Shown here one piece after another: positions 1-42,739 of a stretch of 42,739 nt of DNA. The number at the start of each line of letters is the position of its first letter. The first letter of the stretch is position 1. The position numbers and the translations under genes were made by a program. The notes below the pieces were generated by a model that saw nothing but the letters and a program-made list of their open reading frames with translations, had not been told where the DNA came from and made no database searches. The DNA is from Gaiellaceae bacterium (GTDB taxonomy: Bacteria > Actinomycetota > Thermoleophilia > Gaiellales > Gaiellaceae): the NCBI GenBank assembly GCA_035605555.1, contig DASTHD010000056.1, positions 1 through 42,739 of the forward strand, read 5' to 3'.

Positions 1-323
1 ATCACGAGCAGGAGCAGGAAGATCAACCCGGCGTAGAGCACCTTGCGGTAGCGCCGGTAGTACTCGGGGTCGACGAAGAGCACGCCGATCATCCCCAGCG
101 ACCCGACGACGGCGAAGATCAGCTGCCGGTAGACGTAGTACTCGGGGTCGCCGGCGACGTCGTGGCGCGTGACGCCGTCCACGGCCCAGAGCCCGTAGCC
201 GACAAGCGCGATCAGCGCGGCGAACATGACCCAGTCGAGCCGTCGCAGGAACGCAACCGCCCCGACAGCCTCTCGGCGGCGGCGCCGGACGCGCGGACTC
301 AGTGGGGCTGCGTAATCAGTCAC
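1..323 (-). CDS. rodA: SEDS-family peptidoglycan glycosyltransferase RodA, N-terminal ~107 codons only (gene runs off the left edge)
   Basis: Hand translation of the minus strand from GTG at 323 gives VTDYAAPLSPRVRRRRREAVGAVAFLRRLDWVMFAALIALVGYGLWAVDGVTRHDVAGDPEYYVYRQLIFAVVGSLGMIGVLF... This is the LDW-TM1 / YxxRQ-TM2 pattern of RodA/FtsW. The start overlaps the mrdA stop by 8 nt and the gene sits directly after mreBCD-mrdA. It is absent from the ORF track because it has no stop in the window. Confidence 0.8.
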   Translation of the reverse strand, partial: MTDYAAPLSPRVRRRRREAVGAVAFLRRLDWVMFAALIALVGYGLWAVDGVTRHDVAGDPEYYVYRQLIFAVVGSLGMIGVLFVDPEYYRRYRKVLYAGLIFLLLLV

Positions 324-2274
324 TGGGCACGTAGGTCTGGAAGCTCGCTCGCTTCCCGAAGTAGCTCTCGAACACCTTGAGCGCGGCCGGCGCCGCGGCC
401 GTTCCGCCGTGGCCGCCGTTTTCGATCAGCGCGCAGACGACGAGCTCGGCCTTCCCTGTCGGGCCGTAACCGCACCACCAGGACTGGTCGAACATGATCC
501 CGTTGACGCTCTTCTCGGCCGTTCCGGTCTTGCCGGCGATCGGCACCGGAAACGCGCCGAAGACGCCGGACGACGTGCCGTAGGAGGCGTGGGTCGCCTC
601 GTAGAGGCCCTCCTGTACCGCGCGAAGCTCGTCGGGCCGGACGTTCACCTGGTGCGGCGGCGGCGAGAAGATCGCCTTGACGGCGCCGCGGTTCCCGGCC
701 TGCTCCACGCTGGAGACCACGTGCGGCGTCACGAGCTTGCCGCCGTTGGCGACGAGCGCGTAAAACCGCGCCATCTGAAGCGGTGTCACGAGCAGGTCCT
801 TCTGGCCGATCGCCAGCTGGACCGAGTCGCCGGACTTCCAGAGCTTGTCGATCTCGCTCGAGAAGGCCCTCCGGCGCCACTGCGGCGTCGGCAACAGACC
901 GGGCTCCTCGCCGCCGACGTCGAAGCCGGTCTGCTTGCCGAACCCGACGGCCCCGGCCCACTCCTGGAGCGGGCTGCCGTACTGGGCCGGCAGGTTGTAG
1001 AAGTCGAGACCCAGTTGGTAGAAGTACGTGTCGCACGACGCGGCGAGCGCGTGGGTCAGCGTCATCGACTCGTTCGCGTAGGGGTCCCAGTTCTTGAAGG
1101 TCGTCCCGTCGATCTTCATCGAGCCCGTGCAGGAGAGCGGCGTGTACGCCGAGACCAGCCGGTTGTGCATCGCGGCGAGAGCGGTCACCGGCTTCCAGGT
1201 CGAGCCCGGCGGGTAGAGCCCGGACGTTGCGCGGTTCAGCCCGGGGTAGTTCTGCTCCTTCGCCGTCTCCTGATCGAGCAGCGGTTTGAGGTTGCGCGGG
1301 TTGACCTTGCCGACGTAGATCCGGGGATCGAACGTGGGTGAGGACGCCATCGCCTTCACCGCGCCGGTGCGCGGGTCGAGCGCGACGATCGCACCGCCGT
1401 CGGCGGCCCACTGGTGGTCGTTGCGGGCGACCTGGATCCCGTAGGCGAGCGCCTTCTGCGCCGCGTACTGCAGGTCGGCGTCGAGCGTCAGCCGGACGGC
1501 CAGCCCCATCTCCGAGAAGGCGCTGAAGCGAGGGCGGCCGCGCGGCCGGCCGAGTGAGTCGACACGCAGCACCGCCTGGCCGGCGCGGCCGCGGAGGTAC
1601 CGGTCGAACGTCGACTCGATCCCGCTCTGGCCGACGTGGTCCCCGTTCAGGTACTTCTTGCTCTTCACCTGCTCGGGCGTGACCGAGCCGACGTGGCCGA
1701 GCAGCTGCGCCGCCAGCGAGCCGAGCGGGTAGTCGCGCAGGTAGGTCTCCTCGATCGTCAGGCCCGGGAACTCCCGCTGTCGCTCGCGCAGATAGACGGC
1801 GACGTTCTTCGTGACGTCCTCCTCCAGGGTGACCGGCTTCAGCGGGTCTGCCTTCGCCTGCTCGCGGAACCGCTGCTGGAGCTCCGCCGCAGGGACGCCG
1901 AGGATGGCGCTCAGCTTGCGGAAGAACCGCGGGCGCTGGCGCCGCGGCAGGCTCGCCGGCCAGACGCGAACCACGAGCGCGAGCTTGTTGCCGACGATGG
2001 TGCGACCCTTGTCGTCGTAGATCGGCCCGCGCGGCGCCTCGATCCGGATCGTCCGCAGCTGGTTGTTCTGCGCTGCGGCGAGGTACTGCTCGCCGGCAAG
2101 CACCTGCAGCGCCCAGAGACGGAAGAACAGGACCGCGAAGACGAAGAGAACGATCGCGCCGAGCACGCCGAGTCGGAGCGCGATCTGCGGCGTCATCCGG
2201 TACGGGCCTTCGACGCCAGGCGTGCGCGGCATGAAGCGCGTGCGGTTCGGCGGGATCCGGGTGACTGTCGCCAT
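316..2274 (-). CDS. mrdA: Penicillin-binding protein 2 (elongasome class B transpeptidase)
   Basis: 652-aa ORF with an N-terminal TM anchor and transpeptidase motifs S-T-W-K (PGSTWKP), S-C-D and K-T-G (AGKTGTAE). It lies between mreD and rodA, and its start shares 1 nt with the mreD stop (TGATG). Confidence 0.93.
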   Translation of the reverse strand: MATVTRIPPNRTRFMPRTPGVEGPYRMTPQIALRLGVLGAIVLFVFAVLFFRLWALQVLAGEQYLAAAQNNQLRTIRIEAPRGPIYDDKGRTIVGNKLALVVRVWPASLPRRQRPRFFRKLSAILGVPAAELQQRFREQAKADPLKPVTLEEDVTKNVAVYLRERQREFPGLTIEETYLRDYPLGSLAAQLLGHVGSVTPEQVKSKKYLNGDHVGQSGIESTFDRYLRGRAGQAVLRVDSLGRPRGRPRFSAFSEMGLAVRLTLDADLQYAAQKALAYGIQVARNDHQWAADGGAIVALDPRTGAVKAMASSPTFDPRIYVGKVNPRNLKPLLDQETAKEQNYPGLNRATSGLYPPGSTWKPVTALAAMHNRLVSAYTPLSCTGSMKIDGTTFKNWDPYANESMTLTHALAASCDTYFYQLGLDFYNLPAQYGSPLQEWAGAVGFGKQTGFDVGGEEPGLLPTPQWRRRAFSSEIDKLWKSGDSVQLAIGQKDLLVTPLQMARFYALVANGGKLVTPHVVSSVEQAGNRGAVKAIFSPPPHQVNVRPDELRAVQEGLYEATHASYGTSSGVFGAFPVPIAGKTGTAEKSVNGIMFDQSWWCGYGPTGKAELVVCALIENGGHGGTAAAPAALKVFESYFGKRASFQTYVPSD

Positions 2275-2798
2275 CAGTGCGTCCCGAATTCGACTTCCAT
2301 CGCAGAGCGCGAGCCGGGCCGCGTGAAGATCCGGCGGCAGAGCGCGTAGACCGGGATCGTCAGGGCGAGGTTGAGCACGATCTGCGCCGGGAGGGCGTCG
2401 ATCAATCCGGCGCGGACGGACACGGGATCGCCCAGCAAGTAGTGCATGCCGAGGTCGCCGAGCGAGTAGAGGACGGTCACGACGGCGATCGCGAGCAGCG
2501 GCGCGTGCGCGCGGTCGCGGCCGGTCGTCTCGCCGTAGCGCCCGATCCAGTAGCCGGCCAGCGTCAGCAGCAGGGAGCTCGTGCCGAGCGTCTGCAGGTT
2601 GGCCGCGTCCACAAGGAACCCCGCGTAGAAGCCCGCAGCGGCGCCGAAGATCGAGCCGCGGAGGAGCGCCACCGCCGTGAGCGTGACGAGGACGAGGTCG
2701 GCCGACCCCCCGCCCGGTTCGATCCCCGAGAGGACCGCGCTTTGCAGCACGACCGCTGCGAAGAAGACGACGCCGGCCTTGAGGACGTCCGAGAGCAC
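2274..2798 (-). CDS. mreD: Rod shape-determining protein MreD
   Basis: 174-aa polytopic hydrophobic protein with a GTG start, 1 nt after the mreC stop. Canonical mreB-mreC-mreD order. Confidence 0.85.
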   Translation of the reverse strand: MLSDVLKAGVVFFAAVVLQSAVLSGIEPGGGSADLVLVTLTAVALLRGSIFGAAAGFYAGFLVDAANLQTLGTSSLLLTLAGYWIGRYGETTGRDRAHAPLLAIAVVTVLYSLGDLGMHYLLGDPVSVRAGLIDALPAQIVLNLALTIPVYALCRRIFTRPGSRSAMEVEFGTH

Positions 2799-2799
2799 G

Positions 2800-3759
2800 T
2801 CAGCGGCCCCGGCTCTTCGGCACGAGGATCCAGACGGAGCTCACCGAGGAGAAATCGGCGAGCGGCGCGACCTGCACCGACTGGTAGATGTCGACGTCGG
2901 ACTGGCTCCTCGACGTTACCGTCCCGATCGGGATGTCCTTCGGGAAGAGCGACGGGAGCTTCCCGCTCCGCCTGCCCGCGGTGTAGATCAGGTCCCGTTC
3001 CCGGACCACCTCGTCCTTCGGGACGAGGTCGAAGATCAGCGACTCGCCGGAGCCCTGGCCGTGGCTGACGAGCCCGAAGGTTCCCGTGTAGGCGTCGTAG
3101 CCGGAGATGGCGAAGCTCGAGTCGGTCAAGAGCGTCACCTGGGCGGTCGAGGGTGTCGTCTTGGTGACGTTGCCGACGAGATAGCCGGAGCTGTCGACCA
3201 CCGGGTCGTAGAGGCGGATGCCGTCGTTTCGGCCGGCGGTGACGACGAGCTCCTGCTGGAACTCGGTCGCACCGCTCGAGATCACCGCGGCGCCGACCTG
3301 GTCGCAGCAGGCCGGAAAGGTTGGGCCCGCCCGGTACCGGAGCGCCTTGCGCAGCTCGCGGTTCTCGCGTGCGGCGGTCATGTTCTGGGCGGCCTGGATC
3401 TCCAGGAGCTTGAGCTGCTCCTTCAACTTCTCGTTCTCTGACTTCGCATGGACGAAGCCCGCCGCCCAGCCGTAGGTGTCCTGGAACGGCCTCGCGACCC
3501 GCTCGGCGCCGATCTGGAAGGGACGCAGGACGGTGGCGGCGGCGCCCTGGACGCCGTGGAGCGGCCCGTTCTCCGACTCCCGGAAGTACCCCGTGATCAC
3601 GATCAGCGAGATCGCGACGAGGACGCCGGCGAGCACTCGGCGGCGAAGGGCGCGGGCGCTCGCCGACCTCGACGAGGAGTACGCCGGGGAGGCGGCCCGC
3701 TGAACCGTCGAGCCCAGTGCCGCCAGCCGCATGCTGCGGTTACGAGGCACGAACGACAA
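2800..3759 (-). CDS. mreC: Rod shape-determining protein MreC
   Basis: 319 aa with a TTG start. Has an N-terminal TM helix (VLAGVLVAISLIVITGYF), a coiled coil (ENEKLKEQLKLLEIQAAQ) and a C-terminal beta-rich domain. Position follows mreB. Confidence 0.9.
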   Translation of the reverse strand: MSFVPRNRSMRLAALGSTVQRAASPAYSSSRSASARALRRRVLAGVLVAISLIVITGYFRESENGPLHGVQGAAATVLRPFQIGAERVARPFQDTYGWAAGFVHAKSENEKLKEQLKLLEIQAAQNMTAARENRELRKALRYRAGPTFPACCDQVGAAVISSGATEFQQELVVTAGRNDGIRLYDPVVDSSGYLVGNVTKTTPSTAQVTLLTDSSFAISGYDAYTGTFGLVSHGQGSGESLIFDLVPKDEVVRERDLIYTAGRRSGKLPSLFPKDIPIGTVTSRSQSDVDIYQSVQVAPLADFSSVSSVWILVPKSRGR

Positions 3760-3806
3760 GTGTAGGAGAGACGTCGGGCAGATTTCCCCTTCCCCCGAGC
3801 GGGGAG

Positions 3807-5442
<1,636 letters not shown>

Positions 5443-5446
<4 letters not shown>

Positions 5447-6210
5447 GCGGCCTTGCGCGCGACCCAGATCTCCTCGGCGGGCCAGCGTCGCGCCCAGTCC
5501 GCCGGGACGAAGTCGTAGTACTCGTGATCCGCTGCGGGCGCGGAAGCAAGCCGCTCGTGGAGCGCCTCGACCACGAACCCGTTGGCGCGGAGGATTCGAA
5601 TCAGCTCTCCGTGGGACAGGTGGTAGTTGACGCCCTCGTCCTCGCCGGGCCACTCGAACCGGCCGAGCTCGGCGTGAGAGCGGAGGAGTCGCTCCTCCAC
5701 CTTCCCCTCGTCCGGTGCGCAGAGGATCGAGAGGGCCGAGTTGCAGAGGAACGCGAGCCGACCGCCCGGCCGGAGCAGCCGCGCCGCCTCCGCGATCCAC
5801 AGCTCCGGGTCGCACCAGATCGAGGCGCCGTACTCGGAGACGGCGAGGTCGAAGCTCGCATCCGGCAGCGGAACGTCCTCGGCGCTCGCCTCGATCAGCT
5901 CGAGCGGGAGCTCGAACTCCTCACTCATCCGGCGCGCCGTCTCCAGCTGGGCGGGCGTGACGTCGATACCGGTGACTCGCGCGCCGCGCTTGGCGAGCCA
6001 GGCGCCGAAGTAGGCCGTGCCGCAGCCGAGCTCGATCACGTCTTTCCCCGCCACGTCGCCGAGAGCGCCGATCTCGGACTCCGGCCCGGAGAACATGCCC
6101 CAGTCGATCTCGTCCTTGGCCCAGGATTCGCGCGCCTTGCGGTCCGTGTACTCCGCATTGGCCTTCGTCCAGACCTCGCGGTTCTTGAGCGCGTCGTCAG
6201 CGTGCGTCAT
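5443..6210 (-). CDS. Class I SAM-dependent methyltransferase
   Basis: 255 aa. SAM-binding motif [26 protein letters not shown] and the post-I acidic residue are present. The start overlaps the ndk 3-prime end by 14 nt. Confidence 0.85.
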
Positions 6211-6613
6211 CGGGGAACCACAGCGCGATCTCCCGCTCTGCCGACTCCGGGGAGTCGGAGCCGTGCACGAGGTTGTCGGGCATCGACAGCGAGAGGTCGC
6301 CGCGGATCGTCCCCGGCGCCGCGTCGGCGGGGTTCGTCGCCCCCATCGTCGTCCGGACGGTTGCGATCGCGCCTTCGCCCTCGACGACGAGGGCGAGCGT
6401 CGGCCCGGAGGTGATGAACTCGATCAACTCGCCGAAGAACGGCTTCTCGGTGTGCTCGGCATAGTGCTGCTCCGCGAGCGGGCGGTCGACCGTCAGGAGC
6501 CGGGTTGCGCGCAGCTCCAGTCCCCGGCGCTCGAGCCGGCCGACGATCTCGCCGGCGAGCTGCCGACGCATCGCGTCCGGCTTGACCAGCACGAGTGTCC
6601 GCTCCGCGGCCAT
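6197..6613 (-). CDS. ndk: Nucleoside diphosphate kinase
   Basis: 138 aa, [11 protein letters not shown]...GTIRGD...NLVHGSDS (active-site His motif). Confidence 0.95.
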
Positions 6614-6640
6614 GGAGCGGGAGAGGTTAGCGGCGCTCTG

Positions 6641-7144
6641 CTAGGCGGGTCGTTCGCGCTGCGGGGCGGGCGGGAACTCGATCGTGGTCGGCGTCTCGAC
6701 CGGCGTCTCGCAGTACGGGCACACCTGCCAGAGTGTCTCGAGCGGCGCCTTGCAGTTGACGCAGGCCTGCCGAAGCTTCGTCGTGCAGACGGGGCAGACG
6801 AGGTACGAGTCCTCGACGTGGGCGCGACAGACGGGGCAGTGCAGCTCGCGCCGCGCCAGGCGCTCCTCCATCGCCTTGATCTCGAGCTCACGCTCCCGGA
6901 CGTCGTCAAGGTATTCCGGGGGCCGGAAGAGCATGTAGATCAGCACGCCCAGAATCGGGATCAGGCCGAGGATCGTCGCGATCGCGATCAGCCACGGATC
7001 CTCGATCCGGCGGCGTACGTCCTTGAACACCCAGTAGGCGAGCGCCAGCCAGAAGACGACGAGGAAGAAGATGCCGAGGTTCCGCGCGACGACCCACGAT
7101 TCGGAGCCGAAGAAATCGCGGAGGTTCTCGAAGACGTCGTTCAC
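6641..7144 (-). CDS. Membrane protein with a PLDc_N-like two-helix N-terminus and a C-terminal double zinc ribbon
   Basis: 167 aa. WLALAYWVFKDVRRRIEDPWLIAIATILGLIPILGVLIYMLFRP resembles the PLD N-terminal membrane domain. It is followed by four CxxC pairs: CPVC..CPVC, CVNC..CPYC. Confidence 0.75.
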   Translation of the reverse strand: MNDVFENLRDFFGSESWVVARNLGIFFLVVFWLALAYWVFKDVRRRIEDPWLIAIATILGLIPILGVLIYMLFRPPEYLDDVRERELEIKAMEERLARRELHCPVCRAHVEDSYLVCPVCTTKLRQACVNCKAPLETLWQVCPYCETPVETPTTIEFPPAPQRERPA

Positions 7145-7153
7145 CTGGTCACC

Positions 7154-7267
7154 TCAGAGCAGCAGCTGTCCCACCACGTACCCGACGGCGAAAGCGAGCC
7201 CGATGATCGCCAGCACCACCGCGGCCGCGAACGCGAACACGCTCAGCCGCTCCGCAACCTTCGTCAT
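7154..7267 (-). CDS. Small single-pass membrane protein (37 aa), hypothetical
   Basis: Internal ATG of the 165-aa track ORF gives MTKVAERLSVFAFAAAVVLAIIGLAFAVGYVVGQLLL. The rest of that ORF is Arg/Ser/Pro-rich and overlaps folC. This fills the folC-ndk gap, where related actinobacteria carry a small membrane protein. Confidence 0.45.
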   Translation of the reverse strand: MTKVAERLSVFAFAAAVVLAIIGLAFAVGYVVGQLLL

Positions 7268-7307
7268 CGTACGTTTTCTTCCTTTGCGACGGGTACGCGG
7301 CGCGGGC

Positions 7308-8381
7308 CTACGAGAGGTCCGCGAGGAGGTAGAGCGACCCGGTGACGAGGATGCCCCCACGGGTGGATTCTCGCGCCCGGGTGAGAGCGGCGTGGGGGTC
7401 CGGTTCGGTGTCGACATGCCCGAAGTGTGGCGCACCGAGACGAGCGAGCTCGGCGGCAGGGAGCGCGCGCGGGTTTCGGGACTGCGTTGCGACCAGGTTC
7501 GGCGCGAGCGAGGCGAGGTCGGCGAGCATCGCGTCGGCGTCCTTGTCGACCAGGATCGAGGCGACGACGACGTCGAACGGGCCATCGGCGTTGTCTCGGA
7601 GCCAGGACGTTCCCGCCGGGTTGTGCGCCCCGTCCCAGAGCTCGCGGCCACGGCGGTCGAGGCGACCGGGGAACGCGAGTGGTTCGGCGGCCGTGTTCCG
7701 GAGGCGGCGACCCAGGAACGCTTCGGCCGCCTCGCGTGCGCCTCCCGTCACGATTTCGGCGCTGTCCGGTACGAGCTCTCGGTACCCGTTGTCCGGCAAG
7801 ACAACTACTCTGGCTGCATGAGCGACCGCCAGCTTCTCCCGCGCGATCTCCTCCGGCGTCTCGCCGAGCACCTCGGTGTGCTCGAGCGAGACGTTCGTCA
7901 GCAGGACGACCTCCGCGTCGACGACGTTCGTCGCGTCCAGGCGGCCGCCGAGCCCCGCCTCGACGACGGCAACGTCGACGCCTCGCCCCTCGAACTCGAC
8001 GAGCGCGGCCGCGGTGAGGGCCTCGAACTGCGTGGCGCCCAGCAGTTCCGCGGCGGGGCGAATCCGCGCCACAGCCGCCTCGAAGTCGGCCTCGGCGCCG
8101 TCGACCCAGATCCGCTCCGCCCAGCCGCTCACGTGTGGCGAGGTGTACGCGCCCGGCCTCCTCCCCTCCGCTCGCAACAGAGCGGCGATCGCCCGCGTCG
8201 CGGTCGACTTGCCGTTCGTCCCGACAACATGAACCGCCGGAAAGGCGCGCTCGGGGTGACCCAGACGCTCGAGCAGGCTCCGCATCCGGTCGAGGCCGAA
8301 CTCCTCCGGCCACGGGCTCAGTGAGGCGATCCACGCCGTCGCCGGCCCGGCGGTGCTAGCCGCTGAGAGCCTCGAGCTCAC
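7308..8381 (-). CDS. folC: Folylpolyglutamate synthase / dihydrofolate synthase
   Basis: P-loop HVVGTNGKSTA and the Mur-ligase-type middle and C-terminal domains are present. I propose the start at in-frame GTG 8381 (357 aa), overlapping the valS 3-prime end by 26 nt. The upstream part of the 445-aa track ORF is antisense-like junk. The start is uncertain. Confidence 0.85.
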   Translation of the reverse strand: MSSRLSAASTAGPATAWIASLSPWPEEFGLDRMRSLLERLGHPERAFPAVHVVGTNGKSTATRAIAALLRAEGRRPGAYTSPHVSGWAERIWVDGAEADFEAAVARIRPAAELLGATQFEALTAAALVEFEGRGVDVAVVEAGLGGRLDATNVVDAEVVLLTNVSLEHTEVLGETPEEIAREKLAVAHAARVVVLPDNGYRELVPDSAEIVTGGAREAAEAFLGRRLRNTAAEPLAFPGRLDRRGRELWDGAHNPAGTSWLRDNADGPFDVVVASILVDKDADAMLADLASLAPNLVATQSRNPRALPAAELARLGAPHFGHVDTEPDPHAALTRARESTRGGILVTGSLYLLADLS

Positions 8382-10773
8382 GCCGGTAGCGGGCGAGCTT
8401 CTCCCGCTCCGCCTCGACCACGTCGGCCGGCGCGCGCTCGACGAAGCGCTCGTTGCCGAGCATCCCCTCGGCCCGCGCGATCTCCCTGCGGAGGCGCTCG
8501 ATCTCGGCGCCGGCATCGCCGTCGGCCTTGACCCGTTGGGGTTTGACGACCGCCTCGAAGATGCGCCGCTCGTCGCCGTCGAGGTTCGCGGCCACCCCGC
8601 TCCGCCGGAAGAGCGCCGCCGTCTCCTGGACGCGGTCGAGCGCATGGAGGTCGCCGGCGAACCGGCCGTCCGGCTGCGGCCAGGGCGCCACGATCAGGCG
8701 CGCCTCGCGGTCGGGCAGCTGCGACCAGATCTCCTCGGTCACGTGCGGCATCACCGGGTGCAGGAGGGCGAGGAGCCGCTCCAGCGTGGCGAGGGCCGTA
8801 CCCCGCACAGCAACGTCCTCGGGATCCTGGAGCCGCGGCTTGATCGCTTCGGCGTACCAGTCGCAGAAGTCGTCGAAGGTCAGGTGGTAGAGCGCGTTCG
8901 CGCCGGCTGCGAACTCGAAGCGGTCCCAGTGCTCCTCGAGTTGCGCGCGGGTCGCATCGAGCCGGGCGAGGATCCAGCGCTCCTCGAGGTCCCGGGGCTC
9001 GAGCGCCGGCCGCGTGTCGCCGGCGTTCGTCAGGATCAGCCGCGCCACGTTCCAGAGCTTGTTCGCGAGCTTGCGCCCCTCCTCGATGAAGCCGGGCGAG
9101 AAGCGCACGTCCTGCGTGGACGACATCTTCAGGAGCCCGTACCGGGTCGCGTCGGCGCCGTGCTCCTCGATCACCTCGTCCGGCTCGATGCCGGTCCCGA
9201 GGCTCTTCGACATCCGGCGGCCGTCCGGTGCCAGCACGAGCGAGTGGATGATCACGTCGTGGAACGGCATGGAGGCGGTGAGCTCCTGGCCGACCATCAT
9301 CATCCGCGCGACCCAGAGGAAGATGATGTCGCGCGCCGTCGAGAGGACGTCGGTCGGGTAGTAGACCTCGTACTCGCGCGTCTGCTCGGGCCACCCGAGC
9401 GTCGCGAACGGCCAGAGCGCGGACGAGAACCACGTGTCGAAGACGTCCTCGTCCTGGGTGAGCTCCGTGGAGCCGCACTCGGCGCAGGCCTCGGGCTCGG
9501 TCTCGGCGATGGTGGTGTGTCCGTTCGGGCAGTACCACGCCGGGATCCGCTGCCCCCACCAGAGCTGGCGCGAGACGTTCCAGGGCCGGATGTTCTCGAG
9601 CCAGTCGAGCGCGACGGTCGCCTGGTTCGACGGTGTGAACTTCACGGAGCCGTTCCGGATCGCGTCGATGGCCGGCTTGGCGAGCTCCGTCATGTCCACG
9701 TACCACTGTTCGGTGATCAGCGGCTCGATCCGGTCCTTGGAGCGGTCGCAGTGCCCGACCGAGTGGCGATACGACTCACGCTGCTCGAGTTGGTCGTGTT
9801 CGCGCAGCCAGTCGAGGATGCGCTCGTCGGCCCTCTGCTGGGTGAGGCCGGCGAGGTCGCCGGCGTTCTGGTTCATCAGGCCGTCCAGCCCGATCACCGT
9901 CAGCTCGGGCAGGTCGTGGTCGCGGCCGATTTCGAAGTCCAGCGCGTCGTGTCCGGGCGTGATCTTCAGCGCACCGGTGCCGAAGGAGGGATCGACCCGT
10001 TCGTCGGCGATGATCGGCACCCGGCGCTCGACGTAGGGCACCACGGCCTCATTGCCTACGAGGTCGCGATAGCGGTCGTCCTCCGGGTGGACCGCCACGG
10101 CGACGTCGCCGAGGATCGTCGCCGGCCGCACCGTGGCGACCGAGATCGAGCCGGAGCCGTCGGCCAGCGGGTAGCGCGCGGTCGTCAGCGCGTCGTCGAC
10201 ATCGCGGTAGGCGACCTCGAGGTCCGACACCGACGTCCGGCAGCCGGGGCACCAGTTCACGATCCGGTTGTCCTTGTACACCCAGCCGCGCTCGTGCAGA
10301 TGCACGAAGAAGCGATAGACGGCGCGGATGTACTCGGGGTCCATCGTGAACCGCTCGCGCGAGTAGTCCAGCGACGCGCCGAGTTTCCGGAGCTGGTCCA
10401 TGATGATCCCGCCGTACTGCTCGAGCCACCGCCAGGTGCGCTCGACGAATGCCTCGCGACCGAGCTCGAACCGGTTCGTGCCCTCCGCGAGCAGCTGGCG
10501 CTCGATCACGGCATGCACCGAGATCGACGCGTGGTCGTAGCCCGGCTGCCAGAGCACGTTGAAGCCGCGCATCCGGTGCCAGCGGATCAGGACGTCCTGC
10601 GTCGACGCGTTCAGCGCGTGCCCCATGTGCAGGTTGCCGGTCACGTTCGGCGGCGGGAGCGCGATCGAGTACGGCTCACCCGGCGCGTCCGGATCGGCGT
10701 GGTAGAGGCCCTCGCCCTCCCACGTCTGCTGCCACCGTTCCTCGACGCCTCTGGGGTTGTAGAGCGTGTCCAT
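8356..10773 (-). CDS. valS: Valine--tRNA ligase
   Basis: 805 aa with HIGH (PNVTGNLHMGHALN), KMSKS (RMSKSLGT), a CP1 editing domain and a C-terminal coiled coil. Confidence 0.95.
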   Translation of the reverse strand: MDTLYNPRGVEERWQQTWEGEGLYHADPDAPGEPYSIALPPPNVTGNLHMGHALNASTQDVLIRWHRMRGFNVLWQPGYDHASISVHAVIERQLLAEGTNRFELGREAFVERTWRWLEQYGGIIMDQLRKLGASLDYSRERFTMDPEYIRAVYRFFVHLHERGWVYKDNRIVNWCPGCRTSVSDLEVAYRDVDDALTTARYPLADGSGSISVATVRPATILGDVAVAVHPEDDRYRDLVGNEAVVPYVERRVPIIADERVDPSFGTGALKITPGHDALDFEIGRDHDLPELTVIGLDGLMNQNAGDLAGLTQQRADERILDWLREHDQLEQRESYRHSVGHCDRSKDRIEPLITEQWYVDMTELAKPAIDAIRNGSVKFTPSNQATVALDWLENIRPWNVSRQLWWGQRIPAWYCPNGHTTIAETEPEACAECGSTELTQDEDVFDTWFSSALWPFATLGWPEQTREYEVYYPTDVLSTARDIIFLWVARMMMVGQELTASMPFHDVIIHSLVLAPDGRRMSKSLGTGIEPDEVIEEHGADATRYGLLKMSSTQDVRFSPGFIEEGRKLANKLWNVARLILTNAGDTRPALEPRDLEERWILARLDATRAQLEEHWDRFEFAAGANALYHLTFDDFCDWYAEAIKPRLQDPEDVAVRGTALATLERLLALLHPVMPHVTEEIWSQLPDREARLIVAPWPQPDGRFAGDLHALDRVQETAALFRRSGVAANLDGDERRIFEAVVKPQRVKADGDAGAEIERLRREIARAEGMLGNERFVERAPADVVEAEREKLARYRRELEALSG

Positions 10774-10889
10774 CTCGGCTCGTGAGTCTTGCTGATCGTC
10801 GCGCGTCGAACCGGCGCCGACCGTCAGGTCGCGCGGAGAAAGCCGGATGTGGTCAGGCAGCGACTATGCGCCCAGTATAGGCAGAGCCG

Positions 10890-12170
10890 CTAGGCCGACT
10901 CTTCGGCCAAGAGCTCGTCCGCCTCGTCGGCGGTGTCGCCGGCGCTCGTGACGAGCGTCGGCTTGAGCCCCTTCTCGATCGTCTCCTTGGTGATGACGCA
11001 CTTGGAGACGTCCTTGCGCGACGGCAGCTCGAACATGACGTCGAGGAGCGCCGTCTCGATGATCGACCGCAACCCACGGGCGCCGGTCTCGCGTTCGAGC
11101 GCCTTGTCCGCGATCGACCACAGCGCGTCGTCCGTGAAGACGAGCTCGATCGAGTCGTAACCGAAGAAGCGCTGGTACTGCTTGATCAGCGCGTTGCGCG
11201 GCTCGACGAGGATCTGCACGAGGTCTTCGCGCTGGAGCTGGTGCACGGCCGACACGACCGGAAGCCGACCGATGAACTCGGGGATCAAGCCGTAGGCGAG
11301 CAGATCCTCCGGCATCACCTGGGTGAGCATCTCGCTCGTCTCGGCGTCGTGCCGTGAGCGAATGTCCGCCCCGAACCCGACGGCGTTCTTGCCGATCCGC
11401 CGGCCGACGATCTTCTCCAGCCCGGCGAACGCGCCGCCGCAGATGAAAAGGATGTTCGTCGTGTCGATCGAGAGGAACTCCTGGTGCGGGTGCTTCCGGC
11501 CTCCCTGCGGCGGCACCGAGGCGACGGTCCCCTCGAGGATCTTCAGGAGTGCCTGCTGGACGCCTTCACCCGACACGTCGCGCGTGATCGACGGGTTGTC
11601 CGCCTTCCGCGCGATCTTGTCGACCTCGTCGATGTAGATGATCCCGGTCTCGGCCTTCTTTATGTCGAAGTCCGCGGCCTGGATCAGCTTGAGGAGGATG
11701 TTCTCGACGTCCTCACCGACGTATCCGGCTTCGGTCAGCGCCGTCGCGTCGGCGATCGCGAACGGGACGTTCAGGATCCGCGCGAGCGTCTGTGCCAGCA
11801 ACGTCTTGCCGCAGCCGGTCGGGCCGAGCAGCAGGATGTTGGACTTCTGGAGCTCGACGTCCGAGTCCTCCGAGCCCATCTGGACGCGCTTGTAGTGGTT
11901 GTAGACCGCGACGGCGAGCGTCCGCTTCGCTTCCTCCTGGCTGACGACGTAGTCGTTCAGGACGGAGTAGATGTCCCGCGGCCGCGGCAGGTTCTCGAGG
12001 TCGAGCTGCGAGGGAGCGGTGAGCTCCTCGTCGATGATCTCGTTGCAGAGATCGATGCACTCGTCGCAGATGTAGACGCCCGGTCCGGCGATCAGCTTCT
12101 TGACCTGCCGCTGCGACTTCCCGCAGAAACTGCAGAGAAGCTGTTCGTTCCCGTCGCTCGCCCGCGCCAC
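10890..12170 (-). CDS. clpX: ATP-dependent Clp protease ATP-binding subunit ClpX
   Basis: 426 aa with an N-terminal zinc finger (CSFCGKS...CDECI), Walker A (GPTGCGKT) and an IGF-type loop region. Confidence 0.97.
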
Positions 12171-12206
12171 CCTAGCTCTCCTTGTACTCCGAAATCGCCA
12201 AGGGTG

Positions 12207-12812
12207 CTAGTCCTTCGTCGAATCCCGGCTGGAGATCACGGTGTCGATGATGCCGTAATCCTTCGCCTCTTGCGCCGACATGAAGTAGTCGCGGTCGGTA
12301 TCGCGGCCGATTTTCTCGAGATCCTGCTCTGTGTGGTCGGCGAGGATCTCTTCCAGACGTCGCTTCAAGTTCAGGGTCTCCCGTGCGCGGATTTCGATGT
12401 CTGCGGCCTGCCCACCGGGGCCGGACGGCGTCCAGACCTGGTGGATCAGGATCTTGGCGTTCGGCAGCGCCATCCGCTTCCCTTTCGCGCCGCCCGCGAG
12501 GAGCAGCGCTCCCATCGACATCGCGATCCCGACGCAGATCGTCTGCACGTCCGGCTTGATGAACTGCATCGTGTCGTAGACGGCGAGGCCCGCGTAGACA
12601 TCGCCGCCCGGCGAGTTCACGTACAGGGCGATGTCCTTGTCGGGGTCCTCTGACTCGAGGTGCAGCAGCTGGGCGATGATCAAGTTCGCGATCTGATCGT
12701 CGATCGGCGTGCCGAGGAAGATGATGCGCTCGTTGAGCAGGCGCGAGTAGATGTCGAAGGCACGCTCACCGCGCGACGTCTGCTCGATCACCATCGGGAC
12801 TAGCGGGCTCAT
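12207..12812 (-). CDS. clpP: ATP-dependent Clp protease proteolytic subunit ClpP
   Basis: I chose the ATG at 12812 ([26 protein letters not shown]...), which overlaps the tig stop as ATGA. Catalytic Ser (GIAMSMGA) and His (ILIHQ) contexts are present. Only one clpP copy is in the window. Confidence 0.95.
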
Positions 12813-14155
12813 GAAGGCTCCTTGCTGCCGGGGGTCCACAACTTCGTAGCGGTTTCGGGTTTTTCCTTCTCGGGTGTCCAGAGCTCCTCGCGGGCGCGGG
12901 CGAGCTCCACGGGAATCCTCTGCACCTCGGCCGCGATGCGGTCGAGCGCCTTGCGCAGCCGGAGGTCGGCGCGCAGGGCCTCGTAGCGGCCGGCGTCGCG
13001 AACCTGCTGGATCAGCTCGTCGGCGTCCTCGCCCTCGGCCTGGTCGCGGATCAGCTCGTCGACCTCGTCGTCGGCGACCTCGAGCCCGAGCTGCTCGGCG
13101 GCCGCGTCGAGCACGATCTCACGCGCCAGCGACTGGCGCGCCTCGTTCTCGATGTCGGCCTGGATCTCCTGGGGCGAGCGGCCGCTCAGCTGGAGGTAGG
13201 CCTCCGCACTGATCCCGCGGCGCTCGAGCGACCGGACGAGCCCGTTCCAGAGGTCGACCGCGCGCGACTGGACGAGGCTGTCGGCGACGTCGAGGTCGGT
13301 CTCCTCGACGAGGGCATCCACGGCGGCCGTGCGGAACTGCGAGTCGATCTCCTCCTCGAGCTGCGCGCCAAGTCGCTCCCGGATCTCGTCCGTGAGGTCC
13401 TCGATTGTCTCGAACTCGGTGGCCGCCTGGGCGAGCTCGTCGTCCAGCGGCGGGAGCACCTTCTCCTTGATCTCGTTCATGTGCGCCGTGACGCCGGCCT
13501 CGGACCCGTCCGGCAGCACGTAGGAGATCGGCTTCTCTGCTCCTGCCTCCATCCCCAGGAGGCCCCGCTCGATCTCGGGGAGCAGTCGTCCGGAGCCGAG
13601 CTCGGCGACGTAGTCGCGCTGCGCCTCGCCGTCGTCGGAGACCAGGTCGACGACGACGACGTCGCCCTCCTGCGCCGGCCGCCCCTCGACCGGGGCGAGA
13701 TCGGCGACGGTGGAGCGCAGGACCTCGAGCTCCGCGTCGATCAGCTCCTGCGGTACGTCGGGATCGGAGCGCGGGACTTCGAGTGCCGACCAGTCGGGCA
13801 GCTCGGGCGTCGGCTGGACCGGGACGGTCGCCGTGAACTGGAAGCTGTCCGACGGCGAGTCCGGGAGCTCGTACTCGTATTCGGGTGCCTGCACCGGCCG
13901 CACGTTCGTGCCGCGCAGCGCCGCGCGGAACCAGCCGCCGATGTGGCTGTCGACCGCCTCCTGGTACAGGCGGTCCTTCCCGACCCGCGCGAGCAGCACC
14001 GGCATCGGCACCTTGCCCTTGCGGAACCCAGGGATCCTCAGGCTGCCGGCGAGGTCGGAGGCGGCGTGGTCGATCGCGTGCTCGACGTCGCCGCTCGGCA
14101 CCTCGACGGTCATGCGGACCTTGCTCTCGGGGAGCTCTTCGACCGTGGCCTTCAC
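12809..14155 (-). CDS. tig: Trigger factor
   Basis: 448 aa with a GTG start. The ribosome-binding N-domain has the GFRKGKVP signature, followed by an acidic PPIase/C-terminal arm. Canonical tig-clpP-clpX order. Confidence 0.93.
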
Positions 14156-14244
14156 AGGACGGCCATTGTGCCAGCAGTCCCCCGGGCCGCCGCAGTGCCC
14201 CGGGGACCGCCGATTTCAGTCGGACTAATCCCCTGCCGACCCGG

Positions 14245-14310
14245 CTAGAAGAGCCAGACGATCAGCAGGATGAGCAGGATGAGCAGAATCACCCCACCAC
14301 CGATATACAT
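14245..14310 (-). CDS. 21-codon hydrophobic micro-ORF (MYIGGGVILLILLILLIVWLF)
   Basis: Hand-found and too short for the ORF track. ATG at 14310 is preceded by GGAAAGGAGGGCGAG, with an AGGAGG core 5 nt upstream; the stop is TAG. It encodes a Gly-rich N-terminus plus one TM helix. Confidence 0.4.
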   Translation of the reverse strand: MYIGGGVILLILLILLIVWLF

Positions 14311-14392
14311 CTCGCCCTCCTTTCCTAGGACGCCGGGAAGGCTTGCTTGCCCCACGTCTGTACCCACAAGGAGGCTCGTTCACACGTGACCA

Positions 14393-14478
14393 TGCGGGCG
14401 AGAGGACTTGAACCTCTAAGGATCTTGCGATCCAACGGGACCTAAACCCGCCGCGTCTACCAGTTCCGCCACGCCCGC
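14393..14478 (-). tRNA. tRNA-Leu (anticodon TAG)
   Basis: The reverse complement folds by hand as a cloverleaf: acceptor GCGGGCG/CGCCCGC, anticodon loop TT-TAG-GT, a long variable arm (GGATC..GATCC) and T-arm AGAGG-TTCAAGT-CCTCT. No encoded CCA. Confidence 0.9.
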
Positions 14479-14537
14479 GTGACTGAAGGATAGAGCGGCC
14501 GAAGAGAGCCGCCGGGGCCGTGCGGGGAGACCGTTCT

Positions 14538-14551
14538 GTCTGCAGCTAGAC
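14538..14551. promoter_or_regulatory. Imperfect palindrome GTCTGCAGCTAGAC overlapping a TAGACT -10-like hexamer just upstream of tetR (candidate operator/promoter)
   Basis: GTCT..AGAC arms are visible in the sequence. TAGACT (14547-14552) ends 6 nt before ATG 14559, which is consistent with a leaderless tetR transcript. This rests on pattern only. Confidence 0.3.
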
Positions 14552-14555
14552 TCGA

Positions 14556-15140
14556 TTGATGGCCGAAGCGCTTCCGCTGCCGGCGCCGAGTGCACGCGAG
14601 CGCATCCTCGAGAGTGCATACGAGCTCTTTTCGCACCGCGGGATCCGCGCCGTCGGGATCGATGAGATCCGGGAGCGGGCGGACGTCGCCAAAGCCACGC
14701 TCTACCGGCACTTCGCCTCGAAGGACGAGCTCGTGCTGGCGTTCCTCGACCGTCGCGAGCAGCTCTGGACCCGCGAGTGGGTCGAGCGCGAGGCGAGGGC
14801 GCGGGCGTTGGACCCGGAGGGACAGCTGCTCGCGATCTTCGACGCCTTCGACGAGTGGTTCCGTCGGGCGGACTTCGAGGGCTGCTCGTTCATCAACGTG
14901 ATGCTCGAGTGGGCCGACGGTGACCACCCGATCGGGCGGGCCAGCGTGCTCCACCTCGCCAACATCCGCGCGTTCCTCGCGACGCTCGCCGCAGAGGCCG
15001 GCCTCCGCGAACCGGAGACCTTCGCCCACTCGTGGCACATCCTGATGAAGGGCTCGATCGTCGCCGCAGCGGAGGGCGACGCGGAGGCGGCACAACGCGC
15101 GAAGGCGATGGGCGGCGCGCTGATCGAGACCTACCGCTAG
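14556..15140 (+). CDS. TetR/AcrR family transcriptional regulator
   Basis: 194 aa with an N-terminal HTH (RGIRAVGIDEIRERADVAKATLYRHFASKDELV). TTG at 14556 is followed immediately by ATG 14559, which is the likelier start. Confidence 0.9.
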   Translation: MMAEALPLPAPSARERILESAYELFSHRGIRAVGIDEIRERADVAKATLYRHFASKDELVLAFLDRREQLWTREWVEREARARALDPEGQLLAIFDAFDEWFRRADFEGCSFINVMLEWADGDHPIGRASVLHLANIRAFLATLAAEAGLREPETFAHSWHILMKGSIVAAAEGDAEAAQRAKAMGGALIETYR

Positions 15141-15778
15141 CTGCCGAGCAGCTCTTTGACGGCCGGCTCCTGCCGGATCGGATCCAGGTCCGAGTCCTCC
15201 TTCGCAAAGTCGCGCAGCTGCTCCGACCGTTCGACCGCGCTGCGGAGATGCTCGATCGCCTCGTCCTTCCGTCCGGCGAGCGACTCGACGCAGGCCAGGT
15301 TGTACATCGGCAGGGCGTACTGGGGATTCGCCTCGACCGTCGGCCGAGCGGCGTCGGCTGCGGCTGCGTAGTCCCCTGCCTCGTACAACAGCCTGTACGG
15401 CGCCCAGACCTCCCAGCCGCTCGCCTGGTACGCCTCCCCCGGCGTGCCCCCGACCGCGACGATCGTCGTGCCGGGCTCCTCCGCGAACGCCGTCCGCTTG
15501 ACCCCGGGCCGCGCGAAGACGAACGTCCCGGCTGGCGCGTCCACGTCCTCGCCGTCCAGCTCGAACTTCGCCCGCCCCTGGTGGACGAGGTACAGCTCCT
15601 CCTGCGTGTCGTCCGCCTCGTCGTGCTCGTTGAGGATCCGATCGCCTGCCTCTCGGCCGGTCCAGGCGTTGATGCCGAAGGCCGTGATGCCGAGGTGGTG
15701 CCGGACAGGCCGCCACGGCTCGCGACCGTCGGTGGCTTCGTCGATGTCTTCGAGGTGCGCGACCTCGTACCCGCTCAT
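15137..15778 (-). CDS. Cupin-domain protein with a C-terminal TPR-like helical domain
   Basis: I chose the ATG at 15778 (213 aa), preceded by GGAGGAGG 4 nt upstream. Cupin core ELYLVHQGRAKFELDGE...GTFVFARPG is present, with a helical repeat tail (NLACVESLAGRKDEAIEHL). Confidence 0.8.
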   Translation of the reverse strand: MSGYEVAHLEDIDEATDGREPWRPVRHHLGITAFGINAWTGREAGDRILNEHDEADDTQEELYLVHQGRAKFELDGEDVDAPAGTFVFARPGVKRTAFAEEPGTTIVAVGGTPGEAYQASGWEVWAPYRLLYEAGDYAAAADAARPTVEANPQYALPMYNLACVESLAGRKDEAIEHLRSAVERSEQLRDFAKEDSDLDPIRQEPAVKELLGS

Positions 15779-15814
15779 CGGTCCTCCTCCAGTCGTGGAC
15801 TGAGAAGGTAGAGG

Positions 15815-16225
15815 ATGCGGCGCATGACCAGGTTCGTCGTCGACTGCGGCGTCGTCCTCCAGTTGGCCGCCGAGGGGTACGAGGTGCCGGCCGAGCACGA
15901 GCTCCTCGCACCCACGCTCCTGCGTTCCCAGACGCTGTCGGCCCTCCACCAGGCCGTGCACGCGGGGGAACTCGAGGCGGAGGTGGCACTCGACCGGCTC
16001 GCGCGCATCCAGGCGATCAAGATCCGCCTTCTCGGAGACGCCGTGCTTCGACGCGTGGCCTGGCGGTTCGCCGACGAGCTCGGATGGGCCGAGACCTATG
16101 ACGCGGAGTACGTCGCGCTGACGAAGCTGCAGGCGGACGCGCTCGTGACGCTGGACGCGGACCTGGCACGCCAGGTCGAAGGGATCGTCCCCACAGCGCC
16201 GATCGACGCTCTGCGAGCGACCTGA
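15815..16225 (+). CDS. PIN-domain protein (VapC-like)
   Basis: 136 aa. Matches FVVDCGVVL (Asp 1), YDAEYVALTKL (Asp 3) and LVTLDADL (Asp 4). The usual second acidic residue appears replaced (LLRSQTLSAL). The likelier start is ATG 15824, which has GAGG 9 nt upstream. Confidence 0.75.
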   Translation: MRRMTRFVVDCGVVLQLAAEGYEVPAEHELLAPTLLRSQTLSALHQAVHAGELEAEVALDRLARIQAIKIRLLGDAVLRRVAWRFADELGWAETYDAEYVALTKLQADALVTLDADLARQVEGIVPTAPIDALRAT

Positions 16226-16245
16226 ACGGTTCGTACTATCCCGCC

Positions 16246-16470
16246 GTGGCACTACCGCCCGGGATCAGCGAGCGTCTCTCCCTCCTCTGCGACACGACGA
16301 TCGAGGGCGAGCCCGAGAACGTCAGGGCCCTCATCGGCGAGATGAGCCGAGAAGAGGTCGAGACCGTCCTGGCCGAGGCGGTCACCGCATTCGTCGACGC
16401 GAGCTTTCGCGCCGAGAAGGAGATCGAGCGCACTCAGCGGCGGCTCGCGAAGCGCCGCGAATCGTCATAA
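16246..16470 (+). CDS. Hypothetical 74-aa helical, charged protein
   Basis: GTG start 20 nt after the PIN stop. Third-position GC is high, which supports coding, but there is no SD and I recognise no family. Confidence 0.4.
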   Translation: MALPPGISERLSLLCDTTIEGEPENVRALIGEMSREEVETVLAEAVTAFVDASFRAEKEIERTQRRLAKRRESS

Positions 16471-16498
16471 CGGCCGGAGGACAGGTAGGAGGCCGGAA

Positions 16499-16570
16499 TG
16501 GCCCCGGGAGGAGTCGAACCTCCGCACGCAGATTCGAAGTCTGCCGCTCTATCCACTGAGCTACGGGGCC
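16499..16570 (-). tRNA. tRNA-Arg (anticodon TCG)
   Basis: Hand-folded: acceptor GGCCCCG/CGGGGCC, anticodon stem GCAGA/TCTGC with loop CT-TCG-AA, T-arm GGAGG-TTCGACT-CCTCC. 72 nt, no CCA. Confidence 0.9.
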
Positions 16571-16591
16571 GGGAAGGATCAGAGTAGCGGG

Positions 16592-16978
16592 GTGGAAACC
16601 GAGGCAGCCGCGCGGGCGTGGGTCGAGGCGTGGACGGCCGCGTGGGTCGCGGGCGACCCGGGACCGCTCGACGAGGTCTACGCGGCAGACGCCAGCTTCA
16701 GGTCGGAGCCGTTCCGCGAGCTGCAGGCGCCTCGCGCCTACGCCGAGTGGGCGTTCCGGGAGCAGGACGAGGCGCAGTGCTGGTTCGGCGAGCCGATCGT
16801 CGACGGCGACCGCGCTGCCGTCGAGTACTGGGGGATCGTGCGCTTCCAGGGCAGCGACGAGACGATCGTCGGGACTGCTGTCCTGCGATTCGGGCCGGAC
16901 GGGCGGGTCGTCGAGCAGCGCGACACCTGGAGCGCAAAGCCCGGCCGCTTCAAGCCGCCCGAGGACTGGGGCCGCTAG
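16592..16978 (+). CDS. NTF2/SnoaL-like fold protein
   Basis: 128 aa with a GTG start. AARAWVEAWTAAWVAGDPGPLDEVYAADA... is the typical SnoaL-like N-terminus, and the beta-rich C-terminus (GTAVLRFGPDGRVVEQRDTW) fits. Confidence 0.75.
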   Translation: METEAAARAWVEAWTAAWVAGDPGPLDEVYAADASFRSEPFRELQAPRAYAEWAFREQDEAQCWFGEPIVDGDRAAVEYWGIVRFQGSDETIVGTAVLRFGPDGRVVEQRDTWSAKPGRFKPPEDWGR

Positions 16979-17850
16979 ACGACGTTCGGGGGTCGCTCCC
17001 CGCGCTCGACTGCAAGCAGGTTGTCGACCAGCACGCGCGTCATCGCCTCGCGCGTCGCGTCTGTGGCCGTGCCAAGGTGGGGCGTCAGGACCACGTTCGG
17101 CAGCTCGAAAAGCTCGGCGGGGACATGAGGCTCTTCGGCGAATACATCGAGCCCCGCCTGAAGCCGACCGGACACGAGCTCCGCGACGAGGGCCGGCTCG
17201 TCCACGATCTGGCCGCGCGAGGTGTTGATCAGGCAAGCCCCGTCGCGCATCAGCGCGAGCTTCTCCGCGTCGATCAGGCCGCGGGTCTCGTCGGTGAGCG
17301 GGACGTGCAGCGAGACGATGTCCGCCTCGGCGAGGAGCGTGTCGAGGGGGCGATGCTCGGGGCTGTCGGCCGGCCGGCTCCGTGTGTAGATCACGCGGAC
17401 GTCGAAACCGCGGGCGCGCCGGGCCACGGCGTTGCCGATCCGTCCGAGCCCGACGATGCCGAGCGTCGAGCCGGCCAGCTCGTCGCCCTTGAGCGGCTCG
17501 TCGGCCCAACCGCTCCCCCACCGGCCCGAGCGGACGAAGCGGTCGCCCGCGACGACCCGGCGCCGGACGGCGAGCAACAGCGCCATGGTCAGATCGGCCG
17601 TGGCGGCGGAGGTCACGCCGGGTGTGTTCGTCACGACGATGCCTCGCCGCCTCGCCGCGTCCACGTCCACCAGGTCGTAGCCCGCGCCGTAGTTCGCGAC
17701 GACGCGCAGCGACGGGAGCAGCTCGAGCATGGCGTCGTCGACCGGCTCGGCCACGACTGCGAGCGCCTCGACGTCGGGCCGCTCCTCGGTCAGCGGGTGC
17801 TCGAAGTACTCGACGTCGTCGAGCTCGGCCCAGGCGGGGCCGGGGAACAC
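16975..17850 (-). CDS. D-isomer-specific 2-hydroxyacid dehydrogenase (glyoxylate/hydroxypyruvate reductase-like)
   Basis: 291 aa. NAD-binding motif GIVGLGRIGNAVARR is present, and catalytic R/E/H contexts (NTSRG...TPHLG). Confidence 0.9.
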   Translation of the reverse strand: MFPGPAWAELDDVEYFEHPLTEERPDVEALAVVAEPVDDAMLELLPSLRVVANYGAGYDLVDVDAARRRGIVVTNTPGVTSAATADLTMALLLAVRRRVVAGDRFVRSGRWGSGWADEPLKGDELAGSTLGIVGLGRIGNAVARRARGFDVRVIYTRSRPADSPEHRPLDTLLAEADIVSLHVPLTDETRGLIDAEKLALMRDGACLINTSRGQIVDEPALVAELVSGRLQAGLDVFAEEPHVPAELFELPNVVLTPHLGTATDATREAMTRVLVDNLLAVERGERPPNVV

Positions 17851-17872
17851 GCGGCTGGAGAGAACCTTCAGG

Positions 17873-17946
17873 GGTGGCGGAGGGGACTCGAACCCCCGAC
17901 CACCGGGACCACAACCCGGGGCTCTACCAACTGAGCTACCGCCACC
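17873..17946 (-). tRNA. tRNA-His (anticodon GTG) with encoded G-1
   Basis: Hand-folded: G-1 plus GTGGCGG/CCGCCAC-C, anticodon stem CCGGG/CCCGG with loop TT-GTG-GT, T-arm GGGGG-TTCGAGT-CCCCT. 74 nt, no CCA. Confidence 0.9.
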
Positions 17947-17949
17947 GCG

Positions 17950-18600
17950 CTAGGAGAAGGATAGCGGTGTCTCGTCGAGCTTCCCGCGCAGCTCCTCGAC
18001 GCTCTCGTAAACCACTGCCGCGCCGGCGTCCTCGAGCTCGGCGCGCGAGAAGCCGCCGGTGATCACGCAGACGGTCGGGATCCCGGCCGCATTCGCCGCC
18101 TTCACGTCCCACGGGGCGTCCCCCACCATCACGGCCTCGCGCGTTCCGGCCTTCTCCAGCGCCGCCTCGACGAGGTCCGGCGCGGGCTTCGTCGCGTCCA
18201 CGTCGTCCTTCGTCGTCCACGAGTCCGCGAGGTCGCGTGCGTCGAGCAGGTCGAGGTAGTGGTCGAGCTCGTCCTGCGGCGACGAGCTCGCGAGCACGAC
18301 GCCCACATCGCGCCCCTTCAGCTCCTGGATCAGCTCGTGTGCCTGGTCGAGCGGTTGCACCTCGTCCAGGAGCTCGGCGTAGCGCTCGCTTCGCGTCTGC
18401 TCGATCGCCTCGTGGAGCTCACGGTCGATCCCCGGCACGAGGGCGGGGACGAGCTGGTCCCCGCCCATGCCGACGTGACGGTGGATCCGCCACACGGGAA
18501 GTGCGATCCCGTGGGCGCGGAAGGCCCGGTACCAGGCCAGCGCGTGGTGGTAGTTCGTGTCGACGAGCGTGCCGTCGACGTCCAGCAGCGTCGCCGGCAC
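17950..18600 (-). CDS. HAD-superfamily hydrolase (phosphatase)
   Basis: 216 aa with motif I LLDVDGTLVDT and motif IV VGDAPWD. Confidence 0.88.
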   Translation of the reverse strand: MPATLLDVDGTLVDTNYHHALAWYRAFRAHGIALPVWRIHRHVGMGGDQLVPALVPGIDRELHEAIEQTRSERYAELLDEVQPLDQAHELIQELKGRDVGVVLASSSPQDELDHYLDLLDARDLADSWTTKDDVDATKPAPDLVEAALEKAGTREAVMVGDAPWDVKAANAAGIPTVCVITGGFSRAELEDAGAAVVYESVEELRGKLDETPLSFS

Positions 18601-19152
18601 CTACGCCCGGACCGGCGTCTTCGCGAACTCCTGCACGAACGTCGAGCAGAACGCAGGCAGGTCGTCAGGCTTCCGGCTGGAGGTCAGGCCGTCGTCGACG
18701 ACAACCTCTTCGTCGACCCAGTTGCCGCCCGCGTTCCGGATGTCGGTCTCGAGGCTCGGCCAGGACGTGATCGTCCGTCCGCGAACGGCGTCGGCCTCGA
18801 CGAGCGTCCAGGGGCCGTGGCAGATCACGGCGATCGGCTTGCCCGCATCGACGAAGCCCCGCACGAAGCTCACCGCGCTGTCGTGCATCCGCAGCGTGTC
18901 CGGATTGCCGACGCCGCCCGGCAGGACGAGCGCGTCGTAGTCGTTGACACTCGCCTCCTCGACGGTCCGGTCGACCGGGAACGTGTTCGCCTTGTCGTAG
19001 TGGTTGAAGCCCTGGATCTCGCCTTCCTCCAGGGAAACGAGCTCGGGCGTCGCGCCGGCCTGCTCGACCGCCTTCCACGGCTCGGTCAGCTCGACCTGCT
19101 CCACCATGTCGGTCGCGAGGAACGCGATCCGCTTGCCGCTCAACTCGGTCAT
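18601..19152 (-). CDS. DJ-1/PfpI family protein (type 1 glutamine amidotransferase-like)
   Basis: 183 aa with the nucleophile elbow AVICHGPW and LVLPGG. The stop abuts the HAD start with no gap. Confidence 0.9.
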   Translation of the reverse strand: MTELSGKRIAFLATDMVEQVELTEPWKAVEQAGATPELVSLEEGEIQGFNHYDKANTFPVDRTVEEASVNDYDALVLPGGVGNPDTLRMHDSAVSFVRGFVDAGKPIAVICHGPWTLVEADAVRGRTITSWPSLETDIRNAGGNWVDEEVVVDDGLTSSRKPDDLPAFCSTFVQEFAKTPVRA

Positions 19153-19211
19153 CTTCTCCCCTTTCCTCGTTTGTCTAGGGGTACCGCCCGGGCGGCCGGA
19201 CTAAACGGTCT

Positions 19212-19625
19212 GTGGCACGATCCAGGGTGGTCGTGGATACGAGTCGGATCGCCGCGTTTCCGGTCTTCGCCGATCTTCCCGCTGCGGAGCTCGACGAGCT
19301 TGCGGCCGCGCTGAACGAGGTCGAGATCGAAGCGGGCGCCAGCGTCGTCACGCTCGACGACTACGGAACCGCCATCTACCTGATCGAAGAGGGCGAGGCC
19401 GATGCCCTCGGTGATGATGGCGAGACGATGCAGGGCCTGGGGCCGGGCGACACCTTTGGCGAGATCGCACTGGTGCTGACGGGACAGCGGACGGCCACCG
19501 TCGTCGCGCGTACGCCGATGCGGCTCCTCTCGCTCTCCGGCCAGGACTTCGACCGCATCCGCCCACGCGTACCCGAGGTCGAGCGCTCGCTGCGCCGGCT
19601 CGGCCTCGAGCGCGCAGAGCGGTAG
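19212..19625 (+). CDS. Stand-alone cyclic-nucleotide-binding domain protein
   Basis: 137 aa with FPVFADLPAAELDELA...GDTFGEIALVLTGQRTATVVA (phosphate-binding cassette FGE..R[TS]A). No output domain. The exact start is uncertain. Confidence 0.8.
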   Translation: MARSRVVVDTSRIAAFPVFADLPAAELDELAAALNEVEIEAGASVVTLDDYGTAIYLIEEGEADALGDDGETMQGLGPGDTFGEIALVLTGQRTATVVARTPMRLLSLSGQDFDRIRPRVPEVERSLRRLGLERAER

Positions 19626-19640
19626 CCCTCCGCACAAAAG

Positions 19641-19712
19641 CGCGCCCGGGAGGATTCGAACCTCCGACCCGCGGATTAGAAGTCCGCTGCTCTTCCACTG
19701 AGCTACGGGCGC
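19641..19712 (-). tRNA. tRNA-Arg (anticodon TCT)
   Basis: Hand-folded: acceptor GCGCCCG/CGGGCGC, anticodon stem GCGGA/TCCGC with loop CT-TCT-AA, T-arm GGAGG-TTCGAAT-CCTCC. 72 nt, no CCA. Confidence 0.9.
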
Positions 19713-19739
19713 TCAGGGGGAAGGGTACCCCCGTTGGGG

Positions 19740-20354
19740 CTAGGTTCTGGCGCCGAAGTCCGCGGTGACGATCGTGACCGCCCGGCCGCTGTAGGCGCCC
19801 GGTGCCGACGAAACCGTCACGGCGCCGATCCCCACCTCGCGCCAGTCGCGCGAGAGCAGGTTCTGCCGATGGGGCGGACTGTTCATCCACTCCCGCACCG
19901 CGAACGACGCGCCGTACGTATCACTCGCCCAGAGGAGGTTCTCGCCGACCGTCCAGGACCGGAAGCCACGCGAGGGGTAGAAGCGCTCGATGCGTCGCCA
20001 GAACGCCGTCCCGTTGGCGCTGTCGTGCTCGAAATAGCCCTTCTGAGCCATGTCGCGCGAGTGGTAGTCGGCCGCTGTGGCGAGGCGCCGGTTCCAGCGC
20101 AGCGGCCGCAGGCCGCGGCCGCGGCGGACGAGGTTGATGCGCTCGACCACGGCGCTCTCCAAGGCGGCGGTCGTCGACTGGGCGCGGCTTCCGCTCTGCG
20201 GGGCCGAGGTGCCTGTCGCGGCCGACGGCGTGCTCAGGGTCTTCAGCCGGGCCTCGACCTGGCGTGAGAGCGAGTCGGTTGTCGCGGCATGCGACGAGGC
20301 GACGGACGAGGCCAACGCCACCAGCGCAACCAGGGTTGCGAGTCCCCCTCGCAT
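19740..20354 (-). CDS. Secreted CAP/SCP/PR-1-like domain protein
   Basis: 204 aa with a signal peptide (MRGGLATLVALVALASSVASSHA). CAP motifs YHSRDMAQKGYFEH and WMNSPPHRQNLL are present. Confidence 0.8.
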   Translation of the reverse strand: MRGGLATLVALVALASSVASSHAATTDSLSRQVEARLKTLSTPSAATGTSAPQSGSRAQSTTAALESAVVERINLVRRGRGLRPLRWNRRLATAADYHSRDMAQKGYFEHDSANGTAFWRRIERFYPSRGFRSWTVGENLLWASDTYGASFAVREWMNSPPHRQNLLSRDWREVGIGAVTVSSAPGAYSGRAVTIVTADFGART

Positions 20355-20419
20355 GTCGTGAACATCGGTTCAGAGCTCCGGAGCGGACCCCCCCAAAAGG
20401 GTGATTCGCCGGGGATGGC

Positions 20420-21544
20420 CTACGGAGCGGCCGCCGGCTCGCCTGGGCTCTCCTGCGGGTGGCGCGACTGCAGCCACGCGTGAACCAGCACCTGGATCGT
20501 GCCGGCGACGGGAATGGCTGCAAGCGCGCCGAGGACACCTGCGACCTTCGCGCCGATCAGGACCGAGATCAGGATCGCGAGCGGCGACAGCTGCACCGTC
20601 CGGCTGTAGACGAGCGGCTGGAGCAGATGATTCTCGATCTGCTGGTAGACGATGAAGAAGACGATCACGATGATCCCGGCCGGGATCGAGTGGATGAAGG
20701 CGACCGACCCGACGATGATCGCGGCGAGCGTGGCGCCCGCGAGCGGGATCAGGTCGAGGATCGCGACGACGAGCCCGAGGGCAACCGCGTACGGCACGCC
20801 GAGGATCAGCAGCACGATCGACGTCGACGCGCCGGCGATCACGCTGATGAACAGATTTCCCGTCACGTAGCCTCCGACGGTCCGGTAGATCTGGTTGCCG
20901 ATGTCGCGCCAGGTGTCGCGGTTCCGCTCCGGGATCAAGGCGTAGAGCCGCTCGATCCACGCCGGCCCCTCGAGGAGCATGAAGAACGTCATGAAGGCAA
21001 TCGTCACGGTCGCGACGATGAAGGTGATGATGCTCTTCGTGATCGCGAGGGCGGTGCCGGAGAGCCCGAAGATGCTTTGGGCGCCGCCGCCCTTCTGGAT
21101 CGCTTCGCGAACCCGGTCCGCGACCTGGTACTTCTCCGAGAGTCGGCCGAGCGGCCCGCGTCCCTCTGAGACGTCGTTGATGTAGTCGGGCAGCGCGGTG
21201 GCGAAGCCGCGCGTCTCGTTCACGAGCGTGGGAATGAAGAGCGCGCCGATCGCGACCAGCCCGGCGATCACGGCGAGGAACGCGATCGCGGCGGCGTACC
21301 CGCGCCGCAGACCGCGCCGCTCGAGCGCGTCCACCGCCGGGTTGAGCGCGAGCGCGAGGAACAGCGCCACCAGCATCCACGTCAGGACCTGCCGCGAGAT
21401 CCAGATCACTTCGAGGACGATCGCGACGCCCAGGATGATCCCGATCACGGCGAGAACCGTCCGCGGGCGGACGGTCACGATCCGCTCAGGCGTGCTCACT
21501 CGGGTGCAGGATCGCGGCTCGGTCGGACGGTCGAGCGCCCGCAA
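20420..21544 (-). CDS. AI-2E (PerM/UPF0118) family transporter
   Basis: 374-aa polytopic membrane protein with the family-typical C-terminal block LGLVVAILDLIPLAGATLAAI. The true start may be an internal GTG (about 21499), because only 15 nt separate 21544 from the divergent gene. Confidence 0.85.
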   Translation of the reverse strand: MRALDRPTEPRSCTRVSTPERIVTVRPRTVLAVIGIILGVAIVLEVIWISRQVLTWMLVALFLALALNPAVDALERRGLRRGYAAAIAFLAVIAGLVAIGALFIPTLVNETRGFATALPDYINDVSEGRGPLGRLSEKYQVADRVREAIQKGGGAQSIFGLSGTALAITKSIITFIVATVTIAFMTFFMLLEGPAWIERLYALIPERNRDTWRDIGNQIYRTVGGYVTGNLFISVIAGASTSIVLLILGVPYAVALGLVVAILDLIPLAGATLAAIIVGSVAFIHSIPAGIIVIVFFIVYQQIENHLLQPLVYSRTVQLSPLAILISVLIGAKVAGVLGALAAIPVAGTIQVLVHAWLQSRHPQESPGEPAAAP

Positions 21545-21559
21545 TGATGAAATGCGGCC

Positions 21560-21856
21560 GTGACGCTGCGCAAGGGACCCGTCGAACGCGAGGTCTCCCT
21601 CCCCGACGGGCGCGTGCTGATCGTCCGCGTCGGTGTCGCGGCGGACGCGTACGTCCCCCGGCGCGACCTCGCCACCGTCTCGCTCGAGCTCGTCGCCTCG
21701 GACGACCGAGTCGAGGCCACGGTGAACACGCTCCTGCGGCCCGACCAGGTGACGGAAGCCCGTAAGCTGCTCGGCGACGTGGCTGCGAAGCTCGAATCCG
21801 GAGAACTGGCTCCGACGGCGGGGGCGATCGAGCCGCTCGCCGACAGCATCTCGTGA
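21560..21856 (+). CDS. Hypothetical protein (98 aa)
   Basis: GTG start, strong third-position GC bias, and the stop overlaps the cyclophilin start (GTGA). I recognise no family. Confidence 0.55.
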
Positions 21857-22314
21857 GCACAGCGACCCTGCACACGAGCGAGGGCCTGATCGAGCTCGAG
21901 CTCTACCCGGACGACGCGCCGAAGACGGTGGAGAACTTCGTCAAGCTCGCCGGCGACGGCTTCTACGAGGGCGTCATCTTCCACCGGGTGATCCCCGACT
22001 TCATGATCCAGGGCGGGGATCCGACCGGCACCGGGATGGGCGGGCCCGGGTACCAGTTCGAGGACGAGTTCAACCAGCATCGCGTCGCCCGCGGCGCGCT
22101 CGCGATGGCGAACGCCGGCCCGAACACGAACGGCAGCCAGTTCTTCATCGTCACGGCCGAGGAGACGCCTTGGCTCGACGGCAAGCACACCGTCTTCGGC
22201 AAGGTCACCTCGGGGATGGACGTCGTCGACCGGATCTCCGGGGTCGACCGCGACGCGAACGATCGCCCGAGGACGCCCGTGACGATCGAGCGCGTCGAGC
22301 TCTCCGACGCCTGA
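21853..22314 (+). CDS. ppiB: Peptidyl-prolyl cis-trans isomerase, cyclophilin type
   Basis: 153 aa with [28 protein letters not shown] and KHTVFGKV. Confidence 0.95.
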
Positions 22315-22316
22315 CA

Positions 22317-22387
22317 AGCGGGCGGCGGGAATCGAACCCGCATAACTAGCTTGGAAGGCTAGGGCTCTACCATTGAGCTACGCCCGC
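22317..22387 (-). tRNA. tRNA-Gly (anticodon TCC)
   Basis: Hand-folded: acceptor GCGGGCG/CGCCCGC plus discriminator T, anticodon stem CTAGC/GCTAG with loop CT-TCC-AA, T-arm GCGGG-TTCGATT-CCCGC. 71 nt, no CCA. Confidence 0.9.
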
Positions 22388-22460
22388 GCGCGGCTAGCGT
22401 AGCGGGATCGACCACCGGGATCCCTACACCTGGACGCTCCATCCCGAGGCCACGATTCCG

Positions 22461-23183
22461 GTGCTCGGCCTCGCCGCCGTCTACATCCTCTGGGCGCGGA
22501 CGCACAGGCCCGAATGGTGGCGCGTCGCCTCGTTCGGGACCGGTTGCGGACTGCTCCTCGTCACCGCCGTCAGCCCGCTCGACGCGATGACGTACCACCT
22601 CCTCTCGGCGCACCTGTTGCAGAACGTCGTCCTGGCCGAGTGGGCCCCCGCGCTGCTCGTCGTCGGCATCCCGCCGGCAATCGCCACCGAGCTTGCACGT
22701 CTCCCCGGCGCCCGGACCCTCACCAGGCCGCCCGTCGCGCTCGCGATCTGGCTTGCGATGTACTTCCTCTGGCATCTGCCGGTTCTGTACGACGCCGCCC
22801 TCCGCAGCTTCGCGCTGATCCACCTCGAGCACGTGTGCTATCTCGCCGCCGGCACGCTCCTCTGGTGGCCAGTCTTCCAGGACGTGCCACACCGGGTCTC
22901 GAGCGCGGGGCGGGCGCTGTACCTCTTCGCCGCCTTCGTCCTCGCGAGCCCGATCGGGCTGCTGCTCGCGCTCGTCCCCAACCCCGCCTACGACTGGTAC
23001 GTGGAGGCCGACCGCCTCTGGGGGCTGTCGGCGGAAACCGACCAGCAGATCGCGGGGGTGACGATGTCGGTCGAGCAGGCGATCGTCTTCTTCGCGATCT
23101 TCGCGTTCTTCTTCTTCCGCTTCCTCGGCGAGGAGGAGCGCGTGGGGTCGTCGACGCCGAAAATGGGCCGATCGGCCTATTGA
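22461..23183 (+). CDS. ctaG: Cytochrome c oxidase assembly factor CtaG (Caa3_CtaG family membrane protein)
   Basis: 240 aa from the first canonical start (GTG). Polytopic, with the family-like blocks HLLQNVVLAEWAPALLV and HLEHVCYLAAGTLLWWPV. Family-like sequence continues upstream of the GTG; see the CtaG finding. Confidence 0.8.
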   Translation: MLGLAAVYILWARTHRPEWWRVASFGTGCGLLLVTAVSPLDAMTYHLLSAHLLQNVVLAEWAPALLVVGIPPAIATELARLPGARTLTRPPVALAIWLAMYFLWHLPVLYDAALRSFALIHLEHVCYLAAGTLLWWPVFQDVPHRVSSAGRALYLFAAFVLASPIGLLLALVPNPAYDWYVEADRLWGLSAETDQQIAGVTMSVEQAIVFFAIFAFFFFRFLGEEERVGSSTPKMGRSAY

Positions 23184-23222
23184 AGCTCGGAGGCGCCGCT
23201 GGCAGGGTGAGGGAGCGCGCGA

Positions 23223-23603
23223 ATGCTCAGCTTGCAGGTGGGTACGGAACCGGACGCCGTTCAGGAGACCTTGCTCGGGGAAGCGCTCGAGCATGCCCAT
23301 GTTGGTGCGATCGTCCTCGACGAAAAGGGCCGGTACCTCGCTGCCAACCGCGAGGCGTGCCGGCTGACGGGCTACACCCGCGAGGAGCTCCTGCAGCGAG
23401 GGCCGGCCGACCTGGCGGCCGACGCGAGCGTCGTTTCCTCGCGGCTCGAGGAGATGGAGGCGGGCACCCTGGTGCACGCTGTGACCGAGCTCAGGCGGCG
23501 AGACGGAACCCTGGTGCCGGTCGAGTACCGCGTCGGCCCGACGAGAAGCGGCGGCCTGCCGTACTTCGTGCTCCTCTTCTGGGAGCACGAGGAACGAGCC
23601 TGA
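23223..23603 (+). CDS. Stand-alone PAS-domain protein
   Basis: 126 aa with VGAIVLDEKGRYLAANREACRLTGYTREELL...RRRDGTLVPVEY. GGGAG lies upstream of the ATG. Confidence 0.7.
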   Translation: MLSLQVGTEPDAVQETLLGEALEHAHVGAIVLDEKGRYLAANREACRLTGYTREELLQRGPADLAADASVVSSRLEEMEAGTLVHAVTELRRRDGTLVPVEYRVGPTRSGGLPYFVLLFWEHEERA

Positions 23604-23607
23604 GAGG

Positions 23608-23682
23608 TCGGGACGGCCGGATTCGAACCGGCGACCTCCTGCTCCCAAAGCAGGCGCGCTAACCAGGCTGCGCTACGTCCCG
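23608..23682 (-). tRNA. tRNA-Pro (anticodon TGG)
   Basis: Hand-folded: acceptor CGGGACG/CGTCCCG, anticodon stem CCTGC/GCAGG with loop TT-TGG-GA, T-arm GCCGG-TTCGAAT-CCGGC. 75 nt, no CCA. Confidence 0.9.
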
Positions 23683-23738
23683 GCTTCCTAGTGTAGAGCC
23701 GCGCCGCCGCGTTCCTGCTCGCCGTTAGGCTCGGGCCC

Positions 23739-24662
23739 GTGGCCGAGTCAGCGCGGCATCCGAGGCTCGGCTATGCCATGGCGCTCACAGCCGCCGCGCT
23801 CTGGGCCGTGAACGGCGTGATCTCGAAGGTGATCATCGAGTCCGGCGGCGTCCCCGCCCAACGGCTGACCGAGGTCCGGACGACGGGCGCCTTCGCGATC
23901 CTCTTCGTCGTCCTGGCGCTGGCGCGACCCGGGAGCCTTCGGGTCCGGCGGGAGGAGCTGCCGGTGCTCGTGACGTTCGGCGTGCTCGGACTCGCGCTCG
24001 TGCAGTGGTTCTACTTCGTGGCGATCAGCCGTCTGGACATCGGCGTGGCGCTGCTGATCCAGTACGTCGCGCCCGTGCTCGTCGCGCTCTGGGCCCGCTT
24101 CGTCTACCACGAGCCGGTCCGGCGACGGATCTGGGCCGCGCTCTGCCTCTCGATCGTCGGGGTGGCGCTGCTCGTGCAGCTCTGGGAAGGGCTGACGCTC
24201 GACCGCGTCGGCGTCGCCGCCGCGATCGGCTCGGCGATCACATTCTCCATCTACGTCCTCTCCGCGGAACGCGCGGTTCGCCGCCGCGACCCGGTCTCGC
24301 TCGTCTGTTACGGCTTCCTGCTGGCGACGGTCTTCTGGGCGGTGGTCCAACCGCTCTGGACGTTCCCACTCGACCGCGTGGACGACACGGTGTCGCTGCT
24401 CGGACGCCTCGACGACATCTCCCTTCCGGTGTGGCTGTTGATGGCCTGGATGGTCGTCCTGGGGACGATCATCCCGTTCGCGCTGCTGGCCGCGTCGCTT
24501 CGTCACATCCCGGCTTCACGAGCCGCGATCACCGCCATGTTCGAGCCAGTCGCCGCCACGGCATTTGCCTACGCATGGCTCGGAGAAGCGCTCACGGCGG
24601 CCCAGCTGATCGGCGGAATCGTCGTCCTTGCAGGGATTTCTCTGGCTCAAACCGCAAGGTAA
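23739..24662 (+). CDS. EamA/DMT-superfamily transporter
   Basis: 307 aa, about 10 TM helices in two EamA-like halves. Confidence 0.88.
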   Translation: MAESARHPRLGYAMALTAAALWAVNGVISKVIIESGGVPAQRLTEVRTTGAFAILFVVLALARPGSLRVRREELPVLVTFGVLGLALVQWFYFVAISRLDIGVALLIQYVAPVLVALWARFVYHEPVRRRIWAALCLSIVGVALLVQLWEGLTLDRVGVAAAIGSAITFSIYVLSAERAVRRRDPVSLVCYGFLLATVFWAVVQPLWTFPLDRVDDTVSLLGRLDDISLPVWLLMAWMVVLGTIIPFALLAASLRHIPASRAAITAMFEPVAATAFAYAWLGEALTAAQLIGGIVVLAGISLAQTAR

Positions 24663-24677
24663 AGAAGATGTGAAGCC

Positions 24678-24693
24678 TCACCCATTCGGGTGA
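24678..24693 (+). terminator. Short hairpin TCACCC-ATTC-GGGTGA 16 nt after the eamA stop (weak terminator candidate)
   Basis: Perfect 6-bp stem seen in the sequence. There is no U-tract. Confidence 0.25.
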
Positions 24694-24729
24694 TGCGCCG
24701 TCCGCGGCGTATGTAACACTGCCGCCCTC

Positions 24730-25230
24730 GTGCGGGGGGGCCGCACACCCTTCGCCCTGACGGTCGCGGTGGTCGCGCTTCTTCTTTCGCCCAGCGCATC
24801 GCCTGCCGAACTGGTTGGGGCCACGAGCGTTTCGACGCTCAGTGCTCAGGAGCAGAGTCTGCTGGCTGCAATCAACGCTGCACGGGCCGCAAACGGCGCG
24901 CCGCCGCTCAGGATCGGCGCCAGGCTCCAGCGCGCGGCGGATGCGCATTCGGCGGCCATGGCGCGCAGCGGCTCGTTCACCCACGGCAACTGGTACCGGC
25001 GGCTGCGGGCGCACGGCGTCCGTGGACGCACTCTCGGCGAGACGATCGCCTGGGGCGTCGGCTCCGCCGGGACCGCGCAGGCGATCGTGGCCATGTGGAT
25101 GGCGAGCCCGCCCCACCGGGCGACGATGCTGCGGCCGGGCTTCCGGCGGGTCGGAGTCGGCATCGCGATCGGGCACATGAGCGGCTACTCGGGCGCGCGG
25201 GTCGCCACCGCCGACTTCTCCGGCAGCTGA
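24730..25230 (+). CDS. Secreted CAP/SCP/PR-1-like domain protein (second copy)
   Basis: 166 aa with a signal peptide (LTVAVVALLLSPSASPA). LLAAINAARAANGAPPL, HSAAMARSGSFTH and WMASPPHRATML are present. Confidence 0.8.
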   Translation: MRGGRTPFALTVAVVALLLSPSASPAELVGATSVSTLSAQEQSLLAAINAARAANGAPPLRIGARLQRAADAHSAAMARSGSFTHGNWYRRLRAHGVRGRTLGETIAWGVGSAGTAQAIVAMWMASPPHRATMLRPGFRRVGVGIAIGHMSGYSGARVATADFSGS

Positions 25231-25235
25231 CCGCC

Positions 25236-25670
25236 CTACTCGACGAGCAGCTCGCGCAGCTCAGCGATCTTCTCGCGCCGTAGGTCGTCGCGCTCGCCGC
25301 GCCGGACGCGATCGAGCAGCCCCTCGACGACCGACGCGAGCTCGACCGGGTTGAACGGCTTCGTGATGTAGTCGACGCCGCCGAGCTCGAGCCCCCTCGC
25401 CCGGTCGCGGAGCTCCGCGCGGGCGGTCAGGAACACGAGCGGGATCTGGTTCGTCTCCTCGCTCTCGAAGAGGCGCTCGGCGACCTGCCAGCCGTCCATG
25501 CCCGGCATCATCACGTCGAGCAGCACGACGTCGGGCAGCTCGGCGCGCGCCGTCATCAGTCCCTCCTCGCCGTCCGCGGCCTCGAGCACCTCCATCCCCT
25601 CGGCCTCGAGGTTGACCCGGCATAGAAGCCGGATCGGCGGCTCGTCGTCTACTACCAGGACCTTTGTCAC
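25236..25670 (-). CDS. Single-domain response regulator (receiver only)
   Basis: I chose GTG 25670 (144 aa): VTKVLVVDDEPPIR...LLDVMMPGMDG (phospho-Asp)...YITKPF. There is no output domain, only a short helical tail. It lies 34 nt downstream of the kinase. Confidence 0.88.
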   Translation of the reverse strand: MTKVLVVDDEPPIRLLCRVNLEAEGMEVLEAADGEEGLMTARAELPDVVLLDVMMPGMDGWQVAERLFESEETNQIPLVFLTARAELRDRARGLELGGVDYITKPFNPVELASVVEGLLDRVRRGERDDLRREKIAELRELLVE

Positions 25671-25704
25671 GCTCGGCCCTCTGTATACCCGCGGACTCGG
25701 CTGG

Positions 25705-28700
25705 TCACTCGCCCACACGCGTCCCTGTCGGGAGCTCGAAGACGAAGCTCGCGCCGTGGCCGGCGCCTGGATCGACCCACAGCCGGCCCCCCATCGCCGT
25801 CGCGAGACCGCGGGCAATGAAGAGGCCGAGGCCGGTTCCGCCCGAATCCGGACCGGCTGGATCCGCACGGTAGAACTTTCGGAAGATGCGCTCCTGCTCC
25901 CCGCTGGGGACGCCGGAGCCCTCGTCCGCGACGCGAACCTGGACGGCATCGGGCGTGCGCCTCGCAGCCACCGTGACCGTCCCACCGTGCGGCGAGAACT
26001 TGACGGCGTTGTCGAGGAGGTTGGTGAGGATCTGGCGCACCTTATCGCGGTCGGCGCTTGCATCGAGCGGCTCCTCGGGCACGTCGATCACGAAGCGACG
26101 CCCGTTGACGACCTCGCGCTGGACGTTCGAGACCACGTCCGTCACCACATCTCGAAGATCCGTCGACTCGAGCTGGACCTGGAGGTCCCCCGCCTCCAGC
26201 TGCGCGACGCTGAGCAGGGCGTCGACGATGCCCGTCAGCCGTTCCGCCTCGGTCGCGATGTAGCTGAGGAAGGTCCGACGCTCATCGTCGCCGAAGGCGA
26301 CGTCTTCGCGGAGCAGCGTCTCGGCGAAGCCATAGATCGACGTCAGCGGCGCGCGGAGCTCGTGGGAGACGGTCGACACGAACCCCGACTTCAGCTGCTC
26401 CACGAGGCGGTCCGAGGACACGTTCCGGAACGCGTAGATCCGGCCGGCAACCGCGCCCGCCGGGTCGCGCATCACGGCCTCGCTCACGGACAGCCAGATC
26501 TCCTCGCTGCCGCGCTGGATCTGGATCAGCCCCCGTCCTTCCTCGGAGGTCTCGTCCGGATCGAGGCTCCGCTGAAGGACGTCCGACGGCGCGCGCCCGA
26601 GCGCCTCCGAGGCGGGCACGCCCGTGATCTCCTCGGCTGCCGGGTTCCACAGCACGACGTTCCCGTCGCGGTCGACGGCGACGATGCCGTCCGCGACGTT
26701 GCCGAGGATCGCCATGCTCCGCTCCTGCTCGAGCACGACCCGCTGGTAGAGCTGGGCGTTCGAGAGGAATGCCGAGGCGTTCCCGGCCAGTGCGGCGATC
26801 GCCTCGACCTCCTCCTCGCGCCAGGTCCGCGGCTCGCGCGCGTAGACGGCGAGCACGCCCTGCACGGTGCCCTCCGGGCCGACGAGCGGCGCGCCGAGGA
26901 AGGCCCGATGACCGCGCTCCAGCAGCGGATCCGACGCCGCCATCAGCCCTTCGACCTCGCCGAGCGCGACCAGGGCGCGAGTGTTCGCCACCTCGCCGGC
27001 AAGCTCACCGACGGCCGAGGCCCGCGTGCCGAGCGCCTCTTCGGTCCCGTCTCCGTGGGCCGCGCTCACGACGAGCTCCTCGCCCTCGAGCACGCTCACG
27101 ACGGCTGCATCGGCGCCGACGAGCTCGGGCGCCTGCTGGACGATCTCCTCGAGGATCAACTCCGGCTCGAGCTGGCTCGCGAGGTGCGTGCCGGCGCGGG
27201 CGAGCTGCTGCGCGATCGCGCGGGACTTCCGTTCGACCTCGTACAGCTCGGCCCGCTCGAGCGCACCGCGCGCGGCGCCGGCCAGGTTGTGGGCGAGCTC
27301 GATCTCGTCGTCCGAGAAGGACTGCTCCTGGGCGAAGAACACGAGGCCGAGGCCGGGCCCGGCCCGTCTCGGGGCCTCGACGGGAACGGCGAGGAGGGAG
27401 GCAAAGCCCGCCTCGTCGGCAACGGCCGTCCAGTCAGCTCCGAATCGGTCGTCGGAGGCGACGTTCGGTGCGGCCACGACGCGCCCTCGCCTCGCCGACT
27501 CCACGAGCGGCCCCGTTCCCGGCAGACCGTCGGCCAGGAAGACCTCGAGAGGCTCGGGAAGCTCGTGCCTGCCGACCAGGCGGAGCTCCTTCGGCTGCGG
27601 CATCAGCACCGCCGAGAACGAGCCGCCGAGGGCTTCGCTCGCCGCCTGGGCGACGGCGCCGAGCGTCTCGCTGAGCGAGAGCGGCTGCGCGAGCGCCGAG
27701 GCGATGCCGAAGAAGCCTCGCTGGATCCGGACCTGGCGCGCGCTCTGCTCGATGCTCGCGACGTTGCGCAGGGCGACCGAGCCGAGGCTGGCGAAGGCCT
27801 CGAGCACTTCGAGGTCCTCGGGGCTCCAGCTGCGGCTCGTGTCGCGCGTGCCGACCCCGATCACGCCGCGCACCTCGCCCCACCAGGTCATCGGGGCGAC
27901 CATCGCGGCGGCGAACTCCTCGTACACGGGATGGGGCGCGCCGAGCGCGGCGTATTCGCTCGACATGGTGCCCTGGCCGCGGCGCATCGCCTCTCCGGCG
28001 AGCGCCTCGTCCGCCTTGAACTCGAACTCGATCAGCTCGGCCGGCAGGCCGTAGACCGCGGCGCAGCGGAGCATCCCGCGGCGCGTGTCGAGCAGGTAGC
28101 AGTCGGCAGCGTCCGCGTCGAGGAGTTTCGTCACCTCGACCACGAGCCGCTGCAGCACCGTCTCGACCCGCAGCTCGCTCGTCATCGCCTGCGCGGCCTG
28201 CACCAGCGTCGCCTGGCGCGCGAGGCGCTTCCGGTTTTCCTCGAGGAGCTGCGCCGTGTGGAGCGCGAGCCCGATCTCACGCGCGACCGACTCCGCGAGT
28301 GCGGCGTCGGTCGGTGACCAGGGCTCCGCCTGCTCGCGGTGAAGCACGAGCGCGCCGATCGTCCGCTCGAAGACGAAGATCGGCACGGCGAGCACGGATC
28401 GTGTGTCGCGCTCGACGAGGAGCTCGACGCTGCCGAGCTCGGGGTCCGCGAGCTCCGAAGCCTCGGTGACATCGGTGATGGCGATCGTCCGGCGCTCGCG
28501 GATCGCCAGGTTCGGGACCGGCAGCTCCGCGGCGGCGCTTCCGATCGGCGCCACGCCCTCCGCGTCCCACTCGGCTGGAACGGAAGTCGACGCGCCACGC
28601 TCCCCGAGCCGGACGATGCACCGCTGCAGGCCGAGCGCCTTCCCCACCTCCTCCACGGCAATGCCGAGGAGAGCCTCCGTGTCGTGCTCCGACCGGACCT

Positions 28701-29436
28701 TCCGCCCGATCTCTGCGACCAGGCGCTCGCGCGCCAGTGCTTCCTCGAGTTGCGACGCCGAGTTCGTTCGCTCCATGGCCAACGCCGATTCGGCCGCCAG
28801 CGCCTGGAGCAGCGTGATCTCCTCGGCAGGGAAGGCCCGCCGCTCCTTCGTCGTCGCCGCGATCAGCACGGCGATCACGCGCTCGCCGGAGATGAGCGGC
28901 ACGAAGGCAGCGCTTCTCGCTCCCACGCGCTCCGCGACACGTCGGTTCACCCTTGGCGAGGACTCGACGTCGTAGATCGTCAGCGGCGCGGCTTCGAAGG
29001 CGACGCTCGCGACGGCGGACGGCTCGTGCTCGAGGTCGATCCGGAGCGTCGGCCACCAGTCCACGTCCGCGCCGCGGTCCCTCGCGTGGAGGCCGGTCGC
29101 CTCCTTCCGGTCCTCGGAGATGAGCATGACCGCCGCGAAGTCGGACTTCAGGTGCGCGGCCACCTCGTCGAGGAGGACCCGCGCGATCGACTCGGGGTCA
29201 TCGGCGTGGGCCAGTCCCGTTGAGAGCGACGTGATCGTGTCGAGGCTTGCCGGGCCGGGCGGCTCCCGGCCTGGCTCTTGCTCTGGTGTGACCGTCTCGG
29301 CCGACGTACGGCGCCGGTAGACGACCAGCATCACGACCGCGACGGCAAAGATGGCCGCCGCGGCGCCGAGCAGCAGGTAGCCGACGAGGGCCGCAGCGTG
29401 CGGCGGCGCGGTGATGGACACGCTGATCGACGCCAC
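25705..29436 (-). CDS. Membrane-anchored sensor histidine kinase: TM - five tandem GAF-like domains - PAS - HisKA - HATPase_c
   Basis: I propose the start at GTG 29436 (about 1243 aa), just before the single TM helix (AALVGYLLLGAAAAIFAVAVVMLVVY). Third-position GC drops upstream of it. H-box VSHELRAPLTSI, N-box LLDNAVKFSP, G1 DEGSGV and G2 GTGLGL are present. By eye there are five roughly 150-170-aa GAF-like repeats, each ending in a helical linker. Confidence 0.88.
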   Translation of the reverse strand: MASISVSITAPPHAAALVGYLLLGAAAAIFAVAVVMLVVYRRRTSAETVTPEQEPGREPPGPASLDTITSLSTGLAHADDPESIARVLLDEVAAHLKSDFAAVMLISEDRKEATGLHARDRGADVDWWPTLRIDLEHEPSAVASVAFEAAPLTIYDVESSPRVNRRVAERVGARSAAFVPLISGERVIAVLIAATTKERRAFPAEEITLLQALAAESALAMERTNSASQLEEALARERLVAEIGRKVRSEHDTEALLGIAVEEVGKALGLQRCIVRLGERGASTSVPAEWDAEGVAPIGSAAAELPVPNLAIRERRTIAITDVTEASELADPELGSVELLVERDTRSVLAVPIFVFERTIGALVLHREQAEPWSPTDAALAESVAREIGLALHTAQLLEENRKRLARQATLVQAAQAMTSELRVETVLQRLVVEVTKLLDADAADCYLLDTRRGMLRCAAVYGLPAELIEFEFKADEALAGEAMRRGQGTMSSEYAALGAPHPVYEEFAAAMVAPMTWWGEVRGVIGVGTRDTSRSWSPEDLEVLEAFASLGSVALRNVASIEQSARQVRIQRGFFGIASALAQPLSLSETLGAVAQAASEALGGSFSAVLMPQPKELRLVGRHELPEPLEVFLADGLPGTGPLVESARRGRVVAAPNVASDDRFGADWTAVADEAGFASLLAVPVEAPRRAGPGLGLVFFAQEQSFSDDEIELAHNLAGAARGALERAELYEVERKSRAIAQQLARAGTHLASQLEPELILEEIVQQAPELVGADAAVVSVLEGEELVVSAAHGDGTEEALGTRASAVGELAGEVANTRALVALGEVEGLMAASDPLLERGHRAFLGAPLVGPEGTVQGVLAVYAREPRTWREEEVEAIAALAGNASAFLSNAQLYQRVVLEQERSMAILGNVADGIVAVDRDGNVVLWNPAAEEITGVPASEALGRAPSDVLQRSLDPDETSEEGRGLIQIQRGSEEIWLSVSEAVMRDPAGAVAGRIYAFRNVSSDRLVEQLKSGFVSTVSHELRAPLTSIYGFAETLLREDVAFGDDERRTFLSYIATEAERLTGIVDALLSVAQLEAGDLQVQLESTDLRDVVTDVVSNVQREVVNGRRFVIDVPEEPLDASADRDKVRQILTNLLDNAVKFSPHGGTVTVAARRTPDAVQVRVADEGSGVPSGEQERIFRKFYRADPAGPDSGGTGLGLFIARGLATAMGGRLWVDPGAGHGASFVFELPTGTRVGE

Positions 29437-29674
29437 TGGGCTGCACCCGATGATACGGCCCGGAGCCGGCGTAGGTATACGAGGGAGGCCCGCCGCTCGG
29501 GGGGGTCGGTGCGGCGGGCGCTCCCCAGTGCTCACCGCGGATCGTGGCCAGGTACGCGCACCGCGGTTCGCGTCGCCCAGTGGGAGGGACGCTACCCCCA
29601 GATGGGCCAGATTCCAATAGGCCGACCGGCCCATCTTTGTAAGCGGGAAAATAGGTCCGGGCTACGATGCCCGT

Positions 29675-30631
29675 GTGGTGAAGCGCGTCCTCCTGGCGTC
29701 GCCCCGCGGCTACTGCGCCGGGGTCGAGCGCGCCGTCGACACCGTCGAGCGGCTGCTCGACCTCCACGGCCCGCCGGTCTACGTGCGGAAGCAGATCGTG
29801 CACAACGCCCATGTCGTCCGCGAGCTCGAGGGACGGGGCGCGATCTTCGTCGAGAGCGAGACCGAGGTGCCCGAAGGGGCGACGGTCGTCCTGTCGGCGC
29901 ACGGCGTCGCGCCCTCGGTCTATGAGAACGCGAAGACGCGGCGCCTAAACACGATCGACGCCACCTGCCCGTTGGTGACGAAGGTGCACGTGGAGGCGCG
30001 ACGGTACGCAGCCGAGGGGTATGAGATCGCGCTGATCGGCCACGAGGACCACGAAGAGGTGGTGGGAACGACGGGCGAGGCGCCGGACGCGATCGTGCTG
30101 ATCCAGACGGTCGAGGATGCCGAGCGCGTCGAGTTCGCCGATCCCGAGCGCGTCGCCTACATCACGCAGACGACGCTCTCGGTCGACGAGACGTCCGAGA
30201 TCATCGCGGTGCTGCGCCGGCGGTTCCCGGCGATCCGGGCGCCGAAGCGGGACGACATCTGTTACGCGACCTCCAACCGGCAGTGGGCGGTCAAGGACCT
30301 GCTGGCGCAGATCGACCTGCTGCTCGTGATCGGGTCGCGGAACTCGTCCAACTCGAACCGGCTCGTCGAGGTCGCGCGCGCCGGCGGCGTGGCGGCACAC
30401 CTGATCGACGACGAGACGGACATCGAGGAGTCGTGGCTCGACGGCGTCGAGACCGTCGGGATCACCTCGGGGGCCTCGGCGCCGGAGACGCTTGTTACGC
30501 GCGTGTGCGACTGGTTCCGCGCGCGCGGCGTCGAGTCGATCGAGCCCGTCAGGTCGATCGAGGAGGACGTGGTCTTCCGCCTCCCGGTCGAGCTTCGCCG
30601 CGAGCTCGCGCTCGCGGACGCGCAGAACTAG
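29675..30631 (+). CDS. ispH: 4-hydroxy-3-methylbut-2-enyl diphosphate reductase
   Basis: 318 aa with three cluster cysteines in context: GYCAGVERAV, ATCPLVTKVH, DICYATSNRQ. GTG start. Confidence 0.95.
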   Translation: MVKRVLLASPRGYCAGVERAVDTVERLLDLHGPPVYVRKQIVHNAHVVRELEGRGAIFVESETEVPEGATVVLSAHGVAPSVYENAKTRRLNTIDATCPLVTKVHVEARRYAAEGYEIALIGHEDHEEVVGTTGEAPDAIVLIQTVEDAERVEFADPERVAYITQTTLSVDETSEIIAVLRRRFPAIRAPKRDDICYATSNRQWAVKDLLAQIDLLLVIGSRNSSNSNRLVEVARAGGVAAHLIDDETDIEESWLDGVETVGITSGASAPETLVTRVCDWFRARGVESIEPVRSIEEDVVFRLPVELRRELALADAQN

Positions 30632-33600
30632 GCGGCCTTCTCGATCTGCGGCTCGGTCGAGCCGCCGTCCGCTTCGATCGACACCGCCAGCACCTCGTTC
30701 TTGATCCACTCTGCATGCTGCTCGAGCAGGTCGGCGTCTCCCACCGGCAGGGTGACCGCGATCCGGTCGGTCAGCTCGAGGCCGGCCTCGCGCCGCATCG
30801 AGTTCAGGCGGTGGATCAGGTCGAGCACGCGGCCCTCGAGCAGCAGTTCGTCGTCGAGGCGCGTGTCGAGCGCGACGGTGACCCCGTCCTCCGAGACGAG
30901 CTCCCAGCCTTCCTTGCCGCGGCGCTCCACCAGCACCTCGTCCGGCCCGAGCTCGTGGCCGGCGACCCGGAAGCCGCCGTTCGACTGCTCGAACTCGCCG
31001 GCTGCGAGCGCCGCGCGCACGGCTCCGAGCTCGCCGCCGAGCTTCGGCCCGAGCACGGGAAGGTTGGGCCGCACGACGAGCTCCTCCGCCTCGACCTCGC
31101 CCTGCTCGACCTCCTTCACCCGCAGCTCCTCTCGCACCTCGGTGACGTGCTCGTCCGAGAGCCGTGCGCCCTGGACGATCAGCCGGCGCAGGGGCTGGCG
31201 CAGTTTCAGCCCGGACGCCGAGCGTGCCTGGCGACCGAGCTCGACGACGCGCCGCGTCTCCGCCACCTCGCCCAGCAGCGCCTGATCCGGGTCACCGGGG
31301 TCGGGCCAGCCGGCGAGGTGCACCGACTCGGGCGCGCCCTCCACCGAACCGCGCACGAGCACGTCCCACAGATGCTCGGCCAGGAACGGCATCACGGGCG
31401 CGATCACGCGCAGCGACTGCACGAGGGCATGCCAGAGCGTGGCGAAGGCGCCCTCGTCGAACGAGTAGAAGCGCCGTCGCGAGCGCCGGATGTACCAGTT
31501 CGAGAGGTCGTCCACGAAGCGGTCGAATGCGCTGATCACGTCGACGGTCAAGAACGACTCGTAGGCAGCAGTCGCCTCGTCCACGAACTCCCCGGTTCGT
31601 GCGACGAGCCACCGGTCGAGCGGCGCCGCCGGCTCGACGGCCCGGCCCCACTCCGGCCGGAAGCCCTCGATGTTGGCGTAGGTGACGAAGAACCCGACCG
31701 AGTTCCAGAAGGTGAGCAGCTTCCGCTTGATCTCGTGCGCCGGCCCGTACCCGAAGAGCAGGTTCCGGTCGGGCGGCTGCGCGCAGAACTGCCAGCGCAT
31801 CACGTCCGCGCCCATTCGCGCGAACGCCTCCTCGGCCTCGATCATGTTCCCCCACGAGCCGTGCATCTCGTGGCCGTGCTCGTCGAGCATCTTCTCGTAG
31901 CCGAGCACCTGCGCATACGGGGCGCGTCCCGTCAGAGCGACCGACATGAAGTGCTGGGAGTAGAACCAGAGCCGGATCTGCTCGCGCATCTCCGAGACCC
32001 AGTCCGCCGGGAACCATTCCTCCCAGTAGGTGTGATCGGGAAGGTCGGCGCGAGTGAGTCCCTTCGCTGCGCCCGTCGCGAACCCCTCGGGCACGAATTC
32101 GTCGTTCTCCCACCCGAGCGTCGAGAAGGGGACGATGCCGGCGTCGAGCCAGACGTCGCCGACCTCGGGGATGCGCCGAACGTCCTCCCCGCACTCCTCA
32201 CACCGGATCGGAACCTCGTCCACCCACGGCCGGCGGAGCTCCTCGAGCTGCTCGAGGCCGCGGATTGCCCGCTCTTCCAGCTCCGCCCGAGACCCGACGA
32301 CGTTGAGGTGCCCGCAGCTGCACTCGTAGAACGGCAGCGGCAGGCCGTAGTACCGCCGGCGGGAGATGTTCCAGTCGCCCATGTTCCGCAGCCAGTCGTC
32401 CATCCGCTTGCCCATGTACTCGGGCGTCCAGGCGACCGTCGCGTTCGCGTCGAGCAGCTGCTGCCGAAGCCCGTCGACGCCGATGAACCAGTCGTCCGTG
32501 ACGCGGAAGATGAGCGGCGTGGAGCAGCGCCAGCAGTGCGGGTAGCGGTGCACGATCTCTCCCGACTCGACGAGCCGTCCGCGCTCGGCCAGGTTCTGGA
32601 CGATCTGGTCGGTGGACTCGACCGTGCTCGCGCCGTGGAGCCAGCCGAACGACTCGTAGAACCGGCCGGCGTCGTCCACGGGCACGATCACACGGAGGCC
32701 CAGGTCGCGCCCGAGCTCGAAGTCCTCGGTCCCGGCGCCGGGAGCGATGTGGACGATGCCGGTTCCCTCGTCGAGCGCCACCTCGTCCCAGGGGATGACG
32801 CGGTGCTCGGTGCCGCTCACCCCTGGGAGGTCGTCGAACGGCCCGTCGTAAGTCAGGCCGACGAGGTCCTCGCCCTTGACCGTTTGCACGGCGACCTCGT
32901 CGGGGTAGAGCTCGCGCGCGACCCAGTCGCCGTTTTCGCGGAGGACGTACTCGGCGTCGGGCTTGACGGCGGCGGCCACGTTGGCGGGGAGCGTCCACGG
33001 TGTGGTCGTCCAGACGACGAGTGACTCGCCGTGTCGCTCCTTCAGCGGCAGCCGGACGTAGACCGACGGATCTGTCTTGTCCCGGTAGACGTCGCTCATC
33101 GTCAGCTCGTGCTGGGAGATCGACGTCCCGCAACGCGGGCACCACTCGGTCGAGCGGTGGCCTTTGAAGAGCCGCTCCTCCTCGTGCATCCGCTTGAGGA
33201 AGCGCCAGATGTACTCGATGTTCGTGTCGCTGAACGTGAAGTAGTCCCGGCCCCAGTCCATCCACTGTCCGAGCCGCTTCGACCCCCGCGTCAGCTCCTC
33301 CGCCGACCAGATCACCTTCTCGCGACAGCGCCGCGCGAACTCGGCGAGGCCGTACTCCTCGATCTCCCGCTTCGAGTTCAGGCCGAGCTCCCGCTCCACC
33401 CCGACCTCGATCCAGAGGCCCTGGCAGTCGAAGCCGTTCTGATAGCGCTGGTGGAAGCCGCGGAGGGCCTTGTAGCGCTGGAAGACGTCTTTGAGCGTCC
33501 GGCCCCAGGCGGTGTGGACGCCGAGGATCTTGTTCGCCGTCACCGGCCCGTCCGTGAAGCTCCACTTCGGCCCGTCGGCGTTCTGCTCGCGAAGCTTCTC

Positions 33601-33696
33601 GAAGGTGCCCTCACGATCCCACCGGTCGAGCACTTCGAGCTCGAGCGCCGGATGATCCGGAACCGAGGGCAGCGGTTCGAAGACCTGGTCGGCCAT
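30628..33696 (-). CDS. ileS: Isoleucine--tRNA ligase (divergent signature motifs)
   Basis: I chose ATG 33696 (1022 aa): MADQVFEPLPSVPDHPALELEVLDRW... IleRS hallmarks are WTTTPWTLPAN, HCWRCSTPL and WNISRRRYYGLPLP. The 346-codon upstream extension of the track ORF overlaps trxA and the lipid kinase in antisense and is rejected. Confidence 0.92.
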   Translation of the reverse strand: MADQVFEPLPSVPDHPALELEVLDRWDREGTFEKLREQNADGPKWSFTDGPVTANKILGVHTAWGRTLKDVFQRYKALRGFHQRYQNGFDCQGLWIEVGVERELGLNSKREIEEYGLAEFARRCREKVIWSAEELTRGSKRLGQWMDWGRDYFTFSDTNIEYIWRFLKRMHEEERLFKGHRSTEWCPRCGTSISQHELTMSDVYRDKTDPSVYVRLPLKERHGESLVVWTTTPWTLPANVAAAVKPDAEYVLRENGDWVARELYPDEVAVQTVKGEDLVGLTYDGPFDDLPGVSGTEHRVIPWDEVALDEGTGIVHIAPGAGTEDFELGRDLGLRVIVPVDDAGRFYESFGWLHGASTVESTDQIVQNLAERGRLVESGEIVHRYPHCWRCSTPLIFRVTDDWFIGVDGLRQQLLDANATVAWTPEYMGKRMDDWLRNMGDWNISRRRYYGLPLPFYECSCGHLNVVGSRAELEERAIRGLEQLEELRRPWVDEVPIRCEECGEDVRRIPEVGDVWLDAGIVPFSTLGWENDEFVPEGFATGAAKGLTRADLPDHTYWEEWFPADWVSEMREQIRLWFYSQHFMSVALTGRAPYAQVLGYEKMLDEHGHEMHGSWGNMIEAEEAFARMGADVMRWQFCAQPPDRNLLFGYGPAHEIKRKLLTFWNSVGFFVTYANIEGFRPEWGRAVEPAAPLDRWLVARTGEFVDEATAAYESFLTVDVISAFDRFVDDLSNWYIRRSRRRFYSFDEGAFATLWHALVQSLRVIAPVMPFLAEHLWDVLVRGSVEGAPESVHLAGWPDPGDPDQALLGEVAETRRVVELGRQARSASGLKLRQPLRRLIVQGARLSDEHVTEVREELRVKEVEQGEVEAEELVVRPNLPVLGPKLGGELGAVRAALAAGEFEQSNGGFRVAGHELGPDEVLVERRGKEGWELVSEDGVTVALDTRLDDELLLEGRVLDLIHRLNSMRREAGLELTDRIAVTLPVGDADLLEQHAEWIKNEVLAVSIEADGGSTEPQIEKAA

Positions 33697-33758
33697 GTGT
33701 TCGATTTTACGGAGGGTCGGGAACACGCCAGCCGTGCCCGTCGTTAGCCTCTCCGCAA

Positions 33759-33770
33759 CCTTTCGAAAGG
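33759..33770. promoter_or_regulatory. Perfect 12-bp palindrome CCTTTCGAAAGG in the ileS/trxA divergent intergenic region, overlapping the trxA SD
   Basis: Seen directly in the sequence. It ends 7 nt before the trxA ATG and contains the AAGG of the likely SD. Confidence 0.3.
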
Positions 33771-33777
33771 AACCTTC

Positions 33778-34110
33778 ATGTCTCAAGCACAGACCGTCAC
33801 CGAGGAGACCTTCGACCAGGAGGTCCTCTCGTCCGACACCCCGGTCCTCGTGGACTTCTGGGCCGAGTGGTGCCAGCCGTGCAAGCTCGTCGAGCCCGCC
33901 CTCGAGCGGATCGTCGAGGAGCGGAACGGCGAGATCAGGCTCGTCAAGGTGAACATCGACGAGGAGCAGGGCCTCGCGCAGCGCTATGGCGTCGCGTCGA
34001 TTCCGTTCATGGTGCTCTTCAGGGACGGCGAGCCCGCCGCCGCCGCGATCGGCGCACAGCCGAAGTCGGCGCTCGAGCGCTCTCTCGGCCTCGAGCCCGT
34101 CGAGGCCTAG
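33778..34110 (+). CDS. trxA: Thioredoxin
   Basis: 110 aa with LVDFWAEWCQPCK (CxxC active site, here CQPC) and the cis-Pro context SIPFMVLF. Confidence 0.93.
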   Translation: MSQAQTVTEETFDQEVLSSDTPVLVDFWAEWCQPCKLVEPALERIVEERNGEIRLVKVNIDEEQGLAQRYGVASIPFMVLFRDGEPAAAAIGAQPKSALERSLGLEPVEA

Positions 34111-34179
34111 CGAAGCCTGCCGGGCTTCCTGCTGATCAACCCGCGCTCGGGTGACGACAACCCGAGCGCGGAGGACCTG

Positions 34180-34923
34180 GTGGAGGAGGCCCGCCGCCGC
34201 GGAGTCGAAACGCACGTGCTCGACTCCGAGGCGGACGACCCGGCCGAGCTCGCCCGCGCCGCCGAGGCCGACGCGCTCGGGATGGCGGGCGGGGACGGAT
34301 CCGTGGCGTCGATCGCGCAGGTTGCGATCGAGCGTCATCTCCCTTTCGTCTGCATCCCGTTCGGCACACGGAACCACTTCGCGCGGGACGTCGGCCTCGA
34401 CCGGAACGACCCGGTCGGCACGCTCGATGCGTTCGTCGACCGGCAGGAACGACGGATCGACGTCGGCCGCGCCGGCGACCGGCTCTTCCTGAACAACGTC
34501 TCCCTCGGCCTGTACGCCGACCTCGTCCATCGGCGCGAGCATCACCGGCGCCGCAGGGTCGCCAGGGCGCGGCTGCGCGCTCTGGCCGTCTTTGCACGCC
34601 ATCCACGCGGGATCGAGCTCGCGATCGACGGGCACCCGGTCGACGCCCAGATCGCATTCGTCGGGAACAACCGCTACAAGCTCGATCTCTTCTCGCTCGG
34701 GGAGCGCAAGCGGCTCGACGAGGGGAGGCTGCACCTCGCCCTCGCCCCAGGCTGGAATCCGGACGACTGGGAGGAGCGCTCGACCGAGCGCCTCACCATC
34801 GACACGCCGACCCGCCGCGTGAAGGCGGCGATCGACGGCGAGCCGGTCGAGCTCGAGACGCCGCTCGAGTTCAGGATCGAGCCGCTGGCGCTACGCGTGC
34901 TCGTACCGCGCGCGCCACGCTGA
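34180..34923 (+). CDS. Diacylglycerol/lipid kinase catalytic-domain protein (YegS/DgkB-like); true N-terminus probably upstream of 34180
   Basis: GGDGSV nucleotide motif and IPFGTRNHFARD are present. The conserved first strand LLINPRSG is encoded at 34129-34152, upstream of the first ATG/GTG/TTG. This lies in frame with, and directly after, the trxA TAG. Confidence 0.8.
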   Translation: MEEARRRGVETHVLDSEADDPAELARAAEADALGMAGGDGSVASIAQVAIERHLPFVCIPFGTRNHFARDVGLDRNDPVGTLDAFVDRQERRIDVGRAGDRLFLNNVSLGLYADLVHRREHHRRRRVARARLRALAVFARHPRGIELAIDGHPVDAQIAFVGNNRYKLDLFSLGERKRLDEGRLHLALAPGWNPDDWEERSTERLTIDTPTRRVKAAIDGEPVELETPLEFRIEPLALRVLVPRAPR

Positions 34924-35409
34924 GAGCACATCCTCGATGTGCCCGAAGGCCAGCTCGTCTGCGGGCACTTCGTCGGGAGCGAAGAACCGCAGCTCCGCGA
35001 CGTCGTCCGCCGGTTCCGGCGTGCCGCTGGCGATCCGTGCCGCGTAGTAGACGTTGAAGGTGAAGACCGTTCGGCGCTTGTACTCGTACTGGTCGATCCA
35101 GATCCCGATGAGCTCCTCGTCGCGGAGCCCGATCCCCGCCTCCTCCCGGAGCTCCCGCCGCAGCGAGTCGAGGGGATGCTCACCCTCCTCGACGAACCCG
35201 CCGGGCAAGTCCCACTTCCCGGCCTGCGGATCGGCGGCACGGCGGCTGAGCATCACGCGCCCCTCGTCGTCGGAGACCACGGCCGACGAGGTCGGCATCG
35301 AGTGCGCGTAGGCGACGAACCCACAGTTCGGGCACTCCACCTTCCCGCCCTCCGGACGGACGTCCGTCGCGCACACCGGGCAGTGCTTCCAGCCGTCGAG
35401 CTCCCCCAC
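34891..35409 (-). CDS. NUDIX hydrolase with an N-terminal zinc ribbon
   Basis: Zinc ribbon CPVC...CPNC, and Nudix box GGFVEEGEHPLDSLRRELREEAGI. The start is taken as GTG 35409; TTG 35418 and TTG 35421 are alternatives. Confidence 0.8.
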   Translation of the reverse strand: MGELDGWKHCPVCATDVRPEGGKVECPNCGFVAYAHSMPTSSAVVSDDEGRVMLSRRAADPQAGKWDLPGGFVEEGEHPLDSLRRELREEAGIGLRDEELIGIWIDQYEYKRRTVFTFNVYYAARIASGTPEPADDVAELRFFAPDEVPADELAFGHIEDVLSAWRARYEHA

Positions 35410-35428
35410 CGCCCGCAACAATAGGGGC

Positions 35429-35803
35429 GTGCCGCGCCACGTTCCCGCTTCGGTGACCGAGCTTTCGCGGATCGGGCTCCTCTCCTCGCTTCCCGGCGAG
35501 CTGCTGATCAAGCTCGCCGGCCGGATGCAGCGCGAGGAGTTCGAGCCGGGGAACTCGATCGTCACCGAGGGCGAGGAGGGCGACCGCCTCTACTTCGTCC
35601 TCAGCGGCCTTCTCGCGGTGACGCAGGAGGGCCGCGGGCCCCGCCGGATGCTGAAGCCGGGCGACTACTTCGGGGAGGTTGCGCTCGCCATGGACGTTCC
35701 GCGAACCGCGACTGTCTTCCCGGTCACGCCGGTCGTGCTCGCGAGCTGCGACCGCGAGACGTTCGACGAGTTCATCCGCCCGCTCTTCGCTGACGAGAAC
35801 TAG
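35429..35803 (+). CDS. Stand-alone cyclic-nucleotide-binding domain protein (second copy)
   Basis: 124 aa with LLSSLPGELLIKLA...GDYFGEVALAMDVPRTATVF. No output domain. Confidence 0.8.
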   Translation: MPRHVPASVTELSRIGLLSSLPGELLIKLAGRMQREEFEPGNSIVTEGEEGDRLYFVLSGLLAVTQEGRGPRRMLKPGDYFGEVALAMDVPRTATVFPVTPVVLASCDRETFDEFIRPLFADEN

Positions 35804-35832
35804 CTCTGCGCCCCGTTCGGGGGATAGCAGAG
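35804..35832 (+). terminator. GC-rich hairpin CTCTGCGCCCC-GTTC-GGGGGATAGCAGAG immediately after the cNMP-binding gene stop
   Basis: Outer stem CTCTGC/GCAGAG and inner stem CCCC/GGGG are seen in the sequence. There is no U-tract, which is common in high-GC actinobacteria. Confidence 0.4.
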
Positions 35833-35868
35833 GCAGGAAACCCGCCGACCTTCTACGAAGAAGCGCTC

Positions 35869-37218
35869 TTGCCGCACGCCGCAGCACGGATACCGGTTTA
35901 TCGAGGCGAGTTCGGCCCGGTCGAAGCCGAGCGCCTGCTCTGGCGTGCCGGCTTCGGCCCGCGGCGGGGGCAGTCGCGCGCGCTCGCCCGGAAAGGGCTC
36001 GACGGCGCCGTCAAGTCACTGACCGCGCCCGGCCGCGGGCGCATGGTCGGCCCGAAGCCCCGCGACGACAAGGGCCGCCCGCTGGCCCCGCGCGATGCCT
36101 GGGGCCACGACCACCTCTGGTGGCTCGACCGGATGGTGCGCAGCAACCGGCCGCTCGTCGAGCGCATGACCCTCATCTGGCACGACTGGTTCGCGACGTC
36201 GAACGACGGCGTCGGCTCGCAGACGCTGATGCTCCGCCAGAACGCCCTCTTCCGCCGCTACTGGCTCGGCTCCTTCGAGCACCTGCTGCTGGCGGTGACC
36301 AAGGACCCGGCGATGCTGCTCTGGCTTTCCGGGACGGACAACTCGAAGTGGTCGCCGAACGAGAACTACGCGCGGGAGCTGATGGAGCTCTTCACGCTCG
36401 GCGCGGGACGCGGCTACACCGAGCGCGACGTGCGTGAGCAGGCGCGGGCATTGACCGGCTTCCGTAACGACTGGCACAGGAACGTCGGCCCGACGAACTT
36501 CCGTTTCGACCGCGAGCGACACGACGTCGGCGTGAAGCGGATCTTCGGCAAGCGGGGCAAGTTCGACTGGCGCGACTCGTGCCGGCTGTGCCTCCACCAC
36601 GGAAACCACCCGTCCTTCTTCGTCCAGAAGCTCTGGAGCTACTTCATTCCGGTCGCGCCACCACGGTCGACGCAGAAGGCGCTCGAGCATCTCTACGTCA
36701 GCAGGGACTACGCCGTCCGGCCGGTGGTCGAGGCGATCCTCAAGCACCCCCTGCTCTACAACGGCCCGCGAATGGTGAAGCCGCCGATAGTCCTCACCGC
36801 GGGCCTGCTCAGGGCGTCAAGACGCGGAATCGACAGCGAGTCGTGGACCTGGCTCTGCGCCAATGCCGGCCAGCAGCTCTTCTTCCCGCCGAACGTCGCC
36901 GGCTGGAACGACGAGCGCTGGCTCGACACCGCCTCCTACCTTGCTCGCTGGGACATCGCCGGACGCGTCACTCGGCCGGCGATCCTCGACCCGGGCAAAG
37001 TGCACGCGCCGTTCGACGCGGACAAGCTCGTCGACCGCGCTCTCCGCTTCTGGGGCAACCCGTCGATCTCGCCGAAGACGAGACGCGTCCTCCGCGCGTA
37101 CACGAAGCGGGCGATGCGCACCGCGAACCAGGAGTGGAAGCGGAAGAGCTACCCGCCGCTGATCGAGAACTCCCTCCGCCACCTGATCGCCGTCTCCCCC
37201 GACCTTCAGACCTCCTGA
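35869..37218 (+). CDS. DUF1800-family protein
   Basis: 449 aa with a TTG start. Family hallmarks LIWHDWFATSN and NENYARELMELFTLGAGRGYTERDV..ARALTGF are present. Confidence 0.85.
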   Translation: MPHAAARIPVYRGEFGPVEAERLLWRAGFGPRRGQSRALARKGLDGAVKSLTAPGRGRMVGPKPRDDKGRPLAPRDAWGHDHLWWLDRMVRSNRPLVERMTLIWHDWFATSNDGVGSQTLMLRQNALFRRYWLGSFEHLLLAVTKDPAMLLWLSGTDNSKWSPNENYARELMELFTLGAGRGYTERDVREQARALTGFRNDWHRNVGPTNFRFDRERHDVGVKRIFGKRGKFDWRDSCRLCLHHGNHPSFFVQKLWSYFIPVAPPRSTQKALEHLYVSRDYAVRPVVEAILKHPLLYNGPRMVKPPIVLTAGLLRASRRGIDSESWTWLCANAGQQLFFPPNVAGWNDERWLDTASYLARWDIAGRVTRPAILDPGKVHAPFDADKLVDRALRFWGNPSISPKTRRVLRAYTKRAMRTANQEWKRKSYPPLIENSLRHLIAVSPDLQTS

Positions 37219-37221
37219 GCC

Positions 37222-38610
37222 ATGGCCAGCTGCTGTAACGAGTTCTCGCGCTCCTCCCTCGTGCGCGGCGCCGTCGCCGAGGCGGCCTCGGGTCTACCCG
37301 CGATCGAGCCGGGGATGCCGCTGCCGGCCGGCACCGGCCTCGACCGGCGCTCGTTCGTCCTCCGATCCGCGGGCCTCGCGCTCGCCGTCTACGGCGCCGG
37401 GGCGCTGGAGCTGCCGCTCTATGAGGACGGGGTGCTCGCCGCGGCCGAGGCGGCGCCGAACCAACCAGTGCTCGTCTCGCTCTTCCTCGACGGCGGCGCC
37501 GACTCGCTCTCCCTGCTCGCGCCCGTCGGCGACCCCGACTACAAGAAGCTCCGCCCGAAGCTCGCGCTTCCCGATTCGGGCCTCGCCTTCACCGAGGATC
37601 CGCGCCTGCGCTGGCACCCGTCGGCCGCCTCGCTCAGGACGCTCCACCTCGAGGGCAAGCTGACCGTGCTGCCGACGGTCGGCTACACCGACGCCGACCA
37701 GTCGCACTTCACATCTCGGCATTACTGGGAGGTCGGCGCGACGAACGCCGGCCTGCGCACCGGCTGGCTCGGTCGGTACCTCGACAAGGCGGGCCGACCG
37801 GACAACCCGCTCCAGGGCCTGAGCCTGGACGGCGAGCTCTCGCCGACGATCGCGACGAAGAAGGCGCCGGTCGCCGCGCTGCGCGGGGCCGACCAGTACT
37901 CGTACTGGGCGCCGGGCGTGTGGGGCGATGTCGAGCGCGAGATGTTGGCGACCCTGGCGCCGCTCGGGCGCGCCAGGGGCGCGCGCGACAAGGCGCTCGC
38001 GTCGCTGGCGAACACCGCCACTCAGGCGAGCCGGCTCCGCAACCAGCTGAGCGTCTTCACCTCGAAGCCGGGCGGAAGCAACAGGTTCGGGAGCCCGGTG
38101 CCCTATCCGCAGCACCGCAGCAGCTTCCCGGATCGGCTCGCCGGCCTCGCGGCGATGCTCGCGGCCGGGCTTCCGCTCCGCTGCGTCGCGCTCCGCGCCT
38201 ACGGCATGTACGACACGCACGCGGACCAGCCCGACTCGCTGGCGCAAGGCCTCAAGCTCACGAGCGAGACGCTGCTCGCTTTCCAGCGCGACCTGGAAGC
38301 GCGCGGCCTGGCCGACCGCGTCCTTACGCTCGTGTGGTCGGAGTTCGGCCGCCGCGGCGAAGAGAACGGGTCGCTCGGCACCGATCACGGCGCCGCCGGC
38401 GTCTCGCTGCTGATGGGGACACGGGCGCGTGGCCAGATGGTCGGCGAGCTGCCGCAGCTCCACAACGCACTCGACCGAAACGGGAACCTCAAGGCGACGG
38501 TCGACTTCCGCAGCATCTACACCTCGTTGCTCGAGCAGTGGTTCGACTTCGATGCCGCCGCGGCGATCCCCAACGCGCGGGCCTACCGGCGCCTGCAGCT
38601 CGTCAAGTGA
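37222..38610 (+). CDS. DUF1501-family protein (sulfatase/alkaline-phosphatase-like fold) with a twin-arginine signal
   Basis: 462 aa, starting 3 nt after the DUF1800 stop. Tat motif DRRSFVLRSAGLALAVYGAGA is present. GGADSLS, DTHADQ and GTDHGAAG match metal-site-like blocks of the family. An alternative start is ATG 37315. Confidence 0.88.
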   Translation: MASCCNEFSRSSLVRGAVAEAASGLPAIEPGMPLPAGTGLDRRSFVLRSAGLALAVYGAGALELPLYEDGVLAAAEAAPNQPVLVSLFLDGGADSLSLLAPVGDPDYKKLRPKLALPDSGLAFTEDPRLRWHPSAASLRTLHLEGKLTVLPTVGYTDADQSHFTSRHYWEVGATNAGLRTGWLGRYLDKAGRPDNPLQGLSLDGELSPTIATKKAPVAALRGADQYSYWAPGVWGDVEREMLATLAPLGRARGARDKALASLANTATQASRLRNQLSVFTSKPGGSNRFGSPVPYPQHRSSFPDRLAGLAAMLAAGLPLRCVALRAYGMYDTHADQPDSLAQGLKLTSETLLAFQRDLEARGLADRVLTLVWSEFGRRGEENGSLGTDHGAAGVSLLMGTRARGQMVGELPQLHNALDRNGNLKATVDFRSIYTSLLEQWFDFDAAAAIPNARAYRRLQLVK

Positions 38611-38969
38611 GAGCGTTGCTCGTCCTCGCCGTCTCGGCAGCCGCGGTCGTTGTCGCCGCCTCTCCCCTCTTCGGCGCGCGAACTCCGTCCCGCGTGCAGG
38701 TGACCGCGCTCGAGTTCGAATACCGGCTTTCCCGCCTGTCCGTCAGGCAGGGGCCCGCGCTGATCGAGCTCGTCAACTACGGCGAGGACGAGCACGACCT
38801 CGTGCTCCGGCGCGTCGGCGGCACGAGGACCTATCGGCTTCGGAAGATCCTGCCGGGGCAGCGGGCGACGCTCGCTCTGAGGCTGCGTCCGGGGGTCTAC
38901 CGTCTCCACTGCGCCGTGGCCGACCACGCCGGGCGCGGCATGCGCGCGACGCTCAGGGTCCGGCGCTAG
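38607..38969 (+). CDS. Signal-anchored cupredoxin-like (type-1 copper) domain protein
   Basis: Hand-delimited inside the 37920..38969 track ORF. GTG 38607 overlaps the DUF1501 stop (GTGA). Sequence: VRALLVLAVSAAAVVVAASPLFGA...VQVTALEFEYRLS...LVNYGEDEHDLVL...PGVYRLHCAVADHAGRGMRATLRV. Candidate ligand pattern is H...C-x4-H-x4-M. Confidence 0.7.
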   Translation: MRALLVLAVSAAAVVVAASPLFGARTPSRVQVTALEFEYRLSRLSVRQGPALIELVNYGEDEHDLVLRRVGGTRTYRLRKILPGQRATLALRLRPGVYRLHCAVADHAGRGMRATLRVRR

Positions 38970-39819
38970 CTTCCGCGTAGACAGCGTCGGAGAGGCGCGG
39001 CCACGCCTCCTTCGCCCAGTCGCCGAAGCCAAGGTCGGTGAGGACGCCGAGCGCGAGGTCAGCCTCCGGGTCGACCCACAGGTACGTTCCAGAGCCGCCC
39101 CAGTGACCGAAGGTACGGGGCGAGGTGTGCGTGCCGGAGAAGTGCCCTGGCTTCTCGTCGCGGAGCTCGAGCCCGAGGCCCCAGTCGTTCGGATCGAAGC
39201 GGCCCAGGTCCGGAATCACGCCGGCGAGGCCGGGGAACTGCACCGACCTGGCCTCGGCGAGCGTTTCCGGCGCGATCAGGGTCGGCCGCTGGAGCTCCTG
39301 GCCGAGGCGCAGGAGGTCGCCGAGGCTGCCGGCGAGCCCCGAGCCGGGACGGCCCTTCCCCAGCTCCCCACGCAGGCCGAGCGGCGCCAGCACGGCCTGA
39401 CGCAGGTAGTCGGCGTACGGCATTTCCGCGCGCTCCGCCACGAGCTCGCCGAGCACGTCGAAGCCGCTGTTCGAGTACGTCCGGCGCTTTCCGGGCGGGC
39501 CGATCGGCTCCCGACCCTCGAAGGGCAGGCCCGAGGCGTGCGCCAGCAGATGGCGGACGGTCGACCCGGGAGGCCCGGCCGGCTCGTCGAGGTCGAGAAT
39601 CCCCTCCTCCGCCGCGACGAGCACCGCCAGCGCCGTCACGGGCTTCGTCACGGAGGCCCAGCCGAACTCCCGGTCGGTGGCGCCGCGGGTCGCGACAGTC
39701 TCGCCGCCGTGGAGCACGCCGGCCGCAGCATGTTCGGCCGGCCACCCGTCGATCTGACGCAGTGCTTCCACGGCGGCGGATACTAGGCGCGTGCCCAGGC
39801 GACTCATCTCCTCCGCCAT
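38953..39819 (-). CDS. Serine hydrolase, beta-lactamase/DD-peptidase (class C-like) family
   Basis: 288 aa with SxxK (WASVTKPVTA) and YxN (TYSNSG). An alternative start is ATG 39807. Confidence 0.85.
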   Translation of the reverse strand: MAEEMSRLGTRLVSAAVEALRQIDGWPAEHAAAGVLHGGETVATRGATDREFGWASVTKPVTALAVLVAAEEGILDLDEPAGPPGSTVRHLLAHASGLPFEGREPIGPPGKRRTYSNSGFDVLGELVAERAEMPYADYLRQAVLAPLGLRGELGKGRPGSGLAGSLGDLLRLGQELQRPTLIAPETLAEARSVQFPGLAGVIPDLGRFDPNDWGLGLELRDEKPGHFSGTHTSPRTFGHWGGSGTYLWVDPEADLALGVLTDLGFGDWAKEAWPRLSDAVYAEASAGP

Positions 39820-40177
39820 GCCCCTCGAGCGGACCTTCGGCTACTCGCGGGCGGTCGTCGTCGGGGAGCGCATCTTCGTCTCCGGAACGGCGCCCGTGAT
39901 GCCGGACGGCGCCGACCCGCCGTCCGACGCCTACAGCCAGGCGCGCCGCTGCCTCGAGATCGTCCTGGCGGCGCTGGGCGAGGCCGGGGCAGGGCCCGAG
40001 CACGTGGTGCGGACGCGGCTCTATCTCACTCGAGCCGAAGACATCGAGGAAGTCGGACGGGCGCACGGAGAGGTCTTCGGCGAGATCAGGCCGACGACCA
40101 CGGGTGTGATCGTCAGCGGCCTCTTCGACCCTCGCTGGCTGGTCGAAATCGAGGCCGACGCGATAATCGGCTCATGA
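39791..40177 (+). CDS. ridA: RidA/YjgF/UK114 family protein
   Basis: FGYSRAVVVGERIFVSGT...RTRLYLT...VEIEADA. The likely start is ATG 39818 (MPLERTF...), which shares CATG with the divergent hydrolase start. Confidence 0.85.
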   Translation: MPRRLISSAMPLERTFGYSRAVVVGERIFVSGTAPVMPDGADPPSDAYSQARRCLEIVLAALGEAGAGPEHVVRTRLYLTRAEDIEEVGRAHGEVFGEIRPTTTGVIVSGLFDPRWLVEIEADAIIGS

Positions 40178-41370
40178 AACAGGCCTGGCCGTCATCGATC
40201 ACGGGCACCGGGCTCGGTCCTGCCGGCAGCGTGCTGGATCACGCCTTCGGCCGCGGCGAGCCGTACACGCTCGGCGTGGAGGAGGAGTACATGCTCCTCG
40301 ACCCGGAGTCGTTCGACCTCGTCCAGCGGATCGACACCGTCCTGGCCGCCTTCGTCGGGCACGAGGACGAGGCCCGGATGAAGCCGGAGCTGATGCAGTC
40401 CGTGCTCGAGGTGGCGACCCCGGTCTGCAGGACGGCGGGCGAGGCCGACCGCGAGCTCCGCAAGCTGCGGACGGGTGTCAGGGAGATCGCGGGAGGCGCG
40501 GGCCTGCGCGTGGGCTCGGCGGGGACCCATCCCTTCAGCCTCTTCGAACGCCAGCGGATCACGGCGCGGGACCGCTACCGGGCGCTCGTCGACCAGATGC
40601 AGTACGTGGCGCGCCGCGAGCTGATCTTCGGCCTGCACGTCCACGTCGCCGTCGACGACCCGGACAAGGCGATCGGCGTCGTCAACGGCGTGCTCGTCGA
40701 CCTTCCGCTGCTCCTCGCCCTCTCCGCCAGCTCGCCGTTCTGGCGCGGCGAGCCGACCGGCCTGGCTTCGACGCGGCAGCCGATCTTCGCCGCGTTCCCG
40801 CGGTCGGGACCGCCGCCGCGCTTCCGCGACTACGAGGACTACGCCGAGGTGATCGGCTGGCTCGAGCACACCGGCTGCATCGCGGACTACACCCACATCT
40901 GGTGGGACATCCGGCCACACCCGAAGCTGGGCACGGTCGAGATCCGGATCTGCGACAGCGTCACCCGCGTCGAGGACGCGGTCGCGATCGCGGCCTTCTG
41001 TCAGGCGCTCGTGAAGTACTACTGCGAGCTCTACGAGGAGCAGGGTGACGTGCCGAGCTACCACCGGATCCTCACCACGGAGAACAAGTGGCTGTCGGTC
41101 CGGTACGGGCTCGAGGCGCCGGTCATGGATCTCGCGACGGGCCGCCGGAACCGCGTCGCCGTCGCCCAGCTCGTGCGGCGGCGGCTGAAGGACCTGGAGC
41201 CACACGCAAAGGAGCTCGGCTCCGAGCGCGAACTGGAAGGGATCGTGGAGATCCTTCGACGTGGCAACGGCGCCGAACGCCAGCTGCGCGTCTACAACGC
41301 GAACAAGGACATCGTCGAGGTCGCGCGCGAGATCGCCGACGCCACCGAGGCTGCGGCCGGGACGGGCTGA
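40174..41370 (+). CDS. ybdK: Carboxylate-amine ligase, YbdK / glutamate-cysteine ligase family 2
   Basis: 398 aa with TLGVEEEYMLLDPESFDL, GTHPF, FGLHVHV and WWDIRPHP. The start overlaps the ridA stop (ATGA). Confidence 0.9.
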   Translation: MKQAWPSSITGTGLGPAGSVLDHAFGRGEPYTLGVEEEYMLLDPESFDLVQRIDTVLAAFVGHEDEARMKPELMQSVLEVATPVCRTAGEADRELRKLRTGVREIAGGAGLRVGSAGTHPFSLFERQRITARDRYRALVDQMQYVARRELIFGLHVHVAVDDPDKAIGVVNGVLVDLPLLLALSASSPFWRGEPTGLASTRQPIFAAFPRSGPPPRFRDYEDYAEVIGWLEHTGCIADYTHIWWDIRPHPKLGTVEIRICDSVTRVEDAVAIAAFCQALVKYYCELYEEQGDVPSYHRILTTENKWLSVRYGLEAPVMDLATGRRNRVAVAQLVRRRLKDLEPHAKELGSERELEGIVEILRRGNGAERQLRVYNANKDIVEVAREIADATEAAAGTG

Positions 41371-41449
41371 CATGGGACCGGAACCGGCCTCGCGGTCGTA
41401 TTCCGACGATGGACCTCAGCAGGGTCGCCGCTCGTATGGAAGGCGCGCG

Positions 41450-41986
41450 ATGGCCGGCTTGCGAGGCGAGGAGCGCGCCTGGGTCCGCGGTGCGCAGGCG
41501 GGCTCGCTCTCCGATCTGGAGGCTCTCTTCCGGGAGCACTGGCCGCGCGCCCACCGCGCCGCCTACCTCGTCGTCCACGACGCCGCCGCAGCCGAGGACA
41601 TCGCGCAGGAGGCGTTTCTCGCAGCGATCAGGTCGCTGGACCGCTTCGACCGCCGGCGGCCCTTCGGCCCCTGGCTGCACCGGATCGTCGTCAACCGGGC
41701 GATCGACTGGGCCCGCTCGCGGGCGCTGCGGGCTGAGGTCGGCGACGGCGCTCTGGCGGCGGTGTCGGACGGTGAGCGTTCGACCCCCGGCTTCTCGCCG
41801 GCCGTGGTCGCGGCACTCGCGGGGCTCGCCCCTGAGCAGCGCGCGGTGATCGTGTTGCGCCACCTGCTCGAGTACACCCCCGGTGAGGTCGCCGACCTGC
41901 TCGAGCTCCCCCGCGGGACGGTGAACTCGCGGCTGCGGCGCGCACTCGACGACCTGGCCGACCGGCTGGAGGGCGAGCGATTGTGA
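41450..41986 (+). CDS. ECF-type RNA polymerase sigma-70 family factor
   Basis: Region 2 (DIAQEAFLAAIRSLDRFD...FGPWLHRIVVNRAIDW) and region 4 HTH (TPGEVADLLELPRGTVNSRLRRA) are present. Start is ATG 41450 (178 aa), or ATG 41372 just after the ybdK stop. Confidence 0.85.
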   Translation: MAGLRGEERAWVRGAQAGSLSDLEALFREHWPRAHRAAYLVVHDAAAAEDIAQEAFLAAIRSLDRFDRRRPFGPWLHRIVVNRAIDWARSRALRAEVGDGALAAVSDGERSTPGFSPAVVAALAGLAPEQRAVIVLRHLLEYTPGEVADLLELPRGTVNSRLRRALDDLADRLEGERL

Positions 41987-42739
41987 ACGAGCGGCGACTC
42001 CACCAAGCGCTCGTGGGCGTTTCGCCGCCTGACGAGATGGGCGCGCAGCGACGTTCGTGGCGCGTCGTCCGGACCGCGTTCGGAGACCGGGAGCCGACCC
42101 CTTGGCCGGTGCGGCACCGGGGGCCGATCGTCGGCGCAGCCGTCGCCGTCGCGCTCCTCGCGGCGGTGCTGAGCTCGCCGGGGCGCGCGGTGATCGGCGG
42201 CGTTCGCGACGCCGTGGGCACTCAGACGACAACCGTCACAGGCGTGCCCCAGGCCCGGCCGTCGCTCTTCTCCCTTCCCACCCGCGGCCGCTTGCTGGTG
42301 ACGGCTCCGACCGGCGCGTGGGTCGTCTCGGCCGACGGGCACAGGCGCCGGCTCGGCGACTACAGGAACGCGACATGGTCGCCAGAGGGCCGGGTCGTCG
42401 CCGTCTCGAAGGCGAGCGAGCTTGCGGCCGTGACGCCCGTGGGCGCCGTGCGCTGGACGCTCTCCCGCCCGCGCGTCCACGATCCCGCCTGGGCGCCGAG
42501 CGGCTTCCGCGTCGCGTATCTCAGCGGCGCGAACCTCAGGGTCGTCGCGGGCGACGGCACCGGCGACGAGCGCATCGACGCGGCGCAGAACGTCGCGCCC
42601 GTCTGGCGTCCGGGGGAGGAGCACGTGCTCGCCTTCGTTGACCCGGGCGGGAACGTCAACGTGGTGCAGAGCGACGACAAGCAGGTGCTGTGGACGGCCG
42701 GCGAGAGCGCCTCGTCGCCGATGCAGCTCGCGTGGTCCG
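41983..42739 (+). CDS. Membrane-anchored protein with a TolB/PD40-like beta-propeller ectodomain, candidate anti-sigma partner (3-prime end outside the window)
   Basis: Hand translation from GTG 41983, which overlaps the sigma stop as GTGA: VNERRLHQALVGVSPPDEMGAQRRSWRVV...TM (IVGAAVAVALLAAVL)...ATWSPEGRVVAV...PAWAPSGFRVAYLSG...PVWRPGEEHVLAF. It is open to the window end, so it is not in the ORF track. Confidence 0.65.
   Translation, partial: MNERRLHQALVGVSPPDEMGAQRRSWRVVRTAFGDREPTPWPVRHRGPIVGAAVAVALLAAVLSSPGRAVIGGVRDAVGTQTTTVTGVPQARPSLFSLPTRGRLLVTAPTGAWVVSADGHRRRLGDYRNATWSPEGRVVAVSKASELAAVTPVGAVRWTLSRPRVHDPAWAPSGFRVAYLSGANLRVVAGDGTGDERIDAAQNVAPVWRPGEEHVLAFVDPGGNVNVVQSDDKQVLWTAGESASSPMQLAWS

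Follow-up and report, generated by a model that had tools for sequence, protein, structure and literature searches.

A DUF1800, DUF1501 and cupredoxin gene trio of Thermoleophilia as a candidate cell-envelope module with a dedicated copper partner

Within the window, a 42,739-nucleotide stretch of a soil actinobacterium of the family Gaiellaceae (contig DASTHD010000056.1), three closely packed genes encode a DUF1800 protein, a DUF1501 protein and a small cupredoxin. The features of the locus, with the basis of each assignment in parentheses, are as follows.

35805..35831, plus strand: imperfect stem-loop downstream of a cNMP-binding gene and upstream of gene 1, a weak terminator candidate
35869..37218, plus strand: gene 1, DUF1800 protein of 449 aa without signal peptide (Pfam PF08811, 3e-94)
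37222..38610, plus strand: gene 2, DUF1501 protein of 462 aa, the presumed catalytic subunit (Pfam PF07394, 2e-21)
37222..37344, plus strand: conserved extension of 41 residues before the twin-arginine motif (alignment of the N-termini of 94 homologues)
37345..37407, plus strand: twin-arginine motif R42-R43 (DRRSFVL) followed by the mildly hydrophobic SAGLALAVYGAGAL, a putative Tat signal or signal anchor (sequence reading)
38607..38610, plus strand: GTGA overlap of gene 2 stop and gene 3 start, with probable translational coupling (sequence reading)
38607..38969, plus strand: gene 3, cupredoxin of 120 aa with a hydrophobic signal or anchor at residues 2-19 (627 homologues; family profile)
38793..38795, plus strand: codon of His63 in an N-x-G-E-D-x-H-D motif, the first predicted copper ligand (invariant in homologues)
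38910..38942, plus strand: Cys102-x4-His107-x4-Met112 loop with the other three predicted type-1 ligands (invariant in homologues)

The gene limits were read from the sequence, and every coordinate and motif of the packing described in the initial annotation, a 3-nt gap followed by a GTGA overlap, is present. Gene 1 runs from a TTG at 35869, the earliest possible start after the preceding stop, to a TGA at 37218, and a spacer of 3 nt (gcc) separates it from the ATG of gene 2 at 37222. The TGA that ends gene 2 at 38610 overlaps the GTG at 38607 from which gene 3 runs to 38969. In relatives, the cupredoxin frame offers a start codon with a 4-nt overlap of the DUF1501 stop at 137 of 161 junctions, and with a 1-nt overlap at 11 more; this stop/start overlap is beyond chance. 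As had been pointed out, gene 3 has no entry of its own in the mechanical list of open reading frames, where it merely forms the end of an open frame of 349 aa (37920-38969), a high-GC artefact. The hairpin upstream of gene 1 had been called terminator-like, which we find unconvincing: the segment at 35805-35831 folds, but no better than shuffled sequence (z = -0.69), it has no U-tract, and a terminator scan detected no terminator there. The flanking genes gave no pointer to a respiratory link or a substrate.

Gene 1 belongs to DUF1800, as its hallmark motifs WHDWFATSN and NENYARELMELFTLG had indicated; its PF08811 match scores 316.9 bits against a curated cut-off of 26.1 and covers profile positions 1-418 of 419. 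A search with gene 1 gave more than 7,900 DUF1800 relatives among the matches listed, which is a lower bound. Among its invariant polar residues are N164-E-N-Y-x-R-E-x-x-E173, R193, T196, D219, K223, K304, R315, Q335 and R360. An AlphaFold (AF2) model of gene 1 has a mostly alpha-helical fold (pLDDT 93.5, pTM 0.92), and comparison of this model with the PDB by Foldseek found no solved relative (best E = 1.4, TM <= 0.14). Because a confident model has no solved match, DUF1800 is a worthwhile structural target. No function for DUF1800 or DUF1501 was found in the searchable literature, in agreement with the earlier statement that none is known for the pair.

The assignment of gene 2 to DUF1501 was likewise confirmed. 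Its PF07394 match scores 76.9 bits against a cut-off of 27, and only profile positions 228-377 align; the N-terminal half contains an invariant GGxD and an S-H-F that also occur in annotated DUF1501 proteins of Thermus, Azospirillum and Miltoncostaea. In an alignment that extends from Thermoleophilia to Thermus and Azospirillum, the invariant residues are GGxD94, S161-H162-F, D331-T-H333, Q336, S373-E-F-G-R377, N382 and G-T-D388-H389-G. The alkaline-phosphatase/sulfatase superfamily has an alpha/beta fold and a metal site formed by an Asp, a Ser, Thr or formylglycine nucleophile, and Asp-His pairs; DUF1501 is presumably placed in an alkaline-phosphatase-related Pfam clan. The invariant residues of DUF1501, in a D / S-H / D-x-H / D-H pattern, are reminiscent of a hydrolytic two-metal site, and D94, S161-H162, D331-x-H333 and D388-H389 are compatible with the metal site of this superfamily. 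The searches gave no confirmation of the sulfatase/alkaline-phosphatase-like fold ascribed to DUF1501: a DUF1501 profile search of PDB sequences gave no match, a relaxed Pfam scan gave no related family, and hhalign with E. coli PhoA returned a probability of 0.2%. The alignments of DUF1501 and of DUF1800 show no conserved Cys and no CxxCH, and no redox cofactor site was identified in either protein.

The twin-arginine motif of gene 2, at residues 41-47, was also as described. RRx[FLVIM][LVIM] is found within the first 70 residues in 86 of 94 DUF1501 homologues, and RR is also present in DUF1501 of Thermus, Azospirillum, Chondrinema and Vibrio, that is, in every lineage checked. With an S/T-R-R-x-F-L-K-like motif and a hydrophobic stretch behind it, the N-terminus reads as a Tat-substrate signal. 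The position of the motif is unusual, after the conserved 41-residue extension, which has the consensus M-x-x-CC-N-E-F-S-R..L.R.A.AEA..GLPAIEPGMP.PAGTGL and a Cys pair that is CC or CHHC in relatives. This Cys-bearing extension is absent from the DUF1501 proteins of Thermus and Azospirillum.

Gene 3, which carries EDEHD and LHCAVADHAGRGM, is a real gene: one search gave the 627 homologues and another, of cluster representatives, gave 3686 relatives at E <= 1e-3, dN/dS is ~0.2, indicating purifying selection, and the ligand positions are invariant. Its N-terminus is hydrophobic in 119 of 120 close homologues. The complete type-1 ligand set first noticed in the single protein extends to the family, with H63, C102, H107 and M112 unchanged in all of 120 close homologues and 65 diverged ones (~35-90% sequence identity) and aligned with the ligands of solved cupredoxins. 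His63 aligns with the QHD histidine in the cupredoxin domain at the N-terminus of nitrite reductase 2dv6, and the aligned counterparts of the C/H/M loop are HCHVTDHIHAGM in ceruloplasmin and CSIAGHRQAGM in 2dv6. The family profile matches solved type-1 copper domains, namely the 2dv6 N-terminal domain (domain E = 5.5e-5), auracyanin, rusticyanin and ceruloplasmin. Gene 3 alone is below the Pfam cut-offs (Cupredoxin_1, 22.2 bits against 27; Copper-bind, 14.5 against 21.2) and has weak matches to four cupredoxin families besides Cupredoxin_1; many of its homologues exceed the PF13473 cut-off. The AF2 model is an eight-strand sandwich of low confidence (pLDDT 67.5) with only weak Foldseek matches, to amicyanin, plastocyanin and auracyanin. 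A fusion with a glucose/sorbosone dehydrogenase of the PQQ type occurs in one relative. Type-1 copper sites are marked by a charge-transfer band at ~600 nm and a small EPR hyperfine splitting.

Cupredoxins are strongly enriched beside this clade of DUF1800/DUF1501 pairs, as the gene-neighbourhood survey suggested earlier now shows. Of 120 relatives whose loci have sufficient flanking sequence, about 115 have the cupredoxin directly behind DUF1800-DUF1501. In genome loci, of 84 cupredoxin copies preceded by >= 1.5 kb of sequence, 81 have a full DUF1501 gene directly upstream, and of 75 preceded by >= 3 kb, 72 have both DUF1800 and DUF1501 there; the corresponding counts in metagenome loci are 32/34 and 24/26. 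The linkage does not depend on context. The trio genes are still together in 56 long loci that have none of the six genes neighbouring the reference trio, and at least three genomic contexts that are unrelated to one another show the linkage. Several loci or genomes have two complete trios in tandem. All seven Miltoncostaeales-type loci, with the cultured species Miltoncostaea oceani among them, have the gene order cupredoxin-DUF1800-DUF1501 with abutting or overlapping genes, and most of these cupredoxins have no signal; M. oceani has two copies, one chromosomal and one plasmid-borne. The proteins also diverge together: across 82 full trios, identities to the reference proteins co-vary with r = 0.96 for gene 1 and gene 2, and 0.84-0.85 for gene 3 and either of the two. 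At one locus (L070) the pair is deleted and only a cupredoxin remnant is left. The evidence is comparative throughout, from genomes that are nearly all metagenome bins, and it supports the view that the three genes form one conserved unit across the class Thermoleophilia.

We propose that the trio encodes a cell-envelope enzyme module or complex in which a dedicated copper protein is the one-electron partner, and give this reading a probability of about 0.45. A single operon would encode the module, with DUF1501 as a metal-dependent enzyme bearing a twin-arginine signal and DUF1800 as an all-alpha protein without a signal of its own. The two would fold in the cytoplasm, assemble there and then pass through the membrane as one via Tat, with DUF1800 riding on the DUF1501 signal. 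The cupredoxin would bind one type-1 copper by His63, Cys102, His107 and Met112 and act as the dedicated one-electron partner of the module. In Gaiellales its own N-terminal signal or anchor would bring it to the outer face; in Miltoncostaeales, where the signal-less cupredoxins fit export as part of a complex, it would probably be exported as a third subunit. DUF1800 and DUF1501 of this lineage would then perform a redox step, with the copper protein as the link to oxygen or the respiratory chain. The redox or copper-dependent reaction suggested in the initial annotation is reasonable, and it gains from the proteins with cytochrome-c motifs that accompany DUF1501 in Planctomycetes and Verrucomicrobia, but no redox cofactor site was identified in DUF1800 or DUF1501.

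The cupredoxin link would be the first concrete, testable clue that DUF1800 and DUF1501, large families present in many phyla and in dozens of copies per planctomycete genome, take part in redox or copper-dependent chemistry outside the cytoplasm. A partner with a job as well understood as type-1 copper one-electron transfer narrows the search to such a reaction at the cell surface, and the idea can be tested in the cultured M. oceani. A broader proposal, which we consider doubtful, is that DUF1800/DUF1501 is an unrecognised class of extracytoplasmic oxidoreductases, in which a phosphatase-like metal subunit and an all-alpha subunit with a new fold form a heterodimer exported by Tat, with electron carriers that differ by phylum (type-1 copper in Thermoleophilia, cytochrome-c-motif proteins in Planctomycetes and Verrucomicrobia). 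If so, the Thermoleophilia trio is the minimal and most tractable form of a system found in thousands of genomes.

Instead of carrying electrons, the cupredoxin could deliver, buffer or sense copper, either for a copper-dependent DUF1501/DUF1800 enzyme or for envelope homeostasis. The invariant His/Cys/His/Met set can hold Cu(I), the DUF1501 proteins of this clade have the N-terminal Cys pair, DUF1800 and DUF1501 show no evident redox site, and a small His/Asp-rich ORF follows the trio in 19 loci. However, the His-rich stretch of this ORF is not conserved (it is missing from the copy at L042), there are no copper-resistance or chaperone genes nearby, the solved structures nearest to the family profile are type-1 domains that serve electron transfer (auracyanin, rusticyanin and the tethered nitrite reductase domain), and the fusion to a PQQ dehydrogenase also speaks for electron transfer. 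We therefore regard copper handling as rather unlikely.

The export of DUF1800 bears on a further alternative, in which this protein serves DUF1501 in the cytoplasm, as a maturation factor or a Tat proofreading chaperone, and is never exported, leaving DUF1501 and the cupredoxin to act outside on their own. None of 228 DUF1800 homologues has a hydrophobic N-terminus, and DUF1800 proteins of Thermoleophilia, Azospirillum, Thermus and Chondrinema have no signal peptide; DUF1800 could therefore reach the exterior only by riding the Tat signal of DUF1501. The description at the outset of an exported three-protein unit needs correction in this respect. The long conserved region before the RR in DUF1501 of this clade is also of the type recognised by signal-binding chaperones. 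Pairing persists, however, with DUF1501 proteins that do not have this extension, and a length of 449 aa together with numerous invariant polar residues fits an enzyme or a cofactor-binding subunit better. DUF1800 of Vibrio has a lipoprotein-type signal, which suggests that the family acts outside the cytoplasm, and DUF1800 proteins are plentiful in a membrane-vesicle proteome (PMC12981691). A purely cytoplasmic DUF1800 is thus unlikely.

We consider it improbable that DUF1501/DUF1800 is a plain secreted scavenger of the phosphatase or sulfatase type, with the cupredoxin-fold protein as a merely structural or binding beta-sandwich. The two-metal-like motif pattern of DUF1501 would agree with this, as would the carbohydrate genes that adjoin pairs of other phyla (GH19 chitinase, sugar porter, sialidase and chitin synthase), but the searches gave DUF1501 no link to the alkaline-phosphatase superfamily, and strict invariance of four ligands over the whole identity range is unexpected for a non-metal binding module. 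That the cupredoxin adjoins the pair by inherited gene order alone is very improbable: the examples are all from one class, mostly one order, and therefore phylogenetically related, but the linkage outlasts complete turnover of flanking genes, permutation of gene order and tandem duplication of the entire trio, the translational overlap is conserved, and one clade has a signal-less cupredoxin.

Among known systems, EfeUOB is an iron uptake system that comprises EfeO (a cupredoxin domain at the N-terminus plus an M75 domain), the Tat-exported EfeB and EfeU. It resembles the trio in that gene 3 weakly matches the EfeO N-terminus in NCBIfam (2e-5) and lies beside the gene of a presumed Tat substrate. 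Membership was rejected, since the match scores 23.8 bits against a cut-off of 270 and covers only the N-terminal 107 profile positions; the window has no M75 domain, EfeU permease or EfeB DyP peroxidase. Tat "hitchhiker" complexes, such as the small and large subunits of [NiFe] hydrogenase and DmsAB, combine one subunit that has a long conserved twin-arginine signal with an adjoining partner that has none, yet acts extracytoplasmically. The trio has no homology to these enzymes, and its complex formation and co-export are what we infer from the arrangement of signals. Amicyanin is the dedicated cupredoxin of methylamine dehydrogenase. As we propose for gene 3, amicyanin and the N-terminal type-1 domain of Hyphomicrobium nitrite reductase (PDB 2dv6) are small copper proteins encoded with, or fused to, the enzyme served, and the gene 3 family profile aligns with the latter over the whole domain including all ligands. 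By contrast, the partner enzyme in the trio has no recognised redox cofactor, and gene 3 is below the Pfam cupredoxin cut-offs.

DUF1800-DUF1501 pairs of Proteobacteria, Bacteroidota and Thermus, for example those beside bacterial chitin synthases (PMC5122149), share with the trio the two families, their order and close spacing, the RR on DUF1501 and a mostly signal-less DUF1800. They differ in that no cupredoxin lies within 4-5 kb and DUF1501 lacks the Cys-bearing extension before the RR; some have carbohydrate-related neighbours. In Thermus, two strains of Azospirillum, Chondrinema and Vibrio, we found no cupredoxin within 4-5 kb of DUF1800/DUF1501, and the core chemistry is therefore likely to be independent of the cupredoxin. 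The cupredoxin is thus no general partner of the pair: it was seen beside it only in Thermoleophilia, and not in these five pairs of other phyla.

In Planctomycetes, Verrucomicrobia and Lentisphaerae, DUF1501 occurs in modules with PSCyt1, PSCyt2 and PSD1 (Kamneva et al. 2012, PMC3542564), whose authors described the module with its cytochrome-c-motif proteins as "involved in electron transport", without an assigned function. As in the trio, a DUF1501 protein with a Tat signal is encoded beside an electron-transfer-module protein, in a conserved and many times duplicated unit (PMC3542564). Membership of the trio in this PVC-type module was rejected: its three proteins have no PSCyt or PSD1 Pfam match, and its DUF1800 has no conserved Cys. 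The partner is a cytochrome-c-motif protein there and a type-1 copper cupredoxin here, the second large protein is PSD1/DUF1549 there and DUF1800 here, and the host of the trio is an actinobacterium. The trio would work like the PVC-type PSCyt/PSD1 module without being a member of it; it is a Thermoleophilia form of a known but uncharacterised DUF1800/DUF1501 module.

The window carries three adjacent plus-strand genes for a DUF1800 protein (PF08811), a DUF1501 protein (PF07394) and a small cupredoxin. The reading best supported by our sequence comparisons is that DUF1800 and DUF1501 (the pair) would make up a cell-envelope enzyme complex, with the third protein of this trio as its dedicated one-electron type-1 copper partner. 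That the three genes form a functional unit appears highly probable (roughly 0.85). Their coordinates in the initial annotation match the window sequence exactly. The trio and the features around it are as follows.

35869-37218, plus strand: gene 1, start TTG, 449 aa, full-length DUF1800 protein (Pfam 3e-94)
37222-38610, plus strand: gene 2, start ATG, 462 aa, DUF1501 protein (Pfam 2e-21)
37222-37344, plus strand: N-terminal extension of gene 2, residues 1-41
38607-38969, plus strand: gene 3, start GTG, 120-aa cupredoxin
35804-35868: the 65 nt between a cNMP-binding gene and the DUF1800 gene
38953-39819, minus strand: convergent beta-lactamase-family gene, overlapping the 3' end of gene 3 by 17 nt (38953-38969)
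14393-23682, minus strand: six tRNA genes spread over 9 kb, each one isolated between protein-coding genes
25705-29436, minus strand: 1243-aa sensor histidine kinase with five GAF domains and one PAS domain
30628-34734, minus strand: 1368-aa ORF, isoleucyl-tRNA synthetase, spuriously extended at the 5' end by a long stretch

Genes 1 and 2 are separated by 3 nt, and the start codon of gene 3 overlaps the TGA of gene 2. As initially observed, gene 3 lacks an entry of its own in the mechanical ORF list, appearing only as the tail of a 349-aa open frame. The upstream hairpin described as terminator-like is present as a stem-loop, but it lacks a U-tract, and shuffled sequence folds as well as it does; we do not regard it as a terminator. 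Searches of the trio locus for Rfam families, promoters and terminators found none. The window has a G+C content of 70% and is a housekeeping chromosome stretch (PBP2, MreB, ValRS, ClpX, trigger factor, tRNAs, IspH, IleRS), with homologues carrying Gaiellaceae annotation. Among loci of relatives from our genome and metagenome scans (L-numbers), L006, L015, L020 and L022 likewise have only a short spacer before DUF1800; in most close relatives a minus-strand CHASE2-guanylate cyclase gene (583-592 aa) lies between the cNMP-binding gene and DUF1800 (L001:3286-5037, L003, L004, L007, L009 and others). The isoleucyl-tRNA synthetase relative in L001 was called at 1019 aa with the start MADRVFEPLPSVPDH, and the equivalent Met (MADQVFEPLPSVPDH) of the window ORF lies well inside the frame.

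Gene 3 is a real, conserved gene, with 627 homologues, nearly all 119-123 aa long, and a dN/dS of about 0.2 against close relatives. The proposed type-1 copper ligand set also held: His63, Cys102, His107 and Met112 show no variation among the 120 best matches, are invariant in 65 cluster representatives of only 36-52% identity, and align with the ligands of solved cupredoxins. Gene 3 alone scores under the Pfam cupredoxin cut-off (22.2 vs 27 bits). Its family profile matches solved type-1 copper domains; over a full domain it matches best the cupredoxin domain at the N terminus of the nitrite reductase from Hyphomicrobium (2dv6), with all ligand positions aligned, followed by auracyanin, rusticyanin and ceruloplasmin. 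The AF2 model of gene 3 is an eight-strand sandwich of low confidence (pLDDT 67.5) with weak fold matches; a Foldseek search with so poor a model was uninformative, and we relied on sequence profiles instead. The gene-3 product probably binds copper in a type-1 site. The long relatives of gene 3 are multi-cupredoxin repeats (4-12 tandem repeats) and one PQQ-dehydrogenase fusion, P0382 (486 aa), which joins a gene-3-family cupredoxin to the C terminus of a PQQ-type glucose/sorbosone dehydrogenase domain. No fusion of a cupredoxin to DUF1501 or DUF1800 occurred among the top 150 cupredoxin relatives; the candidate P0257 was rejected as a frameshifted read-through of adjacent genes. Membership of gene 3 in EfeO was also rejected.

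A role of gene 3 in electron transfer for a DUF1800/DUF1501 enzyme is more tentative, and we rate it at slightly under even odds. Its chief weak point is the lack of a recognisable redox site in either large protein; the pair is also found elsewhere without a cupredoxin. Copper delivery by the cupredoxin, instead of electron transfer, is a rival. Around the trios, a search for a further gene that recurs, or for genes of respiration or copper handling, returned synteny-block neighbours only (a small acidic ORF and genes for ThrRS, a CBS protein and a nitrilase-like protein).

Motif and hydrophobicity served as the criteria for signal peptides. The twin-arginine motif claimed for gene 2 (DRRSFVL, residues 41-47) was confirmed, RR being present in every lineage examined, and a hydrophobic N terminus is found in 119 of 120 close gene-3 homologues. 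Of the three proteins proposed to be exported, DUF1501 and the cupredoxin thus carry putative signals, but DUF1800 has no signal of its own. None was found in the window protein, whose earliest possible start codon is TTG 35869, in 228 homologues, or in the Azospirillum, Thermus and Chondrinema proteins. Such a protein could be a cytoplasmic chaperone; alternatively, Tat hitchhiker enzymes are known, in which a partner is exported in complex. Given the RR motif of DUF1501, the signal-less DUF1800, the lipoprotein-type signal of Vibrio DUF1800 and the abundance of DUF1800 proteins in a membrane-vesicle proteome (PMC12981691), we favour, by analogy, the view that DUF1800 would be exported together with DUF1501 as a complex over the chaperone rival.

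In the window clade, the RR motif is preceded by the conserved 41-residue extension, which has the motif AEAG-x-GLPAIEPGMP-x-PAGTGL and a Cys pair in CC, CHHC or CxxC variants. The extension is also found in L026, L037, L091, L098, L140 and others; the DUF1501 proteins of Thermus and Azospirillum lack it. It is possible that it serves as a chaperone-binding site, metal site or cytoplasmic tail. A second, degenerate RR-like motif (SR..LLRR) lies within it.

The DUF1800 model, from an alignment of two clades, is mostly helical with small hairpins (pLDDT 93.5, pTM 0.92) and has no match among PDB structures (best E = 1.4, TM <= 0.14). Polar residues make up its invariant set (N-E-N-Y-x-R-E-x-x-E, R193, T196, D219, K223, K304, R315, Q335, R360), and no conserved Cys was found in the DUF1800 alignments. 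DUF1501 keeps the motifs GGxD94, S161-H-F, D331-T-H333 and G-T-D388-H389-G from Thermoleophilia to Thermus, a pattern that would be compatible with a two-metal centre and a nucleophilic serine. The same pattern could be expected if the pair were a plain hydrolase, but neither scanning 13 DUF1501 proteins against Pfam at relaxed thresholds nor aligning DUF1501 to E. coli PhoA with hhalign gave a signal for an alkaline-phosphatase-superfamily link. PDB sequence searches returned nothing usable, whether queried with the individual gene-1 and gene-2 proteins or with the gene-2 profile.

Two locus scans with family-specific motifs, built on the narrower alignments A4 and A5 (A2 and A3 being too diverse), gave 80 genome loci (cupredoxin identity 49-88%) and 80 metagenome loci (34-60%). 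Each set is the best 80 of about 200 hits, and within it, where we read the taxonomic spread of the trio, all hits are from Thermoleophilia-like genomes. Gene content came from a gene caller and direct tblastn; nearly all genomes sampled are metagenome bins. Across these loci, the cupredoxin does stand beside the pair as proposed: a full DUF1501 lies directly upstream in 81/84 genome-set copies with at least 1.5 kb upstream, and DUF1800 is also present in 72/75 copies with 3 kb; the metagenome set gave 32/34 and 24/26. The exceptions are the second, distantly related cupredoxin paralogues of L042 and L065 (one each), one orphan, and loci with the pair deleted or fragmentary (L070, L161). A start codon in frame with the cupredoxin overlaps the DUF1501 stop by 4 nt at 137 of 161 junctions, and identities to the window proteins co-vary over 82 full trios (r = 0.96 and 0.84-0.85). 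The window neighbours are shared by roughly 31 long loci, whereas 56 have none of the six, and at least two other genomic contexts recur for the trio. Mere synteny between cupredoxin and pair is close to excluded.

Two complete trios stand in tandem in at least 8 genome loci (tandem loci: L026, L034, L038, L045, L047, L051, L057, L079 and, from metagenomes, L094, L096, L098). Their copies are only about 45-60% identical to each other, pointing to an ancient duplication that several Thermoleophilia genomes have retained. In L149, the first pair of the tandem has no cupredoxin. Decayed versions were also seen: L070 lost the pair from a window-type context and retains a partial cupredoxin match (6001-6192, residues 49-112), in L114 and L137 an intact cupredoxin directly adjoins short remnants of the DUF1800 N terminus and the DUF1501 C terminus, and L161 was grouped with these. 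One trio-bearing bin, L053 (CAVXVQ010000007.1), bears the name 'uncultured Alphaproteobacteria bacterium' despite 56-66% identity between its trio and the Gaiellaceae trio, and the contig is probably mislabelled or mis-binned. The small acidic ORF (54-81 aa, MS-L-x-[ED]KIK-x-MFSGGS...) occurs in 19 loci of one recurrent context, 100-130 nt downstream of a co-oriented cupredoxin gene (L037:6446-6610, L054:6453-6629, L067:6473-6652, L082), and is absent from the window; it often has a His/Asp-rich run (HDHSGHDHSHE), which the L042 copy lacks.

Miltoncostaea oceani is a cultured member of the Thermoleophilia, order Miltoncostaeales. In its plasmid and chromosomal copies, as well as in five metagenome genomes related to it, the order is cupredoxin-DUF1800-DUF1501, the gene-3-family cupredoxin of such loci overlapping or abutting DUF1800 from upstream. 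This permuted order holds in 7/7 loci sampled from the clade, in differing contexts. The cupredoxin is without a signal peptide in at least five of the seven; in L168 the open frame is too short at its start for one. No gene-3-family cupredoxin was found within 4-5 kb of the DUF1800-DUF1501 pairs of Thermus, two Azospirillum strains, Chondrinema and Vibrio. In this small sample, the copper protein therefore accompanies the pair only in Thermoleophilia and does not belong to its core.

In the full-text literature searched by names and Pfam accessions, no function is assigned to DUF1501 or DUF1800, in agreement with the initial annotation, and 'cupredoxin' and 'Gaiella' are not mentioned jointly. 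For Planctomycetes and Verrucomicrobia, the proteins reported as linked to DUF1501 are of the PSCyt/PSD1 type and bear cytochrome-c motifs, and a role of that module in electron transport has been proposed (PMC3542564). The pair has been reported adjoining horizontally transferred chitin synthases (PMC5122149).
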